From an uncultured Candidatus Saccharibacteria bacterium (GTDB lineage Bacteria; Patescibacteriota; Minisyncoccia; Minisyncoccales; CAYTKG01), in assembly GCA_964401285.1 (NCBI GenBank), contig CAYNXY010000001.1, positions 3,342-67,341 of the forward strand: a stretch of 64,000 bases of DNA, written 5' to 3'. Below the pieces are notes generated by a model. That model was not told the DNA's origin, did no database searches, and was given only the letters and a program-made list of their open reading frames with translations. Shown one piece after another: positions 1 through 64,000 of the stretch. How positions within the stretch are numbered: the first letter of the stretch is position 1; each line of letters opens with the position of its first letter. Made by a program: the position numbers and the translations under genes.

Positions 1-3000
1 CTCCAGTGGACTACTGCCTCTTCTGCGGAAAAGTTAAACGAGAACTCGTTCTCCACACTCTTTTGGTTTATGAAATCGGGAATCATTTTAGGAATAATTT
101 GTTCGGTGGCAGCACTAAGCAGGAGGAGAGGGATGGTTCCTGTTGTTTTTTCCTCGATGTGGATTTTTTCCCCTGTTTTTGCCTGGTGGGCAAGCAGACC
201 TCGGCAAGAAAAAACTAAACTTAGACGAAAAGATAAAATTAAACTTCGCCGTTTGGCGCGGAAGAATTGGAGATTTTTTGATGATCTCGTTGGAGCGGAA
301 ACCAACTTTTTACCTCTCGACACTTTCCAAAATACTCCGCAAAAGAAAATAGCGTGGAAAACATCTCCTACAAATATCGGACTCTATCTTCTTTCCGCTA
401 TTTCCGCCCATAATCTCGGATACATTTCCACTCTTAAATTCTTAAATCTTTTGGAAAAAACACTTTTTGCCCTGGAAAAGCTTCAAAAATACAAAGGGCA
501 CCTTTACAATTGGTACAATATTAAAAACCTCAAAATCCTGGCTCCTCATTATATATCAAGCGTTGATAGCGGGAACCTATGTGCTTCTTTTATTGTCGTT
601 AAAAACATGCTTGAAGAGCTCATGGAGTCCCCTTTCTCGACAAATAAAATACTACCCGGCTTGAAAGATGAGTTTCAACTTCTTAAAGAAAAAATTGAAA
701 AGATTGAAAACCGGAAAAAAACTTACAAAAAACATTTAGAGCGTTTGAGTTCATCAATCAACAAAACATCCGACTCTTCTTGGCAAGAATACTTAAGAAA
801 CGTAAAACAAGAAATTATTTCCTTTCGAAGTTTCTTAACCCGGGAAATGGAAACAGCTGATACAGAAGGGGCAAGGAAAATAAAAGAGATTTATTATTGG
901 CTGGAAAAATTAAGCTCCCATACGGATGATTTCTATTATGAAAGAAATGGTTTCACAAAAGACCCTAAAAAAGCAACAGAAAGCGCTGCAAGAAGATGTG
1001 AAAACCTCTCCCAAAGATTTGACAAACTCACAGAAGAAATGGACTTTAGCTTTTTATACAACCCGGATAAAAAGCTCTTTTCTTTAGGTTTCAGGGTAGA
1101 TAAAAACGAACTGGATAATATTTATTATAATTTTCTTGGCTCAGAATCACGCCTGGCTAGTTTTGTTGCTATAGCTAAAGGCGATCTCCCTGCCAAACAT
1201 TGGTTTGGGATGGAAAGAACCTTAACCAAACTGAAAAACAAAAAAGCAGTAATTTCCTGGGGAGGATCTCTTTACGAATACCTCCTCCCCAACCTATTTT
1301 TAAAAAATTATCCCGAAACTTTACTTCATGAAACAATCGAGGTAGCTGTTAAAAAACAAATCCAATACGGAGAAAGAAAAGGAATCCCCTGGGGGCTTTC
1401 CGAAAGCGCCTATAATGCCCAAAACAAGGAGGGTTTTTATCATTACAAGGCGTTCGGGGTGCCGGACTTGGGAGTTAAATTTTCTCTGGGCAAGGAACCA
1501 GTAGTAAGCCCTTATTCCACCATGCTTGCTCTCCCCCGCTTTCCTAAAAAAGCAATTAAAAATTTAAAAACACTTAAAAAGGAAGGGCTTGAAGGCGAGT
1601 ATGGTTTTTACGACGCAATAGATTACACTCCTCAAAGAATGCCTGCCGGGAAACGAGGGGTGGTTATCCCCACTTATTATGCCCACCATAAAGGTGCAAG
1701 CTTAATGGCGCTTACCGCTTCTCTTAATGACAATCCTTTTTCCAAGTATCTTTTCCGCGATTCACGTATAAAATCCGTAGAACATTTCTTGGAAGAAAAA
1801 ACTCCAAGGGAAACACCAACCCTTGAACTTCATAAGTTCAAAAAATCAAGAAAACCAAGAATAACGGAGGAAAGATTTGGGTTTTCCACCACCTATATCA
1901 CCGAACCATGTCAAGAAAACCCGAGTTCTTATTTTCTTTCCAACGGCAAATATCAAGTAATGATAGATGAGTCAGGAAGCGGATTTTCTAAATTCCAAGA
2001 TTTTTTCGTAACAAGATTCAGAAAAGACCCCACAAGAAGAGAATCAGGAACATTCTTTTATATTAAAGATCTGGACACGAAAGATATTTGGTCTTCTACT
2101 TTTCAGCCCACCAAAAAGCCACCTAAGAATTATAAAATACTTCAGCACGAAAACAAGGTGGAATTTACAAGAAAAGATGGAGGGATAGAAACCAGAACAG
2201 AAATAGTTGTAGCCCCCCGTGAAAATGCTGAAATAAGGAGGGTGACCCTAACAAACCAAAGCTCAAAAGAAAAAGAGTTAGAGATTACAAGTTACGGCAA
2301 GATAGTTATAAATGGAATGGGGCAGGACCTCACACACCCCGTATTTTCCGATATGCTTGTTTCTTCCGAGTTTCTCTCTGAAAAGAACGCTTTGCTTTTC
2401 TGCCGGCCGGAGGCTGACCAGGACACCCCTCTTTGGGCGACCCACATTATAACTGAACAAGAAGAACCGATTGAATTTTCTGCTGACCGAAAAAGTTTCA
2501 TTGGAAGGGGCAGAACACTTGAAAACCCAAAGGCCTTAGAGCAAAAACTCTCTGGTTCTTCTGGTTACACTCTTGACCCTATAATGAGTTTGAGGACTAC
2601 TGTTAAGCTTGCACCCGGGGAAAAGAAATCATTGGGGTTTACCACTGCTCTCTCTTTTCGTAAGGAAGAGGTTCTTTCTTTAGCAGATAAATATTCAAAA
2701 CTAAGCACTGTTGAGAGAACTATGCGGCTGGGAGAAAACTACGGGCAACTGGAGATGAGACAGCTTACCTTTTCTCCCGAGGAAAGCTTAATCTTCCAAA
2801 AACTTGCTTCTAAACTACTGTGGCCCGGGGAAAAATTAAGAAACACGGAAAAAATTAGAAAAAATAAAAAGAAAAAGGAAGACCTTTGGGGGTATTCCAT
2901 TTCCGGAGACCACCCCATTCTTCTCATCACAACTTCGAGCTTAAACGATTTGGATTACCTTCCTTTAATCCGCCAAACCATAAGAGCTCAGAAGTTCCTG

Positions 3001-5736
3001 CAAAGAAAAGGTTTTATATTTGACCTTGTTGTCTTAAATAAAGAAAGTGGGGGGTATAAAAAAGAACTGGAAGAAAGAATAGGGGCTTTAGGCGGAGACA
3101 AAATGTCAGGCGTATGGGGAGAAGAGCGAGGCGGTATTTTTATCCTAGGATCCGATTTTATACCGGAGGAAAACCAAAACCTTCTTGAAGCAATGGCCTC
3201 CGTCGTACTTGAGGGGAACAAGGGGTCCCTAAAAGAACAACTGGAACAAAAAGAAGAAGAGAGCAAAATTCCGCTTTTTTCTCCACATCAAAAGCAAATT
3301 GAGGCAAAAGTAGAATTAAAAGAACTAGTAAATACCGACGAACTAGCTTTTTACAACAACTTCGGCGGGTTCGACGAAGAAAAAGAAGAATACGTCATAA
3401 CACTGCGTCCAGACCAAAAAACTCCTGTTCCCTGGACAAACGTAATATCTAACCCCAATTTCGGCTTTGTTGTTTCCGAGTCGGGTTCTCAATTCACCTT
3501 TTGTGAAAACAGCAGGGATAACCGGCTCACACCCTGGTTTGGAGACCCCGTTCTGGATAATGCTGGCGAAGCGCTATTCGTGAAAGATGAAGAAACAGGA
3601 AAGAGCTGGTCCCCCCTAGCCTGGCCTAAAAGAGATAAAAACCCTTATCTTATTCGACACGGTAAAGGGTATGTGAAATTCAAACACAAATGTGAAGAAA
3701 TAAGTTCAGACCTTACGCTATTTGTCCCCCGCAGAGACCCGGTAAAAATTGTACGCTTTAAAGTTAAAAATACTTCTTCAAAAGAAAGAAAAGTTTCCAT
3801 CTATTATTTCTTGGAATGGGTGTTGGGAGAACTAAGAAGTAAAACTTGGCCCCACATCGTTACAGAAATTGACGAAAAAAGTAAAGCAATAATTGCCCTC
3901 AACCCGTTAAGTGAAAGTTTTTCGGAAAGAAAAGCTTTTCTTTGGGGAGAAAACCCGACAAGCTTAACGGGAGACAGAAAAGAAATTCTCGGCCCGGGAA
4001 GAGGTTGGAGCACCCCGGCAGGCCTGGACAAAGAAACTCTCTCAGGAAAAGTCGGGGCAGGGTTTGACCCAGGAGCGGGGGTTCAAAGACGCCTCAATCT
4101 AAAACCCGATGAGGAAAAAGAAATAGTGTTTCTTTTGGGAGAAGTAAAAAGCAAAAAAGAAATCCAAGCACTGATTGAGAAATACAAAAATCACGACAAT
4201 ATAGAAAACTCGCTGAAAGAAGTGAAGAGCTATTGGGAAAAAACTACCTCAACCCTAGAGGTTGAAACCCCGGATAAGGCATTGAACGTGTTGTCAAGCT
4301 GGCTTCCTTACCAAATATTAAGCTGCAGAGTGTGGGCTAGATCATCTTTTTACCAACCCGGAGGTGCTTACGGTTTCCGCGACCAGCTGCAAGACGCGAT
4401 GGGGCTTGGGATAAACCACCCTGAAATCCTTAAAAAACACATAATCAGAGCGGCAAAAAGACAATACAGAGACGGCGGGGTTCAACATTGGTGGAAACCA
4501 GTGAGCAATTTAGGCCTGAGAAGTTCTTACACTGACGATCCGCTTTGGCTGGTCTACATTGTCTCCTACTATGTTCAGCTCACAGGAGATTACGAGTTTC
4601 TAGATAGAAGTCTCCCATTTTTGGAAAGCACCAAAGAGGGCTACCCCGAAAGCGAAACAATGGAAACTGCCACGCTATCTTCCGATAAAGCAAGCTTATT
4701 TGAACATTGCATGAGAGCAATAGAAAAAACCTTTGACCTTGGAGCACACGGTCTGCCAAAAATGAAAGGGGGTGACTGGAATGACGGAATGAATAAAGTA
4801 GGAGTAGAAGGACAGGGAGAAAGTATTTGGCTGGCTTGGTTTGAAATAAAAGTGTTGGAAGAGTTCTCCGAGGCAGCAAAGAAAAAAGGAGAAAAAGAAG
4901 CTTGGAGAGAACTAAACTCCAAAATAAAGAAACTCAAAAAAGAAGTGGAAAGAACCGGTTGGGACGGAGAATGGTACAGACGAGCTTATTTTGACGATGG
5001 CACACCTTTGGGCTCAAAAGAAAACAGAGAATGTAAGATCACTCTTACCCCTCAGGCCTGGGCGTTTATCTCCGGCGGTAAAGATAAAAAGCGACTCGAA
5101 GCAGCTCAAGTTTCTTGCGAAAAGTACCTGGTAGATGAAAATGAAAAATTAATTAACCTGCTCTGGCCTCCTTTTAAAAACCCCGAGCGCGACCCCGGCT
5201 ACATTAAAAACTATCCACCAGGCGTTAGAGAAAATGGAGCTTGCTACCTGCACGCAGCAATGTTTTATATTTTAGGCCTCATCAATCAAAAGAAAAAAGA
5301 CAGAGCTTGGGAGCTTTTCAGCTGGTTCAACCCAATAAAAAGAAGTTCTACCTCGAAACAAGTTGAAAAATACAAAGTTGAACCCTACATCTTGCCCAGC
5401 GACATTTATGCTTCTCTATCTCCCGGAGCAGGAGGATGGAGTTGGTATACAGGCACCGCTGCTTGGGTCTGGAGAATAACAGCTGAGTTCATATTAGGTT
5501 TAAAGATACGAGGAGAATACTTTATGGTTGAACCCTGCCTACCTTCTTCTTGGCCGGGATACAAAATGACCCTCAGGCATGGTTCTGATACTTACGAGAT
5601 TACAGTTCAAAATTCGAAAGAAGAGGGCAAAGGAAAAAGAATAAAACTGGACAATAAAAAAATAGAAGGCGAAAGAATCGCCTTCCAAAACGACGGCAAA
5701 CGGCATAAAGTAGAAGTTTTCTTAAAAAAAGAGTAA
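1..5736 (+). CDS. Cyclic beta-1,2-glucan synthase (NdvB/ChvB/Cgs)-like giant protein with tandem GH94 glycoside-phosphorylase modules; 5'-partial. The ORF track starts at 70, but the frame is open to nt 1.
   Basis: The same frame as the 70..5736 ORF has no stop from nt 1, so the gene continues upstream of the window. Motifs match the NdvB post-glycosyltransferase region: WRFFDDLV...NFLPLDTFQ...TSPTNIGLYLLS and SESRLASFVAIAKGDLP. There are two GH94 N-terminal beta-sandwich signatures (GKYQVMIDESGSGFS; PWTNVISNPNFGFVVSESGSQFTFCENSRDNRLTPW). The GH94 catalytic (alpha/alpha)6 motif FYQPGGAYGFRDQLQDAMG is present. A TM helix lies at the start of the visible part. Confidence 0.7.
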   Translation, partial: LQWTTASSAEKLNENSFSTLFWFMKSGIILGIICSVAALSRRRGMVPVVFSSMWIFSPVFAWWASRPRQEKTKLRRKDKIKLRRLARKNWRFFDDLVGAETNFLPLDTFQNTPQKKIAWKTSPTNIGLYLLSAISAHNLGYISTLKFLNLLEKTLFALEKLQKYKGHLYNWYNIKNLKILAPHYISSVDSGNLCASFIVVKNMLEELMESPFSTNKILPGLKDEFQLLKEKIEKIENRKKTYKKHLERLSSSINKTSDSSWQEYLRNVKQEIISFRSFLTREMETADTEGARKIKEIYYWLEKLSSHTDDFYYERNGFTKDPKKATESAARRCENLSQRFDKLTEEMDFSFLYNPDKKLFSLGFRVDKNELDNIYYNFLGSESRLASFVAIAKGDLPAKHWFGMERTLTKLKNKKAVISWGGSLYEYLLPNLFLKNYPETLLHETIEVAVKKQIQYGERKGIPWGLSESAYNAQNKEGFYHYKAFGVPDLGVKFSLGKEPVVSPYSTMLALPRFPKKAIKNLKTLKKEGLEGEYGFYDAIDYTPQRMPAGKRGVVIPTYYAHHKGASLMALTASLNDNPFSKYLFRDSRIKSVEHFLEEKTPRETPTLELHKFKKSRKPRITEERFGFSTTYITEPCQENPSSYFLSNGKYQVMIDESGSGFSKFQDFFVTRFRKDPTRRESGTFFYIKDLDTKDIWSSTFQPTKKPPKNYKILQHENKVEFTRKDGGIETRTEIVVAPRENAEIRRVTLTNQSSKEKELEITSYGKIVINGMGQDLTHPVFSDMLVSSEFLSEKNALLFCRPEADQDTPLWATHIITEQEEPIEFSADRKSFIGRGRTLENPKALEQKLSGSSGYTLDPIMSLRTTVKLAPGEKKSLGFTTALSFRKEEVLSLADKYSKLSTVERTMRLGENYGQLEMRQLTFSPEESLIFQKLASKLLWPGEKLRNTEKIRKNKKKKEDLWGYSISGDHPILLITTSSLNDLDYLPLIRQTIRAQKFLQRKGFIFDLVVLNKESGGYKKELEERIGALGGDKMSGVWGEERGGIFILGSDFIPEENQNLLEAMASVVLEGNKGSLKEQLEQKEEESKIPLFSPHQKQIEAKVELKELVNTDELAFYNNFGGFDEEKEEYVITLRPDQKTPVPWTNVISNPNFGFVVSESGSQFTFCENSRDNRLTPWFGDPVLDNAGEALFVKDEETGKSWSPLAWPKRDKNPYLIRHGKGYVKFKHKCEEISSDLTLFVPRRDPVKIVRFKVKNTSSKERKVSIYYFLEWVLGELRSKTWPHIVTEIDEKSKAIIALNPLSESFSERKAFLWGENPTSLTGDRKEILGPGRGWSTPAGLDKETLSGKVGAGFDPGAGVQRRLNLKPDEEKEIVFLLGEVKSKKEIQALIEKYKNHDNIENSLKEVKSYWEKTTSTLEVETPDKALNVLSSWLPYQILSCRVWARSSFYQPGGAYGFRDQLQDAMGLGINHPEILKKHIIRAAKRQYRDGGVQHWWKPVSNLGLRSSYTDDPLWLVYIVSYYVQLTGDYEFLDRSLPFLESTKEGYPESETMETATLSSDKASLFEHCMRAIEKTFDLGAHGLPKMKGGDWNDGMNKVGVEGQGESIWLAWFEIKVLEEFSEAAKKKGEKEAWRELNSKIKKLKKEVERTGWDGEWYRRAYFDDGTPLGSKENRECKITLTPQAWAFISGGKDKKRLEAAQVSCEKYLVDENEKLINLLWPPFKNPERDPGYIKNYPPGVRENGACYLHAAMFYILGLINQKKKDRAWELFSWFNPIKRSSTSKQVEKYKVEPYILPSDIYASLSPGAGGWSWYTGTAAWVWRITAEFILGLKIRGEYFMVEPCLPSSWPGYKMTLRHGSDTYEITVQNSKEEGKGKRIKLDNKKIEGERIAFQNDGKRHKVEVFLKKE

Positions 5737-5737
5737 C

Positions 5738-7045
5738 TTAAAACTCCTTGAGCTTATCTGCCTCCTCATGCTCGCGCAGTTTTTTCAGGGCGCGAGCTGC
5801 AATCTGACGTATTCTTTCTCTTGTCACCCCGAATTCCTGGCCCACCTCCTCCAAGGTGTGCTTCACCCCGTCTTCCAGGCCAAAACGCATCTCAAGAATC
5901 TTTTGCTCGCGCGGGGTTAGATCTTTCATAAGGTCTGAGAGCCGCTCTTTTAAAAGAGCACGAGTTGCTTCCTGGAGAGGGGTTGTGCTTTCCGTATCCT
6001 CGATGAACTCTTGCAAAAGGGTGTCCTGGTCTTCTCCAACCGGTGTTTCAAGCGAGATAGTACCCTTTATTATCTTTCTTATTTTTCTTACCTTAGATAA
6101 GCTTAAGCCCATCTCGGCAGCCATCTCTTCGGGTAGAGGCTCTCTCCCTAACTGTTTTCTCAACCTTCTTTGTTCTTTTGTATATTTGGAAAGTGTTTCC
6201 ACCATATGAACAGGAATTCTTATGGTCCTCGAATAGTCAGCCAAGGCTCTGGTAATCGCCTGTCTTATCCACCAGGTAGCATAAGTTGAAAATTTGTAAC
6301 CCTTTTTCCAGTCAAACTTTTCAACTGCACGAAACAGGCCCCTGTTCCCTTCTTGAATAAGGTCTAAAAAGCTAAGATAGGGAGAACGACCAATATATCT
6401 TTTAGCAATGGAAACAACCAGCCTCAAGTTCGCTTGAATCATTTTCTTTCTGGCCGCTTCTTTTTCCGCCCTATCGCCATTATTTATTTTTTTTGCAAGT
6501 TCTACCTCTTCCTTGCGAGAAAGAAGCGGGGTGCGCCCGATTTCCTTAAGATACATCTGAACCGGGTCCACCTTTCTCCTCTTCTCAATCGGACCCTCTT
6601 CTTCTTCCATTTCTAAAAATCCTCTTTTTTCTTTTATTTCCACTCCTTCTTCAGCCAACCGGCTGTAAAGCTTCTCCAGGCCTTCAATGTCTTTTTCCAA
6701 ATAAGAAAAGGTATTCAAAATCTCCGCCTCGGTTACAAACCCCCTGGCCCTTCCTCTTTCCACGAAATCTTCCACTTTTTCTTTTCTAAAAACTTTAGAT
6801 TTGGGCATCGAACTACCCGGCAAAGTTAAATCCAGCTCTCCCAGCGCTTCTTTTATCTCCTGCACCGATTTTTCACCAATCCCTTCTTTCTCAAGAAGGG
6901 TTTCTTCTTTTCTTCTTAAAAGTCCGGCCACTGTTTTAATATTGTTGCCCCGCAAAGCATTTTCCGTCCGAGTGGAGAGGCCGAGCTCCGTTACTGTGAT
7001 TGACTTTTTTTCTTCCAAATTCTTTTTATTCATTGATATTTTCAA
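5738..7045 (-). CDS. rpoD: RNA polymerase sigma-70 factor RpoD with an extra N-terminal alpha-CTD-like helix-hairpin-helix domain
   Basis: Region 1.2/2 ([23 protein letters not shown]), region 2.4 ([12 protein letters not shown]) and region 4 ([15 protein letters not shown]...[19 protein letters not shown]) are present. It lies immediately downstream of dnaG, the classical dnaG-rpoD arrangement. Confidence 0.9.
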
Positions 7046-8789
7046 TTTGTTTTGAAAGTTTATTAAAGTTTTCTGTTAACAATTTAACTTTTGACTCATC
7101 CCCCATCCTTTCCGCTTCTTTCAATCTTTTCGAAAGTGCCTTGAGTTCTTCTTTTCTCCTGATGTTTTTAATAACAGCAATACATTTTTTAACTTCATCT
7201 TTAACATTTTCCACCTCACCCATAACCTCTTTTCTTAAAAGAGCCATTTGCACTTTTTGGAACAGAGCTTGAGAAAGTTCTTCTTCAAGCTTCTTCGGAT
7301 CAAGAGCCTCCTTTCTAAAAACGGTGAAAAGCTCAACTGCTTCCGGAGAAAAAAACTCCATATCTTCTTTTTTGATATACTCTGCTGCTTCCGGGTCTTG
7401 AATCAAAAAGTAAAGCAACTCATCCTCCATCATCTCTTCTTTACTTTTTTGTCTTTCTTGCCTGTCTTCGTCTCCCGATTCTACTTCTTGTTTAAAAGTG
7501 GGGGTCTCCTCTTTTATTTTTACTTTTTTAAGCTCCCTTTCTATACTTTCCTCGCTCACCTTAAGCCCTTCCGCTATCTTTTGAATCCAGTGGAACCGCA
7601 CTATCTCGTTGGGAACTCTTTTTATAACCGGAAGTAATGTTTTTGCTATCTTTTTCTTCTCTTGTGCTTTGTCCGGGTCAAACTTCTCAAAAGCGGTTTG
7701 AAAATAATACTCTAAAACACCCTTAGCTTCTTCCACTAACTCTTTCCATTTCCCCGGTTTTTCTTTAATCACGTCAGCCGGGTCATGATTCCCCGACATA
7801 AGAATCACCTCCGTTTCAAAACCTTTCTTTTGAGCAAGTGCAATACCTCTTCTCGTAGCCGCACTACCCGCGCTGTCTGCATCAAAAGAAAATTGAAGAC
7901 GATCTGTATATCTTTTAAGGATACGAAGTTGATAAGATGTCAGCGCCGTACCCGAAGAAGCAACAATGTTTTCAATCCCGACTTGGGAAGAAAGGATAAC
8001 ATCCGTATACCCTTCGGTTACAATACAAGCATCTTTTTCTCTCACCGCAACTTTGGCTTTATTAAGCCCATAAAGCACTTTGCTTTTATTGTAAAGAGGT
8101 GTGTTTGAAGTATTAACATACTTAGCCGTGCTCTCCCCCATTCTCTTAAAAACCCTACCGCCAAACCCGATTACTCGTCCGTGCAGGTCAAAAACAGGAA
8201 ACATAATCCTGCCCCTAAAACGATCGTAATAATTACCTTTTTTATTTAAAACGGAAAGCCCTGTTTTTCTTATCTCTTCCTTTGTAAAACCGCGGGAAGT
8301 TAAAAAACGAGACAAAGAACGCCATTTATCGGGAGAATAACCCAGCCGCCACTTGCGAATTGAATCCTTATTTATCCCTCTTTCTTCAATCAAATACTTG
8401 TTTGCAAGCTGACCAGCTTTACTTTTTTGGAGCTGCTTTTCAAAAAAACGGCTTGCTAAATCACAAATTTCATAAAGCCGTTTCTTCTTACTTCTTGCCT
8501 TGTGGCTAACTTTCTTTAACTCAACCCCGGCCTTCCGGGCCAAGATTTCAAGTGCTTCTCTAAATTCCACCCCTTCAATTTCTTTCACAAATCCGTACAC
8601 ATCCCCTCCTTTGTCACACCCGAAGCATTTCCAAATCTGCTTACTGGGAGAAACAAAAAGAGAAGGTTTTTTATCGGAATGAAAAGGACAACGAGCTCTA
8701 TAATTGGCTCCTGCTTTTTCCAGCTTGATATAATCCTTAATGACATCTACTATGTCCAATCTGTTTTTAATTTCCTCAACCTGGTCCAT
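7026..8789 (-). CDS. dnaG: DNA primase DnaG
   Basis: Zinc-ribbon [25 protein letters not shown] and [16 protein letters not shown]. It overlaps the rpoD start by 20 nt. Confidence 0.9.
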
Positions 8790-8901
8790 TCTTTGTTTTT
8801 AGTTTAACATCAACCCCCGATTTGTCAAAAAAGAAAAGATTTCAATAAATAAACTTGCCTCCAAAACGTGAGGCAGCTTAAAAATAATTTGTACTGACAG
8901 C

Positions 8902-9447
8902 TTACTCGGGGATTCTCGTAATGATATCTATCTTGTGATGAGGAATAAAATAGGTCTTTCCTTCACCGTTTTTTAAGATAGTTCTTCTGAGATTAATATC
9001 TGTCACAGTCCCTTCTTCCCCACCAACAGAAACCTTGTCTCCTACCTTGTACTGGCCGGAAAAAAGTATAAAAATTCCTGAAACATAATCTTCTATCGCC
9101 TTTTTTGAAGCTCTGCCAATCGCAAACGCCACCAGCGCACCACCGGCAAGAAGCGCCTGGATATTAATTCCAAATTCAGGGAGAATAGTCAAAAAAGCAA
9201 ACCCCCACACCAAAGTAGTAAAAATACTGGAAAGAACCCCGTAAAGGGTTTCTTTTCGTTTTTCGTTCGTCTTTGCCACCCTATTTCTTAATTCGAATGT
9301 CTTCTCCAGCAAACGCCTTAATAACCTCTCCCCCAGTTTTTGCGCAATTAAAGAAGCAATAAGAATGCTTACTACTTTTACTCCTGAAGTAAGAATCCAG
9401 CTCGTTAATACCTCGCAATATTTTTTACTCAATAAAATATCAAACAT
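8902..9447 (-). CDS. Small mechanosensitive-channel (MscS)-like membrane protein
   Basis: Two TM helices followed by an MscS beta-domain-like motif GQYKVGDKVSVGGEEGTVTDINLRRTILKNGEGKTYFIPHHKI. Confidence 0.5.
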   Translation of the reverse strand: MFDILLSKKYCEVLTSWILTSGVKVVSILIASLIAQKLGERLLRRLLEKTFELRNRVAKTNEKRKETLYGVLSSIFTTLVWGFAFLTILPEFGINIQALLAGGALVAFAIGRASKKAIEDYVSGIFILFSGQYKVGDKVSVGGEEGTVTDINLRRTILKNGEGKTYFIPHHKIDIITRIPE

Positions 9448-9534
9448 ATTTTTTAACTATTTTACTCTATCTAATTCTAGCATTTTTCCCCGAATTTTCA
9501 AAACAAACGGACCCGCTAAGAATTACACTTACAA

Positions 9535-10230
9535 CTAAAATATTAAAAAACTCCACCAGGGGCTTCCAACCGAAACCACCTTCCCGTTTTGAGCGTTAAT
9601 TTTTACTTTCATCTTCATCTCCATCGGAAAAATAAAAAAGAGCTTAGCTCTTCTACTCCCCTCAACAATGTATAACATCTCTTCTTCCAAGCTGCTCGCA
9701 CCTACAAGCTCAATCTTTTTTATTTCCCCCACACCTGCTCTTCTGGCCCTCCCTGCAACAACCTCCTCTGAAACTTTTTCTTTTTTGCAATCCTTGGGAC
9801 AATTACACTTGTTCTCCCAGGACTCGCAATCACCATTACCACAGTCAGAGCAAATTGAAGGCCGGCCAACCACTTTAACTTCACAATCTTTATCATAAAC
9901 CGAAGCAGGCAGCAACTCAGTAAGGCCGGGGCAGCACTTTGAAACCTGCACCTCCTCCCCCGCTTTTTTACAGGGGAGTTCTTTTCGATATTCTTTCCCG
10001 CACCCTCCTCTATAAAAAGCCCAAGCTTCACAACTCGCCCCGTCCGGAAAAACACATACCCCCTGCTCTCCTCCCTCCGGCCCTTCTTTTATCTTGTGCT
10101 CATACCCCATTTCCTCGCAATAAGTTGCCGCCGGGTTAGCAAGAGCGGCCACTTCCAAAGGGAAAAACCCAAGAAAAATCCCACAAGTCAAAAGAAAGAT
10201 TAATAAGTTTAAAAATATTTTATTTTCCAT
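9535..10230 (-). CDS. Secreted cysteine-rich protein with an N-terminal DUF333 (putative hemolysin-like) domain
   Basis: Signal peptide, then ANPAATYCEEMGYEH...GGEQGVCVFPDGASCEAWAFYRGGCG (DUF333-like pattern). A second Cys-rich block follows (CCPGL...CSDCGNGDCESWENKCNCPKDC). Confidence 0.4.
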   Translation of the reverse strand: MENKIFLNLLIFLLTCGIFLGFFPLEVAALANPAATYCEEMGYEHKIKEGPEGGEQGVCVFPDGASCEAWAFYRGGCGKEYRKELPCKKAGEEVQVSKCCPGLTELLPASVYDKDCEVKVVGRPSICSDCGNGDCESWENKCNCPKDCKKEKVSEEVVAGRARRAGVGEIKKIELVGASSLEEEMLYIVEGSRRAKLFFIFPMEMKMKVKINAQNGKVVSVGSPWWSFLIF

Positions 10231-10415
10231 AATGAATTTCCATCAAATTTTCCTTATTCTTAATTGAAGACCTTTATCTGCTATATACATTATATATTAT
10301 TAAGATTATTCTTAAACCAACTTGCCCACAGATCAAATACTTGACTTAAACACTAATTTGTGCTACTTTATCTTTAAGTTCATTGTATCTTTTACGCTTT
10401 TAAGGAGGAGGAACC

Positions 10416-10961
10416 ATGGATGCAGGAATGGAATATAAAAAAAGCCCCGCCCAAATAGCAGGATGGGGATTTGTTGTCCTGGGGACAATATTAATTTTAT
10501 TTGATCTTTGGGCTGACGCCAGAGGGGTAATAGGAGGGTTAGGAGTCCGAGACATGGACCCATATTACCGATTGGTTGTTAAACTACCTTTTTTCTGCGT
10601 AGCTGCAAGTTTCCCAATAGTTCAACTTGCCTTTTGGGTTAAAATGGAATTTGGTTTCCCATTGGACACCTCGGCAGACAAAATTCCGTGGTTTCTAATA
10701 TATTTCGGGATATCTAATCTCCTCGATATAACCTTCTCCCTTTTAACTTTTTTCCAAGGTAAGATAAAACCTCCATGGCCAGGAGAAAACGCTTTATTCT
10801 GGCTAATGGCACTTATTATATCTTTCCTTGCAGAAAAGTTTCTCGTTTGGGGAGCCGAGCTATTAAATCGGACTGGTAGAGAAGAGAGCTATAGCGGCGG
10901 TGGTGAAGAAGGAGAGTGGGCTAGAACTCGTGGAGGAGGTGAAGGTTTTGGTATGGGATAG
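10416..10961 (+). CDS. Hypothetical multi-pass membrane protein with a Gly/Glu-rich C-terminus
   Basis: About 5 hydrophobic helices and a C-terminal SGGGEEGEWARTRGGGEGFG. It is followed by an intrinsic terminator. Confidence 0.4.
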   Translation: MDAGMEYKKSPAQIAGWGFVVLGTILILFDLWADARGVIGGLGVRDMDPYYRLVVKLPFFCVAASFPIVQLAFWVKMEFGFPLDTSADKIPWFLIYFGISNLLDITFSLLTFFQGKIKPPWPGENALFWLMALIISFLAEKFLVWGAELLNRTGREESYSGGGEEGEWARTRGGGEGFGMG

Positions 10962-10973
10962 CAATTTATTTAG

Positions 10974-11001
10974 AAGCCACTCGCAGCGCGAGTGGCTTTT
11001 T
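10974..11001 (+). terminator. Rho-independent terminator (11-bp stem AAGCCACTCGC/GCGAGTGGCTT plus T-tract)
   Basis: Perfect hairpin followed by TTTTT, 13 nt after the stop of the 10416..10961 CDS. It lies between convergent genes. Confidence 0.7.
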
Positions 11002-11114
11002 CTTTAATTTCTATTAAAATATTATATCGAAACTTCCCCTAAAGAGGCATCGACCCCGAACTCCATCGTGAACGTGCCGTTTATAATTTTATTCAAAAAA
11101 GATAAAAGATTAAC

Positions 11115-11663
11115 TCAAAAAAGTAAGGCGGAACCGAAATAAGCCAGCAAGACATAGCGGCTTATTCTCCCAACCAGGCAGGCGGTTAAAAATTTAATGA
11201 ATGAATAATTGGTTAACCCGGCGACAATGCCCGCCAGGTCAAAAACAGGGTTGGGTAAAAAGGAAAAGAAAACAAAAAACAAAAACCCGTTATTTTTTAT
11301 CATCTGCCTTATTTTAACTAACTTGTTGCTTTCAGAAGAAAGCAGTTGGCCACCGTAACCACTCAAATAACCGGTAACCTCACCCAAAGCTGAACCAAGG
11401 CCGGCCAAAAGTCCAGTTGGAAGCGGCTGCAACACCGCAGCAACTGCCACAACAGAAAGTATCCCGGGGACAGGGAAAATAATCGTAGCACTACTTAAAA
11501 AATTTAATAAAAATATTCCTAGATAACTCCAACCGGCAAAGCCAACCAGGGTTTTGCGATAATACAAAATCAAACCAGTAACAAAAACGGAAAAGAAAAG
11601 GGCAAGAAAACGCCTTATTTTTTTATAATCCCCTTTGGGGCTTATTTTTTTAGCAGCTCTCAT
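11115..11663 (-). CDS. DedA/SNARE-associated (TVP38/TMEM64) family membrane protein
   Basis: Multi-TM protein with a DedA-like C-terminal segment (GLTNYSFIKFLTACLVGRISRYVLLAYFGSAL). Confidence 0.45.
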   Translation of the reverse strand: MRAAKKISPKGDYKKIRRFLALFFSVFVTGLILYYRKTLVGFAGWSYLGIFLLNFLSSATIIFPVPGILSVVAVAAVLQPLPTGLLAGLGSALGEVTGYLSGYGGQLLSSESNKLVKIRQMIKNNGFLFFVFFSFLPNPVFDLAGIVAGLTNYSFIKFLTACLVGRISRYVLLAYFGSALLF

Positions 11664-11669
11664 GTTTTT

Positions 11670-12233
11670 TTAATCTTTACCTTGCCACGGCAGTAAAGCC
11701 GGCCCGATAAAAAGAAGAGCTTTCCGGATAAATATAAGTTCTCTGACGTGGATGTGATATTCCTGAATTAGTTTTAAACCGGCGGCAATAATCAAGGCAT
11801 AAATCACAGTAGGTAATTTTAATAACTCAGGGTTGGTTTTTAAAGCTAAAAGATAAAACCAAAAAAACGCCTCAAAAACATTCGGGCAGTAAAAAAAGAA
11901 CCGTCTGTTGCGAGTAAGAAAAAAAAGGGTGTGCCCGACTAATCGCAAAACGTAAAGTAAGGAAAAAATTACTAGCAAAAGCTTGTTGGGGTAAGAATAA
12001 AAAACATATATCAAAACAAAAGAGTACCAGAATAAGTCAGCCCATTTATCCCAGTATTGATATTTCTTGATATTAAAACCGGCGGTGGCAAATATTAAAC
12101 CGTCAATTATGTCTAGAAGAACAGAAGCAATTACCATTAAAACGGGAGCACGGATTACAAATGGTGCCTGAATAAAACGAAGAATTATAATGCCATAAGC
12201 CGGCAGCTGCTTCTTGCCACCATTTTTAAACAT
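11670..12233 (-). CDS. Integral membrane protein, possibly a divergent CDP-alcohol phosphatidyltransferase-like protein
   Basis: Multiple TM helices. It has a partial D-x2-D-G...D-x3-D pattern (DIIDGLIFATAG...DKWAD) but lacks the canonical AR. Confidence 0.25.
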   Translation of the reverse strand: MFKNGGKKQLPAYGIIILRFIQAPFVIRAPVLMVIASVLLDIIDGLIFATAGFNIKKYQYWDKWADLFWYSFVLIYVFYSYPNKLLLVIFSLLYVLRLVGHTLFFLTRNRRFFFYCPNVFEAFFWFYLLALKTNPELLKLPTVIYALIIAAGLKLIQEYHIHVRELIFIRKALLFIGPALLPWQGKD

Positions 12234-12299
12234 GGTTTCTCCCCTGACCCGCTAAACTAATAAAAAGCATATATACAAGCTTAAAAAAATTAAGAATAA

Positions 12300-13148
12300 T
12301 TAGCTAAAATTTTTAATCAAGTCGCTTACAAACTTGAAATCTCCGTCTCCTTCCAGCACAATGTCAAATCTTTCTTGGTACCTTTTCCTCAACTCATCCT
12401 CGTCAAAGTTTAAAAATCCAATCGTCAATAGATGTTTATGGGGGAAGCCCTCAGCCATTGCCAGATCATCCAAAGCGTCCCCTAAAAGAATAACGTTTTT
12501 TCTTTTTTTTATTGCCCGACGGGCCTCAGGGTTTTTCTTAAGAGAAGTTTCATCTTTATTAAGAGAATGGATAACAGAGCCGCGGATAGAAACCGCCTTC
12601 CCCTCTTCGTCCCAATTGAACCTATTTATCAAATAATAAATATTTGGATAATCTCTCCCCTCTTTTTTAAAGAAAAGCGGGATCGCTTCTCCGCATCCAC
12701 TTGCAGAAAGTATCACTAACGGAATATTTTTTTCATTAAGAAAATCCAAAAATTTGAGAACTCCCTTCCTGAACTCAACATTTCCGTTTTCCACAATGTC
12801 TTTTATGTCCTTCTTAGACAACCCTGATTTAATCAAAAGCTCGTTATGAGATTCCCACCAATTCTGCATTTCTTTTTTCTTTTTCGGGAGAGGGATCTTC
12901 GGATCTATCTCAATGGGGTGGAATTTATCAAATAAAGCATGAGCTTTTTCTGCATAGCCGTCAGTTAAATATTCTCCGTTTCTTAATATAGAAATAAGAG
13001 AAGGGGTTTTAACCCCGTCTCTTACCCCATAAGTAAGAGTTCTGTCAAAATCGGAGAGGATATAAAGATTTTTGTAAGTAGCACTTGCAATTTCAGATTT
13101 TAAATACTCTACTTTTTCAGGGTTAGAAATCAAAATCTTCATTTTCAA
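12300..13148 (-). CDS. HAD-superfamily pyrimidine 5'-nucleotidase of the eukaryote-type cN-III/UMPH-1 family
   Basis: HAD motif I DFDRTLT. It is strongly collinear with cytosolic 5'-nucleotidase III (IEIDP; WWESHNELLIKSGLSKKDIKDIV; PLVILSASGCGEAI; NVILLGDALDDLAMAEG). Confidence 0.7.
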   Translation of the reverse strand: MKMKILISNPEKVEYLKSEIASATYKNLYILSDFDRTLTYGVRDGVKTPSLISILRNGEYLTDGYAEKAHALFDKFHPIEIDPKIPLPKKKKEMQNWWESHNELLIKSGLSKKDIKDIVENGNVEFRKGVLKFLDFLNEKNIPLVILSASGCGEAIPLFFKKEGRDYPNIYYLINRFNWDEEGKAVSIRGSVIHSLNKDETSLKKNPEARRAIKKRKNVILLGDALDDLAMAEGFPHKHLLTIGFLNFDEDELRKRYQERFDIVLEGDGDFKFVSDLIKNFS

Positions 13149-13181
13149 GTAAGTTTTTTGTTATTAACACAAAACTATTTT

Positions 13182-13268
13182 TGGCGGAGGGGGTGGGATT
13201 CGAACCCACGAGACGCAAAGCGTCACGGCACTCCAAGCCGTCCCAATCGGCCACTCTGGCACCCCTCC
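13182..13268 (-). tRNA. tRNA-Ser (anticodon GGA), 87 nt, long variable arm, CCA encoded
   Basis: Reverse complement is GGAGGGG...; anticodon stem ACGGC/GCCGT with loop UUGGAGU; variable-arm hairpin GACGC-UUU-GCGUC; T-arm GUGGG-UUCGAAU-CCCAC; 3' end CCCCUCC-G-CCA. Confidence 0.85.
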
Positions 13269-13304
13269 CCTCTTTTTTAATCTTACCAAAACCCTTTCTA
13301 AAAC

Positions 13305-13328
13305 AAAAGCCCCGAAGCCGGGGCTTTT
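13305..13328 (-). terminator. Rho-independent terminator of groESL (GCCCCGGCTTCGGGGC plus U-tract), potentially bidirectional
   Basis: AAAAGCCCCG-AAGC-CGGGGCTTTTGTT, 23 nt downstream of the groEL stop and flanked by A-run and T-run. Confidence 0.75.
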
Positions 13329-13350
13329 GTTCGTTTAAAGAGGAGGATTT

Positions 13351-15311
<1,961 letters not shown>

Positions 15312-15351
15312 ATAAATTTTTAGAATTAATTTAAATTAATTATTTTGTTAA

Positions 15352-15378
15352 TTAGCACTCGGACCTTTTAATTGCTAA
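15352..15378 (-). promoter_or_regulatory. CIRCE-like inverted repeat (putative HrcA operator) in the groES leader
   Basis: TTAGCACTC-N9-AATTGCTAA against the consensus TTAGCACTC-N9-GAGTGCTAA (perfect left arm, 7/9 right arm). It sits 41-67 bp upstream of the groES start. Confidence 0.45.
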
Positions 15379-15616
15379 TTCTATTGTAAGGACAGGAGCA
15401 CTCCTTGTCAACCCCATTTTTTAGAATTTTCTGGACTAAAAAAGCCACCTAAATTTAGACGGCCCTTGAGTTTGATAAGCATCAGTTACTCCTGCCGGTT
15501 CTTTTCAAAAAATCTTTAAGGCCGGCTTCTTTTTTGGGGAAAAATTCTACTATTCTGGCTGCAGGAAGAATAAACAAGATGTATTCCTCTTAAAACCCAG
15601 CTGCACTCTCAAAAGA

Positions 15617-15645
15617 TTGACGAAAAGCGCTCTTTCTGATATGTT
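15617..15645 (+). promoter_or_regulatory. Candidate sigma-70-type promoter (TTGACG-N17-TATGTT) for the holin-like/secG/SBP operon
   Basis: A -35-like TTGACG and a -10-like TATGTT with 17-nt spacing, about 30 nt upstream of the 15673 start in a 360-bp non-coding region. Confidence 0.3.
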
Positions 15646-15672
15646 ATGTGAAAGGAAGCAACATATGCAATT

Positions 15673-16017
15673 ATGATTATTCATCTTTTTTTTTGCACTT
15701 TAGCTGGGACTTTAGTCCTTTACTTGAGCGACAAATTCATCAAAGGGGTAAGCTTCAACGGGCCTTTTAAAATACTTGTTCTGGCAGGTTTCGTGCTGGG
15801 AGTACTTAACACGCTGCTTAAGCCAATTTTGAAAAAGATAACCTGGCCGTTAAGGATCCTTACTTTGGGGCTTTTCAACTTTGTAATAAATATGATTATT
15901 CTAGAGTTTGTAGATATTATATTCCCGGAGCTTGTTATAAGCGGGTTAGTTCCGCTTTTTATAACTGGTTTAATACTTGCTCTTTCTACATTTCTCTTTC
16001 ATAAAAACTTTTCCTAA
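15673..16017 (+). CDS. Phage-holin-4_2/DUF360 (YvlD-like) small membrane protein
   Basis: 114 aa with 4 TM helices and a pattern typical of DUF360 (GPFKILVLAGFVLGVLNTLLKPIL). Confidence 0.45.
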   Translation: MIIHLFFCTLAGTLVLYLSDKFIKGVSFNGPFKILVLAGFVLGVLNTLLKPILKKITWPLRILTLGLFNFVINMIILEFVDIIFPELVISGLVPLFITGLILALSTFLFHKNFS

Positions 16018-16024
16018 TAAATTT

Positions 16025-16243
16025 ATGGAGACACAACAATTACTTTCCATCGCACAACTTGTCGTTTCGCCCTTTCTTATCGGATTGATTCTTCTTCAGA
16101 AAGGAAAAGGAAGCGGACAACTCATAGGAGAAACCGGTCGTTTTTACAGAAGTTTGCGGGGAGCAGAAAAAAAGGTCTTTTGGGCCACTGCTTTTCTTGG
16201 TTTTTTGTTTATCGGGCTGGGGGTCTTAAACCTCGTTCTTTAA
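16025..16243 (+). CDS. secG: Preprotein translocase subunit SecG (start moved to the internal METQQ)
   Basis: LIGLILLQKGKGSGQ...RG.E motif with two TM helices. The ORF-track start at 15977 would overlap the upstream gene, and the internal ATG at 16025 gives a typical 72-aa SecG. Confidence 0.7.
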   Translation: METQQLLSIAQLVVSPFLIGLILLQKGKGSGQLIGETGRFYRSLRGAEKKVFWATAFLGFLFIGLGVLNLVL

Positions 16244-16259
16244 CCCCGCTTTCTAAAAA

Positions 16260-18263
16260 GTGAGTAAAAATCTAAAAAAAATGCTTAACGGTACGAGAGG
16301 GGCTAAAAGTTGGTTCCAAAAACTACCAACTTTTAATCAGTGGCTGCGGTTGCCTCGAGTACTCTCAAGAGGAGAAAAAATAATATTCTTTATTCTTTTT
16401 TTAGTTTTTCTTTCCTCTGCCTCTTTTCTCCTCCGCTCTTTTTATCTTGCAAGAACAACCATCGGCCCGGCCAAAGGCGGGACACTTGAAGAGGGAATAG
16501 TCGGCCATCCCCGTTTTATAAATCCAATACTTGCCTCAAGCGACCCCGACCGTGACCTGGTGCAGCTCACCTTTTCCGGTCTGATGAAATACAATGAGAA
16601 GGGAGAAATCGTAGAAGATCTAATAGAAGAATATTATCCCCAAGAAGAGAAAGGGATATACGACGTTACACTTCGAAAAGATATTTTCTGGAGTGACGGG
16701 CAGCCAATAACCGCTCACGACGTGGTTTTCACCGTTGAAACCATTAAAAACTCATCTTATAAAAGCCCGGAAAGAACAAACTGGATTGGCGTAAACGTAA
16801 AAGCGCTTTCTGATAAAAGAATAAGGTTTGAACTTCAAAAACCCTATTTCCCCTTTAAAGAACGGCTAACGCTAAAAATAATACCTAAGCACATTTTTGA
16901 AAACGTAACAGCAAAAGAGTTTGCTCTTTCCCCTTACAATTTACAGCAGGTGATTTGCTCCGGCCCCTTTGTTATCAGCCATATTGAACAAGATGAAAAA
17001 GGGAAGATAACCGAATTGGTGCTTGTTAAAAACAAAAAGTTTTATGGGAAGGACCCCTATCTAGACAAGATTCATCTTTCCTTTTTTGATGAAGAAAAAG
17101 AGGCCTGGGATGCTCTTAACAAAGGGGTAATAGAAAGTTTTCTTATCACCGACCCCAGTAAAAATAAAGAAATAACTAAAAAAGGATTGACTATCCATAC
17201 GGCTCGTTCTCCTCGTTACTTCGGAATATTCTTTAATTTGGAAAACAATGAGCTTCTTAAAAAAGAGGGAGTAAGAAAAGCGCTCTTCTCCGTTCTTGAC
17301 AAAAAAGCAGTAAAAGAACAAGCAATCGATGGTTGGGGGGAAACAGTGCTTTCCCCAATCCTCCCTACTCTTTACGAATTTGACCTGCCGGCGCAAGAGG
17401 AGGCAGAAGATGCAATAGCTCTACTGGAAGAAGCAGGGCTTACTAAAGAAGAAGAAAAATGGGTCGTAAAACCCGAACCTGAATTTATTTTTGAAAACCG
17501 TTTAGAAAAGGGAGATGAAGGAGAGGAAGTAGAGTCCTTACAAAAATGTCTCGGTAAATGGGAAGATGTCTACCCCGACAAAGAAGTCACCGGTTACTTT
17601 GGCAGCAAAACGGAAGAGGCGGTGATTAAATTCCAGGAAAAATATAAGGAAGACATTCTAGCTCCCTGGGATTTTACGGAAGGAACAGGAATTGTTTCGG
17701 AGACGACCCGCGAAAAACTCAACGAGCTCTGCAACGAGGAAAAAGGTACTCCTGTTAAATTCACCATCAAGACCCTAAACCAGGATTTCTTGGTAAAAAC
17801 AGCTGAGGCCATAAAAAGCCAATGGGAAGAGTTTGGGGTTGAAGTAGAAGTTGAAAAGTATAAGTTCAGCCAGCTAACACTGGAGGTGATAAACGAAAGA
17901 GATTATGAAATTCTTCTTTTTGGAGAAATGCTCGGCATGATCCCGGACCCCTTCTCCTTTTGGCACTCTTCAAACATTTCTAATTCGGGGCTTAACCTTT
18001 CACTTTATAAAAACGAAGAAACAGACAAATTTTTAGAGGAAGCACGAGCAGCTGATAACTATGAGAAATTCAGAGAACAACTATTTAAATTCCAAGAACA
18101 GTTCACAAAAGACAGACCGGCCATCCTGCTTTTCAGCCCTGAACTTTCCTATGCAGTCGACAACCGAATAAAAGGAGTGGACCTCAACATCGTTGCAGGA
18201 CCTACCCAACGATTCCACAATATTGAAGAGTGGTACATTAACACAAAAAGAAGTTTCAAATAA
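16260..18263 (+). CDS. Solute-binding protein family 5 (OppA/DppA-like) with an inserted peptidoglycan-binding (PG_binding_1-like) domain; GTG start
   Basis: N-terminal signal-anchor helix and an SBP_bac_5 core (GGTLEEGIVGHPRFINPILASSDPDRDLVQLTFSGLMKY...). The inserted segment (GDEGEEVESLQKCLGKWEDVYPDKEVTGYFGSKTEEAVIKFQEKYK) matches the PGBD pattern G-x-V-x-LQ-x-L-x(n)-DG-x-FG-x-T-x-AV-x-FQ. No ABC permease or ATPase is adjacent. Confidence 0.65.
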   Translation: MSKNLKKMLNGTRGAKSWFQKLPTFNQWLRLPRVLSRGEKIIFFILFLVFLSSASFLLRSFYLARTTIGPAKGGTLEEGIVGHPRFINPILASSDPDRDLVQLTFSGLMKYNEKGEIVEDLIEEYYPQEEKGIYDVTLRKDIFWSDGQPITAHDVVFTVETIKNSSYKSPERTNWIGVNVKALSDKRIRFELQKPYFPFKERLTLKIIPKHIFENVTAKEFALSPYNLQQVICSGPFVISHIEQDEKGKITELVLVKNKKFYGKDPYLDKIHLSFFDEEKEAWDALNKGVIESFLITDPSKNKEITKKGLTIHTARSPRYFGIFFNLENNELLKKEGVRKALFSVLDKKAVKEQAIDGWGETVLSPILPTLYEFDLPAQEEAEDAIALLEEAGLTKEEEKWVVKPEPEFIFENRLEKGDEGEEVESLQKCLGKWEDVYPDKEVTGYFGSKTEEAVIKFQEKYKEDILAPWDFTEGTGIVSETTREKLNELCNEEKGTPVKFTIKTLNQDFLVKTAEAIKSQWEEFGVEVEVEKYKFSQLTLEVINERDYEILLFGEMLGMIPDPFSFWHSSNISNSGLNLSLYKNEETDKFLEEARAADNYEKFREQLFKFQEQFTKDRPAILLFSPELSYAVDNRIKGVDLNIVAGPTQRFHNIEEWYINTKRSFK

Positions 18264-18264
18264 T

Positions 18265-18858
18265 ATGAAGCAAAAAACAAAAAAACCAAGTGTGAGGTTG
18301 CTAAAAGAGATGAAAAAAGTTGTTTACGATAAAAGTTTTGCGGGCAAGAATAAAAATCTTAAGCTTTATGAAGTTTATCGAAACTTGAAAAAAGACGGCA
18401 ACTTGCGCTACGATATAACGATCGTGAAACCCCAAATGCTCGGAGAAGAATTCGTAAGAACCAAAGGAAACTGCAACACCGAAGGATTCCAAGAATTATA
18501 CACCGTGCTTGAAGGAGAAGCGATATTTTTCTTGCAAAAATTCAAAAATAAAAAAGTAGAAGACGCCCTGGCTGTCAAAGTAAAGGAAGGACAATGGGTT
18601 ATTATCCCTCCCTATTATTGGGTAGTTCTCATCAACCCTTCTCGAGAAAAAACTTTGGAAACAGGGAACTGGGTTTCCAATAAAACAGAAAATAAATACA
18701 AGGAATTGGAAAAAATGGGTGGACAATGTTATTTCTACACAAAAGACGGTTGGGTAAAAAACAAAAATTATGAAAAAATTCCGGAACTAAGAACCGAGGG
18801 AGCGCTGGATAATAGACCGGAATCACTCGATTTCTTAAGAGGAGGTATTGGAAAATAA
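18265..18858 (+). CDS. Cupin-type glucose-6-phosphate isomerase (archaeal cPGI) homolog with substituted metal ligands (start moved to the internal ATG at 18265)
   Basis: Collinear with Pyrococcus cPGI. TKGNCNTEGFQELYTVLEG matches TKGHFH...AEVYVAL, and IIPPYYWVVLINPS matches YVPPYWAHRTVNIGD. The His ligands are replaced by N, N and V. The ATG at 18265 follows the upstream stop directly. Confidence 0.5.
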   Translation: MKQKTKKPSVRLLKEMKKVVYDKSFAGKNKNLKLYEVYRNLKKDGNLRYDITIVKPQMLGEEFVRTKGNCNTEGFQELYTVLEGEAIFFLQKFKNKKVEDALAVKVKEGQWVIIPPYYWVVLINPSREKTLETGNWVSNKTENKYKELEKMGGQCYFYTKDGWVKNKNYEKIPELRTEGALDNRPESLDFLRGGIGK

Positions 18859-18864
18859 ATTTAG

Positions 18865-18948
18865 GCCGCGGTGGTGGAACCGGCAGACACGTAGCGTTCA
18901 GAGCGCTATGAGCTTTGGCTCATGAGGGTTCAAATCCCTCCCGCGGCA
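18865..18948 (+). tRNA. tRNA-Leu (anticodon CAG), 84 nt, long variable arm, CCA not encoded
   Basis: Acceptor GCCGCGG/CCGCGGC plus discriminator A; anticodon stem UAGCG/CGCUA with loop UUCAGAG; T-arm GAGGG-UUCAAAU-CCCUC. Confidence 0.8.
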
Positions 18949-18973
18949 CATTAATTAACAAATAATATTAAAT

Positions 18974-20647
18974 ATGAGTAACAAAGAAAAGTTGAAAATC
19001 ATTCCTCTCGGAGGATTGGAAGAAGTAGGAATTAATATGACCCTGTTTGAATACAAGGGGCAGATTTTAATTGTGGACATGGGGCTTATGTTCCCGGAAG
19101 AGACAACCCCGGGTATTGATTTTATCATCCCCAATGTCTCCTACCTTGAAGGCAAGGAAAAAAATATATCAGGAGCGGTGATAACACACGGCCATTATGA
19201 CCATATCGGTGCTATCCCCTATCTTACAAGCAAGCTGGGTTATTCTTTCCCTTTTTACACGGGAGAGCTAGCTAAAGAAATCATTATCAACCGTCAAAAA
19301 GAGTTCCCTCAAAAAGAAAAACTGGACATCAAAACAGTGGTAGACGGCCAAAAAGAAAAAATAGGACCTTTCGAGCTAGAATTTGTAAGGGTCAACCACA
19401 ACATTCCGGATAGTTTCGGGGTAAAGATTAAAACCCCGATAGGGAACATCTTTCACACCGGAGACTTTAAAATTGACCCCACTCCCGTTTTTGACGAACC
19501 AATCGATCTTGACCACATTAAAAAAATCGGAGAAGAGGGAGTTCTTCTTCTTATGTCCGACTCCACACGAGCTGAGGAAAGCGGTCATTCCCTTTCCGAA
19601 AAGGAAATTATGGAAAACCTGGATAAGGTTTTCCAGAGCGCAAAAGGCAGAATCATTGCTTCCACTTTCGCCTCGCTCTTAAACCGTGTACAGCAGCTTA
19701 TCGTACTTTCCGAAAAACACGGACGAAAAGTTGCTATTAACGGTCGTTCAATGGAAACAAATGTTGAGATTGCTCAAAAACTGGGCTACTTAAAGATTAA
19801 AAAAGGAACCCGGATAAAAACTAAACATATCCACAGATACTCCGACGATAAAGTAACAGTAATCTGCACCGGAGCCCAGGGCGAAGAAAAAGCCGCTCTC
19901 TCCCGTGTGGCAAGCAACGAACATAGACATCTGCATCTTAAGCCCAACGACACCGTTATTTTTTCTTCTTCCATCGTACCGGGAAACGAACGAAGCGTGC
20001 AGCAACTCAAAGACGCCATTCTTAAGAAAACAAAAAATATTTACCACTATGAAATGATGGATATCCATGCCGGCGGGCATGCCAAACCGGAAGAGTTGAG
20101 GCAGATGATAAACCTTATAAAACCTCGCTTCTTCCTGCCTATTGAAGGTGAGTACTCAATGAGAGTAGCTCACAGTAAAATTGCTCAGGAAGAAGGCATT
20201 CCCGAAGAAAACATCATTCTCGGAGAAGACGGGGATATTATAAACTTATCCGAAAATAGTTTTTCCCTTAAAAAGGATGGTGCTAAAACCGGCTATGTAT
20301 TGGTAGACGGATTAGGAGTGGGAGATGTGGGGAAAATTGTCCTAAGAGACCGGGAAAGATTAGCGGAAGATGGAATTTTTGTTGTAATTGCCGTGATTGA
20401 CAAAAAAACAGGTAAAATTCAAAACTCACCGGACATCATATCCAGGGGGTTTGTTTATCTGCGTGAATCAAAAAACCTATTAGCGGAAACAAGGAAAAAA
20501 GTAAAAAACATAGTAAGAGGATCTTCCAAGGGGCGAGTAATTGACGAAGATGCCTTGAAAAAAGAGATGAGAGAAAAAATCGCAAGCTACCTTTACTCTA
20601 AAACAAAAAGAAGGCCAATGGTTTTACCTGTTATAATAACAGTGTAA
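18974..20647 (+). CDS. rnj: Ribonuclease J (metallo-beta-lactamase/beta-CASP family)
   Basis: HGHYDHIGAIPYL motif, beta-CASP region and C-terminal domain; 557 aa. Confidence 0.9.
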   Translation: MSNKEKLKIIPLGGLEEVGINMTLFEYKGQILIVDMGLMFPEETTPGIDFIIPNVSYLEGKEKNISGAVITHGHYDHIGAIPYLTSKLGYSFPFYTGELAKEIIINRQKEFPQKEKLDIKTVVDGQKEKIGPFELEFVRVNHNIPDSFGVKIKTPIGNIFHTGDFKIDPTPVFDEPIDLDHIKKIGEEGVLLLMSDSTRAEESGHSLSEKEIMENLDKVFQSAKGRIIASTFASLLNRVQQLIVLSEKHGRKVAINGRSMETNVEIAQKLGYLKIKKGTRIKTKHIHRYSDDKVTVICTGAQGEEKAALSRVASNEHRHLHLKPNDTVIFSSSIVPGNERSVQQLKDAILKKTKNIYHYEMMDIHAGGHAKPEELRQMINLIKPRFFLPIEGEYSMRVAHSKIAQEEGIPEENIILGEDGDIINLSENSFSLKKDGAKTGYVLVDGLGVGDVGKIVLRDRERLAEDGIFVVIAVIDKKTGKIQNSPDIISRGFVYLRESKNLLAETRKKVKNIVRGSSKGRVIDEDALKKEMREKIASYLYSKTKRRPMVLPVIITV

Positions 20648-20678
20648 ATATCCATTATTACACTTAACTTCTTTAAGT

Positions 20679-21656
20679 ATGAAAGTTTTCAGCGGAGTCC
20701 GGCCCACAGGTAATATACACATCGGAAATTACCTTGGGGCCATAAAAAACTGGGTTGAGCTTCAAAAAAAACACGACTGTGTATTTTGCATTGTTGATTG
20801 GCATGCTCTTACGACCCCCTACGACCCGGAAAAACTGGACGATTATATCGAAGAGACAGCCCTGGCTTATCTGGGAGCCGGGATCAACCCTGAAAAAAGC
20901 ATCTTTTTCCTTCAATCCCAAGTTAAAGAACATTTAGAGCTCACTTGGCTTTTAGGCACGATCACTCCTGTTGGGGAACTTACAAGAATGACTCAGTACA
21001 AAGAGAAATCAGAAGAACTTGAAAGCCCGAAAGCAGGGCTTCTGAATTACCCCGTTCTCATGGCGGCTGACATTCTTCTCTACGACGCGGAAGGAGTACC
21101 TGTTGGAGAAGACCAGGTTCAACACGTAGAACTGACTAGAACTCTGGCCCGCAAGTTCAACAGTAGGTTCGGGAAAACACTTAGAGTCCCCAAGGCGCTC
21201 ACTCCCGAAATAGGAGCAAGGATTATGTCTCTTTCGAACCCTGAAAAAAAGATGTCCAAAAGCGGTGACCCTAAGGGCTGCATCGGTCTTTTTGAAAAAC
21301 CCGACTCCATCAAAGAAAAAGTTATGAGTGCAGTAACAGACCCCGGGCGGGAAATAAAATACAACCCAGAGAAAAAACCGGGCATCTCCAACCTAATTAC
21401 AATCTATGCCCTATTCAATAATGAAAAAATTGAAGGGGTGGAGAAAAAATTCCAAAAAGCAAACTACTCTGAATTCAAAGAAAGCTTAAACACTCTTCTT
21501 GTTGATTCTCTTGCCAAATTCAGAAAAATAAAAGAAGAAACAACAACGGAAGAAATAAAAAACACCCTCAGAAAGGGTGGCAAAAAAGCTCGCACTCTAG
21601 CCCAAAATAAAATGAGGGAAGTAAAGGGTAAAATGGGGCTTACTTGGCCTTCTTAA
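20679..21656 (+). CDS. trpS: Tryptophan--tRNA ligase
   Basis: Class I HIGH-like (TGNIHIGNYLG) and KMSKS (KMSKSGDPKG); 325 aa. Confidence 0.9.
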   Translation: MKVFSGVRPTGNIHIGNYLGAIKNWVELQKKHDCVFCIVDWHALTTPYDPEKLDDYIEETALAYLGAGINPEKSIFFLQSQVKEHLELTWLLGTITPVGELTRMTQYKEKSEELESPKAGLLNYPVLMAADILLYDAEGVPVGEDQVQHVELTRTLARKFNSRFGKTLRVPKALTPEIGARIMSLSNPEKKMSKSGDPKGCIGLFEKPDSIKEKVMSAVTDPGREIKYNPEKKPGISNLITIYALFNNEKIEGVEKKFQKANYSEFKESLNTLLVDSLAKFRKIKEETTTEEIKNTLRKGGKKARTLAQNKMREVKGKMGLTWPS

Positions 21657-23001
21657 TAAGAGTACTTACTTCTTCTTTTTTCTCTTCTAGTAATTCTTGA
21701 GATTTGGCTTCCATATTCAGACGAAGCAACGGCTCAGATTGGGAGGGACGAAGATTAAAGTGCCACTTCGGGAAGGAGACGCTTAACCCGTCTATTTTTT
21801 CTATTTTGCAGTCCTTATTTTTATAAAAATCTTCCACCGCCCCTAGAATAACTTTAGCTTCTTTTTTCCCATCAATCTCGAAGTTAGTTTCAGGAAGAAT
21901 ACAATATTCTTTTCTCAACCTGTCTAAATATTCTTCCAGCGGCTCCTCCATCTCTTCTATCGCTTCTAAAAAGTAAAGAGAAGCCAAGAGGCCGTCGTCA
22001 AGATAATAAAAGTCCCTGAACACGTAGTGGCCGGAGGTTTCACTTCCAAATACAGCATCCACCTCTTTCATCTTCTTTTTGATCTCGGGGTGCCATGTTT
22101 TCGACTTCACTACCTCTCCTCCCGCTTTTTTAATCTCGTCATCAACAACCCCCGATGTTCTTATATCTACCACAATCCTTTTCTCTTTCTTCTTTTTTAA
22201 AAGATGCTTCCCAATGATAAGAGAAATAAAACTGGGGTCGATCACCTCACCTTTGCTGTCCAGGGCATAAAACCGGTCTCCATCACCATCCCATAAAAAC
22301 CCAAGGTCTGCCTTTTCCTCTTTAACACTGGCTACAGCAAACCTTCTATTTTCTTTAATCTTCGGGTTTGCTTCGTGGTTCGGGAAAGAGCAATCCGTTT
22401 CCCAAAAAAGAGGTATTTTTTTAATTTCACTATCCTTAAAAATTTCTTCAAGATAAAGCCCCGTCATACCATTACCTGCGTCCATCACCACCTTCACGTC
22501 GGGCAATACGTTTACTTTACCTTTAAGCTCTTTGATGTAAGGAGCACGGACTTCTTTCTCGACTACCTCCCCTTCCTCTTTGCGGAAATCAACCTTTCCG
22601 TTTTCGATCATTTCTTTAATCTTATCGAGTACCTCTTTTCTGCCAAGAGGAACTGCCTTCTCGCCTACAATCTTTAATCCGTTATACTCTTCAGAAAGAT
22701 GAGAAGCAGTAACAAAAATTCCACCGTCACATTTAAAATGAACAACAGAAAAATAAAAAGCGGGGGTTGAAGCAAGGTCAATATCAATAACCTTCTTTCC
22801 GGTTTCCTTAAGCCCCCGCACCAGGGACTCTTTAAGGCCAGAGGAAGAAGATCGGGCATCCCTTCCTACAACTATCTTTTTCTTATCTTTGTAAAACAAA
22901 CCGAAAGCACGGGCCACAAGATAAACCGTTCTTTCATTTATGTCTTGAGGAAAATGCCCTCTTACATCGTATTTTTTAAATATATCCGGATTTATTCTCA
23001 T
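21640..23001 (-). CDS. Phosphomannomutase/phosphoglucomutase (alpha-D-phosphohexomutase family). The start is trimmed to the internal Met, since the ORF-track start at 23076 would overlap ychF divergently by 34 nt.
   Basis: Active-site loop TASHLSEEYNGLK (a variant of TASHNP.EYNG), metal-binding DGDGDR and sugar-binding GSETSGHYVF. The MRINPDIFKKYDVRG start matches the family N-terminus. Confidence 0.8.
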   Translation of the reverse strand: MRINPDIFKKYDVRGHFPQDINERTVYLVARAFGLFYKDKKKIVVGRDARSSSSGLKESLVRGLKETGKKVIDIDLASTPAFYFSVVHFKCDGGIFVTASHLSEEYNGLKIVGEKAVPLGRKEVLDKIKEMIENGKVDFRKEEGEVVEKEVRAPYIKELKGKVNVLPDVKVVMDAGNGMTGLYLEEIFKDSEIKKIPLFWETDCSFPNHEANPKIKENRRFAVASVKEEKADLGFLWDGDGDRFYALDSKGEVIDPSFISLIIGKHLLKKKKEKRIVVDIRTSGVVDDEIKKAGGEVVKSKTWHPEIKKKMKEVDAVFGSETSGHYVFRDFYYLDDGLLASLYFLEAIEEMEEPLEEYLDRLRKEYCILPETNFEIDGKKEAKVILGAVEDFYKNKDCKIEKIDGLSVSFPKWHFNLRPSQSEPLLRLNMEAKSQELLEEKKEEVSTLIKKAK

Positions 23002-23042
23002 TTCTACTTGAATTAGTAACAAGTTTATTATAGCATAATTTA

Positions 23043-24071
23043 ATGGCTTTTTCAGTTGGTTTAATTGGCTTTCCAAATGCTGGAAAGTCCACTTTATTTA
23101 AAGCGCTCACCAAAAGAGAGGTCCGCATTGAACCTCGGCCTTTTAGTACAGTGGAGCCAAACGTCGGGGTTGTCCCCGTACCGGACGAGCGTTTTGAAAG
23201 AATTACAAAAATCGTAAACCCGGGGAAGAAAACCCCGGCCACAATAGAATTTTGGGATATTGCCGGCTTGGTAAAAGAAGCGCACAAAGGCGAAGGGTTG
23301 GGAAACCAGTTCCTTGCTCAAATAAGAAACTGTTCCGCTTTGGTAGAAGTTATAAGATGTTTTGAAAGCAAAAACGTAGCCCACGTTGAAACAAGCGTTG
23401 ACCCCGAAAGAGACCTGGAAATCATAAAAACTGAACTTGTCATGAAGGACTTACAAACCGTAAACAACGCTTTATCCAAAATAGAGAACGAAAAAAGCAA
23501 TAAAAAAAATCCAGAAAGAAAAGCCATTCTTAAAAAAATCCAAAACACCTTAGAGAGAGGAAAAAGTATTTCCGAGATAAAGATTGAAAACAAAGAGCTT
23601 ATAAAAGAATATCAATTCCTTACTCAAAAACCGATTGTCTATCTTTTAAACACTGACGATGAAAACGCGGTTTTTAGAAAAAAGGTATCTCCAGTTCTTC
23701 GAGCCAATTTGCAGATTGAAGCAGAAATGACAGAGCTTTCTCCAAAAGAAAAGGAAGAACTGGGGCTTAAAAGTATTTTGCCCAAACTCATTACCTCTTG
23801 CCACAAAGTATTAGATTTGATAACATTTTACACGATAAAAGGAGGGGAAGAAGCACGAGCTTGGCCTCTAAAAAAGGGACAAACAGTAATTGAGGCCGCG
23901 GATAAGGTTCATTCTGACTTTAAAGAAAACTTCATACGGGCCGAGGTTATAAGTGGAGAAAAGTTAATAGCGCTCGGCGGGTGGACAGAAGCAAAAAATG
24001 AAGGTCAGATTAAAACTGCCGGTCGGGATTATATTGTAAAAGACGGAGACATAATAGAATTTAAAATATGA
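23043..24071 (+). CDS. ychF: Ribosome-binding ATPase YchF (Obg family GTPase with TGS domain)
   Basis: G1 GLIGFPNAGKSTLF, G3 DIAGLV and a C-terminal TGS (FYTIKGGEEARAWPLKKGQTVIEAADKVHSDFKENFIRAEVI). Confidence 0.9.
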   Translation: MAFSVGLIGFPNAGKSTLFKALTKREVRIEPRPFSTVEPNVGVVPVPDERFERITKIVNPGKKTPATIEFWDIAGLVKEAHKGEGLGNQFLAQIRNCSALVEVIRCFESKNVAHVETSVDPERDLEIIKTELVMKDLQTVNNALSKIENEKSNKKNPERKAILKKIQNTLERGKSISEIKIENKELIKEYQFLTQKPIVYLLNTDDENAVFRKKVSPVLRANLQIEAEMTELSPKEKEELGLKSILPKLITSCHKVLDLITFYTIKGGEEARAWPLKKGQTVIEAADKVHSDFKENFIRAEVISGEKLIALGGWTEAKNEGQIKTAGRDYIVKDGDIIEFKI

Positions 24072-24484
24072 AACTATACAAACTAAACTATCTAGCGCCA
24101 TCCAGTTTAAAAACCAAAAAGGTACAACAGTTATCCTTAGAAATTGAGTCACTCATCCAGGAGCAGGGCGGGATTCTTACCCAGGAAAGGAAAAAAGAAA
24201 AAATAAATTTAGGACAACCGATTGAAGAAAAGAAGGATGCTCTTCTTTTTACCCTTAAATTCCAAATAGACCCGAAGGCTGTAAATTCTATCCGTGAAAA
24301 AGTAGAAGAAATGCCTGATGTTTTAAGAGTAATGCTAGAAAAAGCAAAAACAAGAAAAACCAGGAAAAAAAGAAAATCTTTCAAGAAAAAGACTACTCCA
24401 ACTAAAAAAGAAGAAAGTAAAGCAAAGGTCGAGTTGAAAAAAATAGAAGAAAAACTAGACCAAATACTCGACGAAGAAGATTAA
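24068..24484 (+). CDS. rpsF: 30S ribosomal protein S6 with a Lys-rich C-terminal extension
   Basis: It occupies the first position of the conserved rpsF-ssb-rpsR cluster. The S6-like core (MKLYKLNYL...VLRVMLEK) is followed by a KKRK-rich tail. Confidence 0.65.
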   Translation: MKLYKLNYLAPSSLKTKKVQQLSLEIESLIQEQGGILTQERKKEKINLGQPIEEKKDALLFTLKFQIDPKAVNSIREKVEEMPDVLRVMLEKAKTRKTRKKRKSFKKKTTPTKKEESKAKVELKKIEEKLDQILDEED

Positions 24485-24485
24485 T

Positions 24486-24956
24486 ATGAATTTCAATAAG
24501 GTCATCATTTTAGGGCGTCTTACTCAAGAGCCGGAACTGCGGAATACTTCTTCCGGTACTCCTGTCTGCTCTTTCGGAGTAGCCACCAACAGGGTCTGGA
24601 AAGACAGAGAAAGCGGTGAACAAGAAAGAAGCACCGAGTTTCACAATGTAGTCGCCTGGCGTAACTTAGCAGAAATAGTTTCTCGTTACCTTAAAAAAGG
24701 TTCCTTGATATTGGTAGAAGGCCGGCTGCAAACAAGAAGTTGGGAGGACTCTTCAGGCAACCAAAGAAAAACAACTGAAATCGTAGCAGAAAACATACAG
24801 CTTCCGCCTAAAAACATGAATCAGGGTAAAGCCCGGCCAACCCGGAAACCACAACGGCAAAAAAGCACGCGGGAACAAGACATCCCGGTTATCGAAGAAG
24901 AAGAAATTGAAGAAGGAGATGAAGAGGAAATAAAAGTGGAAGATATACCTTTCTAG
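24486..24956 (+). CDS. ssb: Single-stranded DNA-binding protein
   Basis: OB-fold (KVIILGRLTQEPELRNTSSGTPVCSFGVATNRVWKDRESGE...FHNVVAWRNLAEIV), an acidic C-terminal tail and a final DIPF. Confidence 0.9.
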   Translation: MNFNKVIILGRLTQEPELRNTSSGTPVCSFGVATNRVWKDRESGEQERSTEFHNVVAWRNLAEIVSRYLKKGSLILVEGRLQTRSWEDSSGNQRKTTEIVAENIQLPPKNMNQGKARPTRKPQRQKSTREQDIPVIEEEEIEEGDEEEIKVEDIPF

Positions 24957-25082
24957 CTAACGCTTGGAAGTATTTAATTAAAATAAACTACCCTCTTTCG
25001 CTAAAACTACGGAGGAGATTCTTTTTTATGCTCAATTATTTTCAAGGCATCATCCGTAGTTCTTAAGCGAAGTGGAAAAAGA

Positions 25083-25292
25083 ATGGATTGTTATTTTTGC
25101 AAAAGAAACATAAATGAAGTCGACTGGGAAAATGTAGACCTGTTACGCAGGTTTATTACCAGCTTGGGTAAAATCAGAAAAAGGGAAAAAACAGGGCTTT
25201 GCGCCAAACATCAACGCCGAGCAAGCAAAGCTATAAAGAGAGCCCGGCACATGGGGCTCCTCTCCCCTACTTCAAAGTACCCGGAAGAATAA
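25083..25292 (+). CDS. rpsR: 30S ribosomal protein S18
   Basis: CYFCK...VDWENVDLLRRFITSLGKIRKREKTGLCAKHQRRASKAIKRARHMGLL. Confidence 0.9.
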   Translation: MDCYFCKRNINEVDWENVDLLRRFITSLGKIRKREKTGLCAKHQRRASKAIKRARHMGLLSPTSKYPEE

Positions 25293-25302
25293 AGAATTAA
25301 AA

Positions 25303-25330
25303 AATCCGCCGTCCGGCGGTTTTTTTATTT
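25303..25330 (+). terminator. Rho-independent terminator after rpsR (CCGCCGTCCGGCGG plus T-tract)
   Basis: AAAAAATCCGCCG-TC-CGGCGGTTTTTTTATTTTT. It is flanked by A-run and T-run, so it may act bidirectionally. Confidence 0.8.
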
Positions 25331-25365
25331 TTATTTAATAGCGTATTGCTCTCGCTTTTATCTTT

Positions 25366-25390
25366 AAAAACCCGTCCTAAACGGGTTTTC
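25366..25390 (-). terminator. Rho-independent terminator of recA
   Basis: Minus-strand reading AACCCGT-TTAGG-ACGGGTT plus TTTTTAAAG, 14 nt downstream of the recA stop. Confidence 0.65.
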
Positions 25391-25403
25391 CAAATAAAAA
25401 GGT

Positions 25404-26444
25404 TTAATCTTCTTCGTCTTCTTCGTCTTCTTCGTCTTCTCTTTTTTCTTTTTCTTTTACTTCCTCCATTATCTTCTTTCTTATGGTCTTTCGCATCTTT
25501 TCATTCTTTCTTAATTTATTTTTTGCTTTTTCCATGCCTTGACCCAGTTTTTCTTCACCGAAGTAATACCAAGCACCTTTTCTCTCCACTACCCCCTGGT
25601 CCGCCCCCGCTCTTATAAGGTCCGCTTCTTCAGAAATACCTTCATTGTAATAAATATCAAACTCAGCTGTTTTAAAAGGGGCAGCAACCTTGTTTTTAAC
25701 AACTTTGGCTTTTACTCTATTGCCGATAATTCTATCTTTCGACTTGATCTTGGCTCTCCTGCCTAATCTGATTCTTACCGAAGAATAAAATTTAAGAGCA
25801 ACTCCACCTGAAGTTGTTTCTGGGTTACCATAAGAGGAAACTTTCATCCGGGTTTGGTTAAGAAAAATAACAGAGGTGTTTTGCTTAGAAACAATACTGG
25901 CTAGTTTACGCAGCGCCTGGCTCATCATTCTTGCTTGAAGACCAATTTGGAAATTACCTATTTCCCCTTCTATCTCCCCCTTGGGGGTTAGAGCCGCCAC
26001 CGAGTCAATTGCTATAACATCCACCCCGCCCGATTTGGTCAAGGTTTCTACAATCTGGAGCGCTTCGTCTCCTGAGCTCGGTTGGGAAATAAAAAGATCA
26101 TCTACATTAACCCCTATCTTTTTAGCATAAGCAGGGTCTAAGGCGTGTTCTGCGTCCACAAAAGCGGCTGTACCGCCTTCTTTTTGTGCCTCTGCCACAA
26201 TATGAAGTGCCAATGTAGTTTTTCCCGTTGCTTCCGGGCCATAAATTTCTATCACTCTCCCGCGAGGCACCCCTCCAACTCCTAAAGCAAGGTCCAGCGA
26301 GATAGAACCGGTAGAAATTGCATCAACATCAGAAGCTCTGGCTTCCTTAAGTTTCATTATAGCTCCCTCTCCGAACCTTTCCTTTATCTGGTCAATTGTT
26401 TCCTTGAGTTTTTCGTCTTTTTCCGTCTTCTTTTTCTTAGCCAT
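25404..26444 (-). CDS. recA: Recombinase RecA
   Basis: Walker [14 protein letters not shown]1/L2 loops and an acidic C-terminus [11 protein letters not shown]. Confidence 0.95.
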
Positions 26445-26550
26445 GTTATTTCATTTTAACACAATCTCTTCTTTATATCTATACTCCTTTTTCTCCCAAG
26501 TATTTTTCCACAGGTTTTCCACAACCCCAATAAATTTTTGAACCTAAACG

Positions 26551-26579
26551 AGATGTGCAATACCAGGTGTTGCACATCT
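26551..26579. repeat. Dispersed palindromic element, copy 1 (AGATGTGCAATACCAGGTGTTGCACATCT)
   Basis: 10-bp perfect inverted arms AGATGTGCAA/TTGCACATCT around TACCAGGTG. It lies between ftsK (stop 26590) and recA (start 26444). Closely related copies are at 39441-39465 and 61434-61458. Confidence 0.8.
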
Positions 26580-26589
26580 TTGCATATTT

Positions 26590-28764
26590 TTATTCGTTGT
26601 TGTCAGGAGGATCGTAAGTGCGAGGGTCATCAATATCACTCAAGTCATCGAGCTCTTCTTCATCCGCTAACACCCTGCGCGCCTTTGAATCACGAGAAGG
26701 CCCTACAATACCCTCAGCTTCTAACATATCAAGGATACGGGCTGCTCTAACATACCCAATCCTCAAGCGACGCTGGAGAAGAGAAGCAGAGCCCTTTTGA
26801 TTGCGAAGCACTATCTTTCTTGCTTTTTCGTAAAGGGGGTCTTTTTTCATCCCGTCTATTGTTTCCACTCCGCTTTCCGTATCTTCCAAAAATTCTTTAA
26901 GTCGCAGTGAAATATCATCTCCGCTGGGAATCGATTCTGCCATTTCCTTTTCTATCCATCCGGCTACTCCTTCCACTTCCCCTTCAGATACAAAAGCACC
27001 CTGGATTCTTCTGGGTTTAACTCTTCTTGGAGAGATAAAAAGCATATCCCCCGCCCCCAAGAGTTTTTCCGCACCGGACATGTCTAAAACTGTTCTTGAG
27101 TCCGTCTGAGTAGGAAGCTGAAAACTAATCCTGGTGGTAATGTTGGCTTTGATAAGCCCCGTAATAACCTCCACCGAAGGCCTTTGAGTCGCTACTACCA
27201 GATGGATGCCCACTGCTCTGGCCATCTGAGCGATACGCACAATTTTATTTTCCAATTCTTTTCCTCGAGCAACCATAAGGTCAGCCAACTCGTCGATAAC
27301 AAGAACAATATAAGGGATCGGTTTTTCTTCTTCGGAGCCCCTCACTTTCTCATTATAAGAATATATATTACGTGAGCCATTGGTAGAAAGAATCTTAAAC
27401 CGTCGTTCCATCTCCTCCACCAGCCAAGTCAAAGTGCCGACCGTCTCCTCCGCATCGGATATAACCGGACACAAAAGATGAGGCAGCCCCTTAAAAACCG
27501 AAAACTCTACTCTCTTGGGGTCTACCAGAATAAAACGAAGTTTATCAGGGCCGCTTTGGTACAAAAGCGATACAATAAAAGAATTGAGAAAAACTGTTTT
27601 CCCTGTTCCGGTTGCTCCGGCCACCAAAAGATGAGGAAGTCGTGCCAAATCATTAAAAACCGGCCGGCCGGCCACGTCTTCTCCCAGAGGAAACCCCAAA
27701 TTATAACCTCCCTCTTTAAATTCTTTCTCCGCTAAAAGTCCTCTAAGCCGCACCAATCCCCTCTTTTTATTGGGTACCTCCACACCAACAAGAGAACGAC
27801 CCGGAATGGGAGCTTCAATACGAACGGGGTGGGCAGCTAAAGCCAAAGCTAGATTATTGGAAAGACCCGTAATTTTTGAAAGGCGCACTCCTTTTGGAGG
27901 CTTGAGGGTATACTGAGTAACCGTCGGCCCTATATTAACCCCCACCATTTTAACGTCGATTTCAAAGTTGTCAAACGTTTTCTTAATTGTTTTCCGCCCC
28001 TTTTCAATATCCCCTGAATCAGGCTCTTGTTTTCTTTCATCCAATAAATCCAAAGGTGGGAGTGAAGGTTGTAAGCTTCCGGTAGAAACCTTAACTTCTT
28101 CTTCCTCCTTTTTCCTTTTTTTCTCTTTTCTTTCTTTTTTTCTTTCAGCTTTATGCTTTTTAGGTTCTACCTCAAGCACTTTGAATTTAGAAGGAGAGAA
28201 AACCCCCTTGAATCTTTCCCTGAAACCTTTTACCTCTTCTTCCTCAAAAAGTGAAATTTCAAAAACATACCAAAGAACAGCCACACATAAGAAAAGTCCA
28301 ATAAGAAAAGAAAGAAAGGCAACAAGCTCTCCAAAAAAGACAACTACCGGTTCCGATATCATCTCACCAAACTCTCCTCCAGTAATGCCCGGAGCTCTCA
28401 TAATAGTTATAATCGCGGAAATACTGCTGATAAAAACAAACCCGAAAAGAACAGCAAGCCATAAAAACCGTTTGGGAGACCAAAGAAAAAACAACCCCCA
28501 CACAGCAAGAAGAAGGGGCAAAAGATATGAGCCGTAACCGAATTGTCGGAATAAAAAAGTATTTAATCTTTCCCCTCCTTTCCCCGCTAGATTAAAAAAC
28601 CCTAAAAACACAATAAGAGCCAAAAGGAATAAAAAGGAACTTATAATGTTCCTTTTAATACGCCCGGGAATATTTAAAAGAGCTTGAAAAAAATTGGAGA
28701 TCAAAACCTTCGCTCCTTTAAAAGCTACAGAGAGAATACTATTTTTCTTTTTTTTGCGTCCCAT
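26590..28764 (-). CDS. ftsK: DNA translocase FtsK/SpoIIIE
   Basis: N-terminal TM helices, Walker A GATGTGKTVFLNS and a winged-helix gamma domain (LYEKARKIVLRNQKGSASLLQRRLRIGYVRAARILDMLE). Confidence 0.9.
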   Translation of the reverse strand: MGRKKKKNSILSVAFKGAKVLISNFFQALLNIPGRIKRNIISSFLFLLALIVFLGFFNLAGKGGERLNTFLFRQFGYGSYLLPLLLAVWGLFFLWSPKRFLWLAVLFGFVFISSISAIITIMRAPGITGGEFGEMISEPVVVFFGELVAFLSFLIGLFLCVAVLWYVFEISLFEEEEVKGFRERFKGVFSPSKFKVLEVEPKKHKAERKKERKEKKRKKEEEEVKVSTGSLQPSLPPLDLLDERKQEPDSGDIEKGRKTIKKTFDNFEIDVKMVGVNIGPTVTQYTLKPPKGVRLSKITGLSNNLALALAAHPVRIEAPIPGRSLVGVEVPNKKRGLVRLRGLLAEKEFKEGGYNLGFPLGEDVAGRPVFNDLARLPHLLVAGATGTGKTVFLNSFIVSLLYQSGPDKLRFILVDPKRVEFSVFKGLPHLLCPVISDAEETVGTLTWLVEEMERRFKILSTNGSRNIYSYNEKVRGSEEEKPIPYIVLVIDELADLMVARGKELENKIVRIAQMARAVGIHLVVATQRPSVEVITGLIKANITTRISFQLPTQTDSRTVLDMSGAEKLLGAGDMLFISPRRVKPRRIQGAFVSEGEVEGVAGWIEKEMAESIPSGDDISLRLKEFLEDTESGVETIDGMKKDPLYEKARKIVLRNQKGSASLLQRRLRIGYVRAARILDMLEAEGIVGPSRDSKARRVLADEEELDDLSDIDDPRTYDPPDNNE

Positions 28765-28770
28765 ATTTTT

Positions 28771-31700
28771 TTACCCCTCATTTTTTTGGAACCCTGTACC
28801 TGCCGGGACTAACTTTCCTACAATTACGTTTTCTTTCAGGCCGCGTAAAGGATCTTTCTGGTTCCGGAGGGCCGCTTCAATGAGCACCTTGGAGGTTCGC
28901 TGGAAAGATGCAGCAGAAAGAAAACTGTCCGCACTGAGAGAAACTTTGGAAATACCAAGCAGTAGCCGTTCAGCCTCCGCCTCTTTCCCTCCAGAATCCT
29001 TAACTTTTCTGTTTTCTTCTAAAAACCTATCCCGAGTAACAGTCTCGCCGGGAAGAAAAGGAGTATCCCCCGGAGTAGTCACCTTCACCCGGGAAAACAT
29101 TCTATTGATAATAACCTCGAAGTTCTTATCATGGATTTTAACTCCTTGAGAAACATATATTCTTTGCAGTTCGGAAAGGAAATAGCGCTGAGTATACTTT
29201 TTACCGCGCAGTCGAAAAAGCTCATTCAAATCAATGCTTCCTTCACAAAGACGCTGTCCTTTTTCTACTTCATCGCCTTTTTTAACCAATATTGGCTGGC
29301 TTTGTTTAATCTTATACTCTTTAATATCGGGTTTGGTTGCCTTTTTCTTGGAAGTGGGCTTTGGTCTTATCTTCACAACATCGTTTTTAACAGCAACCAC
29401 TTTCCCGAATACTTTGGAAACAACTGCTTTTCCTTTCGGTTTTCTTATTTCAAAAAGCTCTTCAGCGCGCGGCAGACCACGGGTGATGTCCGCCTCGCCT
29501 GCAACCCCGCCTGTGTGGAATGTCCTCATCGTAAGCTGAGTCCCCGGCTCTCCAATACTTTGAGCAGCCATTATACCAACCGCCTGACCCACATCAACCA
29601 ATTTGTTATAACCCAAATCCCAACCATAACACTTCCGGCAAACCCCCCATAAACTCTTACACGTAAGAGGTGAGCGGATTTTAACTTTCTCTATCCCTGC
29701 CTCCTCCATTTTATTTGCTTTTTTCCAACCTATCATTTCACCCTTTTTAACAATTACCTTGCCGTTCTCTCCTTTAACCTCTTCTAAAGAAATACGACCG
29801 GCAACCTTCTGACCCCAATCCTGGCCTAAATCCTCAGCGTCTTTGAAGTAAACATCCACCCCCTCCTCATCACCGCAATCTTCCTCCACTACCATTACGT
29901 CATGAGCTGCGTCCGCTAAACGCCGGGTAAGATATCCTGCCTCAGCAGTACCTAATGCCTTGTCCGAAATACCTTTCCGAGAGCCGTGCGTGGAGATGAA
30001 GTACTCAAGCACACTAAGCCCTTCTTTGAAACTACTTTTGACCGGCAACTCTACAACACGTCCGGAGGGGTCAACCATAAGCCCCCTCATTCCTCCAATC
30101 TGAATCGGCTGACTCCAAGAACCTCTACAACCGGAGTCGGCCATAATGAAAACAGGGTCATGCTGGGAAAGCTTTTGCGGAACAATCTCCTCCACTTTGT
30201 TTTTCGCTTCAGTCCAGGCCTTGATGGTTCTTTCGCTTTTTTCCTCTTCTGAAAGTAAACCCTTTTCATAAAGCCCTCTTACTTCATCCGTCTCTTTTTC
30301 TGCTTCTTCTAAAATCTCCTGCTTTTCTTCAAGAATAATAAAATCATCCACACCGAGAGAGATACCGCTTTTGGTGGCCCATAAAAACCCAATATCTTTG
30401 ATGCGGCTCACATATTCTGCCGCTTTTCGAGAACCATACTCTTCTATAATTCTCCAGGTTATATCTTCCAACCGACCGGAATCAAGCCGTTCATTATAAT
30501 AAGGAAAACGGTCCGGTAAAATATCATTAAACATAATCCTTCCTACTGAAGTTTCAGTAAGCTTATCCTTCTTTGACTCCTTCACTCCTCTCACTTTTAT
30601 TTTCGCCTGGACATGAACCAATCCCCTCTCAAAAGCAGCCAGGGCTTCACGCGGGCTGGAAAAGGTTTTCCCTTCACCGGAAACTCCTTCTCTCAGAGTG
30701 GTAAGCCAATAGGAACCCATAATCATATCCTGAGAAGGGTTGATAATTGGTTTCCCGTGAGCCGGCTTGAGTAGATTCAAACTAGAAAGCATTATCTCTT
30801 TTGCTTCTTTTTGTGCTTCCTCGGAAAGCGGGAGGTGCATCGCCATCTGGTCACCATCAAAGTCAGCATTGTAAGCAGGGCAGACAAGAGGCGGTATCTG
30901 AATTGCCTTTCCTTCTATAAGGGTTGGTTCAAAGGCCTGGATAGAAAGCCGGTGCAGAGTGGGAGCTCTGTTCAAAAGAACATATTGTCCCTCCACTACA
31001 TCTTCCAAGGCAGCCCAAACCTCATCCGTTTTTTGGTCAATCATCTCTTTTGCGCTGCGTACATTGTAGGCCTCTTCTTTTTCTAAAAGCTCTTTGATTA
31101 CAAACGGTTTAAAAACTTCAAGGGCCATCTCCTTAGGAATCCCCGCCTTATGAAGGGGCAGATCTGGGCCGACAACAATTACCGCCCGGCCTGAATAATC
31201 AACTCTTTTTCCTAAAAGATTCCTTCTGAATCGACCCTTTTTACCCTTAAGCATATCGGCTAAACTTTTAAGCGGTCTTCTCCCGCCGGCAGCTGGGCGA
31301 GTAACTGTGCTGGAGCGCATACCATTGTCCACCAAAGCATCAACCGCTTCCTGAAGCATTCGTTTTTCATTCCGGACAATAACTTCCGGAGCTGAAATCT
31401 CAAGAAGGTATTTAAGCCGGTTGTTGCGGTTTATCACCCGCCGGTAAAGATCATTAAGATCAGAAGAAGCGTATCTCCCTCCATCCAACTGGACCATCGG
31501 TCTGAGCCCGGGAGGGAGAACAGGTAAAACCTTAAAAAACATCCATTCCGGACGCACGTCAGCTCTTTCCAGCCCTTCAAAAAACTTTAAACGGCGCAGA
31601 ACTTTTTTTCTCCTCGAGGAAGGTGCCTCTTCGTATTCATGACGGAGTTTCTCAATCTCTTCTTCAACATCAATGCTTTCAAATATTTCATAGAGAGCCT

Positions 31701-32361
31701 CCGCTCCTGTTTTTGCTTCAAAAACTTCTCCGTATTTCAAACTAAGACGCCTGTATTCAATCTCAGAGATAACATTGTGTCTTTTTATCATTGAAAGCTG
31801 ATCAACCGCCTTACTCCGGGCAAGACGTAGTTCCCGCAAAGCATTTTTAAGCTTTTCCTCGTCCTCTATTTCACTTTTCTTTTGCTTCACTTCGTTTTTG
31901 TACTCCTCATCTATTTCCTCCAACACCCTTTCCTTCCCTTCGTCCGATACGGAGGTGATTATATAAGAAACAAAATAAACAACGTTAGAAAGGTCACGCC
32001 GGGAAACACCAAGCACCATTCCCATTCTTGACGGGATGCCGCGTAAAAACCAAATATGAGCTACCGGCGCTGCCAAATCAATATGGCCCATCCTCTCCCT
32101 TCTTACTTTACTGCTTGTCACCTCCACCCCGCACCTGTCACATACGATTCCTTTGTACTGACGGCCTCTGTATTTTCCGCAATAGCATTGGTAATCCTTA
32201 GTCGGACCAAATATTTTTTCGCAGAACAAACCGTCTTTTTCCGGCTTGAGAGTGCGGTAGTTTATAGTTTCCGGCTCCAACACCTCCCCGTGAGACCAGG
32301 AAAAGATTTCCTCAGGAGAGGCAAGCTTGATACGAATACTTTCAAAGTCTTTTATTTCCAT
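28771..32361 (-). CDS. rpoC: DNA-directed RNA polymerase subunit beta'
   Basis: Zn-finger CDRCGVEV, the [14 protein letters not shown] catalytic motif and 1196 aa. Confidence 0.95.
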
Positions 32362-32375
32362 AAAAATATAAGAAT

Positions 32376-35300
32376 TTAATCTTCCTCGATTATTATGTTG
32401 AGTCCCAATGACTTCATTTCGTTTACTAAAAGTGTGAAAGAAGCAGGTATGGTCGGTGTCTTGATCTTTTTCCCCTGAAGAATGGATTTATAGGCCTGAG
32501 CACGACCCACAACATCGTCTGATTTAATGGTTAACATCTCCTGCAAGCTATAAGCAGCGCCATACCCTTCCAAAGACCAAACCTCCATCTCACCAAATCG
32601 CTGTCCTCCAAATTGAGCTTTCCCACCCAAGGGCTGCTGGGTGATAAGAGAATAAGGCCCAATTGACCTCATGTGCAGCTTGTCTTCAGCCATGTGGTCG
32701 AGTTTTAACATATACATATATCCCACCGCCACCTTGTCGTAAAACGGTTCTCCTGTCCGACCGTCATAGAGTTTCATTTTCCCATCTTCCGGGAGATCAG
32801 CCTTTTTAAGTTCTTCCTTAATCTCAGTCGTTGTCGCCCCGGAAAACGAAGGGCTCAAAGCCCGATATCCGAGTTTAGAGGCGGCGAAACCCAAATGCGC
32901 CTCCAAAACCTGACCGATGTTCATTCTCTTAATAATCCCTGTAGGGTTGAGAATAACATCAATCGGGGTCCCGTCCTCCAAAAAAGGCATATCCTCTTCG
33001 GGTAAAATTTTAGTAATAACACCCTTGTTCCCGTGTCTGTTAGCAAGTTTATCACCTACTGTTAATTTCCTGATTTGGGCCACCTCGACGTCAATCTGCT
33101 TAATAACACCAGCATCAAGACGGTGCCCCTTTTCCCGGGAAAATGTCTTAATATCCATCACCGTCCCCCTCTCTCCGTGTTTAAGAGTAAGCGAGGTATT
33201 CTTCACCTGTTTTGCTTTTTCACCAAAAATGGCCTTCAAAAGACGTTCTTCGGCTGTGAGAGTTTCTTTCTCCCGCGGGGAAACCTTGCCCACCAAAATA
33301 TCATTGGAGTCCACCCTGGAACCAATTCTTATTACCCCCTCTTCATCAAGATTGGAAAGTTTCTCCTTGCTCACATTGGGGATATCGTATGTAGTTTGCT
33401 CCGGCCCCACTTTAGTGTCTCTCACCTGACAAGAAAAACTTCTAACCCTTATTGAACTGAGATCGTCGTCTTTTAAAAGGCGTTCGGAAACAAGAATGGC
33501 ATCCTCGTAATTAGCTCCACCCCAGGACATGATGGCAACCAGCATATTCTTTCCTATTGAGACCTTGCCGTCTTTTATGGCTCCTCCCTCAGCCAAAACT
33601 TCTCCTTTTTCGACCTCCTGTCCTTTTTCCACAACTGGCTTTTGATGAAAACAAGAGTTTTTATTGGTCTGAGCAAAAGTTCTTAACGGATAATTCTTTT
33701 CTACTTTTTTGCCCTTAGCACCTTCAACTTCCAGCTTGACATGTTCTCCGTCAACCTCTATTACTTTACCTTTCTTTCCAGCTCTGATTTGAAGCCCGGA
33801 ATCGCGGGCCACTCTTTCTTCCAACCCACTCAAAACAAGAGGAACATCGGGCTGGATCAAAGGAAGCGACTGTCTCTGCATGTTGGAGCCCATAAGAGCC
33901 CTGTTGGCGTCATTATTTTGCTGGAAAGGAACTGATGCGGGAGCAACAGATAATATCTGCTCCGGGGAAACATCTACGAAGTCAAGCTCCTCTCTATCTG
34001 CAATACCCGGCTCTCCATTGATCCGTGCCTCTACTTCTTTTTCTAAAATTTTTCCTTTTTTATTGGTTTCTATGAGCCCGGAGCCGATAATCTTTTCTTC
34101 TTCTTCAAAAGCATTAAGATAAACAATTTCGTCGGTAACACGCCCGTTTTCAACACGAAAGTAAGGGGTTTCTATAAAACCAAGCTCATTTACACGGGCA
34201 TAAAGAGAAAGATGCACAATAAGACCGACATTTTGTCCTTCGGGTGTTTGGATAGGACAAACCCGGCCGTAATGAGACGGTTGCACGTCTCTTACCTCAA
34301 AACCAGCTCTTTCACTGGTCAATCCCTGCGGCCCCTTGGCTGTCAATTCTCTTTTGTGTTCAATCTCAGCCACCGGATTCTCGTTGTCCATAAACTGGCT
34401 CATTTGGCCGGTAGCAAAAAAGGATTGCACGCGGGCTTCATAAACTCGCGGGTTTATGATGTCAGAAGCTCTAATGTCAGTAATATCACGGGAAGCCATT
34501 CTATCCTTGGCAACTCTTTCCAATCTTCTCATCCCCACTCGCAGCGAGTTAAGAAGAAGTTCCGTGAAAACACGCACTCTTCTGTTCCCCAAGTGGTCAA
34601 TCTTGTCCGGTTTAGCCCCCGGGGTGTTGTTGAGACGAATAATTTCCTCCGTAACAGCAAAAACATCCTCGGGCTTTAAAGCCCTGTCTTCTCTTTCTAT
34701 TTTTTCAATTAAGTTGTCTCCTTTGGGAGCTGTTTTAGGAAGACGCTGCCATATTTTCCAACGGCCCACATCACCAAAGTCATAACGTTTGGGATTAAAA
34801 AACATGTCTTCCACAAACTCTTGAGCCACCTCTACCGTTCCTCTTTCTCCGGGCCTTAAGCGGCTGTAGATTTCAAGAAAGGCCTCTTTTTTGTTCCCTG
34901 TAGGGTCTTTCTTCAATGTTTTTTCAATATAATCCTCCTCTCCCTGGCTTATAACTTCCTTGTAGTATTCCTTAATCTCTTCCTCCTTCCCCATACCCAA
35001 AGCCCGCAGCAAGGTAGTAACCGGGACATTGCGCCTTCTATTTATTTTCACCGCAAGAGAACCACTCCAGTGAGTCAAGAACCGAAGCCAGGCGCCTCGA
35101 TCCGGGATTATTTTGGCTCCAAAAACCTGCTTACCCCTCACTTTCCTTGCTGTAAAAAATACGCCCGGAGAGCGTATCAATTGAGAAATAGCAACCCTTT
35201 CCACGCCTTCAATAATAAAAGTTCCCCTCTCTGTAAGAAGGGGGAAGTTAGCCAAACGAACATCCTGTTTCCTTTCCTTTCCTGTTTTAAGGTTGACTAG

Positions 35301-35564
35301 TTTGGTTTTTATCTTAAGAGGAGCTTCGTAGGAAGCGTTATTCTGCCGCGCCTCTTCCCTGCTCTTGTATTTGGGTTCATCCAAATAATAATCAAGGATG
35401 TGAAGCTCCAGCTTTTTGCCGGTGTAGTCCTTTATTGGTGAAAACTCTTGGAAAAGAGCACCCATGTCCTGCTCCCAAAACTTTTCCCAACTCCTTTTTT
35501 GTAGAGTCAAAAGGTTCCCTACTGGCAAATTATATTTGCTTTTAGAAAAATCTTTAATTCTCAT
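32376..35564 (-). CDS. rpoB: DNA-directed RNA polymerase subunit beta
   Basis: Rif region, [15 protein letters not shown], 1062 aa. It lies directly upstream of rpoC with a 14-nt gap. Confidence 0.95.
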
Positions 35565-35716
35565 GCCGAGATGCCAAAATAAGTTTTAGAGATTTATAAA
35601 AAAAAGATACCCTAAATAAAACCCGCCCTCTCCATGCGGTCAGGGTGTAAGGTCCTCTTCAATTGAAATTCTTAATCTGAATACGCTTACTATTGTAATC
35701 CACTTCCATTTTTTTG

Positions 35717-38098
35717 TCAACCCTCTTCTTGCTCCTCAGATAACGCCACGATGGTTTTCATCACTACGTCAGGATTAAGAGAAATAGAATCAATCCCCTC
35801 TTTCACTAGAAACCGGGCGAATTCGGGGAAATCACTCGGCGCCTGCCCGCAGATGCCCGAATATTTTCCTCTTTTTTTACATTCCTGCACCGCCCTTGCC
35901 ACCATTTTTTTTACTGCCTCGTTTCTCTCGTCCGCTTTCTCGGCCAGTTTGGTATTATCCCTGTCTATCCCCAGCGTCAACTGCGTCAAATCATTGGACC
36001 CGATGGAATAACCGTCAAATGTCTCTAAAAAACGAGCTGCCGACTCCACATTGGAAGGGATTTCACACATCAAATAAACATTCAACTCATTTTCACCCCG
36101 TTTCAAACCAAAACCTGCCATAAGTTCCAAAACCTCTCTCCCCTCTTCCACCGTACGACAAAAAGGAATCATTACCGATATATTCTTTAACCCGAAAACA
36201 TCACGAGCCCTTTTAATCGCCTCACATTCCATTTCAAAAGCGGGTTGAAAACTTTCATCAAGATAGCGTGCAGCACCCCTAAACCCCAACATGGGGTTGG
36301 ATTCCTGGTCTTCAAAAAGCTCTCCACCTATCAAGTTTTCATACTCATTAGTTTTGAAATCGGAAAAACGAACAATCACCTCGCGCGGGTAAAAGGCGGC
36401 TCCAATCTGAGCCATTCCTTCAGCCAGTTCTTTAACAAAATATTCTTTCTTGTCCTTATGCTCTACGGTTAGCTCTTTTATTTTTTCTTTTACTTCCTGG
36501 TCCTCAAGTTCTTCGTAATGGTAAAGCGCCAAGGGGTGAACCCTTATCTTTTCTGCGATTATAAACTCCTCGCGGGCCAACCCTACCCCGCTTACAGGCA
36601 GAAAAGAGGTGTGGAAAGCAACCTCGGGGGCCCCGATATTAACCATAATTTTTGTCTCAAGCTCTGGAATTTTTTCCAAATTATACTCTTCCACTTCGTA
36701 AGAAACCTCTCCTTTAAAAATCCGACCGGAAAGCCCCTGAGTGCAATCCACCGTTACTTCGTCCCCCGTTTTAAGCATCTCTGTCCCTTTTCTCGTCCCC
36801 ACAATGCAGGGAACACCCAGTTCTCTTGAAACAATTGCCGCATGGCATGTTTTGCTGCCTTCATTCGTAATGATAGCCGAAGCCATTCTCATCACCGGTA
36901 CCCAGTCGGGGTCCGTCATCTCCGTTACCAAAACCTCCCCTTTCTTAAACTGAGAAATCTTGGAAACGTCAGAAATAACATGCACCTTACCCTGTCCAAT
37001 TTTGTTGCCGATGGCAATTCCTTCTAAAATCGGGTCTTCGCTGGTTTGAAGGTGGTATTCCTTGTAGGACCTTCCCTTTTTGGGGGCGTGAACGGTTTCC
37101 GGTCTTGACTGAACGATGAAAAGCTTCCCTGTTTCTCCATCCTTCGCCCATTCCACGTCCTGCGGACGGCCGTAACGCTCTTCAATAGCCATCCCCCAGC
37201 GCGCTAAGGTTAAGGCCTCTTCGTCGGTTAATGAAAACTCTCTTTCTTTCTCCCCCGACACCCCCACTTCTTTCAATCCGCCTTTTTTAGCATAAACAAG
37301 CTTTTTGTCTTTGCGACCCAAATCTTTACGAATAATACTTTTATACCCTTCTTCCAATGTGGGTTTAAAAACATAAAACTCGTCCGCCGTTATCTTCCCC
37401 TTGACAATCATTTCTCCAACCCCCCAGATGGAATTAATAAGAACCACATTGCTAAACCCCGTTTCCGTATCTATCGTGAACATCACCCCGGAAGAAGCAA
37501 GATCCGAACGAACCATTTTTTGCACACCGATAGAAAGGGCAAACTCCAAGTGGTCAATGCCTTTTTCTTCTCTGTAAGCTATTACCCTGTCTCCAAAAGA
37601 AGAAGCAAGACATTCTTTAAGAGCTTTCAAAAGCTCTTTTTTGCCCGAAACATTTAAAAACGTCTCAAACTGGCCGGCAAAAGAATCCTCGGGAGCATCC
37701 TCAGCCACCCCGGAGGAGCGAACAGCAACACTGACTTCTTTTTTCCCGTATCTTTCACTCAGCTCTTCATAATATTCTCCCACCTGCTCTTTTAATTCTT
37801 CCGGAAACTTTGCTTTACTTATAAGACGGCGGGCTTTCTTGCCGACGATCTGCAAACTTTTTATGCTGTCCGGGTTAAAATCTTTAAAAACTTTTTCCAA
37901 CTTCGGAGCAAGCTCGTTTTCTTTTATAAAAAACCAGTATGCTTTGGTGGTTAAGGCAAATCCTCCCGGAACGGAGACCCCCTTACTGGAAAGAGCGGCA
38001 ATCATTTCCCCTAAAGAAGCGTTCTTACCCCCCACAAGAGGAATGTCTTTTTTATCAACCTCGCCAAATTTTAAAACGTATTTATCTTTCTTACTCAT
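35717..38098 (-). CDS. ppsA: Phosphoenolpyruvate synthase (pyruvate, water dikinase)
   Basis: 793 aa with an N-terminal PPDK_N nucleotide-binding domain, a phospho-His domain (GSKTCHAAIVSRELGVPCIVG) and a C-terminal PEP-utilising TIM barrel. Confidence 0.85.
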   Translation of the reverse strand: MSKKDKYVLKFGEVDKKDIPLVGGKNASLGEMIAALSSKGVSVPGGFALTTKAYWFFIKENELAPKLEKVFKDFNPDSIKSLQIVGKKARRLISKAKFPEELKEQVGEYYEELSERYGKKEVSVAVRSSGVAEDAPEDSFAGQFETFLNVSGKKELLKALKECLASSFGDRVIAYREEKGIDHLEFALSIGVQKMVRSDLASSGVMFTIDTETGFSNVVLINSIWGVGEMIVKGKITADEFYVFKPTLEEGYKSIIRKDLGRKDKKLVYAKKGGLKEVGVSGEKEREFSLTDEEALTLARWGMAIEERYGRPQDVEWAKDGETGKLFIVQSRPETVHAPKKGRSYKEYHLQTSEDPILEGIAIGNKIGQGKVHVISDVSKISQFKKGEVLVTEMTDPDWVPVMRMASAIITNEGSKTCHAAIVSRELGVPCIVGTRKGTEMLKTGDEVTVDCTQGLSGRIFKGEVSYEVEEYNLEKIPELETKIMVNIGAPEVAFHTSFLPVSGVGLAREEFIIAEKIRVHPLALYHYEELEDQEVKEKIKELTVEHKDKKEYFVKELAEGMAQIGAAFYPREVIVRFSDFKTNEYENLIGGELFEDQESNPMLGFRGAARYLDESFQPAFEMECEAIKRARDVFGLKNISVMIPFCRTVEEGREVLELMAGFGLKRGENELNVYLMCEIPSNVESAARFLETFDGYSIGSNDLTQLTLGIDRDNTKLAEKADERNEAVKKMVARAVQECKKRGKYSGICGQAPSDFPEFARFLVKEGIDSISLNPDVVMKTIVALSEEQEEG

Positions 38099-39434
38099 TT
38101 TTTTGTAAGGCCTTTAAAGCCAACGCTGCTTCGCGCGGCTCGCTGTAATTAGGTATATTATTTTCTTCTAAAATTTTTACGGATTCTTGAGTCAGCTTCC
38201 CGCCCATAAAGCAACCGATAACGGGTTTATCCGGGTGTCTTTCCCCCGCCTTTGCTACCACCTTAGCATTTTGAGCTGCTTTTGTCATTATTTGAAGGGT
38301 TTGGATCACAATAAGGGCCCCCACGTTTTCGTCATTTAAAAGTGTGTTTAAGGCCTCCTCGTAAGTTTGAGGAGAGGCATCGCCTACCACATCAAGAGGA
38401 TTAGCAAAAGAAGAAGCGGGATGAAGCGCGGGAGAATCTTTTAACTTTTCAATAGTGTCTTTTTTAAGGGAAGCCATTTCTAAACCCAACTCACTGCAGT
38501 AGTCAACCGTGAGAGCCCCCGGACCGCCGGCATTGGTAACAATCCCCACTTTTCCCTTAAAACGCGGGCACCAAGCTAAAGCTTTACTTACATTCAAGAG
38601 TTCTGTTATGGTTTCTACTTCAAAAACACCCGTCTCTTTAAAAACTGCCGAGTATATTTCTCTTTGCCCGGCCAAAGAGCCGGTGTGAGAAGAAACAGCT
38701 TTTGTCCCCGCCTCAGTTTTCCCAGCTTTAAGAGCAACCACCGGCTTTGAAAGGCTCTTCAAGGTTTTTAAAAGGAGCCGGCCGTCATTTACTCCTTCAA
38801 GGTAAATAGCTGCATTTTTTGTTTCCCCGTCCCCGTCAAGCCATTTTAAAAAATCGGAAAGGCCGAGTCCTGCCGAGTTTCCCAAAGAAATAATACTTGA
38901 GAATCCGTAATTTTCCGTAAGAGATGCATCGATGATAGAATCGATAAGGGCGCCTGATTGAGAAATCAAGGCAATATTCCCCGGCTGAGGCGAAGCCGGC
39001 GCGAAAGAAGCATTCAGTTTTTTTGCAGGACGCAAAACTCCCAGACAATTCGGCCCCAAAAAAGGAATACCCGCTTTTTCCAAAACATCTTTCACCTTTC
39101 TCTCCCGCATCGCCCCTTCTTTTCCCGTTTCAGAAAAACCAGCAGAGATAATAATTACCCCTCCCACCTTTTTCTCTGCCGTCTCTTTTGCCACCTGAGG
39201 CACAATCTCTGCCGGGACAGCAATTATTGCTAAATCAACTTCCCCCTTAATATCAGTAATCTTATCGTAAGCTTTATTCTCCAAAATCTCTTTTTTATTG
39301 GGGTTTACAAAATAAATCTTTCTCTGTTTTTCTCCTTCCAAAAGATTTTTGCAAAGCCCCAAACCAACCGATCCCGGCCGGTCCGTTGCTCCAATAACAG
39401 CTACAGATTTTGGATCAAATATCTTCTCCATAAT
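38091..39434 (-). CDS. ADP-forming acetyl-CoA synthetase (NDP-forming acyl-CoA synthetase) alpha subunit (start moved to MEKIFD)
   Basis: Collinear with archaeal ACD alpha (KSVAVIGATDRPGSVG...VDLAIIAVPAEIVPQV...GFSETGKEG...GPNCLG). The ORF-track start at 39473 would translate through the palindromic repeat. The internal ATG has a GAGGGGG Shine-Dalgarno sequence. Confidence 0.8.
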   Translation of the reverse strand: MMEKIFDPKSVAVIGATDRPGSVGLGLCKNLLEGEKQRKIYFVNPNKKEILENKAYDKITDIKGEVDLAIIAVPAEIVPQVAKETAEKKVGGVIIISAGFSETGKEGAMRERKVKDVLEKAGIPFLGPNCLGVLRPAKKLNASFAPASPQPGNIALISQSGALIDSIIDASLTENYGFSSIISLGNSAGLGLSDFLKWLDGDGETKNAAIYLEGVNDGRLLLKTLKSLSKPVVALKAGKTEAGTKAVSSHTGSLAGQREIYSAVFKETGVFEVETITELLNVSKALAWCPRFKGKVGIVTNAGGPGALTVDYCSELGLEMASLKKDTIEKLKDSPALHPASSFANPLDVVGDASPQTYEEALNTLLNDENVGALIVIQTLQIMTKAAQNAKVVAKAGERHPDKPVIGCFMGGKLTQESVKILEENNIPNYSEPREAALALKALQKNE

Positions 39435-39440
39435 CCCCCT

Positions 39441-39465
39441 CTGTGCAATACCTGGTATTGCACAG
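39441..39465. repeat. Dispersed palindromic element, copy 2 (CTGTGCAATACCTGGTATTGCACAG), followed by a tandem GCACAGTTA duplication
   Basis: 12-bp perfect arms around a single central T. It lies 7 nt upstream of the ACD-alpha start and 30 nt downstream of ACD-beta. Confidence 0.8.
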
Positions 39466-39494
39466 TTATGCACAGTTACACGCAGGTTAAAAAG

Positions 39495-40115
39495 TTATTT
39501 CGTTAATATTTTAGCATCTACTACAAGTGCCTTTTTCGAATTCGCAATGACAGGGTTGAAATCAATCTCCTCAACCTCTTCTTGTTCGAGAGAAAACCTT
39601 GAAAGATTCACCAGGATATCCACTAACTCTTCTATTTTTACCTCTTCTTTTTCTCTAAAACCTTGAAGCACCTTAAAACTCTTAATCTCCCTCATCATTC
39701 TTCCTGCTTCCTTTCTGTTGATCGGAGCCACCCGGAAAGAAACATCTTTAAGAACCTCTGTAAATATACCGCCCAGTCCGAACATGATCACGGGCCCGAA
39801 CTGCTCGTCCCGTTTCATCCCCATTATAATTTCAGTCCCTTCAATATGCTTTTGAACAATAACTTTCCCGCCGAGAGCTGAAACACTTTTCCATCCTTTT
39901 TCAAAGTCCTGTCTGTTACGAATGTCAACCACCACCCCGCCTTTTTCAGTGCGGTGAAGCACTTCGGGCGAAGCAGTTTTTAAAACGATAGGCCAACCGA
40001 GATTTTCCGCTTTGTTAAGACCCTCTTTTTTAGAGTCAACTAAAAAGTTCTTTACATAAGGAATGCCGTACTTTTTTAAAAGCTTTTTTGTTTTTTCAAA
40101 GCTTAATCTTTCCAT
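39495..40115 (-). CDS. ADP-forming acetyl-CoA synthetase beta subunit (ATP-grasp domain)
   Basis: ATP-grasp_5-like (GWPIVLKTASPEVLHRTEKGGVVVDIRN...GTEIIMGMKRDEQFGPVIMFGLGGIFTEVLKD); 206 aa. It lies upstream of the alpha subunit. Confidence 0.75.
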   Translation of the reverse strand: MERLSFEKTKKLLKKYGIPYVKNFLVDSKKEGLNKAENLGWPIVLKTASPEVLHRTEKGGVVVDIRNRQDFEKGWKSVSALGGKVIVQKHIEGTEIIMGMKRDEQFGPVIMFGLGGIFTEVLKDVSFRVAPINRKEAGRMMREIKSFKVLQGFREKEEVKIEELVDILVNLSRFSLEQEEVEEIDFNPVIANSKKALVVDAKILTK

Positions 40116-40204
40116 TTAGATATTATACCTTATGAGAACCTAAAACAAAAACTGAAATTAGTGAAAAATAACTCTCCTTTAAATAAAGGGCTGACTCCTA
40201 AGAA

Positions 40205-40990
40205 TCAGCCCTTCTCCCCGAGATATCTCCTCAGCCACTCTAATATAAAAAGGGTTAGAGCAATCCGAGCCCCCCTACTTTCAAGAGAATGATAAGCATT
40301 TTCAATTATTCTCATCTCCTTATCCGGACTCCCAAGCAATTGGAATACTTCCCGGGCAAACCTCTCAGGTATCTCTTCGTCCTTTTCTCCGTGGATTACC
40401 AAAGTTGGCACTTCGATACGAGATACTACTTCTAACCAATTTCTACTTTCGGCCTCAATCAAATAACGAAGGCCGACTCTTCCTTTCGGGGTATCAAGAT
40501 ACCCCTCTTTCTTCCACAGGCGAAGCTCTTTTGTTCCAAACCATTGTCTGATTAATCGTCTTTGGGCCAAGGCCGGAGAAGCTAAAGCCAAAGCCTTCGC
40601 TTTCTTTAATCTTGCCTGGAATAAAACTCCAATAAGAGCCCCCAGGCTGTGACCTAGAATTGCCACTCTCGTTTCATCGATTCCTCTCTCCTTTACCAAG
40701 AAATTATAGGCGACCTCCAGGTCTGCCACCTCTCTTTCGATACTCATCTCTTGCAATCTACCTTCCGATTCGCCACACCCCGAAAAGTCGAAACGAAAGG
40801 TTGCAAATCCCGCTCTAGCCAAAAATCTGGCCATCTCCACGAACTTTCTTCGAGATTTGCTCTCGCTAAACCCATGGCAGACCAGCAGAACAGGACTCTT
40901 TGTATCTCCCTCTGGTAAACTCAGTACTCCCCACAATTTCTTTCCGTCAAAATTGGGAAAAACAACATGCTCCTCTATTACCCCCTTCAC
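40205..40990 (-). CDS. Alpha/beta-hydrolase fold protein (esterase/lipase-like)
   Basis: Nucleophile elbow GHSLGA, Asp and His later (IHGEKDEEIP...YHSLE); 261 aa. Confidence 0.6.
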   Translation of the reverse strand: MKGVIEEHVVFPNFDGKKLWGVLSLPEGDTKSPVLLVCHGFSESKSRRKFVEMARFLARAGFATFRFDFSGCGESEGRLQEMSIEREVADLEVAYNFLVKERGIDETRVAILGHSLGALIGVLFQARLKKAKALALASPALAQRRLIRQWFGTKELRLWKKEGYLDTPKGRVGLRYLIEAESRNWLEVVSRIEVPTLVIHGEKDEEIPERFAREVFQLLGSPDKEMRIIENAYHSLESRGARIALTLFILEWLRRYLGEKG

Positions 40991-41115
40991 ACCATCCCCC
41001 TTTCAAATATTGAGTATTCTTAAGATCTATATAAAGCCTAACAGAAAAGAATTTAAATTTGAAGTCAATTCCCAAACTTAAAATAGTTTGGAGAACAGAA
41101 CAAGCTACGGTAACC

Positions 41116-42447
41116 TCAATCGACTTCTGGTCTTTTTACCCACAAAAAACTGGTATAATTTTCCTTCAGGTCCTGAAGAGACCGGTCAATAATCTCAAGG
41201 TTGAATTTATCCGCACAAACCTCCGCCGCCAAGACAGCGTAGTTTTTCGGAAGCTCCCCCCTACTCAATGCCCGGGCGCAGTTGGCTTGGTCAATTAAGT
41301 CACCTTCCCCGGAAATTTTTTCAACCCCCGGGTATTTTTGCTCAAGAGTTTTTCGGCACTGAGCCAATGCTTGAGGATGAGAAATAATCGCATTAATATC
41401 CTTTTTCTCGACTTCAGGGTGGACCATAAGACAGTGGTCAATAATTATCTTAAACTGGTCAACAATCCGGCACCGATAACCGCTCAGGGCCTCAATTGTT
41501 TCCTGAACTACCCCGCCGGCAGCGTTTTCCACGGCAAACTGTCCCCTATCAATCTCTCCCTTGTAAAGTTCATCAAGAACTCTTTTGGAAGTAAAAAGGT
41601 ATTTTGTTTTTACGTTTTTAATTTTTTCTCCTTCGCAGTATTCTCTTAAGGCCTGTTCATTAAAACTTCCTTCCCCGCCTTGGATTCCTACCGTAAGATA
41701 ACCAGGGTCCACTCTTTCGGGTAGAAGCTTATTAAAAATCCTGTTTTGCGCTTTACCTACCTCGACCCGCATTTTTTTCGTAAAAGGATTAAAGGTCTGA
41801 AGGTCCCGGAACAACTCCCACGTGTCATTACAAGTTTGTTCCACGATTTCAAGCAACTTCTCATATCCTAAAGTCCCGATAGGGGTGGATTTTAAATCCA
41901 GCTCACCTAAAACTCGCCCGACGTAGTGAGTAATGCCCTGGGAAAATGCAGCTTCCCGGTCGTGCTCTTCCGGGCTCATCTCCACTACCTCAAGCCCCAA
42001 ATCAGAAAAATACTTTTTCCAAAAATTATACTTCTCAGAAGAAACTCTTGTTTTATGCATTACTATCGGTAATCCCTCGAGCCCGCCTTTGGCGCTGTCC
42101 GGGCCGAACATGGGATGGGTATTCATAATTTCCACGTCTTCGGGTAAATTTTTAACCATCTCTCCCGCGGGAAACTTTTTAACAGAAGCAACATCCACTA
42201 CTAAGGTCCCCCCTTTAAGACGTGCAGCAATATTTTTAGTTACCTCCGGGAAAGAAGAAATGGGAACGCACAAAAACAAAGTATCAGCATCAAATAACTT
42301 TTCAAAGTCAACCCAGCTTGCCCCCAAATCCTCTGCCTTCTCTTCTAAATCTTTCTTATCGTAAACTTTAACTTCAAAATCCCGGGCTAAAATCCTAGCC
42401 CACAGGCCGCCAAACCGCCCTAATCCTAAAATAGATACCTTTTTCAT
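41116..42447 (-). CDS. Fusion of prephenate/arogenate dehydrogenase (TyrA) and prephenate dehydratase (PDT) catalytic domains with no ACT or chorismate-mutase domain
   Basis: N-terminal Rossmann GLGRFGGLWARIL plus HPMFGP and SPEEHDREAAFSQGITH (TyrA). The C-terminal half has the PDT pattern GIQGGEGSFNEQALREY...ENYTSFLWV (cf. LGPEGTFS...NxTRFLVL). The protein ends about 10 aa after it. Confidence 0.6.
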   Translation of the reverse strand: MKKVSILGLGRFGGLWARILARDFEVKVYDKKDLEEKAEDLGASWVDFEKLFDADTLFLCVPISSFPEVTKNIAARLKGGTLVVDVASVKKFPAGEMVKNLPEDVEIMNTHPMFGPDSAKGGLEGLPIVMHKTRVSSEKYNFWKKYFSDLGLEVVEMSPEEHDREAAFSQGITHYVGRVLGELDLKSTPIGTLGYEKLLEIVEQTCNDTWELFRDLQTFNPFTKKMRVEVGKAQNRIFNKLLPERVDPGYLTVGIQGGEGSFNEQALREYCEGEKIKNVKTKYLFTSKRVLDELYKGEIDRGQFAVENAAGGVVQETIEALSGYRCRIVDQFKIIIDHCLMVHPEVEKKDINAIISHPQALAQCRKTLEQKYPGVEKISGEGDLIDQANCARALSRGELPKNYAVLAAEVCADKFNLEIIDRSLQDLKENYTSFLWVKRPEVD

Positions 42448-42551
42448 CTTAATTGTTATGCCTCTTGCCTGGAAAGATAATCTTTAAAATAAAAGCAGCC
42501 CGAACGGACCGCTTCATAAAATATTACTTAAGCTAGCATTGATATCTTTTC

Positions 42552-43577
42552 TTATAACCTCCCGCCAATGTATTCAGCAAACCGAGCCAACCTGTAACCG
42601 TAAGCGTATTCATTATCATACCAGGCAATCACCTTAACCAGGTTTTCGTCCTTAACCTCAGGCAGGTCTATCGCTTCGGTGGAGGGAAGATCAACTATCG
42701 CCCCCTCCGTAGTACCAATAATATCGCTTGATACCAAAGGTTCCTCTGTTGCCTTGAGAGTTCCTTTCAGGGTGCCCCTTGAGGCGCTGCGGAAAACGTC
42801 ATTCACCTCCCGGGCTGGAACCTCTTTTTCCAAGCTTGCCACCACCTCAAGAATAGAGCCACAAATTACAGGAACTCGTACTGCAGAAGCAGAAATCCGA
42901 CCTCGAAGTCCGGATAAAATTCTTACCACGGCTTTATCAGACCCGGTGGTAGTAGGAAGAGAATTGACAAGTGCTGAACGAGCACGCCTTAAATCCTTGT
43001 GTGCCCCATCCACTAGATTCTGGCTGGCCGTTACAGCATGCACAGTAAGCATATGGGCCTTAAGCAGACCAAAGGCCTCATCTAAAACACTAACAACCGG
43101 AACAGCACAATTCGTAGTGCAAGAACACATAGCGCTCACCTTGTCTTTTTCCGGGTCAAAATCTTTTTCGTTGACACCCAGCACAAAATGAGGGATGGTT
43201 TCTTCCTTCCCGTTGGCTGAGATAACAGCAAGTTTTGCGCCGGCCTCGATATGTTTTTCTGCATCTTTTTTATGCCTAAAAACTCCAGTGCATTCCAATG
43301 TAACATCAACCCCCATCTTCTCCCAAGGCAGTTCTTCCGGATTTTTTTCTGATAAAAGTTTTATCTCATCCCCCTCGATTAAAAAAGAACCATCTTTTAA
43401 TTCAACCTTCCTTCCAAACGGTCCAAAAGCAGAATCATACCTTAAAAGGTGAGCCAATACCCCGGGGTCGGCCAAGTCATTAATCGCCACAACTTGAACC
43501 CCTAAATCATGCTCATAAATTGCTCTCAAGGTGGCGCGGCCTATCCGCCCAAACCCGTTAATAGCTACTTTCACCAT
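42552..43577 (-). CDS. gap: Glyceraldehyde-3-phosphate dehydrogenase
   Basis: INGFGRIGR, catalytic SCTTNC; 341 aa. Confidence 0.9.
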   Translation of the reverse strand: MVKVAINGFGRIGRATLRAIYEHDLGVQVVAINDLADPGVLAHLLRYDSAFGPFGRKVELKDGSFLIEGDEIKLLSEKNPEELPWEKMGVDVTLECTGVFRHKKDAEKHIEAGAKLAVISANGKEETIPHFVLGVNEKDFDPEKDKVSAMCSCTTNCAVPVVSVLDEAFGLLKAHMLTVHAVTASQNLVDGAHKDLRRARSALVNSLPTTTGSDKAVVRILSGLRGRISASAVRVPVICGSILEVVASLEKEVPAREVNDVFRSASRGTLKGTLKATEEPLVSSDIIGTTEGAIVDLPSTEAIDLPEVKDENLVKVIAWYDNEYAYGYRLARFAEYIGGRL

Positions 43578-43580
43578 GTT

Positions 43581-43823
43581 TTATTCGTTTAAGTTAAGAA
43601 GCTTTTTAATCTTTTTCCGGTCAAAACCGATTACAATTTCACCATCAATATCCACCACCGGAACTCCGCTCTGACCTGATTTTTCTATCATATCCCGTGC
43701 CGCTTCTTTATCACGACCCACATCAACCTCCTCAAATTCTATCCCCTCTTCTTTTAAAAAATTCTTAAGGGTTACACAATAGGGGCAAAATTCAGTAGAA
43801 TAAACAATTATCCTTTTAGCCAT
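43581..43823 (-). CDS. Glutaredoxin (CPYC active site)
   Basis: VYSTEFCPYCVTLKNFL...GVPVVDIDGEIVIGFDRKKIKKLL; 80 aa. Confidence 0.8.
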   Translation of the reverse strand: MAKRIIVYSTEFCPYCVTLKNFLKEEGIEFEEVDVGRDKEAARDMIEKSGQSGVPVVDIDGEIVIGFDRKKIKKLLNLNE

Positions 43824-43847
43824 TGTTTTGTTTTGTAAATACTTAAC

Positions 43848-44936
43848 TTATCCTTCACAACCTCCCCCGCTCGAAGATCCTGAAGCATTCTCCCCGCCAA
43901 AAGAGGGCGCCGGTGCCTCATCAGAAAGTTCTTCCTCGCATTCATCGGGTGCTTCTTCAAAAGCGGAACACAGTACATTCTTAATTGATTCAGGAGTTCT
44001 ATTAAACTCCGGGTTGACGAAACAACTAGCTTCATCTGGACACTGTCCCTTGCTGGAAACGACCCTTACTCCGTTGACCACCAGGGTCGGTGAGCCACTT
44101 ATGTCAAATTGCTCATTAAGTTCGGAGTGGACCTGAAAACGAGGATATCTGTCGTTCAGCCATTTTTCTTTGTTTTCGTAATTCTCTGTCACTTGAAACT
44201 CCTGGTCAGCGCTTTCCGTGCAAGAATCCAATTGACCCGTATCAACTTCAGCCAAAGCTAAACAAGGGCCACTTTCACCGGCTTGCACAAAACAACCAAG
44301 GTAAGAAGCTATTTTATCAGATTGTTCTTTTTGGATACAATATTGCCTCAAGTTTTCATCGATTTCTTTTTTCTCGTGCATCGCATAGTCCACAAAATAA
44401 ATTCCCATATCCATTTTATCCCCTAAAAGATCCCAAACAGGCAACATGGCCTTTTCCACCTGTAGTCCATAAGGGCAATAAGACATCGTGAAAAGTTTAA
44501 CATCCGGAGTTTCCGACTGAGGCAGTTCGGACAAAGCTCCATCTTCTTCTCCTTCTTCCTCCCCCTCCGACTCCGCAGTTTGAGTCACAAACTCATTAAG
44601 GTCCACCCCAGAAGGGAAAAGAAATCGGCCGTCCAAGGTGACATAAGAGGTGAATTCTTGCCCTCCCACGTCCAACTCAAGCTCAAATATACTTTGTTTG
44701 TTTAATTTCTTAACACTATTTACAGAAGCAGGAGTTTCAGGCAATGTTTCCTCAATGTATGCTAGAACCCTTTCTTTTATTTTCTCTTTTGAGAGCTCAT
44801 TCGAGGCGGAAAGTTTAGTCCATGCGAACCACCCGCCGGCAACAAGAGAAACAAAAATTAAAATTACAGGCACGATAAACTTCCAATCCCCTCCTCCTAT
44901 CTGTTTTATTTTTTTCATATTTCTTTTCATCCACAT
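43848..44936 (-). CDS. Membrane-anchored DsbA-like thiol:disulfide oxidoreductase (thioredoxin fold, CPYG)
   Basis: N-terminal TM anchor and a C-terminal DSBA-like domain (FTMSYCPYGLQVEK...GSPTLVVNG); Cys- and Gly-rich tail. Confidence 0.55.
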   Translation of the reverse strand: MWMKRNMKKIKQIGGGDWKFIVPVILIFVSLVAGGWFAWTKLSASNELSKEKIKERVLAYIEETLPETPASVNSVKKLNKQSIFELELDVGGQEFTSYVTLDGRFLFPSGVDLNEFVTQTAESEGEEEGEEDGALSELPQSETPDVKLFTMSYCPYGLQVEKAMLPVWDLLGDKMDMGIYFVDYAMHEKKEIDENLRQYCIQKEQSDKIASYLGCFVQAGESGPCLALAEVDTGQLDSCTESADQEFQVTENYENKEKWLNDRYPRFQVHSELNEQFDISGSPTLVVNGVRVVSSKGQCPDEASCFVNPEFNRTPESIKNVLCSAFEEAPDECEEELSDEAPAPSFGGENASGSSSGGGCEG

Positions 44937-44987
44937 CTAATTAATTAACGACAGTTTCCCCTATTATAAGAGGAATTTTTCCTCTAA

Positions 44988-46214
44988 TCAAGCGCGCTTT
45001 AAAATATTTTCCATAAGCTTCATTTGAGGGAACTTTCCCAATCCTCCGCGCAGGCATGCTTTTTCGGAAAAAACAGAAACCTCATCCTTTCGCCCGCCCC
45101 AAAAAAGAACCGGGCAAGGCTGAGCACAATGCCTTTTCTTAATCGAGCAGGTCGAATGATCACAGGTAATAACAATAAAAATGTCTTGAGGGTTGTTGAA
45201 CTTTTTAATCTCCCAATCAATTTTTTCAATAAAATCTCTTTTCCTTTCATAATCACCGTCTTCGGCTAAACTATCCGTAGCTTTAATGTGAAGAAAAACA
45301 AAATCTTTTCCCCGCAAGGCCTTTTGAGCCTTTTCCACCTTCCCCGCTAAATTCGTATCAATATGTCCGTTTGCCCCCGTCACTTCCAAGACTTCCATCT
45401 TCAAACTATTAGCAACCTCTTTGTAAAGGGTTTTCCCCGCCACACAGGAAGCATCAAGCCCCCATTTTTCTTTAAAAGAAGTTATTTCCCTGCACGAAGA
45501 AGCCCCTCGCAATAAAATACAATTGGCAGGAGGGAGCCCTTCCTTTTTTCTTTTCTCGTTGAGCGAATGGTCTTCTAATAAACTACCCGTTTTTTGCAAA
45601 AATTCATTTAGAACACGGGCGGTCTTTTCCGCTTCAGAAGAGTTTTCAAGCGGTTCAATCTTTTCAAATTTTTGGGAAAGTTTGGAATAAAAAGGGTCGC
45701 CGTCTGAAACCTGCGGGCTCAGCCCCTCTCCTCGTACCACAATCCCCAACCTGTGATCGGAAGCACTTTCAATCAAAAACTCAGCTCCTTCCACTTCAAC
45801 TTTTCTTAGATCATCAATAAACTTTTTAGCATCTTTTGTTTTTATCCTCCCGGCCCTTCTATCCACCACCTCCCCCTTCTCGTTAAGCGTTCCAAAATTA
45901 CCCCGTAATGCCACATCATCTCTTTTTGTTTCAATCCCCGCCCCGCGAGCAGTAAAAAACCCTCTGCGCACACCTAGTTTTTGGGCGTCATACCCAAAAA
46001 GACCAAGATGCCCCTCTTCAGAGGTTGGCAAAGCACCACTAAAAGAAACATCCAAAAGCCCGCACTCGCCCTCCTCTGCCAAATCGTTCATAAATGGGGT
46101 GTGTGCTTCCTCAAGTGGAGTATTCCCTTGAAAATCCGGAATAGGTTCGTCACCCAACCCATCCAAAACAATAAAAAGTATCTTTTTCATTTTTTTATGT
46201 GCAATATCTACCAA
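44988..46214 (-). CDS. apgM: 2,3-bisphosphoglycerate-independent phosphoglycerate mutase, archaeal type (ApgM). The true start is probably the ATG at 46190, as the ORF track begins at a TTG.
   Basis: MKKILFIVLDGLGDEP metalloenzyme N-terminus and the ApgM-type domain order; 400-408 aa. Confidence 0.8.
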   Translation of the reverse strand: MVDIAHKKMKKILFIVLDGLGDEPIPDFQGNTPLEEAHTPFMNDLAEEGECGLLDVSFSGALPTSEEGHLGLFGYDAQKLGVRRGFFTARGAGIETKRDDVALRGNFGTLNEKGEVVDRRAGRIKTKDAKKFIDDLRKVEVEGAEFLIESASDHRLGIVVRGEGLSPQVSDGDPFYSKLSQKFEKIEPLENSSEAEKTARVLNEFLQKTGSLLEDHSLNEKRKKEGLPPANCILLRGASSCREITSFKEKWGLDASCVAGKTLYKEVANSLKMEVLEVTGANGHIDTNLAGKVEKAQKALRGKDFVFLHIKATDSLAEDGDYERKRDFIEKIDWEIKKFNNPQDIFIVITCDHSTCSIKKRHCAQPCPVLFWGGRKDEVSVFSEKACLRGGLGKFPQMKLMENILKRA

Positions 46215-46271
46215 AGCACATTTTATTTAGGTTCAATTTTTAAATCACTTGTGGAAAAGTTGTGGAAAACT

Positions 46272-47435
46272 TTAACTTGGTGCTTCAAAGCTCAAGCTCA
46301 CTGCAAGAAGACGGTTATATTTAGCCACCCTTTCCCCTCTCGCCGGCGCCCCACTCATAATATATTCTGCTCCGACTCCGACCGCTAAATCAGCAATAAA
46401 AGCATCGTTCGTTTCTCCTGACCGGTGCTTGACAAAAACAGTTAAATCATTTTCTTTACCCGCCCGTACTGCCTTTAAAGTTTCCGTTACAGTGCCGATT
46501 TGGTTGGGCTTCGCCACAACTCCCCGAATAAGCTTCCCCCGGGCTGCTTTTCTTATCTTCTCGGGGTTTGTAACAGTCAAGTCATCTCCTATTTTAAAAA
46601 CCCCGGAAGCTTCTTTCCACCCCTCTTCATCTTTTTCCCCAAAAGGGTCTTCCAGAGCCCAAACGGAAAGTTCTTTATAAAAATCAGCCAGCTCCTCTCT
46701 TTTTAGTTTTTGGCCTTCGAAATCGTAAACTCCTTCCCCTTTGTAAAAATGTGAAGCAGCAACATCCAAAATAATTTTATCTTCTTTCCGAGTAAAGGCA
46801 TTAATAACCTCCAACAACTCCTCTGTGCTTCGAGCCGCCGGCGTCATTCCTCCTTCCATCCCCACATTAACCGCACGGGGACCGTATTCTTTTTTTAACC
46901 CGTCGGCCAAATCATTATAAATTTTTATCCCTCTTGCCAACTGCTCCTTAAAATCTTTCCCGGACGGTGCAACCATAAACTCTTGCGTATCCACCTCGCC
47001 ACCACCATGAAGTCCGCCTTCCACAAGTAGTAAAACGGGAGCAGGAAACCTCGGCTCACTTCCACTTATTTTTGCCAAATACTGCCAAAGCTCCATTTTT
47101 TCCTGCTCGGCAAAAGCTCGAGCAAAAGCCATGGAAACAGGTAAAAGAGCATTAGCTCCAAGTCGAGATTTATTTTTTGTCCCGTCCAGCTCTATCAAAA
47201 ATTCATCAACCTCTTCTTGGTCCGATATCTTTTCTTTCTCTAATTTTGAAGCTATTTCTTCATTAACCTTTTCAACTGCATCCTTTCTTTCCACTGCTTC
47301 TTCTTCTCCCCGGGATGTACCCGAAGGACAACTGGCCACAAATTCTCCGCTTTCCGTTAAAAACCGCACTTCAACCGTCCATTCACCCTTGGAGTTTAAA
47401 ATTTTTCTAGCTTTTATCTTTTTAACCTCAATCAT
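46272..47435 (-). CDS. eno: Enolase (phosphopyruvate hydratase), compact 387-aa form
   Basis: SGETNDAFIADLAVGVGAEYI (cf. SGETEDTTIADLAVA). The N-terminal loop diverges (SGTSRGEEEAVE). Confidence 0.8.
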   Translation of the reverse strand: MIEVKKIKARKILNSKGEWTVEVRFLTESGEFVASCPSGTSRGEEEAVERKDAVEKVNEEIASKLEKEKISDQEEVDEFLIELDGTKNKSRLGANALLPVSMAFARAFAEQEKMELWQYLAKISGSEPRFPAPVLLLVEGGLHGGGEVDTQEFMVAPSGKDFKEQLARGIKIYNDLADGLKKEYGPRAVNVGMEGGMTPAARSTEELLEVINAFTRKEDKIILDVAASHFYKGEGVYDFEGQKLKREELADFYKELSVWALEDPFGEKDEEGWKEASGVFKIGDDLTVTNPEKIRKAARGKLIRGVVAKPNQIGTVTETLKAVRAGKENDLTVFVKHRSGETNDAFIADLAVGVGAEYIMSGAPARGERVAKYNRLLAVSLSFEAPS

Positions 47436-47460
47436 TAAAAACTAATGTTACTTTAAAATG

Positions 47461-48375
47461 CTAATCTTCCTCTTTTAAATACTTATAAGCAGCAAGAGCT
47501 GCTTTACTCCCCTCCCCTGCCGCAACAACAATCTGTTTATAAGAAACGTCGGTTACATCTCCCGCAGCAAAAAGCCCTTCTGTTTTTGTCATATTGTTCT
47601 CGGGGTTTATAACAACCTCATCCCAATCATTAAACTCCACTAAATCTTTCAAAAACCCGGTAGCGGGGGTATAACCAATTCCTATAAAAACTCCGGCTAC
47701 TTCAAGCTCCTTCTCTTCCCCCTCCGCCAAATCTTCATAAACTATGGAAGAAACCTTTTCCTCTCCCTTTATCTCTTTTGTTTTGGCTTGCACGAAAAGG
47801 TCAATGTTTTCCCTTTTGCGCACCTTACCTTGAAGAAGTTCGTCCCCCACCGGTTCTTCTCTTATCTCCAGCACATAAACATGTTCGCAATAAGTGCTAA
47901 GCTCCAAAGCGGCTTCCAGCCCGGAATTACCGGCCCCCACCACCGCCACTTTTTTCCCAGAAAAAAGAGGCCCGTCACAAGTAACACAATACCCTACACC
48001 ATGGCCCAAAAGACGTTTTTCACCCGGCACTTCAAGAGGCCTCGGGTCCCGCCCTGTAGCAACAATAACCGCCCCTGCTTTGAACTCATCCCCCTCTTCT
48101 GTTTTCACCCCAAACGTATCTCCTTCTTTTTGAACCCGGCTCACCTTGCGCTCCTCAACCTCTACCTCAAATTCTTGCATGTGTTCCTTGAAGCGGGCGA
48201 TAAGCTCTACTCCCCTTATCTTTTTAAAGCCCGGGTAGTTGCTAACATCAAAGGCCTTCCCAACTTGTCCGACAAAATCTTTGGTAAGAAGCAAAGTTTT
48301 CAATTTTTTGCGAGCCGCATAAATCGCTGCAGTAATACCTGCCGGCCCGCCGCCAATAATAATAAGATCAAACAT
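47461..48375 (-). CDS. trxB: Thioredoxin-disulfide reductase
   Basis: FAD GGGPAGITAAIYAARK, redox CVTCDG and NADPH GAGNSGLEAALEL. Confidence 0.9.
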   Translation of the reverse strand: MFDLIIIGGGPAGITAAIYAARKKLKTLLLTKDFVGQVGKAFDVSNYPGFKKIRGVELIARFKEHMQEFEVEVEERKVSRVQKEGDTFGVKTEEGDEFKAGAVIVATGRDPRPLEVPGEKRLLGHGVGYCVTCDGPLFSGKKVAVVGAGNSGLEAALELSTYCEHVYVLEIREEPVGDELLQGKVRKRENIDLFVQAKTKEIKGEEKVSSIVYEDLAEGEEKELEVAGVFIGIGYTPATGFLKDLVEFNDWDEVVINPENNMTKTEGLFAAGDVTDVSYKQIVVAAGEGSKAALAAYKYLKEED

Positions 48376-49240
48376 GTTCTTTTATCACCTCAGGGATAGT
48401 ACTAATAATATCTGTTGCCGCAAGACCGTCATAAAGCCTTGAAGCAGCACTCCTGCCCGCTTTACCCAAGATGTAAGCCCCCAATTCCCCCGCTTCCAAA
48501 GGCGGAACCCCTCGGCTGATAAGAGCAGCGCAAACCCCCGCCAAACTGTCACCCGTACCGGCAACAGACATATAAGGAGACCCCATTTGAGTCAACACAG
48601 TTTCTTCCCCGTCCGAGATAATGTCGGGTTTCCCTTTAAGTAGAATATTAGCTTTCATCTCTGCCGCTTTCTTTTCCACCAACTCTTGTTTTTCTTCTAA
48701 AGAAAGCCCGTCAACCTTTTCACCAGTTAAAACATAAAACTCGTAAGCATGAGGAGTGATTAAAAAATCTTTCCCGCCAAAAGCATCCTCCCCTCCTTGT
48801 AGTGCATAAATAGCATCCGCATCAATCACTGCACTCACGTCCATCTCAGAAAGATAAGTAAGCAAAGCCTTTTTTGTCTCCTCTGAACGACCAGCTCCTC
48901 CACCGATGACAACACAAATATTCCCTTTTGAAACTTTTTTACCCGCCTCTGTGCGAGCTAAAAGCAAAGGGACATGGTCTTCGGTAAACCAATCTCCCTC
49001 AAGCGGATAAGCTGCTAAATCCGGTGAGAAAGAGGCAATAATATCAGCCGCCCGCTGAGGCGCAAAAACCTGCGCCATATCAGCTCCTGTCCGCAGAGCT
49101 GCCATAGCTGACAGAGCTGGAGACCCAGAATAAAACTGGCCGCCCCCGATAACCATCACCAGTCCGTAATCATATTTAGGGTGGTACTCCCCTTCAACTC
49201 TTTTTTTAAAATATTTTTGAAACAGCTCTTTTTTCTCCAT
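48368..49240 (-). CDS. nnrD: ADP-dependent (S)-NAD(P)H-hydrate dehydratase (YjeF C-terminal / carbohydrate-kinase-like domain)
   Basis: GGGQFYSGSPALSAMAALRTGADMAQV...GTGDSLAGVCAALISRG. Confidence 0.75.
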   Translation of the reverse strand: MEKKELFQKYFKKRVEGEYHPKYDYGLVMVIGGGQFYSGSPALSAMAALRTGADMAQVFAPQRAADIIASFSPDLAAYPLEGDWFTEDHVPLLLARTEAGKKVSKGNICVVIGGGAGRSEETKKALLTYLSEMDVSAVIDADAIYALQGGEDAFGGKDFLITPHAYEFYVLTGEKVDGLSLEEKQELVEKKAAEMKANILLKGKPDIISDGEETVLTQMGSPYMSVAGTGDSLAGVCAALISRGVPPLEAGELGAYILGKAGRSAASRLYDGLAATDIISTIPEVIKEHV

Positions 49241-49293
49241 AATGAGGTTTTTAACTTATTAAATTACACCTCTTCCCTTTTGCAGCTTAAACA

Positions 49294-50190
49294 TTAAATC
49301 TGCTCCCGCAAGAAATCTTTAAGTTCGGGACCGAACCGCGGGTCTTTAAGGGAGAGAAATAAATGAGATTTGAGCCAGTTGAGTTTATTGCCGCAGCGCA
49401 ACCACTCCCCCTTCATTTCATAACCGTAAAACACTTTACCGGCTGTAAGTGCAGCAGCAATCGCCTCGGCAAGAACTATCTCCCCTGTCTCCTCCATCAT
49501 CTTCCCCGCTTTTCTTATCTCGTCCGGATTTTGCAAAAATTCAAATATGGAAGGCAATAAAACATATTTCCCCACCACTGCCAAGTTTGAGGGGGCTTCT
49601 TCCGGCTCCGGTTTCTCCACTATTTTTTTGATTTTATAAAATCGGTTCGCTATGTTTTCTTTTTCCACTACCCCAAAACTTGAAATCTCTTCCCGAGGGA
49701 CAGAATAAAGAGCTACAAGAGAACGTTCGGAACTTTTAAAAAGGTCAATAAGCTGTTTTAACGCAGGTGTTTTAGAGTAGATAAGGTCGTCACCGAAAAG
49801 AAGAGCAAACGGCTCATCTCCTATCTCTTTCTGGGCCTGAAGAAGCGCATGTCCGTCGCCTAACGGCTCTTCTTGAATCACGCGGGTAAAAGAAAATTCT
49901 TTTTTCAACCCCTCTATCTCCTTCACCTCCCCTAAAAGATCTGTCTTCTCCCGTTCTTTCAAAATCTCCTCCAAGGAACCATCTTTCTCAAGATAAGAAA
50001 GCGTTAAGTTTTCCCCGGGAGGGGTTACGAAAATAACCTCCTCGATCCCCGCTCCCTGAAGCTCTTGCAACAAATAGTGGATAACCGGCTTATCCACTAA
50101 AGGCCATAACTCTTTAGGTAAAACTTTTGACAGAGGCAAAAATCTAGTACCTAATCCCCCCAAAAGAACCACCGCTTTTTTAACACTCAT
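49294..50190 (-). CDS. galU: UTP--glucose-1-phosphate uridylyltransferase
   Basis: KAVVLLGGLGTRFLPLSKVLPKELWPLVDKPVIHYLLQE. Confidence 0.8.
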   Translation of the reverse strand: MSVKKAVVLLGGLGTRFLPLSKVLPKELWPLVDKPVIHYLLQELQGAGIEEVIFVTPPGENLTLSYLEKDGSLEEILKEREKTDLLGEVKEIEGLKKEFSFTRVIQEEPLGDGHALLQAQKEIGDEPFALLFGDDLIYSKTPALKQLIDLFKSSERSLVALYSVPREEISSFGVVEKENIANRFYKIKKIVEKPEPEEAPSNLAVVGKYVLLPSIFEFLQNPDEIRKAGKMMEETGEIVLAEAIAAALTAGKVFYGYEMKGEWLRCGNKLNWLKSHLFLSLKDPRFGPELKDFLREQI

Positions 50191-50217
50191 GCTAAATTTA
50201 ACTTACTTTTTAATGTT

Positions 50218-51507
50218 TTACTCTTTTTTCCTTAAAAACGCCGGGCTTTCCCAGCGCTTTTCTCTCTTCAAAAGCTCTTTTTCAATTTCTTTAAGGTCTT
50301 TTTGTACTTCAAGTGCGTTTTTTCTTACTTTTTCCTTATCCTCCTCTTCTTCCTTTTTTTCTTTCTGATTTTTCTTCTGGGCCACGCTTACTTTTTTCTT
50401 CTCCGGCTCTTTCTTCTCCGGCTCTTTCTTCTCCGACATTCTTTTTTTTTCTTCTTCTTTTTGCCCAACACCACCTTTTATCTCACCTTGGCTGGGTTCT
50501 AAAAACAATCCCTCCATCCAACATCCGACTGACAAGAGGGTAACATCAAGCTGGTTTTTACCTCGAACCAGGTCCACTCCAAAGATAACTCGAGAGTCTT
50601 CTTCTTTAGTTTGTTTAGCAATCGTCTCCGAAATCTCTGCTACCTCAGAAAGCGAAAGATTTTCCGGAGCACTGATATTAAAAAGTATTCTGTCCGCGCT
50701 TGAGATATCGTAAGGGTAAAGCGGATTTTCAAGTAAGTTCCTAAGCACAGCTTTCACTCTACCTTTTCCCCCAGCCTGAGCCCTCGTAAGGTAAGAAAGC
50801 GAGCGTTCTCCTCGTAAAATAGTTTCCAAGTCGGCAAAATCAATATTTATAAGGCCGGGGCTGTGAATCATTTCTATCAACCCTTCCAAACTGTTCCCTA
50901 TTGAGTAATTTATGCTTGAAAGAGCTTTCTTGATGGGCACCTTCTCATCCACAACCTGAAACACTCTTTGATTAGGGATAACCGCTAAAGCGTGAAGTAA
51001 AAATTGAAGTTTGCTCAAAGACATCTTAGCGGTTTTTAACTTTTTCTCTCTCTCAAACTCAAAGGGTAAAGTAAAAAATCCATAACTTAGCATTTCTAAA
51101 TCTTGAGCGATCTCAGCAAAAACAGGCATAGCACCAGAACCGGTACCACCACCAAGGCAAGAAACAAAAATACACAAATCAGCCCCTTCCAGGGCTTCTT
51201 TTATTTTCTCACTGTTTTCTTCTGCTGCTTTTCGACCCATCTCCACATCCATCCCCGTTCCCATTCCTTGAGTAGTTTCTTCTCCGAAACGAATGGTCTC
51301 AATTCTTTTTTTACGACTAAACTGAGAAAGAGCCGACTGGTCCGTGTCAGCGATATAAAAATCAGTTCGTTTATACTTAGCTGCAATGTCCCTGATAATG
51401 GAACCTGCACCTCCTCCCACGCCAACAACCTTAACCTTGATTTTATGAATAGGGAAATCCTCCTTCTTCTGTTTTTTTGCTTTTTCTTTCTTTTTATTTT
51501 TAGCCAT
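50218..51507 (-). CDS. ftsZ: Cell division protein FtsZ with a long Lys/Glu-rich C-terminal extension
   Basis: GVGGGAGSIIRDI, tubulin signature SCLGGGTGSGAMPVFAEIA and a C-terminal low-complexity EKKEPEKKEPEKKK. Confidence 0.9.
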   Translation of the reverse strand: MAKNKKKEKAKKQKKEDFPIHKIKVKVVGVGGGAGSIIRDIAAKYKRTDFYIADTDQSALSQFSRKKRIETIRFGEETTQGMGTGMDVEMGRKAAEENSEKIKEALEGADLCIFVSCLGGGTGSGAMPVFAEIAQDLEMLSYGFFTLPFEFEREKKLKTAKMSLSKLQFLLHALAVIPNQRVFQVVDEKVPIKKALSSINYSIGNSLEGLIEMIHSPGLINIDFADLETILRGERSLSYLTRAQAGGKGRVKAVLRNLLENPLYPYDISSADRILFNISAPENLSLSEVAEISETIAKQTKEEDSRVIFGVDLVRGKNQLDVTLLSVGCWMEGLFLEPSQGEIKGGVGQKEEEKKRMSEKKEPEKKEPEKKKVSVAQKKNQKEKKEEEEDKEKVRKNALEVQKDLKEIEKELLKREKRWESPAFLRKKE

Positions 51508-51985
51508 ATTTTTTAATAATAAGGGTTTTTAAAAAAGTTTGCAATAAATATTCTTCTAAAACCAAAGTAACCGGTCCACTATTCACAAGCTCGACTTCCA
51601 TGTAAGCACCGAATTCCCCCGTTTCCACGTTCAGCCCGGTCCTTTCAAGCTCTTCTACAAAGTTCTCGTACACCCTCTGGGCTTTTTCCGGTTGAGCCGC
51701 CTTGTTAAAACTCGGTCTCCGTCCCTTGCTTGTATCAGCGTGAAGAGTAAACTGAGGCACTACTAGAACCTCCCCGTCTGTCTCCAGAAGAGAAAGATTC
51801 ATCTTCCCTTCTCCATCCTCCATAATACGCAACTGGCTGATTTGTTCGGCCATCGATTTTGCCTGAGAACTCCCGTCTTTTTGTCCTATACCTACTAAAA
51901 CTAAAAACCCCTCCTTTATTTTAGCCCGGGGATCTTTTTTAATATAAACGCACGCCCTTTTAACCCTTTGGATAACTGCCTTCAT
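51500..51985 (-). CDS. dtd: D-aminoacyl-tRNA deacylase
   Basis: MKAVIQRV...FLVLVGIGQKDG...SQFTLHADTSKGRRPSF...GEFGAYMEVELVNSGPVT. Confidence 0.85.
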   Translation of the reverse strand: MKAVIQRVKRACVYIKKDPRAKIKEGFLVLVGIGQKDGSSQAKSMAEQISQLRIMEDGEGKMNLSLLETDGEVLVVPQFTLHADTSKGRRPSFNKAAQPEKAQRVYENFVEELERTGLNVETGEFGAYMEVELVNSGPVTLVLEEYLLQTFLKTLIIKKYG

Positions 51986-51987
51986 AA

Positions 51988-52065
51988 TTTGTCCTACCTT
52001 CTAAAATTTTTGTCCTACCCCTGACAATTTTTCCTTAGTTTTGTCAGTAGGCCAGTTAGGACAAA
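51988..52065. promoter_or_regulatory. Repeat cluster upstream of dtd: two direct TTTGCCTACC copies 21 bp apart, an inverted copy, and a nested CTGACAA/TTGTCAG inverted repeat
   Basis: TTTGTCCTACC at 51988-51998 and 52009-52019, and an inverted TTAGGACAAA at 52056-52065. CTGACAA (52021-27) and TTGTCAG (52041-47) lie between them. The cluster sits between the response-regulator stop and the dtd start. Confidence 0.5.
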
Positions 52066-52436
52066 TATTTTTCAACCTCCTCTACTAAAGCGTTGGGTGT
52101 GAAATTAGCTTTCATAAGATAGGCCTCAACACCCAATTCATTGGCCCTCACTTTTTCATCAGCTGCATCGTAATTAGAAAGGATCACCACCGGTATATCT
52201 TTAAGTTTCTCATCCCCTCTCACCTTTTGCAGAAAACTAAGCCCGTTTTCTTCAGGCAAGAGAATATCAAGAAGAATTATATCCGGAACCCTCTCCTGCA
52301 CATTCTCCCAGGCCTCTTCAGCGGTAAGAACGTCTTCCACCTCGAAGCCGGCTCTTTGGAACACACGACGATACATTTCCACCATCCTTTTTTCGTCTTC
52401 AACAAGAAGTATCTTTTTTTCGGAGCCCTCAACCAT
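52056..52436 (-). CDS. Stand-alone response-regulator receiver domain (CheY-like)
   Basis: ILLVEDEKRMVEMY...DIILLDILLPEENGLSFLQKVR...IPVVILSNY...K; 126 aa with no output domain. Confidence 0.85.
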   Translation of the reverse strand: MVEGSEKKILLVEDEKRMVEMYRRVFQRAGFEVEDVLTAEEAWENVQERVPDIILLDILLPEENGLSFLQKVRGDEKLKDIPVVILSNYDAADEKVRANELGVEAYLMKANFTPNALVEEVEKYLS

Positions 52437-52444
52437 ATTAACTA

Positions 52445-54079
52445 TTAATTATTTTTATCTTCTCCTCCGTTTTCCGTCTTTTTTTCTGCTTTTTTAGGGA
52501 TTTCCACATAAAAAGTGCTTCCTTTTCCTTTGCCTTTACTTTTCGCCCATATCTCCCCTCCATGAAGCTCTACGTATTTCTTATTAAGATACAAACCAAG
52601 CCCGGTCCCTTCCACAAAACGGTTCACCCCGGCTTCACCTCTTATAAAACGAGCGAATATTTTCGTAAGCTCTTCCTCGCTCATCCCTTCCCCTGTGTCT
52701 TGTACTTTCAACCTAACCTTGGAATCAACGGATTCTAAGGTTATAGTTATGCTACCCTCATTAGTATATCTTATAGCATTGTCTAGTAAGTTGAATACAA
52801 CTTGCCTCATCTTAACCGGGTCCACCCTTAGTTTATCAAAATCTTTCGGTTTACGCCACTTAATCTTTAAACCCTTCTTCTCTGCTCTACGGGATAACTC
52901 GTTTACAACACTTTCCACCACCTCACCCATATCCGTTTCCTCAAGCTCAAGTTCAAGCCGCCCTAAATCTGCCTTGGAAATATTTAAAAGATCGTTAACC
53001 ACATTCACCAATCTCTCGTTTGATTCAAATATATCTTTAAGCGGAGGGCGAGCGTCCTCGGGGACCTCCCCGTATTCACCTTCAAGTATCATCGAAGAAA
53101 GCCCCTTAACAATGGTAATAGGCGTTCGGAGCTGATGGGAAGCCATAGCCACAAACTCACTTTTTGCTTCATCTATTCTTTTAAGTTCATCATATGCCTC
53201 CCTGAGATTATCCGCCATCTCTTCCATCTCCTCTCGCCGCTTTATCTCCTTTAATACACTCTTAATGAGGGTCCATCCGAGGTAAATGAAGGCAATGAGA
53301 ATCAAACCTTTAAATATAACCTTGCTTGCTCCCTGCGCCAACAATAACTCTATAAAAAGAACTAAACTGACTAATCCAACAAGTAATTCAGTAGCTATAA
53401 CCCTGATATTAAACAAATGGTGCTTGGTAATAGCGTAGGCTATAAAAATAACCATAGCTAAGGTCCACATCGGTCCAATTTGATAATATCTAAAATTTCC
53501 GACCGTTGGCAATAATAGATTAAATACGGTCGCGAAAAAAACAGTAACAAAAAAACCTACTAGTATATACTTAATCTGTCTTTTTAGGTTTCTTTTTGCC
53601 TTTTTATACTTGGCAACTAATAACCAAAATCCTAGAAAAAAATAGAAAGAAATATAAAAGAAATATAACGGATACAAAGAACCAAAAGAAATTATTCGCT
53701 CTTTGTTAAAAACCTTAAACCCAGTAATAATATAGTCTGCATGTATTAAGTAAACAAAAAGAGAAAACGGTATCCAGAGAATAAAACTAATCCACTTTGG
53801 GAAGAAAGGCTTATTTTCAGGAAAATAAAGACAAAAATATAAGAAAAACAAAGCTGAAAGCGCTGCGGCTGAATAAGCCACCTTACTCAATAACAAGGCT
53901 GTTTCTGGAATATTAGTATAATAATAAACAAATAAGGGAGCAGACCACAATATTACACTTCCTAAGAGTAATAGATAAAAGAGGATTGATTTCGTAATCT
54001 TAGTACTAAAATATATAAAAACGACCAAAGCTAAATTCACTAAAATAGTCACTAATAAAATAGCAGAAGTTATAGCCAT
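52445..54079 (-). CDS. Sensor histidine kinase with a large N-terminal multi-pass membrane sensor domain
   Basis: About 8 TM helices, a coiled linker, H-box ASHQLRTPITIVKG and HATPase_c N/G1/G2 boxes (DNAIRYT...QDTGEGM...GTGLGLY). Confidence 0.85.
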   Translation of the reverse strand: MAITSAILLVTILVNLALVVFIYFSTKITKSILFYLLLLGSVILWSAPLFVYYYTNIPETALLLSKVAYSAAALSALFFLYFCLYFPENKPFFPKWISFILWIPFSLFVYLIHADYIITGFKVFNKERIISFGSLYPLYFFYISFYFFLGFWLLVAKYKKAKRNLKRQIKYILVGFFVTVFFATVFNLLLPTVGNFRYYQIGPMWTLAMVIFIAYAITKHHLFNIRVIATELLVGLVSLVLFIELLLAQGASKVIFKGLILIAFIYLGWTLIKSVLKEIKRREEMEEMADNLREAYDELKRIDEAKSEFVAMASHQLRTPITIVKGLSSMILEGEYGEVPEDARPPLKDIFESNERLVNVVNDLLNISKADLGRLELELEETDMGEVVESVVNELSRRAEKKGLKIKWRKPKDFDKLRVDPVKMRQVVFNLLDNAIRYTNEGSITITLESVDSKVRLKVQDTGEGMSEEELTKIFARFIRGEAGVNRFVEGTGLGLYLNKKYVELHGGEIWAKSKGKGKGSTFYVEIPKKAEKKTENGGEDKNN

Positions 54080-54867
54080 AACAATATTTTTGCTTTAATT
54101 GCCTTCAAAGACCTTCTCAAAGAATAAATAAACTTAACAACTATTGCGTTTTTAAATAAAAAAATATTTTCTCCTAATTTTTTGAACAAAAGCTTATTAT
54201 TAAGAATAGAATCGACATAATTCTCCACTTCTTCTCTTAGATAATATATTAAATAAACTGGTCTGTTCGGGTCGTTGAAAAAATTAGAAAGAGGATCGTG
54301 CGATTTTTCTGGATCATAAATTAACTCTTTCTTATTAATAACATGTACAGGAAGACCTAGTTCTAGTATGCTTTTTAGAGCCTTTCCCTTAATCGTACCA
54401 TAACCAGCTTTAATATTGTTTTCTCTAGAAAAATCTAGCATAGAAGAAATCAATCCTAATAAAATCAAATGCCTTGGTAAATACACCTTTTCAGAATATT
54501 TAATAGAAATTAGCCTCCCAATCTCACAGACTTCATCAGAAGACATTTTTTTAATCTCTGAAGGTTCTTTAAACTCATAATACTCTGTTCTTGTGGGCGG
54601 AGGGGAAATTGTTATTATGCGGGCGCTACCAATTATTTTTCCGTCAATCTCAGCAATAAAGTAATGGCACTTATTGATTCTATCGTATTCGTCAATCTCT
54701 CTCTCCTCTAAACTTTCGTCGTCTGGTATATATGCTTCTTTTTTGACATAAACCTTATATCTGAGCTCATACATCTTGTCCAGCTCTTCTTCACTGTTAG
54801 GCATTCCAAATAATATAGTTTTCAATTCCCCACGGAGATTGATTTTAATGCTCTTATACGCCTTCAT
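54070..54867 (-). CDS. GNAT-fold N-acyltransferase of the autoinducer-synthase-like (LuxI / FeeM N-acyl amino acid synthase) type
   Basis: MYELRYKVYVKKEAYIPDDESLEEREIDEYDRINKCHYFIAEIDGKIIGSARI matches the LuxI/FeeM pattern R-x2-VF-x(n)-E-x-D-x-YD-x(n)-G-x3-G-x-RL. The 265-aa length is in range. Confidence 0.45.
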   Translation of the reverse strand: MKAYKSIKINLRGELKTILFGMPNSEEELDKMYELRYKVYVKKEAYIPDDESLEEREIDEYDRINKCHYFIAEIDGKIIGSARIITISPPPTRTEYYEFKEPSEIKKMSSDEVCEIGRLISIKYSEKVYLPRHLILLGLISSMLDFSRENNIKAGYGTIKGKALKSILELGLPVHVINKKELIYDPEKSHDPLSNFFNDPNRPVYLIYYLREEVENYVDSILNNKLLFKKLGENIFLFKNAIVVKFIYSLRRSLKAIKAKILLWL

Positions 54868-54870
54868 GAT

Positions 54871-55569
54871 TCACAATTTTCTCCCTGAATTCAAAATCGA
54901 CTGATCAGCGTAAACTGAAAAGTCGTTAGATACATCAGAAAAGCCTACTTCTTGTAACAAAACTTTTTGTTCTCCTTTTTCAAAAAAATAGTACTCATTT
55001 TCCTGAGTGATAAAGTGGTTGTAGTAAAGAATCTTTATAGCTGGTTTGATAAGAAGAGTTACTTTAACTAAACTTTTTAAAAACCCTTGCTCTTTAAAAT
55101 TAAGCTTTAACCCTTCTAAATATATTTTAAAGGGACTCCAGCCCTTTTTAGGGTTAGCTATCACTACCTTCCCGTTCGGTTTTAACACTCTTATGAATTC
55201 TTTTAAAACTTCTTTGTGTTTTTTTTTCGGAATCGCGTATAAGACATTGTTACAGGTAATTTTATCAAAGTGCTCATTTGGAAAAGGTAACTTTTCTCTT
55301 AGGTCAGAAAGGACTAACTCAAGCACTGGATTTTTACTCCTACAAATATCGAGAGCTGCTTGTGAATTATCGAGCCCCACTACCTCTGCTCCTCTTTCTT
55401 CCAGCTTCAAAGCTAAATTACAAGTACCACAACCAGCTTCTAAAACCTTATCTCCCTCTTTAACGTCCAACTCATCACAAATAGTATTTAAAAGTTTTTG
55501 ATAAGGAATCAAAAGATTTAACACGTCATAAACTTCAAAATATTTTCTCCAGAAATCTGCACTAAGCAT
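54871..55569 (-). CDS. Class I SAM-dependent methyltransferase
   Basis: Motif I VLEAGCGTCNLALKL, motif post-I VVGLDNS and motif II ITCNNVLYAI. Confidence 0.8.
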   Translation of the reverse strand: MLSADFWRKYFEVYDVLNLLIPYQKLLNTICDELDVKEGDKVLEAGCGTCNLALKLEERGAEVVGLDNSQAALDICRSKNPVLELVLSDLREKLPFPNEHFDKITCNNVLYAIPKKKHKEVLKEFIRVLKPNGKVVIANPKKGWSPFKIYLEGLKLNFKEQGFLKSLVKVTLLIKPAIKILYYNHFITQENEYYFFEKGEQKVLLQEVGFSDVSNDFSVYADQSILNSGRKL

Positions 55570-55715
55570 TTTAACAATTTCTTCTATTTTACCTCAATTT
55601 CCTTAAAAATCAAAAAGAGGACGGGAACTCCCACTCCCCTTCAAGGTGTTAAAATTTAATACAACAAAACATTTAATTTTTCCCTTTTTTAGGGCTAAAC
55701 ATTACCTTGCTATCT

Positions 55716-56069
55716 TTAAAAATACGGTAAAAAGATTATGAGACCAATGATTAAGGCGCCTAACGCGGCAACTAAAACCCCCGCGGCCATTGTGTCTTTT
55801 ACAACTCGAACTTGAGGGCGGAACTCCGGCTCAACTATATCAAGCATTTTTTCAGCGGTGGTATTAATAAGCTCGAGAGATAAAACCAAAAAAACCATAA
55901 TTAAAATAATAGTTTTTTCCAGAGCGGTAATACCAAAATAAAACATTAAAAAGGTCACAAATAAAGCTGTTAGCAACTGAATGCGAAAACTCTGCTCCTC
56001 GTAAAAAGCGTATTTTAAACCGCTAAAAGCGTAGCGCAAACTCTGGACAAATTCTTGAAAAGAAAACAT
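55716..56069 (-). CDS. dgkA: Diacylglycerol kinase / undecaprenol kinase (prokaryotic DagK family)
   Basis: 117 aa with 3 TM helices and the conserved ELINTTAEK (cf. ELLNTAIE). Confidence 0.8.
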   Translation of the reverse strand: MFSFQEFVQSLRYAFSGLKYAFYEEQSFRIQLLTALFVTFLMFYFGITALEKTIILIMVFLVLSLELINTTAEKMLDIVEPEFRPQVRVVKDTMAAGVLVAALGALIIGLIIFLPYF

Positions 56070-56225
56070 TTCCCTTGGATTTATTTTGACCTATCACTCT
56101 TATTCTAACTTAACTTTCCCCAGAATCAAAAAAAGAAATTGGCTGAAGGCACTCAATTCGATTTCTTTCTCCCTTCTTTTTATTCTGTTATGCTAGAGAA
56201 GGGACTGAAATAAAAATCATATTCT

Positions 56226-57383
56226 ATGAGGGAAAAACATTTAAAGATTAAAAATTGGAGCAAGGGGTTTGCGGGGTGCCTGCATTTTCCTTTTCCCCAT
56301 TTTCTTACTCGATTTTTGGAAAAAACAAAAATAATTGAAAAATGCTTTGTTTTTTTTGGCCTGCTCAGACCCGTGAAAGATTTCAAGCTTTGCGAGGTTC
56401 CTCCCAGAACGGCTGTTTTAATAAAGGAGGGGAGAAAAAAAGGAATAACTTTTAGGGCCCTTAAAAGCCCTGCGGGGTTTACCAGTTATTTTTTGATGAA
56501 AATCGACGAAAAATCTTTTTTAATCGAAGGGCTGCCAAGAGCGGAATTTTTAAGCGGGCCCGCCTACGAGCTGGTAGACGACAAATACAAGGTTAAAAAA
56601 ACGTTAGAAGAAAAAGGGCTGCCCACGCTAAAAGGAGAGTCATTCTGGTGGTTTCAAAAAAAGAAGGCCCTTAACTTCAGCTCTCGCCTAGGGTTTCCCT
56701 TGGTGGTCAAGCCGAGAACCGGCTCTCTGGGAAAAAAGGTTTTTACCAATTTAAAAAACCAAGAGGAGGTAGACGCGGCCATAGAAGAAGCAAGCAAGTT
56801 TTCCCCTGCTTTTTTAATAGAAAAGTTTTTACCTGACGTTTCAGATTTTAGGGTAACAATAGTGGATTTTGAAAAAGTTTTTTGTTTTAAAAGAATTACC
56901 GCCCAAGTAATTGGAGACGGAACTCATACTATTTCCCAACTTATCCAAAAAGAAAACCAGAACCCAAAACGAGGCAAAACCCGTACCATTAAAACCCCTT
57001 TTTACAAGTTAGTAACAAACAAGGAAACAGAAAAGATATTAAAAGAGCAAGGTTTCTCTTTTTCAGATGTCCCCCAAAAAGAAGAAATCGTAAAGCTACA
57101 AAAAGACCCTTTCCTAAGGTTGGGAGGAACCACCACAAACAAAGTAGAAGTAGCACCTGAAAACATTCAACTTTTTAAAAAAATAGCCAGAACTTTTGAA
57201 GCAAGGGTAGTGGGAATTGATTTTTTAGCCGAAGACATCTCGGTTCCCTGGCAAAAACAAACTTGTGCTGTTTTAGAGCTCAACAGCTTGCCGGGGATCA
57301 TCGGCCACCATTTCCCCTCTTCCGGCTCCCCCCAAAATGTTGCCGGCGCGATAATCGAGATGGTTTTAAAATACTACAAGTAA
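56226..57383 (+). CDS. Stand-alone cyanophycin-synthetase-like ATP-grasp ligase (CphA N-terminal ATP-grasp module without the Mur-ligase domain)
   Basis: Collinear with the CphA ATP-grasp region: VIGDGTHTISQLIQKENQNPKRG; LRLGGTTTNKVEVAPEN...ARVVGIDFLAEDISVPW...AVLELNSLPGI; SGSPQNVAGAIIEMV. The protein ends there. Confidence 0.65.
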   Translation: MREKHLKIKNWSKGFAGCLHFPFPHFLTRFLEKTKIIEKCFVFFGLLRPVKDFKLCEVPPRTAVLIKEGRKKGITFRALKSPAGFTSYFLMKIDEKSFLIEGLPRAEFLSGPAYELVDDKYKVKKTLEEKGLPTLKGESFWWFQKKKALNFSSRLGFPLVVKPRTGSLGKKVFTNLKNQEEVDAAIEEASKFSPAFLIEKFLPDVSDFRVTIVDFEKVFCFKRITAQVIGDGTHTISQLIQKENQNPKRGKTRTIKTPFYKLVTNKETEKILKEQGFSFSDVPQKEEIVKLQKDPFLRLGGTTTNKVEVAPENIQLFKKIARTFEARVVGIDFLAEDISVPWQKQTCAVLELNSLPGIIGHHFPSSGSPQNVAGAIIEMVLKYYK

Positions 57384-57417
57384 AAACTGAATGTCTTTTG
57401 TCGGTTAAAAATTTAAA

Positions 57418-57442
57418 ACAGGCACAAAAGTGCCCGTTTTTT
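57418..57442 (+). terminator. Rho-independent terminator (GGCAC-AAAA-GTGCC plus CGTTTTTT) between convergent genes
   Basis: Hairpin plus T-tract, 35 nt after the ATP-grasp stop. Confidence 0.65.
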
Positions 57443-57460
57443 AGTTAAGCAACAAGATTT

Positions 57461-59185
57461 TTATTCTTTAACAGAACCCGATTCTTTTTCTTTTAAAACG
57501 TAATGCAAGGTTTTACCCAGGTGGGATTTAGGGATTTCGGAGATTTTTTCAATCTTTTTAGGAAGTTTATAGTAAGTAAGGTGTTTTCGACAGAAATCAA
57601 GAAGTTCCTCTTCCTCTACCCCATTTTTGCTCACCACAAAGGCCTTGGGCGCCTCACCTGTTTTTTCATCCTCTACTTTTATGACCGCTGCTTCTTTTAC
57701 TGCAGGGTGCTTGGACAAAACCTCTTCTATTTCCCGAGGCCAAACCTTCTGACCACTTATATTTATCATATCATCCAACCGTCCCTGGATGTAAAAATAG
57801 CCGTCTGCATCCATTAAAGCAATATCCTTGGTATGAAACCAACCGTCTTCATCAAACATTTCTTTTGTCAACCCCGGCTCATTCCAATACCCTCTAAAAA
57901 GTTGAGGGCCTTTAATCATAAGTTCTCCTGAATGTAGAGCCGGCAGTTCTTCTCCGCTTTCGGGATGTACGATTTTAACTTTTGTCCCCGGCAGAGGAAT
58001 ACCGATGCTTCCTACCTTCTGCTTCCCTAAAGGCGGGTTCATGTGAGTAATGGGAGAGCTTTCAGTTAAACCGTAGGCCTCTATTATCGGCTCCCCCGTT
58101 ATTTTTTTTACCTTTCTTAAAACTTCAGCCGGGCAGGAAGCAGCACCGCTTCCACAGAAACGAATGGAAGAAATGTCAAAACATTCCGGGTCCTTTTCAA
58201 TAAGCCCCATAATAGCGGAGAAAATAGCAGGCACCCCTGCCACAATAGTAATCCCATACTCTTCTATTGCTTCACAGGCCGGTTTAGTATGAAATTCGGG
58301 GAAAAGAACCACAGTCCACCCTTCCCGCATAGAATAGTTAAGCACAAAAGTCAGCCCGTAAATATGAAAAAAGGGCAAGGCGCCGAACTGCACTTCCTTG
58401 CCCGGCCACGTTGCCTTACCTATGAGAGCACTAATCTGGTCAAGGTTGGCAGTAACATTAAAATGGGTAAGTGGAACACCCTTGGGATCCCCCGTAGTAC
58501 CACTGGTATACATCAGAAGAGCCAAATCGTTTTTTGCTTCAATAGAAACCTTCTCGGGCTCCGAAGAAGAGTTCTCAATAAGCTCTTCAAAATCCAAGGC
58601 GCCGTTGTTTTTCAGTTTAGCTCTTTTAGTCGCCTGAAATACTCTTTTAGGCAAATTCTTAATGCTATTTAAAACTCCAAGGTGAGAAGGCAGATAAGCA
58701 CCAATATCCGTTAAAATAATATTATCAATTTCCAGTTTGTCTTGAATCTCAGCCACGCGACCCGAAAATATTTTAAGAGCCACAATCGTGCGGGAGCCGG
58801 AATCTTTCATGACTTGTAATAATTCTTTTTTAGTATAAAGGGGGTTAAGAGGTGAAACCACCGCTCCCACTTTTAAAGCCCCGTAAAAAGCAATAACGAA
58901 AGACGGGCAGTTGGGAAGAAAAAGAGTTACTATATCTCCTTTTTTAACACCCATCTTTTGCAGAGCAGAAGCAAAACGATCCGACTTTCCTTCAAGCTCC
59001 TTAAAAGAATGAGTTTGTCCGTAAAATACGAGGGCTTCTTTATCCGGATAATCCTTAGCCGAGGCGGACAAAACCTCCTGGAGTGGATAAGATTCAGGTT
59101 CCAATTCTCTCCCTGCCCCTTCAGGGTAGTTTTCCAACCACACCCCATCCATATCCTTTGCCTTTTTGTTTAAAAAATCATTCAT
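57461..59185 (-). CDS. Acyl-CoA ligase (AMP-binding / long-chain fatty-acid--CoA ligase family). The real start is possibly the internal Met at about 59152.
   Basis: AMP-binding motif LMYTSGTTGDPKGV, hinge/A8 GYGLTE and a C-terminal lid; 563-574 aa. Confidence 0.85.
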   Translation of the reverse strand: MNDFLNKKAKDMDGVWLENYPEGAGRELEPESYPLQEVLSASAKDYPDKEALVFYGQTHSFKELEGKSDRFASALQKMGVKKGDIVTLFLPNCPSFVIAFYGALKVGAVVSPLNPLYTKKELLQVMKDSGSRTIVALKIFSGRVAEIQDKLEIDNIILTDIGAYLPSHLGVLNSIKNLPKRVFQATKRAKLKNNGALDFEELIENSSSEPEKVSIEAKNDLALLMYTSGTTGDPKGVPLTHFNVTANLDQISALIGKATWPGKEVQFGALPFFHIYGLTFVLNYSMREGWTVVLFPEFHTKPACEAIEEYGITIVAGVPAIFSAIMGLIEKDPECFDISSIRFCGSGAASCPAEVLRKVKKITGEPIIEAYGLTESSPITHMNPPLGKQKVGSIGIPLPGTKVKIVHPESGEELPALHSGELMIKGPQLFRGYWNEPGLTKEMFDEDGWFHTKDIALMDADGYFYIQGRLDDMINISGQKVWPREIEEVLSKHPAVKEAAVIKVEDEKTGEAPKAFVVSKNGVEEEELLDFCRKHLTYYKLPKKIEKISEIPKSHLGKTLHYVLKEKESGSVKE

Positions 59186-59195
59186 ATTTTAGAAT

Positions 59196-59224
59196 AAAAA
59201 AACCAACATCTCTGTTGGTTTTAA
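59196..59224 (-). terminator. Hairpin (AACCAACA-GAGA-TGTTGGTT plus U-tract) between the C45 gene and the acyl-CoA ligase
   Basis: Perfect 8-bp stem with T-tract and A-tract on either side. It lies 160 nt downstream of the C45 gene and 11 nt upstream of the ORF-track ligase start. Confidence 0.5.
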
Positions 59225-59383
59225 AAGCAATAAATAATAATGCTAGGTGAAACAAAATAGCTTAACTTCCTCCTTTCACAAAATGTAGTTTTGAAGGTAG
59301 GTAAAAGTGTCATCCCCTCTTGTTAACAATTTTTAAATTTTAAACGATATCTTTTCTCATTATCCTACAAGAAAATAATAATG

Positions 59384-60529
59384 TCAAGAAGTGCTAAAAA
59401 TCTCATCCAGGAAGAATTCCTGCCATTCCCCATTAAAAGTAACAGGAACCTTGTTGCCTGCGGGAAAAAGGATTTTTCTCTCTTGAGGAATATAAATAAA
59501 CCCCTGCACGGTGCCATTATTGGAAACAGAACCGCGGCGCGGACTGAACGTTTTCTCATGGATTTTCATTATTTTTATCGCCTCCTCAGTCGAACTCACT
59601 CCGTCTTTTATTTCTTTTTTAATGTTTTCCCCCCTTTTAAGAGTAGCATTATATTCTTTATGATTTTCATAGTTTTTCACGTACCATTTGTTCTTCATCT
59701 CCTCAGAAACAAAGTGGTTGGTGTTAACCAAAACCCCGTTCATTCTTTCCACAAAATAGTCACCCTGACACATCTCCACAAGAAAAGTATTTTGCCTCTC
59801 GCCGTCTGAGACGAGACAGGCAAAGGGACGGATGGAACTTACTTTTTTCAATGCTTTAAGCCAAATGCGGGAGTTTGAAGCAAGCTTAGTGAGCCCCCAA
59901 GCAATAGAAACAATGGGTGTGTTGTCAAAATCAAACCCCTTGTGGGCCCCGCCTCCGTCATTAACCGCAAAAAGAGTTCCTTTTTTTGTGATAACGGAAT
60001 CTGTTATGAGAAGACCCGGCAAAGAAGGAGCAATAAATTTATTTTGCAACTCATTATTATCATAAACAGCAATAAATCTTCTTTTACTTATAAACTCAGT
60101 TACTTTTTTTTCAAAATAAAGGTCAGTTGTTTTTCCGATTAAAACATTTTCCGTTTTTTTAAACGGTGCAGCAAAAAAGGAACACCCTACAAAAGTGTTC
60201 CTGAAGGCAATGGCTATCTCGTAAATTGAATTAAAAAGCAATACCCATTCCAAAGCTACCCCGCTCCCCTCAGAAATCCCTTTCATTTCTTCTATCTCGT
60301 CAGTAGTGTACTCTTTTTTAAGATTATTCGTCTTTCTAAACACTATCTTCATAAAAAACTTGGCAGAAGCCCACCCCAGTTTGTTCTGAACATAGTGAGT
60401 GATAAAATCCGTTTCGTCCTCTATCTCCTCTCTTAAAAAAGACCCATGAGCAAAACCCCGCTTATACGGATCTTTTTCTCTTAAAAACAAAAAATTTACG
60501 CCTCTTATTTTTTTAAAATCTGATTCCAT
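59384..60529 (-). CDS. Ntn-hydrolase of the peptidase C45 / acyl-CoA:6-aminopenicillanic-acid acyltransferase-like family
   Basis: 381 aa with a candidate autoproteolytic nucleophile in VGCSFFAAP (Gly-Cys-Ser) followed by LIGKTTD. The length and pattern fit the C45/AAT family but are not diagnostic. Confidence 0.35.
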   Translation of the reverse strand: MESDFKKIRGVNFLFLREKDPYKRGFAHGSFLREEIEDETDFITHYVQNKLGWASAKFFMKIVFRKTNNLKKEYTTDEIEEMKGISEGSGVALEWVLLFNSIYEIAIAFRNTFVGCSFFAAPFKKTENVLIGKTTDLYFEKKVTEFISKRRFIAVYDNNELQNKFIAPSLPGLLITDSVITKKGTLFAVNDGGGAHKGFDFDNTPIVSIAWGLTKLASNSRIWLKALKKVSSIRPFACLVSDGERQNTFLVEMCQGDYFVERMNGVLVNTNHFVSEEMKNKWYVKNYENHKEYNATLKRGENIKKEIKDGVSSTEEAIKIMKIHEKTFSPRRGSVSNNGTVQGFIYIPQERKILFPAGNKVPVTFNGEWQEFFLDEIFSTS

Positions 60530-60583
60530 AAACTGGAAAACAATAAAAACATCCTCTTTCTTGCTTTTACCCTAGCACAAAAA

Positions 60584-61366
60584 CTACTTCTTTGTCCTAA
60601 ATTCTTTGATTAATAAGCAGGAAGCAAAAAATAAACCGGCAAAAACAATCATCAAGGGCCCTGCCGGAGCACCGGTAAATTCATAGCTCACTACCCCGCC
60701 CATGCAGGAAAGAGAACCGAAAAGAACACTAAAAAGAATATAAGGGCGAAAGGAGTTGGTAATGTTTCTTGAAGAGGCAGCGGGGATGACAAAAAGCGCA
60801 GCAGTTAAAAGAATACCTAAAAGTTTTACTTCTAAAGAAACCGTTAAAGCAATAAGTAAAAGGTAGAAAAAAGAGATTTTTCTCTCTTTAATACCTTTAC
60901 CTAAGGCAAGCTCTCTTGACAAAGAAAGAAGCACGAGAGGCGCTGATATTTTTCGAAGAGCGGTAAACACCAAAACGGTAAGCCCTGCACTCAAAAGAAG
61001 GTCAACAACCCCCACCCGAGTTATATTCCCCACCACCGCCTCCTCCGCTTGCTCCAAAGGAAGCAAAAGAAACCCCAGCGCGACCCCAACGGCAAAAACC
61101 AATCCAGTTACAGTTTCAATAGGAAGGTCTGTTCTCTGTTCTATCATCCAGATAAGAAGCATTCCGCAAAGAATGGTTAAAAGGGCGCCGATAAAAATAT
61201 TAAAACTAAAACTCAAAGCTAAAGCTACTCCAGGAAGAGCAAGATGACCAAGAGGCCCGCCAATAAGAGACATTCTCTTAGAAACCATAAGGGCGCCCAG
61301 CCCGCCGGCTGTTGCACCTATAAGCCCCGCCGTTATTAAACTAATTACAAATTCCATATATGCCAA
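60584..61366 (-). CDS. Metal (Zn/Mn) ABC transporter permease, ABC-3 family (ZnuB/MntB-like)
   Basis: 8 TM helices and the ABC-3 signature SKRMSLIGGPLGHLALPGVALA. Confidence 0.8.
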   Translation of the reverse strand: MAYMEFVISLITAGLIGATAGGLGALMVSKRMSLIGGPLGHLALPGVALALSFSFNIFIGALLTILCGMLLIWMIEQRTDLPIETVTGLVFAVGVALGFLLLPLEQAEEAVVGNITRVGVVDLLLSAGLTVLVFTALRKISAPLVLLSLSRELALGKGIKERKISFFYLLLIALTVSLEVKLLGILLTAALFVIPAASSRNITNSFRPYILFSVLFGSLSCMGGVVSYEFTGAPAGPLMIVFAGLFFASCLLIKEFRTKK

Positions 61367-61433
61367 CCTGTGGATAAATGTTTAACACCAGGGATTGAAC
61401 ATCCGCTTTAGGTTCATAGAGAGTTGTGTGCAA

Positions 61434-61458
61434 CTGTGCAATACCAGGTGTTGCACAG
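61434..61458. repeat. Dispersed palindromic element, copy 3 (CTGTGCAATACCAGGTGTTGCACAG), preceded by a partial TTGTGTGCAA
   Basis: The 25-bp core is identical to copy 1. It lies between the ABC ATPase stop (61460) and the permease start (61366). Confidence 0.8.
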
Positions 61459-61459
61459 T

Positions 61460-62140
61460 TTAATGTTGGTAGAATTTTAATTTGTGACCGTATATCTCTC
61501 TTAAGTTTTCGGGGGTAAGCATTTCTTTTGGTTTCCCATAACATAATTTTTCTCGAGAGAGGCAGAGCACGTTAGTAGAATAAGCGAAAACAACGTTTAT
61601 CTCGTGGGTTACAAGGATAATTGTTAACTCTCTCTCCTGCCAAAACTTGTAAAGGAGAGAATAAATGGTTTCCCGGCCCCCAACATCAATCCCGCCCATT
61701 GGCTCATCAAAAATAAGTACATCCGGTTCCGGAGCCAGCGCCCACCCGACAAGCATTCTCCTGAATTCTCCGGAAGAAAGACAAGCGGGGTTTCTTTTTA
61801 AAAACTCCGGGGAAAGCCCCACGGAGGTAAGTATCTTTTCCGCCTTTTTAGGGGGGATATCGCCTAAATTAAAAAAATCTTTTACCGTAAGAGGGAAAAG
61901 GGAAAAATTCTCTCTTTTAAGCTGTTCCGGAAGATAACTCAACTCGAGGCCTTCCTCCCAAAAAATTTTACCCTCATAATCCAAAATATTAAGCAGGGCC
62001 TGGAGAAGAGTGCTTTTCCCCGCCCCGTTAGGACCAAGGATAGTTAAAAACTCTCCCTTGTCCACACTAAAAGACAAATCGGTTACCACCTCCTCTCCTC
62101 TTCTTTTAACATTTAAGTTTTTAACTTTTAGGGCCTTCAT
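61460..62140 (-). CDS. Metal ABC transporter ATP-binding protein (ZnuC-like). The start is trimmed to MKALKV, sharing ATGA with the upstream gene.
   Basis: Walker A GPNGAGKST, signature LSSGEFRRM and Walker B LIFDEP. Confidence 0.8.
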   Translation of the reverse strand: MKALKVKNLNVKRRGEEVVTDLSFSVDKGEFLTILGPNGAGKSTLLQALLNILDYEGKIFWEEGLELSYLPEQLKRENFSLFPLTVKDFFNLGDIPPKKAEKILTSVGLSPEFLKRNPACLSSGEFRRMLVGWALAPEPDVLIFDEPMGGIDVGGRETIYSLLYKFWQERELTIILVTHEINVVFAYSTNVLCLSREKLCYGKPKEMLTPENLREIYGHKLKFYQH

Positions 62141-63279
62141 TAAAGACCAATAAGATAAAAGGCGCTTAGACCAAAAAGAATAATGGACTGCACAAGGGTC
62201 ACCCATGTGGTAAACTTCGGAGAACTCATCCAAATATCCATTTTCCACACAGCTACTCCGAATACTATAAGTTCATCAAGCATATAAAACAAAACAAAGA
62301 AAGCGATGTAAAGAATAAAAGCTAGAGAAGGTAAATCCGCCTCCGCTAAAACCCCGGCATAAACCACTGGCACCGCGGCAGAACAGGGAAACTCCACAAC
62401 GGTAAGAACACCGGCAAAAAGCAAAATACTAAAGGCAAGAGCTAAAGGATTAACATTTTCATCAGAAATTGAGTCCTTAACATTCTCCAAAAGGCCCTTA
62501 CCGATCTGGGCACCATTGCTTTCACAAGCCGGTCCGTATTTTCTAAATTTCATAAATTCTTTTAAAAAATAAATGCCGCCGAAGAAAGCAAGAGCTCCTA
62601 TCAAGACCTCCATCGCTCTAAGATAATTGGACAGCAAGGAGAATAAGCGATACCAAAGAACAATCAAAATGCCGTAGATAACAGCTGTTATCAAAACAAA
62701 AAGTCCGCCGTAAATCAAAATCTTACCCCTTGATTTAAGGTTAAGAACCAACCCCAGAATAAGAACGAGCGCCCCCAAAGAACAAACATTAAAGCCATCC
62801 AGAACCCCCATAAGAACAGTAAGGGCCGGCAAAGAATACTTACCAACATCTATCTCACCCACAAAAGGCAGATTAACAGATTCGCGTAAAGAATCAGCAC
62901 ACTCTTCATCGTTTTCCAGCTCACCGTGGGCCGCTTTTCTTATAAGCTCTCCCGTTCCTCCTTCTCCACTGAACCCAATAAAATAATGCTCACCCACAAA
63001 AGTAGCAGGAACTAGCCCCCTTTCCTGCTTTTCAACCCCATGCTCCTCGTAAAAACTAGTTATGAGTTCCTGGCTCTCAGGGTCACTTATAAGATGCCTT
63101 TCAATCTGCAAATAAGCGCATTCTTCTTTAAGTCCGTCCAAGAAACTGGCTTCAGCCGCACAATGAGGACAAGTTTTAGAATAGAAAAAATGGATTACCG
63201 GTTCATTCTGAGCTGACACCGGAAGCGCGATCCCTAAAAAAGTAAGAAATACAAGAAAGAATAGTAATTTATTATCCAT
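62140..63279 (-). CDS. Extracytoplasmic thioredoxin-like domain (CPHC) fused to a CcdA/DsbD-family transmembrane electron-conduit domain
   Basis: Signal peptide and Trx-fold FFYSKTCPHCAAEASFL. The DsbD_2-like TM domain has conserved Cys in FNVCSLGALVL and EFPCSAAVPVVY. Confidence 0.65.
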   Translation of the reverse strand: MDNKLLFFLVFLTFLGIALPVSAQNEPVIHFFYSKTCPHCAAEASFLDGLKEECAYLQIERHLISDPESQELITSFYEEHGVEKQERGLVPATFVGEHYFIGFSGEGGTGELIRKAAHGELENDEECADSLRESVNLPFVGEIDVGKYSLPALTVLMGVLDGFNVCSLGALVLILGLVLNLKSRGKILIYGGLFVLITAVIYGILIVLWYRLFSLLSNYLRAMEVLIGALAFFGGIYFLKEFMKFRKYGPACESNGAQIGKGLLENVKDSISDENVNPLALAFSILLFAGVLTVVEFPCSAAVPVVYAGVLAEADLPSLAFILYIAFFVLFYMLDELIVFGVAVWKMDIWMSSPKFTTWVTLVQSIILFGLSAFYLIGL

Positions 63280-63362
63280 CTAACCTGCAATAATTAAATT
63301 TATAAGATAAAACCAACTGAGGTTTCAACCAATTATAAACGTTTTTCATCAAACTTAAAAAT

Positions 63363-63674
63363 CTAGGATTTAAGAATCTTAATCGCTTTGCCCTCTACTA
63401 AAGCCCTGCTCACCTTCTCGTAGGCAGAAGCAAGAATCCTTTGAAAAGTGCTTTGAGAAGTATCCATCTTCTTTGCCGCCTCAATTTGAGTCAACCCCTC
63501 AATGTTTTTGAGGCGCAACGTTTCCACCTCTTCCTTCGTAAGTTCAACAGCTTCAAGCGACCGAAGAGGTAACCCCCTCGGTTTAAAATAAGTGACTTCC
63601 GGGTCAAATCTAACTCTTCTTTTTTTATTGGGTCTTACCATTTGAAAGTAAAAAATGTCCGTGTTATTATTCAA
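63363..63674 (-). CDS. DUF134 (UPF0251) family predicted DNA-binding protein (sigma-70 region-4-like HTH)
   Basis: RVRFDPEVTYFKPRGLPLRSLEAVELTKEEVETLRLKNIEGLTQIEAAKKMDTSQSTFQRILASAYEKVSRALVEGKAI matches the DUF134 consensus. Confidence 0.7.
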   Translation of the reverse strand: MNNNTDIFYFQMVRPNKKRRVRFDPEVTYFKPRGLPLRSLEAVELTKEEVETLRLKNIEGLTQIEAAKKMDTSQSTFQRILASAYEKVSRALVEGKAIKILKS

Positions 63675-63725
63675 AAAAGGCCTCTCCGGCCCCTCTCTTG
63701 TTGGGGCCGGACCACGGGCCTTTTT

Positions 63726-63959
63726 TTATTCTCCAAGCTCCTTTAGGCGATTTTGCACTGTTTCAAGTTCTTCTTCCAGATATTCTTTTTCTTGAGTTAA
63801 GGCCTCCTTTTCATTCTGGGGAGCACTTCTGAACCCGAAAAACCTTGCAAAACCTCTTCCTCTCCCCCATCTGCGCGATAGACCTCTTCCACAAGGTCCC
63901 ATACCGCGCCCGGTAAGAGATCCTTGACCTAAAGGGCCGGTCCCATCAAATCTAGGCAT
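63726..63959 (-). CDS. DUF5320-like small Gly/Arg-rich protein with a C-terminal coiled coil (usual partner of DUF134)
   Basis: MPRFDGTGPLGQGSLTGRGMGPCGRG...RGRGF, then a KE-rich helix. It lies immediately upstream of, and co-directional with, the DUF134 gene. Confidence 0.55.
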   Translation of the reverse strand: MPRFDGTGPLGQGSLTGRGMGPCGRGLSRRWGRGRGFARFFGFRSAPQNEKEALTQEKEYLEEELETVQNRLKELGE

Positions 63960-64000
63960 GGTAGTAAATCTTAGGTTAAATAACTAATCTCTCGGCCTTT

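What the first reader, a model, noticed from the sequence alone, without database searches (positions are those of the whole stretch)
41116..42447. Prephenate dehydrogenase fused to prephenate dehydratase with no ACT or chorismate-mutase domain
A single 443-aa polypeptide carries TyrA-type NAD-binding and HPMFGP/SPEEHD motifs. It also carries the PDT catalytic pattern (GSFNEQA...NYTSFLWV, cf. GTFS...NxTRFLVL) and ends right after. Both enzymes consume prephenate in opposite directions (Tyr versus Phe branch). A fusion lacking the allosteric ACT domain is atypical compared with the known CM-PDT and CM-PDH bifunctional proteins. No other aromatic-amino-acid genes are nearby.
Basis: partly seen in the sequence, partly recalled or inferred. 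Interest (0 to 1): 0.55.

Follow-up and report, generated by a model that had tools for sequence, protein, structure and literature searches.

The report
ACT-less TyrA–prephenate dehydratase fusion enzyme
This is a real single gene in a candidate-phyla-radiation bacterium that joins the last dedicated enzyme for tyrosine to the one for phenylalanine with no feedback-sensing domain; the architecture is common in uncultured bacteria but I found no biochemical study of it.

Summary
ORF 41116..42447 (minus strand, 443 aa) carries a TyrA dehydrogenase half (aa 1-246) and a prephenate-dehydratase (PDT) catalytic half (aa 247-443). It ends 9 residues after the catalytic motif and has no ACT or chorismate-mutase domain. 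An independent assembly carries the same intact ORF, so it is not a frameshift.

It is not a one-off. All 80 retained loci from GTDB species genomes encode both halves, mostly in Patescibacteria, Melainabacteria, Dormibacterota and Chloroflexi. In 46 of 80 loci it lies next to shikimate genes, often as the last gene of DAHP synthase ... chorismate synthase - chorismate mutase - (aminotransferase) - fusion. The family therefore belongs to Phe/Tyr biosynthesis.

Two deviations stand out. The TyrA half is plant-type and has an invariant Asp at the published arogenate-specificity position. The PDT half belongs to a large ACT-less clade in which the Arg of the "universal" T-R-F triad is replaced, mostly by Ser or Thr (T-S-F here).

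The best reading is a bifunctional branch-point enzyme, probably acting on arogenate. A BacA-type decarboxylase reading is rejected on sequence and motifs. In this window the gene sits among glycolysis genes, and no other aromatic-pathway gene lies within 64 kb. Interest is moderate: a new, uncharacterised variant of known enzymes.

The parts
41116..42447 (-). Complete fusion gene (443 aa plus stop codon 41116-41118)
   Evidence: ORF list; Pfam; same intact ORF in the independent assembly L086
41710..42447 (-). TyrA half (aa 1-246): Rossmann NAD(P)-binding domain plus helical substrate/dimerisation domain, plant-type
   Evidence: PDH_N E 2.1e-15. Soybean PDH1 5t95 matches aa 3-246 at E 4.9e-41, against 1e-10 or weaker for other bacterial TyrA structures. 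Foldseek TM 0.91 normalised to the target, rmsd 1.7 A
42115..42117 (-). His111 codon in the HPMFGPDS motif; the catalytic His of TyrA enzymes (role assigned from my general knowledge of the family)
   Evidence: Invariant in 81/81 family members and 80/80 GTDB loci
41824..41826 (-). Asp208 codon, the position equivalent to residue 222 of plant TyrA (Asp gives arogenate, Asn gives prephenate)
   Evidence: HMMER alignment places query TCND against wild-type soybean PDH1 MMRN. Invariant D in 81/81 and 80/80. Role of the residue from PMC5681985
41119..41709 (-). PDT catalytic half (aa 247-443), ACT-less
   Evidence: PF00800 E 1.3e-36, profile 1-179 of 181. PDB PDTs 3mwb 1.1e-13 and 4lub 6e-12. Foldseek 2qmx and 6vh5 rmsd 2.2 A over about 190 residues
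41146..41154 (-). T432-S433-F434 codons: the variant of the canonical PDT T-R-F triad, with Arg replaced by Ser
   Evidence: Sequence read directly. Position 433 is S in 51 and T in 30 of 81, never R. In the 80 GTDB loci it is S 52, T 16, N 3, D 3, Y 2, I 1; Arg is not among the six commonest residues listed, which cover 77 of 80. PDB PDTs all have TRF
42492..42515 (-). Terminator-like hairpin plus T-run between the GAPDH stop (42552) and the fusion start (42447); it may make the fusion its own transcription unit
   Evidence: Consensus scan only. The number of such sites equals the shuffle expectation (4 found, 3.9 expected), so this is weak evidence

Best explanation
The gene encodes a bifunctional terminal enzyme of phenylalanine and tyrosine biosynthesis. 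The N-terminal TyrA half oxidatively decarboxylates a cyclohexadienyl precursor, using NAD(P)+, towards tyrosine. The C-terminal PDT half decarboxylates and dehydrates the same precursor towards phenylalanine. The common substrate is most probably arogenate, made from prephenate by an aminotransferase, so the products would be Tyr and Phe directly. Prephenate use by one or both halves is not excluded. Chorismate mutase is supplied in trans; in related genomes it is a small AroQ gene translationally coupled upstream. There is no ACT domain, so no allosteric Phe feedback is expected. I infer that fusing the two halves fixes their 1:1 expression at the branch point, and that the obligately dimeric TyrA core may replace the ACT-mediated oligomerisation of classical PDTs.

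Shown: the domain identities, folds, motif conservation, family distribution and operon context. Inferred: that both halves are active, the arogenate preference, NAD+ preference for this member (Asp30 at the end of strand beta-2), and the regulatory logic.
For: Domains and folds are established.

Conservation: H111, H162, D163, D208, S261, N308, E316, H357, Q363, N430, T432 and F434 are invariant or nearly so in 81 family members and in 80 independent GTDB species loci. Both halves are therefore under purifying selection.

Context: in Daviesbacteria L002 the fusion is the last gene of transketolase - transaldolase - DAHP synthase - DHQ synthase - EPSPS/shikimate kinase - shikimate DH - DHQase - chorismate synthase - CM_2 - fusion, and the CM stop overlaps the fusion start. 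Across 80 GTDB loci, 46 have at least one shikimate gene within 10 kb, and 29 have chorismate synthase plus CM directly upstream. A translationally coupled class-I aminotransferase of about 383 aa lies between CM and the fusion in 20 loci and directly after it in one. No second PDT or TyrA gene lies within 10 kb in the CPR operons.

Arogenate: D208 aligns with residue 222 of plant TyrA. An acidic residue there gives arogenate specificity in plants and in clade-I bacterial TyrAs, and D-to-N introduces PDH activity (PMC5681985). The gene order CM - aminotransferase - fusion follows the order of the arogenate route. In Dormibacterota a canonical CM-PDT-ACT-DAHPS gene with NYTRF and ESRP motifs lies next to the fusion, so the two dehydratases are not simply redundant.
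Against: No member of this family has been assayed, as far as I could find.

The Arg of the T-R-F triad, described as critical for substrate binding and catalysis and conserved in all PDT/ADT enzymes, is missing. The dehydratase half could be impaired or altered.

Plant ADTs, which use arogenate, keep TRF, so TSF is not an established arogenate signature. An aminotransferase in the operon fits equally well with transamination after PDH/PDT.

In this window the gene is not next to any aromatic gene. The rest of the genome could not be inspected, so the pathway may be incomplete in this organism. The closest relatives (55% identity) are also outside aro operons.
Confidence: 0.75

Rival explanations
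1. It is a classical prephenate route. The fusion is a prephenate dehydrogenase plus prephenate dehydratase making 4-hydroxyphenylpyruvate and phenylpyruvate, and an aromatic aminotransferase acts afterwards. This is the first reader's wording and differs from the best explanation only in substrate.
For: Pfam and NCBIfam names are prephenate enzymes. The best PDB match is a genuine prephenate dehydrogenase, soybean PDH1. An operon aminotransferase could act after the fusion. GapMind's authors state that PDH and ADH cannot be reliably told apart by sequence.
Against: The invariant Asp at the 222-equivalent position is the experimentally supported determinant of arogenate over prephenate in this TyrA clade, while soybean PDH1 has Asn there. 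The Dormibacterota neighbour is already a canonical prephenate dehydratase.
Confidence: 0.25
2. The C-terminal half is not a catalyst. It is a ligand-binding or oligomerisation module of periplasmic-binding-protein-like fold that replaced ACT and regulates or scaffolds the TyrA half.
For: The Arg of the 'critical' TRF triad is lost. A canonical ACT-bearing PDT coexists next door in Dormibacterota. At least one PDT homolog has another reported function: GqqA, described as a quorum-quenching acylase (PDB 7am0).
Against: The catalytic Thr, N430, the N308 loop and SHPQ..QC are invariant or nearly so across deep lineages. The same ACT-less clade also occurs stand-alone (about 190 aa) and fused only to chorismate mutase (about 285 aa), where a purely regulatory role for TyrA makes no sense. 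Complete CPR aro operons contain no other PDT within 10 kb.
Confidence: 0.1
3. The C-terminal half is a BacA/AerD/SalX-type non-aromatising prephenate decarboxylase feeding a specialised metabolite, not phenylalanine.
For: Source-named BacA and 'prephenate decarboxylase' proteins are also about 200-aa, ACT-less PF00800 proteins. BacA also lacks the TRF Arg.
Against: The best BLASTP hit to 53 BacA-family sequences has E 5e-4 at 21.6% identity, and a BacA-family HMM gives no hit at E<=10. A canonical PDT-ACT scores 1e-10 and the ACT-less clade scores 1e-51 to 1e-73. BacA lacks the (E/H/Q)N-x-x-GG-x-V-x-E loop through a 10-residue deletion, lacks SHPQ..QC, and has PMSWS[LV]F instead of N-x-T-x-F; the fusion keeps all three. 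The family's context is primary shikimate operons in small genomes.
Confidence: 0.04
4. It is an assembly or frameshift artefact that merged two adjacent genes.
For: None found.
Against: An independent assembly has the same ORF. The best 120 homologous protein clusters and 80 of 80 GTDB loci span both halves in one frame. AlphaFold2 models one continuous, confidently packed two-domain protein.
Confidence: 0.01

Closest known systems
Archaeoglobus fulgidus / Huberarchaea TyrA-AroQ-PheA-ACT multi-domain fusion (PMC1173090, PMC11237513)
   Same: It is the only described fusion I found that puts TyrA and PheA catalytic domains on one polypeptide, in the same N-to-C order.
   Different: [quoted passage not shown] Its TyrA was predicted to belong to a different, E. 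coli-like class in that paper. It is reported as restricted to two archaeal lineages. The present family has neither CM nor ACT, is plant-type, and is widespread in bacteria.
Plant-type (clade I) arogenate dehydrogenases TyrAa; soybean PDH1 structures 5t9e and 5whx
   Same: This is the best sequence and structure match for aa 3-246 (E 4.9e-41, 35% identity, TM 0.91). The Asp at the 222-equivalent position is as in arogenate-specific members.
   Different: Those enzymes are monofunctional (or tandem TyrA repeats in Arabidopsis, from memory). None is fused to a dehydratase. Plant enzymes prefer NADP+, whereas this member has Asp30 at the end of strand beta-2, which suggests NAD+ (inference).
Canonical prephenate/arogenate dehydratases (PheA, P-protein, plant ADT; PDB 2qmx, 3mwb, 6vh5)
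   Same: They share the PF00800 catalytic fold, the catalytic Thr, the Asn loop and the SHPQ..QC motif.
   Different: All of them have a C-terminal ACT domain (GALV/ESRP) for Phe feedback and an intact T-R-F triad. The fusion ends 9 residues after T-S-F.
E. coli T-protein (CM-PDH) and P-protein (CM-PDT-ACT)
   Same: They are bifunctional enzymes at the prephenate branch point.
   Different: Those fuse consecutive steps (CM plus one branch). This protein fuses the two competing branches and leaves CM separate.
BacA/AerD/SalX prephenate decarboxylases
   Same: They are ACT-less proteins of about 200 aa consisting only of a PF00800 domain, without the TRF Arg.
   Different: They are very distant in sequence (E 5e-4) and lack the Asn loop and SHPQ..QC. 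They sit in secondary-metabolite clusters (context from memory and from the papers cited).

Membership tests
TyrA dehydrogenase family (PF02153 plus TyrA C-terminal domain) | N-terminal Rossmann fold with a GxGxxG dinucleotide-binding motif | tested here: met
   G8-L-G10-R-F-G13. G8, G10 and G13 are invariant in 81 sequences. PDH_N E 2.1e-15.
TyrA dehydrogenase family (PF02153 plus TyrA C-terminal domain) | Catalytic His in the HP(M/L)FGP motif and overall TyrA fold | tested here: met
   H111 is invariant. Foldseek to 5t9e gives TM 0.91 normalised to the target, rmsd 1.7 A.
TyrA dehydrogenase family (PF02153 plus TyrA C-terminal domain) | NAD(P)+-dependent oxidative decarboxylation of prephenate or arogenate | not testable with these tools
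   This needs an enzyme assay.
Clade I arogenate-specific TyrAa (Schenck et al. 2017, PMC5681985) | Acidic residue at the position equivalent to plant TyrA residue 222 | tested here: met
   D208 aligns with N222 of soybean PDH1. It is D in 81/81 and 80/80 sequences.
Clade I arogenate-specific TyrAa (Schenck et al. 2017, PMC5681985) | Phylogenetic placement inside clade I with plant, spirochaete and proteobacterial TyrAa | tested here: inconclusive
   The match to the plant-type structure (143.9 bits) is far stronger than to S. meliloti, A. aeolicus or Synechocystis TyrA (22-44 bits). No tree with clade I and II references was built.
Prephenate/arogenate dehydratase (PF00800 catalytic domain) | PDT domain above the Pfam gathering score, with the PDT fold | tested here: met
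   126.6 bits against a cut-off of 25.2, profile positions 1-179 of 181. rmsd 2.2 A to 2qmx and 6vh5.
Prephenate/arogenate dehydratase (PF00800 catalytic domain) | Catalytic Thr of the T-R-F triad (E. coli PheA T278, numbering from memory) | tested here: met
   T432 is T in 80/81 and 78/80 sequences.
Prephenate/arogenate dehydratase (PF00800 catalytic domain) | Arg of the T-R-F triad, described as conserved in all PDT/ADT enzymes | tested here: not met
   S433 here. The position is S or T in all 81 family members. In the 80 GTDB loci Arg is not among the six commonest residues listed, which cover 77 of 80. Only 5 of the 150 closest PDT-half cluster representatives have R.
Prephenate/arogenate dehydratase (PF00800 catalytic domain) | C-terminal ACT regulatory domain with GALV/ESRP motifs | tested here: not met
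   No ACT hit at E<=1. The protein ends 9 aa after TSF. The tail is at most 15 aa in all 80 loci.
Prephenate/arogenate dehydratase (PF00800 catalytic domain) | Asn loop (PIENS..G; E. coli N160) and SHPQ..Q motif (S208, Q215); residue roles from memory of Zhang et al. 2000 | tested here: met
   N308 is N in 79/81 and 80/80. H357, P358, Q359, Q363 and C364 are invariant or nearly so. The Glu preceding the Asn is variable (H, Q or E).
BacA-type non-aromatising prephenate decarboxylase | Sequence membership in the BacA/AerD/SalX clade and its motifs (TLGPEGTSSE, SHP[SA]P, PMSWS[LV]F, no Asn loop) | tested here: not met
   BLASTP best E 5e-4; BacA HMM gives no hit. The motifs differ.
Archaeoglobus-type TyrA-AroQ-PheA-ACT fusion | AroQ chorismate-mutase domain between TyrA and PheA, and a terminal ACT domain | tested here: not met
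   No CM_2 or ACT hit. The TyrA helix runs straight into the PDT strand through a linker of about 8 residues.

The most novel reading that the evidence does not exclude
The fusion, the DapL-like aminotransferase often coupled upstream, and the small AroQ together form a plant-like arogenate route to both Phe and Tyr in Patescibacteria, Melainabacteria and Dormibacterota. On this reading the large ACT-less T-[S/T]-F PDT clade (stand-alone, CM-fused or TyrA-fused) would be the bacterial arogenate-dehydratase lineage. The coupled aminotransferase would be a further, undescribed class of prephenate aminotransferase. For this window's 'orphan' copy, which has no aro genes within 64 kb in a Parcubacteria-like genome, a more radical sub-reading is that the organism finishes Phe and Tyr from prephenate or arogenate obtained from a host or community.
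Probability: 0.3. Interest if true: 0.6.

Novelty: new variant of a known kind. Interest (0 to 1): 0.4.

Why it matters
Aromatic amino-acid biosynthesis is a textbook case of branch-point control by allosteric domains and by fusions of consecutive enzymes. This family fuses the two competing branch enzymes, drops the feedback domain, and alters a triad regarded as universal. It is nonetheless conserved across many uncultured lineages, including reduced CPR genomes that are usually assumed to lack amino-acid biosynthesis.

If the arogenate prediction holds, the plant-like arogenate route would be much more widespread in bacteria than currently documented. It would also give new, compact, feedback-insensitive enzymes for metabolic engineering of Phe and Tyr. 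The family would be relevant to the open question of where plant TyrAa came from. Automated annotation currently names the protein only as a dehydrogenase, so pathway-reconstruction tools may wrongly score these genomes as Phe auxotrophs.

Tried and rejected
(1) Frameshift or assembly artefact: rejected by the independent assembly and the family-wide single ORF.

(2) BacA-type decarboxylase: I recalled a BacA sequence and authenticated it against source-named database entries. I then rejected the rival on similarity, HMM score and motifs. The Mahlstedt 2010 paper could not be read by DOI or PMC id.

(3) Hidden CM, aminotransferase or shikimate genes in the window: tblastn and Pfam found none.

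(4) RNA regulators such as a T-box or attenuator near the gene: Rfam found only two tRNAs in the window.

(5) Context of a stand-alone ACT-less PDT (P0122): uninformative, lying between an M13 peptidase and ClpP.

(6) Context of the closest relatives P0002 and P0003: no aro genes, in a conserved SDR - DUF1858 - UDG - fusion - UPF0102 arrangement with an HD-domain gene after the fusion in two of the three loci. This gives no functional lead.

(7) Looking up the window protein by exact sequence for its NCBI record failed. Only the contig length of 68,870 bp was learned, so the rest of the genome could not be inventoried.

(8) Literature searches for a described TyrA-PheA fusion without ACT, or for shikimate pathways in Patescibacteria, found nothing relevant.

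(9) The promoter/terminator scan is at background level and proves nothing about operon structure.
Full report
**The observation.** The window contains a 443-codon ORF at 41116..42447 on the minus strand with an ATG start. Pfam finds PDH_N at aa 25-122 (E 2.1e-15). It finds PDT at aa 253-440, covering profile positions 1-179 of 181 (E 1.3e-36, 126.6 bits against a gathering score of 25.2). No ACT and no chorismate-mutase domain appears even at E<=1. NCBIfam splits the protein the same way. Its best models are a prephenate dehydrogenase (aa 3-237) and a prephenate dehydratase (aa 253-440), and all scores are far below the equivalog cut-offs, so the protein belongs to no curated equivalog.

Against solved structures, aa 3-246 match soybean prephenate dehydrogenase 1, a plant-type TyrA, at E 4.9e-41. 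Other bacterial TyrA structures score only 1e-10 or weaker. The C-terminal half matches PDT structures at 1e-13 to 1e-6. An AlphaFold2 model built on 81 family members is confident (mean pLDDT 95.0, pTM 0.83). Foldseek superposes the N-terminal half on 5t9e (TM 0.91 normalised to the target, rmsd 1.7 A) and about 190 C-terminal residues on PDT catalytic domains 2qmx and 6vh5 (rmsd 2.2 A).

**Not an artefact.** A Logan assembly of sequencing run SRR31818007 independently contains the same ORF, 1330 of 1332 nt identical, with 14 mismatches over 18.2 kb and the same gene order. The best 120 homologous protein clusters all carry both Pfam domains and are almost all about 430-465 aa long. All 80 retained loci from GTDB species genomes encode both halves in one frame.

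**Host and neighbourhood.** The window is bacterial, with RecA, FtsK, FtsZ, DnaG, sigma-70, GroEL, RpoB and RpoC. RpoB is closest among named sequences to Pacebacteria, Nealsonbacteria, Parcubacteria and Minisyncoccales at 61-63% identity; the nearest unnamed relative is 76% identical. The host is therefore a Patescibacteria (CPR) bacterium of the Parcubacteria type.

The fusion lies in a co-directional run of energy and glycolysis genes. The order is PEP synthase/PPDK-like, ADP-forming acyl-CoA synthetase alpha and beta subunits, an alpha/beta hydrolase, the fusion, GAPDH, glutaredoxin, an unknown Cys-rich protein, archaeal-type phosphoglycerate mutase, enolase and thioredoxin reductase. No shikimate, chorismate-mutase or aminotransferase gene exists anywhere in the 64 kb. 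A terminator-like hairpin lies between GAPDH and the fusion, but such sites occur at background frequency.

**The family and its context.** The patterns used could also match single-domain relatives, so 595 is an upper bound for fusions. The 80 best loci are all full-length fusions. They come from Levy-, Davies-, Roizman- and Woesebacteria, Saccharimonadales, Peri- and Gracilibacteria, Paceibacterota, Obscuribacterales/Melainabacteria, Dormibacterota, Chloroflexi and a few bins labelled as DPANN archaea.

In a Daviesbacteria genome (L002) the fusion is the last gene of a contiguous operon. The order is transketolase, transaldolase, DAHP synthase, DHQ synthase, EPSP synthase-shikimate kinase, shikimate dehydrogenase, dehydroquinase, chorismate synthase, an 85-aa AroQ chorismate mutase, then the fusion. 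The CM gene and the fusion overlap by 4 nt. By tblastn, 46 of the 80 loci have at least one shikimate gene within 10 kb, and 29 have chorismate synthase plus CM directly upstream. This is a lower bound, because many contigs are short.

In 20 loci a translationally coupled class-I aminotransferase of about 383 aa lies between CM and the fusion, and in one locus it lies directly after it. It is closest to LL-diaminopimelate and aspartate aminotransferase models but scores below every equivalog cut-off. The family is therefore a genuine component of Phe/Tyr biosynthesis, and chorismate mutase is supplied in trans. The window's copy and its closest relatives (55% identity) belong to a subset that sits outside such operons.

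**The TyrA half.** H111 (HPMFGPDS), H162-D163 and D208 are invariant in 81 family members and in 80 independent GTDB loci. D208 aligns with residue 222 of soybean PDH1: the query reads TCND where the wild-type enzyme reads MMRN. Schenck and colleagues showed that an acidic residue at this position contacts the amine of arogenate. They also showed that clade-I bacterial TyrAs with Asp or Glu are arogenate-specific, and that a D-to-N change in a spirochaete enzyme introduces prephenate dehydrogenase activity (PMC5681985). By that published rule the whole family is predicted to be arogenate dehydrogenases. The residue at the end of strand beta-2 varies: it is D in 56 of 81 members, including this protein, and N, Q, S or T in most others. 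That suggests cofactor preference varies, with NAD+ here; this is inference only.

**The PDT half.** The catalytic Thr (T432), N430, F434, the Asn-containing loop (N308, G311, G312, E316) and S/T-H-P-Q...Q-C (356-364) are invariant or nearly so. The Arg of the T-R-F triad is not retained. The literature calls that triad critical for substrate binding and catalysis and conserved in all PDT and ADT enzymes (PMC10845154, PMC13217925). In this family the position is Ser in 51 and Thr in 30 of 81 sequences. In the 80 GTDB loci it is S 52, T 16, N 3, D 3, Y 2 and I 1, and Arg is not among the residues listed. The protein ends 5-15 residues after the motif in all 80 loci, so ACT is absent throughout.

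A full-sensitivity HMMER search with the PDT half alone against 1.84 billion cluster representatives gave 75 hits at E<=1e-30. The 150 best form an ACT-less clade with three main architectures. These are stand-alone proteins of about 185-215 aa, CM_2-PDT proteins of about 280-295 aa (Pfam-confirmed for P0123, P0140 and P0176), and TyrA-PDT fusions of about 440 aa. There are a few oddities such as Pro_dh-PDT. Only 5 of the 150 have Arg in the triad. Loss of ACT and of the Arg is therefore a feature of a large PDT subfamily, not of this gene alone.

**Rival: BacA-type decarboxylase.** The only characterised ACT-less PDT-domain proteins I know of are the non-aromatising prephenate decarboxylases BacA, AerD and SalX. 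I searched with a recalled BacA sequence and used only hits that NCBI or UniRef name BacA or prephenate decarboxylase. They are about 200-aa PF00800 proteins. The fusion's C-terminal half is very distant from them. The best BLASTP E-value is 5e-4 at 21.6% identity, and an HMM of 53 BacA-family sequences gives no hit. By contrast a canonical PDT-ACT scores 1e-10 and ACT-less clade members score 1e-51 to 1e-73. In a joint alignment BacA has a 10-residue deletion of the Asn loop, lacks SHPQ..QC, and ends in PMSWS[LV]F. The fusion keeps the canonical motifs. Together with the primary-metabolism operon context, this rival is unlikely.

**Rival: non-catalytic C-terminal half.** In six Dormibacterota loci and one Saccharimonadales locus the fusion is followed, on the opposite strand, by a 679-aa CM-PDT-ACT-DAHP synthase gene with intact NYTRF and ESRP motifs. 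A classical Phe-regulated dehydratase can therefore coexist with the fusion. That could mean the fusion's PDT half is not a dehydratase. It could equally mean that it serves a different substrate (arogenate rather than prephenate) or a different regulatory regime. Three observations favour catalysis: the invariance of the catalytic residues, the existence of stand-alone and CM-fused members of the same clade, and the lack of any other PDT in complete CPR aro operons.

**Mechanism proposed.** Chorismate is converted to prephenate by the separate AroQ. An aminotransferase converts prephenate to arogenate. The fusion then partitions arogenate: the TyrA half makes Tyr and the PDT half makes Phe. 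Fusing the two competing branch enzymes fixes their stoichiometry in genomes with little regulation. No Phe-sensing ACT domain is present, so control, if any, would be by competitive product inhibition, which is an inference. Classical PDTs dimerise through catalytic-regulatory domain contacts and form tetramers through ACT-ACT contacts (PMC8774845). Here the obligately dimeric TyrA core may take over that role, which is also an inference.

The steps shown are the domain identities, conservation, distribution and operon linkage. The steps inferred are the substrates, the activity of both halves, the cofactor and the regulation.

**Comparison with known systems, and novelty.** The known fusions are CM-PDH (T-protein), CM-PDT-ACT (P-protein), TyrA-EPSP synthase, and the TyrA-AroQ-PheA-ACT protein of Archaeoglobus and Huberarchaea (PMC1173090, PMC11237513). 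None lacks both CM and ACT, and none joins a plant-type TyrAa to a TRF-less PDT. Searches of 8 million full texts found no description of this architecture. Databases label it only 'prephenate dehydrogenase/arogenate dehydrogenase family protein' or similar.

I classify it as a new, uncharacterised variant of a known kind, and the window's gene as an ordinary member of that widespread family. Interest is moderate. The finding is correct and biochemically testable. It touches on arogenate against prephenate routes, regulation without ACT, CPR biosynthetic capacity and the origin of plant TyrA. It is not categorically new.

Noticed in passing
window 5738..7045 (-): A 435-aa sigma-70 factor (regions 1.1-4) carries an N-terminal domain matching the C-terminal domain of the RNA polymerase alpha subunit (PF03118, aa 8-69, E 4.6e-15). 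This is an unusual alpha-CTD/RpoD fusion.
   Followed up: no
window 70..5736 (+): A giant 1888-aa protein has two GH94 supersandwich stretches, a GH94 catalytic domain and a glucoamylase-like domain. It resembles cyclic beta-1,2-glucan or cellobionic-acid phosphorylase enzymes, which is unexpected in a small CPR genome.
   Followed up: no
window 18193..18858, 44988..46214, 38091..40115: The glycolytic set has an archaeal flavour. It includes a cupin-type glucose-6-phosphate isomerase (PF06560), an archaeal-type cofactor-independent phosphoglycerate mutase (PF10143) and a split ADP-forming acyl-CoA synthetase with separate alpha and beta subunits.
   Followed up: no
window 43848..44936 (-): A 362-aa protein has no Pfam hit. 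It has an N-terminal transmembrane segment, an acidic low-complexity linker and many Cys residues. It lies between glutaredoxin and phosphoglycerate mutase and is conserved in the independent assembly L086.
   Followed up: no
window 54070..55569 (-), GC dip at 54-56 kb: A FeeM/autoinducer-synthase-like N-acyl amino-acid synthase (GNAT) lies next to a methyltransferase, just downstream of a 7TM histidine kinase and a response regulator. The region has the lowest GC in the window, 0.33 against about 0.42.
   Followed up: no
L060:11335..13374 (-) and the equivalent in L063, L066, L071, L072, L075, L079: Dormibacterota and one Saccharimonadales genome encode a four-domain CM_2-PDT-ACT-DAHP synthase (type I-beta) protein of 679 aa. 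It is convergent with the TyrA-PDT fusion.
   Followed up: partly
L006:8848..9999, L049:8859..10004 and 19 other loci: A DapL/AspC-like class-I aminotransferase scoring below all NCBIfam equivalog cut-offs is translationally coupled between chorismate mutase and the fusion. It is a candidate prephenate or aromatic aminotransferase of an undescribed subfamily.
   Followed up: partly
P0202 (527 aa): A proline dehydrogenase (PF01619) is fused to an ACT-less PDT domain, an unexplained architecture within the same PDT clade.
   Followed up: no
L013, L041, L045, L059 (record titles): Full-length fusions at 47-48% identity occur in bins labelled Woesearchaeota, Nanoarchaeia and Micrarchaeia (DPANN archaea). 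This could reflect mis-binning or inter-domain transfer between episymbiont lineages.
   Followed up: no

What the first reader, a model, noticed from the sequence alone, without database searches (positions are those of the whole stretch)
52056..60529. Candidate acyl-signal or acylated-metabolite locus (two-component system, LuxI/FeeM-like N-acyltransferase, methyltransferase, CphA-like ATP-grasp, acyl-CoA ligase, C45 acyltransferase-like Ntn hydrolase)
These eight genes are bracketed by housekeeping blocks and carry no informational function. A receiver-only response regulator and an 8-TM histidine kinase sit directly beside a GNAT protein whose N-terminal half matches the autoinducer-synthase fold pattern (LuxI / FeeM N-acyl-amino-acid synthase), followed by a SAM methyltransferase. 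Across dgkA lie an ATP-grasp amino-acid ligase, an acyl-CoA ligase and an AAT/C45-like Ntn hydrolase. The ligase-plus-C45 pair echoes the phenylacetyl-CoA ligase plus isopenicillin-N acyltransferase logic. Taken together this could be an uncharacterised sense-and-synthesise module for an N-acyl amino acid or amine-type signal or membrane-active lipid. No such system is described for small-genome lineages of this kind. This is the best candidate for an undescribed system in the window.
Basis: inference. Interest (0 to 1): 0.8.

Follow-up and report, generated by a model that had tools for sequence, protein, structure and literature searches.

The report
Lipid-signal synthase plus membrane sensor cassette
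Four of the eight flagged genes (a methyltransferase, a LuxI/FeeM-like fatty-acyl transferase, a membrane-embedded sensor kinase and its response regulator) form a cassette that recurs in many small-genome (CPR/Patescibacteria-type) bacteria and probably makes and senses a methylated fatty-acyl amino-acid lipid. The other four genes look like unrelated neighbours.

Summary

The eight-gene module is not supported. In about 20 independent related loci only MT–GNAT–7TM histidine kinase (–receiver-only RR) recurs. The genes are tightly packed or overlapping. MT and GNAT occur in either order and are fused into one protein in both orders.

No homologue of the ATP-grasp, C45 or DgkA protein lies within 10 kb of the cassette elsewhere. 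An acyl-CoA ligase does so in one other locus only. Terminator-like sites separate these genes in the window.

A PlsC-like acyltransferase sits upstream in seven loci. The window has DgkA in that position.

Best reading: a synthase–receptor circuit for a methylated N-acyl amino-acid-type lipid, analogous to PhcB/PhcS or LuxM/LuxN. The main rival is synthesis of a structural aminolipid under two-component control. I found no published description.

The parts
54871..55569 (-). Class I SAM-dependent methyltransferase; first gene of the cassette and its most conserved component.
54070..54867 (-). LuxI/FeeM-superfamily long-chain N-acyltransferase ('GNAT'). It starts 3 nt after the MT stop codon and overlaps the HK start by 10 nt.
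52445..54079 (-). Sensor histidine kinase with a membrane-only (HisKA_7TM) sensor region, about 8 TM segments and no extracytoplasmic domain.
   Evidence: HisKA_7TM, HisKA and HATPase_c hits. Eight hydrophobic segments with short loops. H315 and the ATP-binding-domain residues N434, D461 and conserved glycines are invariant; TM-region residues W45, F82, G202/P203 are conserved. It lies immediately downstream of GNAT/MT in every locus with downstream sequence.
52056..52436 (-). Receiver-only response regulator, starting 8 nt after the HK stop codon.
   Evidence: Response_reg domain only. Acidic pair E13/D14, phospho-acceptor D57, S87 and K108 are readable in the sequence. An equivalent receiver-only RR follows the HK in L004, L006, L017 and L033-35.
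55568..55638 (-). Putative operon boundary upstream of MT: a weak terminator-like hairpin (55638-55623) followed by two sigma-70-like promoter matches (55613-55586 and 55597-55568).
   Evidence: Consensus scan only and the sequence read. This is weak evidence.
55716..56069 (-). Diacylglycerol kinase DgkA: a tentative accessory. It occupies the upstream slot that holds a PlsC-like acyltransferase in seven related loci.
   Evidence: DAGK_prokar 105.6 bits. A PlsC-like PF01553 gene lies upstream of the cassette in L001, L006, L007, L022, L030, L031 and L032. No DgkA homologue lies near any other cassette, so its membership is an inference.

Best explanation
The functional unit is a four-gene operon, MT-GNAT-HK-RR (52056-55569, minus strand). 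It is not the eight-gene block.

Proposed mechanism:
1. The GNAT is a new branch of the LuxI/FeeM acyltransferase superfamily. It transfers a long acyl chain from acyl-ACP or acyl-CoA onto the amino group of an amino acid or amine.
2. The methyltransferase modifies the same molecule. The most economical guess is esterification of the carboxylate, giving an uncharged N-acyl amino acid methyl ester. N-methylation is equally possible.
3. The lipophilic product partitions into the membrane. There the co-encoded kinase perceives it; the kinase's whole sensor region is a bundle of about 8 TM helices.
4. The kinase phosphorylates a stand-alone receiver protein, which acts through protein-protein contacts rather than DNA binding.

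The circuit would therefore be a synthase-receptor pair of the PhcB/PhcS/PhcR, LuxM/LuxN, CqsA/CqsS or LqsA/LqsS/LqsR type, reporting self or kin density or membrane state.

Shown: gene linkage, fusions, fold and conserved catalytic-type residues.
Inferred: the substrates, the site of methylation, that the kinase binds the product, and the output.
For: 1. Operon anatomy: a 3-nt gap, a 10-nt overlap and an 8-nt gap between the four genes.
2. Conservation of MT+GNAT followed by a HisKA_7TM kinase, despite only 35-59% protein identity and entirely different flanking genes, in the window, L001, L004, L006, L007, L012, L014, L017, L018, L029, L030, L031 and L033 (GNAT+kinase only in L008, L011, L021). 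Every locus with downstream sequence has a membrane signalling protein there. The distant L009 has a polytopic GGDEF/HD-GYP protein instead.
3. Independent fusions: GNAT-MT (L006 = P0029, P0055) and MT-GNAT (P0068).
4. GNAT fold and residues match AHL synthases and FeeM. 61 of 62 family members hit the FeeM model and TIGR03694 (NasY-type N-acyl amino acid synthases); only 1 of 62 hits OlsB models.
5. The kinase has no extracytoplasmic domain, as in kinases known to bind lipophilic autoinducers (established knowledge: LuxN, CqsS, LqsS, PhcS; Phc system in PMC8578825).
6. Extra HisKA_7TM paralogues flank the cassette in L004 and L018.
7. [quoted passage not shown]
Against: - No biochemical evidence exists for any member of this family.
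- A PlsC-like acyltransferase immediately upstream in seven loci, an MMPL transporter in L031 and DgkA in the window fit bulk membrane-lipid synthesis at least as well as signalling.
- The LuxI-type residues are probably shared across the whole LuxI/FeeM/NasY superfamily, so they do not identify the amine substrate.
- The MT fold does not indicate the methyl acceptor.
- Adjacency to a kinase is also seen for lipid-modifying enzymes that the kinase regulates rather than senses (des-desKR, established knowledge).
- A receiver-only RR gives no clue to the output.
- Taxonomic labels are available for only a few loci.
Confidence: 0.45

Rival explanations
1. Structural aminolipid pathway under two-component control. 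The GNAT acts like OlsB/GlsB and N-acylates an amino acid. The PlsC-like enzyme (absent from the window) acts like OlsA/GlsA and adds a second acyl chain. The MT acts like OlsG and methylates the head group. The 7TM kinase monitors membrane state, as DesK does, and adjusts synthesis rather than binding a diffusible signal.
For: - A PlsC-like PF01553 gene lies directly upstream in L001, L006, L007, L022, L030, L031 and L032.
- The window has DgkA, another phosphatidate-forming lipid enzyme, in that slot.
- L031 has an MMPL transporter downstream.
- Cationic amphipathic helices on the GNAT C-terminus and the MT lid suggest membrane-surface enzymes.
- The OlsB/OlsA/OlsG pathway logic is established (PMC12971839).
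Against: - OlsB models are hit by only 1 of 62 family members, and the window protein scores 17.7 bits against a cut-off of 320.
- The PlsC-like proteins resemble LPAAT/Aas-type enzymes more than OlsA or GlsA (at most 29 bits against a cut-off of 300).
- PlsC is missing from the window and several other loci, whereas the kinase is never missing.
- Known aminolipid operons are not obligatorily coupled to a kinase, and the OL review has no occurrence of 'histidine kinase' or 'two-component'.
- The RR has no DNA-binding domain to regulate transcription.
Confidence: 0.3
2. The GNAT is a true acyl-homoserine-lactone synthase that uses SAM as the amine donor. Because CPR genomes often lack fatty-acid synthesis, it may be CoA-dependent like RpaI and BjaI. 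A membrane kinase replaces LuxR as receptor, as in LuxM/LuxN.
For: - The best PDB sequence hits are the CoA-dependent AHL synthases RpaI (5e-7) and BjaI (2e-6).
- All LuxI signature residues are retained.
- Autoind_synth scores 26.2 bits, just above its gathering cut-off of 24.
- An acyl-CoA ligase lies 2-3 kb away in the window and in L015.
Against: - The curated AHL-synthase models score 17 bits against cut-offs of 250-292.
- The FeeM and NasY-type models score higher and hit more members.
- The obligatory, sometimes fused, methyltransferase has no role in AHL synthesis.
- W33 and F27 of LasI are replaced by Tyr.
Confidence: 0.1
3. One reading: the ATP-grasp ligase, acyl-CoA ligase and C45 acyltransferase/hydrolase work with GNAT, MT, HK and RR in one pathway.
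For: - Physical proximity in the window.
- Thematic fit: acyl activation, amide formation and amide hydrolysis.
- An acyl-CoA ligase also lies near the cassette in L015.
Against: - No ATP-grasp, C45 or DgkA homologue lies within 10 kb of the cassette in any other locus.
- C45-ligase adjacency is retained only in a close syntenic relative, and distant C45 homologues sit in unrelated contexts.
- The ATP-grasp gene is on the opposite strand.
- Terminator-like hairpins lie at 59222-59199 and 57415-57440, and a promoter-like site lies upstream of MT.
Confidence: 0.07

Closest known systems
FeeM / NasY-type long-chain N-acyl amino acid synthases (Pfam PF21926; NCBIfam TIGR03694, PEP-CTERM/exosortase-associated acyltransferase)
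   Different: Only the N-terminal half aligns (profile positions 2-90 of 158, and 14-117 of 241). TIGR03694 scores 39.8 bits against a cut-off of 112. The protein has about 90 extra residues, including a cationic amphipathic C-terminal helix. No Pfam-annotated neighbour in any locus is an exosortase or PEP-CTERM gene. Instead the neighbours are a fixed methyltransferase and a 7TM kinase.
LuxI-type acyl-homoserine-lactone synthases (TofI, LasI, RpaI, BjaI, EsaI)
   Different: The protein fails the curated AHL-synthase models (17 bits against 250-292). No LuxR-family domain was seen among the Pfam-annotated neighbours. The partner methyltransferase is unexplained by AHL chemistry. LasI F27 and W33 correspond to Tyr.
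Synthase plus polytopic histidine-kinase quorum-sensing cassettes: PhcB (methyltransferase)-PhcS-PhcR/Q of Ralstonia; LuxM-LuxN and CqsA-CqsS of Vibrio; LqsA-LqsR-LqsS of Legionella
   Same: The gene-level logic matches. A small-lipid synthase is encoded next to a kinase whose sensor is entirely transmembrane, with a non-DNA-binding receiver protein as in Lqs and Phc. Phc also uses a SAM methyltransferase to make a fatty-acid methyl ester signal (PMC8578825).
   Different: No homology between the synthases was shown or tested (LuxM, CqsA and PhcB belong to other families). The kinase sensor domain is HisKA_7TM. The ligand is unknown. The hosts are CPR-type bacteria rather than Proteobacteria.
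OlsB/OlsA (+OlsG) ornithine-lipid and GlsB/GlsA glycine-lipid pathways
   Same: An N-acyltransferase of the same clan (Acetyltransf_5 30.8 bits) lies next to a PlsC-family acyltransferase in seven related loci, with a methyltransferase comparable in role to OlsG (PMC12971839).
   Different: OlsB, OlsA and GlsA models are not met. The window has no PlsC-like gene. The obligatory kinase coupling is not a feature of the known pathways.

Membership tests
LuxI-type AHL synthase | Sequence membership in curated models (Pfam PF00765; NCBIfam NF052393/NF010408) | tested here: inconclusive
   Pfam Autoind_synth scores 26.2 bits against a cut-off of 24, a marginal pass that is outscored by FeeM. The NCBIfam AHL synthase models score 17.3 and 16.1 bits against cut-offs of 250 and 292, a fail. 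Ten of 62 family members hit the TraI-type model weakly.
LuxI-type AHL synthase | LuxI fold with conserved R23/F27/W33/D44/D47/R70/E101/R104 (LasI numbering) | tested here: met
LuxI-type AHL synthase | Produces acyl-HSL from SAM plus acyl-ACP/CoA; paired with a LuxR-type receptor | not testable with these tools
   The chemistry cannot be tested here. No LuxR-family (autoinducer-binding) domain was listed for any Pfam-annotated neighbour, and a histidine kinase is present instead.
FeeM/NasY N-acyl amino acid synthase | Sequence membership (Pfam PF21926; NCBIfam TIGR03694) | tested here: inconclusive
   PF21926 scores 36.0 bits against a cut-off of 27, a pass, but covers only profile positions 2-90 of 158. 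TIGR03694 scores 39.8 bits against 111.95, a fail. 61 of 62 members hit both.
FeeM/NasY N-acyl amino acid synthase | Genomic association with the PEP-CTERM/exosortase system (for TIGR03694) | tested here: not met
   The neighbourhoods of about 20 loci contain MT, a 7TM kinase, an RR and PlsC-like genes, with no exosortase or PEP-CTERM domain among the Pfam annotations.
OlsB/OlsA aminolipid synthesis | OlsB-type N-acyltransferase model | tested here: not met
   NF052555 scores 17.7 bits against a cut-off of 320. Only 1 of 62 members hits any OlsB model.
OlsB/OlsA aminolipid synthesis | Adjacent PlsC-family O-acyltransferase of OlsA/GlsA type | tested here: inconclusive
   A PF01553 gene lies upstream in seven related loci but not in the window. 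These proteins score best against LPAAT/Aas models. OlsA scores at most 29.4 bits against 300 and GlsA 18.7 against 260.
Synthase-receptor quorum-sensing cassette (Phc/LuxMN/Cqs/Lqs type) | Signal synthase encoded next to a kinase with a transmembrane-only sensor | tested here: met
   A HisKA_7TM kinase lies directly downstream of GNAT/MT in every locus with downstream sequence. It has 8 TM segments and short loops.
Synthase-receptor quorum-sensing cassette (Phc/LuxMN/Cqs/Lqs type) | The kinase binds the synthase product; density-dependent response | not testable with these tools
   This needs biochemistry or genetics.
Peptidase C45 / isopenicillin-N acyltransferase family (gene 59384-60529) | Model membership and a Gly-Cys self-cleavage/nucleophile site | tested here: met
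   NF040521 scores 124.7 bits against a cut-off of 85 over the full length. 'VGCSFF' is readable at about residues 113-118. Pfam AAT scores 22.1 against 23.2, just below the cut-off.
Peptidase C45 / isopenicillin-N acyltransferase family (gene 59384-60529) | Functional pairing with an aryl/acyl-CoA ligase | tested here: not met
   The adjacency is kept only in the 68%-identical syntenic relative L026. It is absent in the 41% and 39% homologues L027 and L028. A terminator-like hairpin lies between the two genes.
Cyanophycin synthetase CphA (gene 56226-57383) | Full CphA architecture (N domain + ATP-grasp + Mur-ligase-like domain) and model cut-off | tested here: not met
   TIGR02068 scores 215 bits against a cut-off of 850. 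Only positions 206-472 of the 862-position model (the ATP-grasp part) are matched, and the protein is 385 aa.

The most novel reading that the evidence does not exclude
CPR/Patescibacteria-type bacteria encode their own autoinducer-like lipid signalling circuit. In this reading a new LuxI/FeeM-branch synthase and a dedicated methyltransferase make an N-acyl amino acid methyl ester, or a related methylated acyl-amide. A cognate 7TM histidine kinase and a receiver-only regulator sense it. This would be the first self-encoded quorum- or kin-sensing system in these episymbionts. It would also supply the first candidate gene pair for N-acyl amino acid methyl ester biosynthesis, for which no candidate synthase genes have been found (PMC11580390).
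Probability: 0.3. Interest if true: 0.85.

Novelty: new variant of a known kind. Interest (0 to 1): 0.6.

Why it matters
CPR/Patescibacteria have tiny genomes, mostly live attached to host cells and are thought to scavenge their lipids. What they sense, and how, is largely unknown.

A cassette that survives genome reduction, spreads between lineages and repeatedly fuses its two enzymes must do something important. The evidence for spread is the different flanks in every locus and a GC content 8-10 points below the surrounding window.

If it is a lipid-signal synthase-receptor pair, it gives a testable handle on cell-cell or symbiont-host communication in this radiation. It also adds a new receptor class for acyl-amide signals.

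If it instead makes a structural aminolipid, it shows that these organisms build part of their own membrane and monitor it with a dedicated kinase.

Either way, the natural GNAT-MT fusion proteins are ready-made constructs for heterologous expression. They are also plausible candidates for the unknown N-acyl amino acid methyl ester synthases.

Tried and rejected
- Exact-sequence look-up of the window GNAT found no indexed contig. Cluster look-ups returned no names, so the window's taxonomy could not be read directly.
- The word-index homologue search for the GNAT found only 6 proteins. The full HMM scan was needed to find the family.
- Broader alignments (A2, A3) were too divergent to seed the metagenome scan. 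A1 was used instead.
- The AFDB fold library was unavailable.
- BLASTP of the polytopic N-terminus of the L009 GGDEF/HD-GYP protein against the window kinase's 7TM region was not significant, so no homology is claimed.
- A motif search for an acyl carrier protein in the window found none. This is uninformative for the whole genome.
- Literature searches for this cassette in Patescibacteria/CPR, for HisKA_7TM function, and for acyl_amino_acids or hserlactone clusters in Patescibacteria found no description.
- Rejected: cyanophycin synthetase for the ATP-grasp protein.
- Rejected: dgkA as part of the same transcript. The evidence is weak: a hairpin plus promoter-like sites.


Full report
**1. 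Observation**

Profile searches reproduce every domain assignment.
- RR, 126 aa: a receiver domain only.
- Kinase, 544 aa: HisKA_7TM + HisKA + HATPase_c, with eight hydrophobic segments and short loops.
- GNAT, 265 aa: above the Pfam gathering cut-offs for FeeM (36.0 against 27), Acetyltransf_5 (30.8 against 22.4) and Autoind_synth (26.2 against 24).
- MT: a class I SAM methyltransferase.
- DgkA.
- ATP-grasp protein, 385 aa: aligns only to positions 206-472 of the 862-position cyanophycin synthetase model (215 bits, cut-off 850).
- FadD-like AMP-binding ligase.
- C45 proenzyme: 124.7 bits against a cut-off of 85, with a Gly-Cys site readable in the sequence.

The GNAT is not a ribosomal or aminoglycoside acetyltransferase, and the C45 protein is a real C45 member.

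**2. What belongs together**

The test that matters is conservation of the neighbourhood.
- The GNAT has few close relatives (6 in the word-indexed search). A full HMM scan of 1.84 billion cluster representatives (50% identity clusters) finds 123 at E<1e-30, nearly all about 250 aa.
- I collected loci through exact-protein look-ups, a genome scan, a metagenome scan and look-ups of MT homologues. I then searched them with the eight window proteins by tblastn and with a GNAT HMM.
- After removing duplicate contigs there are about 20 independent loci.

In those loci:
- MT lies next to the GNAT in about 15 of 17 informative cases, in either order.
- A histidine kinase with the HisKA_7TM membrane domain follows directly in every locus that has downstream sequence.
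- A receiver-only RR follows in the window, L004, L006, L017 and L033-35.
- Protein identities are only 35-59%, and the flanking genes differ in every locus (ATP synthase, ribosomal proteins, Mur ligases, tRNA synthetases, MraZ). This is selection for linkage, not residual synteny.
- The genes are packed as in the window: a 3-nt gap, a 10-nt overlap and an 8-nt gap.
- GNAT and MT are fused into one polypeptide in both domain orders: GNAT-MT in L006 (= P0029, 487 aa) and P0055, and MT-GNAT in P0068. Independent fusions are strong evidence that the two enzymes act on one pathway.

**3. What does not belong**

- No homologue of the ATP-grasp protein, the C45 protein or DgkA occurs within 10 kb of the cassette in any other locus.
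- The acyl-CoA ligase recurs once, in L015. There a UPF0047 gene and an opposite-strand M16 peptidase separate it from MT.
- The C45-ligase pair is retained in L026, a 68%-identical relative that shares the whole ABC-3/ABC/DUF134/DUF5320 block. That is plain synteny.
- In the 41% and 39% C45 homologues the neighbours are unrelated. One lies inside a hydrogenase-like operon of an archaeal MAG.
- In the window, terminator-like hairpins lie between C45 and the ligase (59222-59199) and between the ligase and the convergent ATP-grasp gene (57415-57440).
- A weak hairpin plus two promoter-like sites lie between dgkA and MT.
- The eight-gene module therefore reduces to a four-gene operon.

**4. A recurrent fifth gene**

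A PlsC-like PF01553 acyltransferase sits immediately upstream of the cassette in seven loci: L001, L006, L007, L022, L030, L031 and L032. These proteins score best against LPAAT and Aas-type models and fall far below the OlsA and GlsA cut-offs.

The window has no PlsC-like gene. The same upstream slot holds DgkA, which also produces phosphatidate. That is a thematic link to membrane lipid metabolism, not proof. L031 additionally carries an MMPL transporter downstream.

**5. Nature of the GNAT**

- An AlphaFold model built on 62 family members is confident: pLDDT 95, pTM 0.90.
- A family profile searched against PDB sequences finds only AHL synthases with significance: RpaI 5e-7, BjaI 2e-6, LasI 4e-5.
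- In those alignments, R36, D59, D62, R83, E115 and R118 fall on LasI R23, D44, D47, R70, E101 and R104, and Y40 and Y46 fall on F27 and W33. The LasI residue numbers were counted on a LasI sequence recalled from memory, not retrieved with the tools.
- The best curated families are FeeM and the NasY-type TIGR03694 model (61 of 62 members each). OlsB models are hit by 1 of 62 members.
- None of the NCBIfam cut-offs is reached.
- I conclude that this is a new, well-separated branch of the LuxI/FeeM N-acyltransferase superfamily.
- The conserved residues are probably a superfamily feature, so they do not tell whether the amine donor is an amino acid or SAM.

**6. The other parts**

- The MT is the most conserved component, with mean pairwise identity of 50% against 42% for the GNAT and 38% for the kinase. 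Its fold is that of generic small-molecule methyltransferases, so the methyl acceptor cannot be read from it.
- The kinase keeps the phospho-accepting His315 and the ATP-binding-domain residues N434, D461 and conserved glycines. It also has conserved positions inside the membrane region: W45, F82/F86, G202-P203 and an A216/I217…L222…I225 segment.
- The RR has the acidic pair, D57, S87 and K108, so it should be phosphorylatable. It has no output domain.

**7. Mechanism**

My best explanation is a synthase-receptor circuit.
- GNAT and MT produce a methylated N-acyl amino-acid-type lipid.
- The membrane-only sensor of the kinase perceives it.
- The signal passes to a stand-alone receiver.

The reasons are:
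- the invariable pairing with a polytopic signalling protein, including a GGDEF/HD-GYP protein in the distant L009;
- extra 7TM paralogues in L004 and L018;
- the receiver-only RR;
- the close parallel with known cassettes in which a lipid-signal synthase is encoded beside a transmembrane-sensing kinase. In the Phc system the synthase is itself a SAM methyltransferase that makes a fatty-acid methyl ester (PMC8578825). LuxM/LuxN, CqsA/CqsS and Lqs are cited from established knowledge.

[quoted passage not shown] A fused N-acyl-amino-acid-synthase/methyltransferase is a natural candidate. I put this reading at 0.45.

The main rival, at 0.3, is a structural aminolipid pathway of OlsB/OlsA/OlsG logic (PMC12971839) under two-component control.
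- It is favoured by the PlsC-like neighbour, DgkA and the MMPL transporter.
- It is disfavoured by the failed OlsB and OlsA model tests, by the absence of PlsC in many loci while the kinase is never absent, and by the RR's lack of a DNA-binding domain.

A true AHL synthase (0.1) and the original eight-gene module (0.07) are less likely.

Both leading models share the chemical core, which I hold with higher confidence (about 0.7): long-chain N-acylation plus SAM-dependent methylation, functionally tied to the kinase.

**8. Novelty**

- Full-text searches for N-acyl amino acid synthase with histidine kinase and methyltransferase, and for autoinducer synthases or acyl-amino-acid or homoserine-lactone clusters in Patescibacteria/CPR, returned no description of this cassette. 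Searches on HisKA_7TM function also found nothing relevant.
- The recent aminolipid review has no occurrence of Patescibacteria, 'histidine kinase' or 'two-component'.
- Labelled relatives are Patescibacteria (L006) and Saccharibacteria (L007). One contig is labelled Lysobacteraceae but has 26% GC, so it is probably misbinned.
- The window's own taxonomy could not be read with the tools available.
- I rate the finding as a new variant of a known kind: a synthase-plus-membrane-kinase lipid signalling cassette built from a new LuxI/FeeM branch, a dedicated methyltransferase and a HisKA_7TM kinase.

**9. Verdict**

Interest is 0.6. The cassette is real, conserved and apparently undescribed, in a lineage where signalling and lipid biology are open questions. 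Its product and the role of the kinase remain inferred.

Noticed in passing
L015 10767-18234 (contig Ga0315541_1000130): The cassette kinase gene is split. Its 7TM+HisKA N-terminal part is fused in frame to the C-terminal part of IspH/LytB. IspG, polyprenyl synthase, NUDIX and UbiA genes follow, and then the C-terminal kinase part. Sister contigs L014 and L016 have an intact kinase, so this is either an insertion or an assembly chimera.
   Followed up: partly
L001/L005 (JAACFH010000008.1 / JAACEG010000008.1): This contig is labelled 'Lysobacteraceae/Xanthomonadaceae MAG' but has 26% GC and CPR-like gene content. It is probably misbinned.
   Followed up: partly
window 54070-55569: GNAT and MT have 32-34% GC (GC3 about 30%) against 41.7% for the window. 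The kinase has 36.7% and the RR 43%. Together with the different flanks in every locus, this hints at horizontal acquisition of the cassette.
   Followed up: partly
L027 8001-9158 (Aenigmarchaeota MAG WJKS01000097.1): A 41%-identical homologue of the window C45 protein lies inside a [NiFe]-hydrogenase/complex-I-like operon, between the 30-kDa and large-subunit genes. This context is unexplained.
   Followed up: no
P0065 (617 aa, from the representative search): A GNAT of this family is fused to a class I/II (PLP) aminotransferase domain instead of a methyltransferase. This suggests that in some lineages the amine substrate is made by transamination.
   Followed up: partly
L009 9965-14053 (Actinomycetota-labelled MAG): A distant GNAT plus MT pair is followed by a polytopic membrane protein with GGDEF and HD-GYP domains instead of a histidine kinase. 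A GAF-SpoIIE phosphatase lies upstream.
   Followed up: partly
L004 2-940 and L018 5252-6949: A second HisKA_7TM protein lies next to the cassette: a truncated or stand-alone 7TM protein in L004 and a divergent full kinase in L018. This suggests duplication of the sensor.
   Followed up: no
window 56226-57383: A stand-alone ATP-grasp protein matches only the ATP-grasp part of cyanophycin synthetase (215 bits) and the GshAB ATP-grasp domain. Its first 110 or so residues are unassigned, and its substrate and partners are unknown.
   Followed up: no
L030 9312-9979: The cassette GNAT is split into two overlapping ORFs, through a frameshift or a sequencing error, while PlsC, MT and the kinase are intact.
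   Followed up: no
window 50218-51507: FtsZ carries a long Lys/Glu-rich, low-complexity C-terminal tail of about 90 residues.
   Followed up: no

What the first reader, a model, noticed from the sequence alone, without database searches (positions are those of the whole stretch)
54070..54867. LuxI/FeeM-like autoinducer-synthase-fold GNAT directly downstream of a sensor kinase
The motif MYELRYKVYVKK-EAY...EEREIDEYDRINKCHYFIAEIDGKIIGSARI reproduces the spacing of the conserved R/F/E/D/R residues of acyl-homoserine-lactone and N-acyl-amino-acid synthases. The gene overlaps the HK gene stop by 10 nt, so it is co-transcribed with HK and RR, the classical synthase-next-to-sensor arrangement of quorum-sensing loci. 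An acyl-signal synthase of this kind would be unexpected in this type of organism.
Basis: partly seen in the sequence, partly recalled or inferred. Interest (0 to 1): 0.65.

Follow-up and report, generated by a model that had tools for sequence, protein, structure and literature searches.

The report
Acyl-amide synthase wired to membrane sensor
A tiny candidate-phyla-radiation bacterium carries a LuxI/FeeM-type fatty-acyl–amino-acid synthase in a conserved operon with a methyltransferase and a membrane-embedded sensor kinase. It looks like a lipid-signal maker next to its receptor, but this pairing in such bacteria was already noted in a 2020 survey and its chemistry is untested.

Summary
The ORF is real: 54070-54867, minus strand, 265 aa. 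It belongs to the LuxI/FeeM/OlsB acyltransferase superfamily. Pfam scores exceed the cut-offs for FeeM (36 bits), Acetyltransf_5 (30.8) and Autoind_synth (26.2). The AlphaFold model has pLDDT 95.9, and its ten best PDB matches are all AHL synthases.

The gene lies upstream of the kinase, and its stop overlaps the kinase start by 10 nt.

This is a distinct family of about 250 aa, with 123 representative clusters at E<1e-30. Its nearest named relatives are N-acyl amino acid synthases (TIGR03694), not AHL synthases.

- In 16 of 16 non-redundant loci a 7TM histidine kinase follows directly.
- The methyltransferase is adjacent in 13 of those loci, and fusions occur in both domain orders.
- A PlsC-like acyltransferase is adjacent in six loci.

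Best reading: the two enzymes make a methylated N-acyl amino acid that the intramembrane-sensing kinase detects. A membrane aminolipid pathway is the main rival.

Bernard et al. 2020 (PMC7567580) already reported LuxI homologues next to sensor kinases in CPR genomes. Interest is moderate.

The parts
54070..54867 (-). LuxI/FeeM-superfamily fatty-acyl N-acyltransferase (N-acyl amino acid synthase-like), 265 aa. It has a GNAT core (about residues 25-175), an N-terminal beta-hairpin (2-22) and a C-terminal sub-domain ending in a cationic amphipathic helix (241-264).
   Evidence: ORF. Pfam FeeM, Acetyltransf_5 and Autoind_synth all exceed their cut-offs. 109 of 110 family members hit FeeM. AF2 pLDDT is 95.9. 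Foldseek ranks 1-10 are AHL synthases. Conserved residues are R36, Y40, Y46, D59, D62, R83, E115 and R118.
54871..55569 (-). Class I SAM-dependent methyltransferase, 232 aa, the constant partner of the synthase. Its stop codon lies 3 nt before the synthase ATG.
   Evidence: Methyltransf_25 and Methyltransf_11 at E about 1e-20. It is adjacent in 13 of 16 non-redundant loci. Fusions to the synthase occur in both orders: P0020 and P0046 versus P0059. Orthologues are 39-59% identical. The AF2 model has pLDDT 81.7 and its PDB neighbours are generic class I methyltransferases.
52445..54079 (-). Histidine kinase, 544 aa, with an N-terminal multi-pass membrane domain (HisKA_7TM; about 8-9 hydrophobic segments, residues 1-276) joined directly through a coiled coil to HisKA and HATPase_c. 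It has no periplasmic, PAS, HAMP or GAF domain.
   Evidence: Pfam HisKA_7TM 46 bits (cut-off 28.6), HisKA and HATPase_c. The start codon overlaps the synthase stop by 10 nt. The membrane domain aligns along its whole length across 13 loci, with a conserved NL(I/L)LP..G.F.Y.W(L/I)GP...YAI.K..LF.I motif.
52056..52436 (-). Single-domain response regulator (receiver only, 126 aa, no output domain), starting 8 nt after the kinase stop.
   Evidence: Pfam Response_reg covers residues 9-121. NCBIfam matches cover only the receiver part of PhoB/OmpR-type regulators. A receiver-only gene also follows the kinase in L002, L007 and L015.
55570..55715 (-). Intergenic region between dgkA and the methyltransferase gene, with a terminator-like hairpin followed by two sigma-70-like promoter matches. 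It is the probable 5' boundary of the transcription unit.
   Evidence: The consensus scan finds a hairpin at 55638-55623 with a T-run, and promoter-like sites at 55613-55586 and 55597-55568. These are pattern matches only.
57461..59185 (-). Long-chain fatty-acid--CoA ligase-like enzyme (context). It is a possible supplier of the acyl-thioester donor.
   Evidence: AMP-binding E 1e-98. The best NCBIfam hits are long-chain-fatty-acid--CoA ligases, 466 bits and below the equivalog cut-off. An orthologue lies upstream of the module in L013. It is not conserved elsewhere.

Best explanation
The gene encodes a fatty-acyl N-acyltransferase of the LuxI/FeeM/OlsB superfamily. [quoted passage not shown]

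Inferred mechanism:
1. The enzyme takes a fatty acyl thioester, probably acyl-CoA from a FadD-type ligase because these organisms generally lack fatty-acid synthesis.
2. It uses the conserved Glu115 as general base to acylate the alpha-amino group of an amino acid.
3. The co-translated SAM methyltransferase, which is fused to the synthase in some genomes, then methylates the product. The product would be a neutral, membrane-partitioning methylated N-acyl amino acid, for example a methyl ester.
4. The kinase encoded immediately downstream has only a membrane-embedded 7TM sensor. It is the invariant genomic partner and is proposed to perceive this lipid within the membrane.
5. The kinase passes the signal to a receiver-only response regulator. 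This would be a self-produced signal/receptor circuit analogous to LuxM/LuxN, CqsA/CqsS or PhcB/PhcS.

Shown here: fold, family placement, conserved catalytic residues, operon structure, conserved synteny and gene fusions. Inferred: substrates, site of methylation, and that the kinase senses the product.
For: Family and fold:
- Pfam FeeM, Acetyltransf_5 and Autoind_synth all score above their cut-offs.
- Of 110 family members, 109 hit FeeM, 87 hit Acetyltransf_5 and 80 hit Autoind_synth.
- The next-nearest sequences in a 1.84-billion-protein search are bona fide TIGR03694 N-acyl amino acid synthases.
- The AF2 model has pLDDT 95.9, and AHL synthases are its best PDB neighbours.

Catalytic residue:
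- E115 is conserved in 108 of 110 members. By position in the conserved E-x-S/G-R motif it corresponds to LasI Glu101 (LasI numbering from the alignment and the LasI sequence as I recall it).
- I infer, without having aligned FeeM, that it is also the counterpart of FeeM Glu95 / Nas354 Glu103. That residue was shown to be essential in PMC4897644.

Coupling to the methyltransferase:
- The two genes are 3 nt apart.
- The methyltransferase is adjacent in 13 of 16 non-redundant loci.
- Fusions occur in both domain orders.

Coupling to the kinase:
- The genes overlap by 10 nt.
- The kinase is directly adjacent in 16 of 16 non-redundant loci that have different flanking genes.
- The kinase has no sensor domain other than the membrane bundle, and that bundle is orthologous across loci.

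Precedents:
- PhcB methyltransferase makes a fatty-acid methyl-ester signal that the kinase PhcS senses (PMC8578825).
Against: - No chemistry is shown. The amine acceptor, the acyl donor and the methylation site are all unknown.
- The methyltransferase's sequence and structural neighbours are generic class I enzymes, and phospholipid or phosphoethanolamine N-methyltransferases are among them. N-methylation of a lipid head group is therefore equally possible.
- A PlsC-like O-acyltransferase sits next to the module in six loci. That fits a two-step membrane-aminolipid pathway.
- The response regulator has no output domain and is adjacent in only 4 loci, so no autoinduction loop can be traced.
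- Co-transcription rests on spacing and consensus scans only.
- The acyl-chain tunnel could not be inspected.
Confidence: 0.45

Rival explanations
1. Membrane aminolipid pathway. The enzyme acts like OlsB/GlsB and N-acylates an amino acid to a lyso-aminolipid. A PlsC-like enzyme adds a second acyl chain (OlsA-like), and the methyltransferase N-methylates the head group (OlsG-like). The 7TM kinase monitors membrane state (DesK-like) rather than a diffusible signal.
For: - Pfam Acetyltransf_5, the OlsB family, scores above its cut-off.
- A PlsC-like acyltransferase lies immediately upstream in L001, L002, L003, L020, L024 and L025.
- The neighbours in the window are lipid genes: dgkA and a FadD-like ligase.
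- The methyltransferase weakly resembles phospholipid N-methyltransferases (PDB 8ys9 and NCBIfam PmtA), and OlsG is related to those (PMC12971839).
- The synthase has a cationic amphipathic C-terminal helix.
- The two-step OlsB/OlsA logic is described in PMC11631085.
Against: - The OlsB equivalog models score 17.7 bits against cut-offs of 320-350.
- The PlsC-like gene is absent from the window's 64 kb and from most loci, whereas the kinase is invariant.
- The PlsC-like proteins score best as generic AGPAT or Aas-type lysophospholipid acyltransferases. Only one has a weak OlsA hit, at 29 bits against a cut-off of 300.
- Acyloxyacyl lipids need 3-hydroxyacyl donors from fatty-acid synthesis, which CPR bacteria are generally thought to lack (general knowledge, not tested here).
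- The family is sporadic rather than core: 123 clusters at E<1e-30.
Confidence: 0.25
2. A true AHL synthase. The enzyme uses SAM as acyl acceptor and lactonises it to an acyl-homoserine lactone, and the 7TM kinase is a LuxN-like AHL receptor. This is the reading taken by Bernard et al. 2020.
For: - PDB fold-search ranks 1-10 are all AHL synthases: BjaI, LasI, MesI, RpaI, TofI and EsaI.
- The family profile hits seven AHL synthases at E 7e-8 to 5e-5, but not FeeM itself.
- Pfam Autoind_synth scores just above its cut-off.
- The LasI SAM-site residues Arg23, Phe27 and Trp33 (PMC4655403) correspond to conserved R36, Y40 and Y46.
- JGI labels two members 'N-acyl-L-homoserine lactone synthetase'.
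Against: - The same residues are invariant in TIGR03694 N-acyl amino acid synthases, so they do not indicate SAM use.
- Those synthases are much closer in sequence (E about 1e-20; 21-27% identity) than AHL synthases (12-16% identity).
- AHL-synthase equivalog models score 16-17 bits against cut-offs of 250-292.
- The Trp33 position is Tyr in 98 of 110 members and never Trp.
- A dedicated, sometimes fused, methyltransferase has no role in AHL synthesis.
- The PDB holds no TIGR03694-type structure, so the PDB ranking is biased toward LuxI enzymes.
Confidence: 0.15
3. An ordinary small-molecule or protein N-acetyltransferase (a generic GNAT, as some databases label it) that merely happens to be next to a two-component system.
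For: One homologue is annotated 'GNAT family N-acetyltransferase'. Generic GNATs appear in the fold search from rank 11 on.
Against: - Generic GNAT Pfam models score below their cut-offs: Acetyltransf_1 18 bits vs 20.7, and Acetyltransf_9 11.9 vs 25.
- The specific long-chain acyltransferase families score above theirs.
- The canonical GNAT acetyl-CoA pyrophosphate motif, Q/R-x-x-G-x-G/A (general knowledge), is not seen after beta4 in the sequence (alignment).
- 16 of 16 loci show synteny with the kinase, and fusions to the methyltransferase occur.
Confidence: 0.05

Closest known systems
[quoted passage not shown]
   Same: This is the best Pfam family (109 of 110 members) and the nearest sequence neighbours. 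The invariant R, Y, D, D, R, P, E and R residues are shared, including the glutamate I infer to be catalytic. The size and GNAT core are the same.
   Different: - The score is far below the TIGR03694 cut-off (39.8 vs 112 bits), and FeeM's own sequence is not matched by the family profile.
- There is no exosortase/PEP-CTERM context.
- The family has its own N-terminal hairpin and a conserved C-terminal sub-domain (IY.P...L..FFN...PV.PIYF plus a terminal helix).
- It is linked to a methyltransferase and a 7TM kinase, although one TIGR03694 member (L005) also has a related methyltransferase nearby.
LuxI-type acyl-homoserine-lactone synthases (Pfam PF00765; LasI, EsaI, TofI, BjaI, RpaI, MesI)
   Same: These are the best structural matches in the PDB and the best solved-structure sequence matches. 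Counterparts of LasI R23, F27, D44, D47, R70, E101 and R104 are conserved.
   Different: Identity is only 12-16%. Trp33 is replaced by Tyr throughout. Equivalog models are not met. There is no adjacent LuxR-type partner. Extra terminal elements and a methyltransferase partner are present. SAM use as a substrate is unproven.
Synthase-plus-membrane-kinase quorum-sensing pairs: LuxM/LuxN, AinS/AinR, CqsA/CqsS (LqsA/LqsS), and PhcB/PhcS/PhcR(Q) of Ralstonia
   Same: In these systems a gene for a hydrophobic-signal synthase is encoded beside a multi-pass membrane histidine kinase that lacks a large extracytoplasmic domain. The Phc system also uses a SAM methyltransferase to make a methyl-ester signal sensed by a kinase (PMC8578825). 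Bernard et al. report that some CPR kinases next to LuxI homologues hit their CqsS N-terminal HMM.
   Different: No homology between the synthases was demonstrated here. LuxM/AinS and CqsA belong to other enzyme families (general knowledge). The kinase sensor here is Pfam HisKA_7TM, and I could not test its relation to CqsS, LuxN or PhcS. The regulator is receiver-only.
OlsB/OlsA(/OlsG) ornithine-lipid and related aminolipid pathways (GlsB/GlsA, GluB)
   Same: The superfamily is the same (Acetyltransf_5, PF13444). The logic is N-acyltransferase plus PlsC-type O-acyltransferase (PMC11631085) plus a methyltransferase that modifies the head group (PMC12971839). A PlsC-like gene is adjacent in six related loci.
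   Different: OlsB and OlsA equivalog models are not met. There is no PlsC-like gene in this window. The kinase, not the O-acyltransferase, is the constant partner.
LuxI homologues adjacent to sensory kinases in CPR genomes (Bernard et al. 2020, mSystems, PMC7567580)
   Same: The observation matches: LuxI-like genes in CPR phyla (9 by BLAST, 36 by HMM), 18 of them next to a putative sensory kinase, with the gene one position upstream on the same strand and the aromatic Trp35 replaced by Phe or Tyr.
   Different: That survey interprets them as AHL synthases. It does not mention the methyltransferase partner or fusions, the closer kinship to N-acyl amino acid synthases, or the 7TM nature of the sensor. 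I could not verify that this exact genome is in their set.

Membership tests
LuxI-type AHL synthase | Match to Pfam Autoind_synth (PF00765) at or above the gathering score | tested here: met
   26.2 bits vs cut-off 24, covering residues 25-175. 80 of 110 family members match at E<=1e-3. The margin is small.
LuxI-type AHL synthase | Match to curated AHL-synthase equivalog models (NCBIfam TraI NF052393 / PRK13834) | tested here: not met
   17.3 and 16.1 bits vs cut-offs of 250 and 292.
LuxI-type AHL synthase | Conserved N-terminal SAM-site and electrostatic-cluster residues (LasI R23, F27, W33, D44, D47, R70) and E101/R104 | tested here: inconclusive
   R36, Y40, D59, D62, R83, E115 and R118 are conserved in 106-110 of 110 members. 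The W33 position is Tyr (98 of 110) and never Trp. The same residues are invariant in TIGR03694 N-acyl amino acid synthases, so they do not discriminate between the families.
LuxI-type AHL synthase | AHL-synthase fold with a V-cleft and an acyl-chain tunnel | tested here: inconclusive
LuxI-type AHL synthase | Uses SAM as acyl acceptor and releases MTA and an acyl-HSL | not testable with these tools
   This needs an enzyme assay or a biosensor.
[quoted passage not shown] | Match to Pfam FeeM (PF21926) at or above the gathering score | tested here: met
   36 bits vs 27. 109 of 110 family members match.
[quoted passage not shown] | Catalytic glutamate (FeeM Glu95 / Nas354 Glu103) | tested here: inconclusive
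   E115 is conserved in 108 of 110 members and is invariant in the alignment with TIGR03694 members. I infer it corresponds to FeeM Glu95 / Nas354 Glu103 from its position in the E-x-S/G-R motif; FeeM itself was not aligned here. The role of that residue is from PMC4897644.
PEP-CTERM/exosortase-associated acyltransferase (TIGR03694) | Score at or above the curated cut-off (111.95 bits) | tested here: not met
   39.8 bits. It is a sister family, not a member. True members appear only at E about 1e-20 in the profile search.
PEP-CTERM/exosortase-associated acyltransferase (TIGR03694) | Located in an exosortase/PEP-CTERM gene neighbourhood | tested here: not met
   The neighbours within about 5 kb are a methyltransferase, the kinase and regulator, Dtd, FtsZ, DgkA, an ATP-grasp enzyme and a FadD-like ligase. 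None is an exosortase.
OlsB-type aminolipid N-acyltransferase | Match to OlsB equivalog models | tested here: not met
   NF052555 scores 17.7 bits vs cut-off 320. Only the broad Pfam Acetyltransf_5 is met (30.8 vs 22.4).
OlsB-type aminolipid N-acyltransferase | Paired OlsA-type (PlsC-family) O-acyltransferase | tested here: inconclusive
   There is none in the 64-kb window. One is present next to the module in six related loci, but those proteins score best as AGPAT or Aas-type enzymes, with OlsA at 29 bits vs 300 in one case.
Synthase/receptor-kinase signalling pair (LuxM/LuxN-, CqsA/CqsS-, PhcB/PhcS-like; a functional analogy, not a homology family) | The synthase gene is adjacent to and co-oriented with a multi-pass membrane histidine kinase, and the pairing is conserved across genomes | tested here: met
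   The genes overlap by 10 nt in the window. The pairing holds in 16 of 16 non-redundant loci. The kinase has 8-9 TM segments and no other sensor domain.
Synthase/receptor-kinase signalling pair (LuxM/LuxN-, CqsA/CqsS-, PhcB/PhcS-like; a functional analogy, not a homology family) | The kinase responds to the synthase's product | not testable with these tools
   This needs a reconstituted kinase assay or reporter genetics.

The most novel reading that the evidence does not exclude
[quoted passage not shown] These would be neutral, AHL-like molecules that act as a dedicated cell-cell or symbiont-host signal, read by a new class of 7TM intramembrane-sensing kinase in ultra-small CPR bacteria. This would be the first acyl-amide autoinducer system outside the LuxI/LuxR and LuxM/LuxN paradigms. 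[quoted passage not shown]
Probability: 0.25. Interest if true: 0.8.

Novelty: new variant of a known kind. Interest (0 to 1): 0.5.

Why it matters
CPR/Patescibacteria are ultra-small bacteria with reduced genomes, and most are thought to live attached to hosts. How they sense partners is largely unknown. A compact module of 3-4 genes that couples a lipid-amide synthase and a methyltransferase to a membrane-embedded kinase is a concrete, cloneable candidate for such signalling, or for sensing scavenged lipids.

The module is small enough to express in E. coli, so the product can be identified directly. [quoted passage not shown] It would give a ligand for the uncharacterised HisKA_7TM sensor domain as well.

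The basic co-occurrence was already published in silico. The added value here is the re-assignment toward N-acyl amino acid synthases, the methyltransferase coupling, and the strict conservation of the kinase partner.

Tried and rejected
- **Exact-sequence contig look-up** for the window protein found nothing on record.
- **Metagenome locus searches** with the broad alignments A2 and A3 failed for lack of a conserved peptide stretch. The narrower A1 worked.
- **Model coordinates** are not exposed, so no tunnel or pocket analysis was possible.
- **Methyltransferase chemistry** could not be resolved by sequence or by an AF2 model plus Foldseek. The top hits (CysG/BelI, AtmM/RebM, phosphoethanolamine and PE N-methyltransferases, Coq5, CmoA) all fall within a similar E-value range.
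- **Anti-phage defence** was considered and rejected, because PADLOC gave only generic domain hits.
- **Plasmid carriage:** there was no tblastn hit in PLSDB.
- **The kinase N-terminal domain** matched no informative NCBIfam model.
- **Rfam** found only two tRNAs in the window.
- **An ACP-like small ORF** was not found in the window. This is weak negative evidence only.
- **Cluster look-up** gave no organism names. Taxonomy was inferred from RpoB relatives instead.
- **Craig et al. 2011** (PMC3187218) is not held and is cited only through secondary papers.
Full report
**1. The observation**

An ORF of 265 aa runs from 54867 to 54070 on the minus strand. It contains the quoted peptide at residues 32-84.

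On the transcribed strand the local gene order is as follows:

| Gene | Coordinates |
|---|---|
| C45-family acyltransferase/hydrolase | 59384-60529 |
| FadD-like fatty-acid--CoA ligase | 57461-59185 |
| ATP-grasp enzyme (opposite strand) | 56226-57383 |
| DgkA | 55716-56069 |
| Class I SAM methyltransferase | 54871-55569 |
| The target | 54070-54867 |
| Histidine kinase | 52445-54079 |
| Receiver-only response regulator | 52056-52436 |
| Dtd | 51500-51985 |
| FtsZ | 50218-51507 |

The junctions are tight. The methyltransferase stop is 3 nt before the target ATG, with an AGGGAG Shine-Dalgarno-like sequence upstream. The target's TAA overlaps the kinase ATG within ATGGCTATAA, a 10-nt overlap. 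The kinase stop is 8 nt before the regulator start.

The target is upstream of the kinase, not downstream. A terminator-like hairpin and two promoter-like matches lie in the 146-nt gap between dgkA and the methyltransferase gene. This is consistent with a methyltransferase-synthase-kinase-regulator transcription unit, but these are consensus matches only.

**2. The organism**

The window's RpoB is 61-63% identical to proteins named Candidatus Pacebacteria, Nealsonbacteria, Parcubacteria, Minisyncoccales and Patescibacteria group. The window therefore comes from a CPR/Patescibacteria bacterium of the Parcubacteria type.

**3. Family placement**

- **Pfam.** The target scores above the gathering threshold for FeeM (36 bits vs 27), Acetyltransf_5 (30.8 vs 22.4) and Autoind_synth (26.2 vs 24). 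Generic GNAT models score below theirs.
- **NCBIfam.** The best hit is the PEP-CTERM/exosortase-associated acyltransferase TIGR03694, at 39.8 bits and far under its cut-off of 112. OlsB and TraI models score 16-18 bits.
- **Word-indexed search.** A search of 5.8 billion proteins found only five relatives.
- **Profile search.** An exhaustive search of 1.84 billion cluster representatives found 880 hits at E<1e-3. Of these, 123 had E<1e-30 and aligned over nearly the full length of about 250 aa. This is a distinct, sporadic family.
- **Family-wide Pfam.** Of 110 aligned members, 109 hit FeeM, 87 hit Acetyltransf_5 and 80 hit Autoind_synth.
- **Next-nearest sequences.** Below the family proper (E about 1e-20) the hits are true TIGR03694 members. 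[quoted passage not shown] 2011, cited in PMC4897644 and PMC11631085).

**4. Structure**

An AlphaFold2 model built on the 110-sequence alignment is very confident, with mean pLDDT 95.9 and pTM 0.91. It shows three elements:

- an N-terminal beta-hairpin (residues 2-22);
- a GNAT core;
- a C-terminal sub-domain ending in a long helix (241-264) that is cationic and amphipathic.

Foldseek against the PDB places AHL synthases at ranks 1-10: BjaI, LasI, MesI, RpaI, TofI and EsaI. Their E-values run from 2e-8 to 5e-6, and TM-scores normalised to the target are 0.53-0.73. Generic GNATs follow. The family profile also matches seven AHL-synthase sequences in the PDB (E 7e-8 to 5e-5), but not FeeM itself.

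**5. The motif**

I mapped the HMMER alignment with LasI onto family conservation. LasI residue numbers come from that alignment together with the LasI sequence as I recall it.

| Target residue | Conservation (of 110) | LasI counterpart |
|---|---|---|
| R36 | 108 | R23 |
| Y40 | 106 | F27 |
| Y46 | 98 (never Trp) | W33 |
| D59 | 110 | D44 |
| D62 | 110 | D47 |
| R83 | 110 | R70 |
| E115 | 108 | E101 |
| R118 | 108 | R104 |

Arg23, Phe27 and Trp33 are described as the LasI SAM-site residues (PMC4655403). However, an alignment with eight TIGR03694-type synthases shows the same invariant R, Y, D, D, R, P, E and R. The motif is therefore a superfamily signature and cannot separate AHL from N-acyl-amino-acid chemistry.

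[quoted passage not shown] FeeM itself was not aligned here, so that step is an inference.

**6. Genomic context across relatives**

I collected 25 related loci from GTDB genomes, JGI metagenomes and other assemblies. I classified their ORFs with phmmer and Pfam.

- **Kinase.** After collapsing near-identical contigs, 16 loci, counting the window itself, have sequence downstream of the synthase. In all 16 an orthologous HisKA_7TM kinase follows immediately, either directly or after the methyltransferase.
- **Flanks.** The flanking genes differ between loci: ATP synthase genes in L007, chaperonin genes in L024, and Dtd/FtsZ here.
- **Methyltransferase.** It is adjacent in 13 of the 16 loci, on either side of the synthase. 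Fusions occur in both domain orders: P0020 and P0046 are synthase-methyltransferase, and P0059 is methyltransferase-synthase.
- **Response regulator.** A receiver-only regulator follows the kinase in four loci.
- **PlsC-like acyltransferase.** One lies just upstream in six loci. There is none in this window. These proteins score best as generic AGPAT or Aas-type lysophospholipid acyltransferases rather than OlsA.
- **Other variants.** One member is fused to a HisC-like PLP aminotransferase (P0056). A true TIGR03694 gene in an Actinomycetota MAG (L005) also has a related methyltransferase nearby, but no kinase.

**7. The kinase**

Pfam finds HisKA_7TM (46 bits), HisKA and HATPase_c. Hydropathy shows 8-9 membrane segments in residues 1-276. 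A coiled coil leads straight into the phospho-acceptor domain, with no periplasmic, PAS, HAMP or GAF module. L001 alone has an inserted GAF domain.

The membrane domain aligns over its whole length across 13 loci. It has a strongly conserved segment, NL(I/L)LP..G.F.Y.W(L/I)GP...YAI.K..LF.I. Whatever this kinase senses, it must sense it in or at the membrane.

**8. The methyltransferase**

It is a class I SAM enzyme with a family-specific N-terminal FW.KYF.VYD.LN motif and a helical insertion at residues 146-190. Its sequence and structural neighbours are generic. They include phosphoethanolamine and phosphatidylethanolamine N-methyltransferases, UbiE/Coq5, CmoA, CysG/BelI and RebM/AtmM, all at similar scores. 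Whether it performs O-, N- or C-methylation cannot be decided.

**9. Interpretation**

The class of the enzyme is well supported: a long-chain acyl-thioester:amine N-acyltransferase closest to N-acyl amino acid synthases. I put this at about 0.8.

The fusion and tight coupling with a methyltransferase imply a two-step product, a methylated N-acyl amino acid. Methyl esterification would give a neutral, AHL-like molecule. [quoted passage not shown]

The kinase is the invariant partner and senses only in the membrane. I therefore favour a product/receptor relationship, analogous to LuxM/LuxN, CqsA/CqsS or the PhcB methyltransferase with the PhcS kinase (PMC8578825). My overall confidence in this combined model is about 0.45.

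The main rival, at about 0.25, is an OlsB/OlsA/OlsG-like membrane aminolipid pathway whose output, or the membrane state, is monitored by the kinase. The recurrent PlsC-like neighbour, the lipid-gene neighbourhood and the amphipathic helix support it. The failed OlsB/OlsA model tests, the absence of the PlsC-like gene from most loci, and the likely lack of 3-hydroxyacyl donors in CPR bacteria (general knowledge) weaken it.

A genuine AHL synthase remains possible at about 0.15. A generic acetyltransferase is unlikely, at about 0.05.

**10. Prior knowledge and novelty**

Bernard et al. 2020 (mSystems, PMC7567580) surveyed CPR and DPANN genomes and reported the following:

- LuxI homologues in CPR: 9 by BLAST in 5 phyla, and 36 by HMM.
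- 18 of them lie adjacent to a putative sensory kinase, and some of those kinases match their CqsS N-terminal HMM.
- Trp35 is replaced by Phe or Tyr.

The core observation is therefore already in the literature, though only in silico and read as AHL synthesis. That paper does not mention a methyltransferase or FeeM.

What this analysis adds:

1. The family is closer to N-acyl amino acid synthases than to AHL synthases.
2. A methyltransferase is a near-constant and sometimes fused partner.
3. The kinase partner is strictly conserved and is an intramembrane 7TM sensor.
4. A high-confidence structural model is available.

I rate it a new variant of a known kind, of moderate interest (0.5). It is easily testable by heterologous expression.

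Noticed in passing
window 59384-60529 (-): This is a 381-aa protein of the C45 family of autoproteolytic acyltransferases/hydrolases (NCBIfam 124.7 bits vs cut-off 85; no Pfam hit at E<=1e-5). It lies directly upstream of the FadD-like ligase on the same strand. An acyl-CoA-dependent acyltransferase or amidase so close to the acyl-amide module might be related to it, but this was not examined in other loci.
   Followed up: no
window 56226-57383 (+): This is a stand-alone 385-aa ATP-grasp enzyme that matches only the central ATP-grasp part of cyanophycin synthetase (model positions about 206-472; 215 bits vs cut-off 850). It sits between dgkA and the FadD-like gene on the opposite strand. It is not found next to the module in any related locus.
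   Followed up: partly
window 53260-55569: The methyltransferase gene (33.6% GC), the synthase gene (32.0%) and the membrane-domain part of the kinase gene (31.3%) are about 9-10 points below the window average (41.7%). The kinase catalytic part (42.1%) and the regulator (43.3%) are not. Most related contigs are 26-37% GC. This could reflect lateral acquisition or simply amino-acid composition.
   Followed up: partly
L001 (JAACEG010000008.1): The contig is labelled 'Lysobacteraceae bacterium' MAG, but its GC content is only 26% and it carries the CPR-type module. It is probably a mis-binned contig.
   Followed up: partly
L003 8776-9669 (-); L007 2-940 (+); L016 5252-6949 (-); L013 13540-14709 (+): Extra copies of the 7TM domain lie near the module. 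They occur as stand-alone membrane proteins without a kinase core (L003, L007) or as a second 7TM kinase paralogue (L016 divergent, L013 downstream).
   Followed up: partly
protein P0056 (617 aa): This is a family member fused at its C-terminus to a HisC-like PLP-dependent aminotransferase (TIGR01141, 231.7 bits vs cut-off 276.55). In some lineages the amine acceptor may therefore be made or modified by a transaminase or decarboxylase.
   Followed up: no
L005 9965-11713 (Actinomycetota MAG): A bona fide TIGR03694 N-acyl amino acid synthase (133 bits) is followed about 350 nt downstream by a methyltransferase related to the window's (E 3e-21), with no kinase. The synthase-methyltransferase pairing may therefore pre-date the CPR family.
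   Followed up: partly
window 51500-51985 and 50218-51507 (-): The D-aminoacyl-tRNA deacylase gene overlaps the ftsZ start by 8 nt. The FtsZ has a long lysine/glutamate-rich C-terminal tail of about 90 aa.
   Followed up: no
window 70-5736 (+): This is a very large ORF (1888 aa) at the start of the window. It was not analysed.
   Followed up: no
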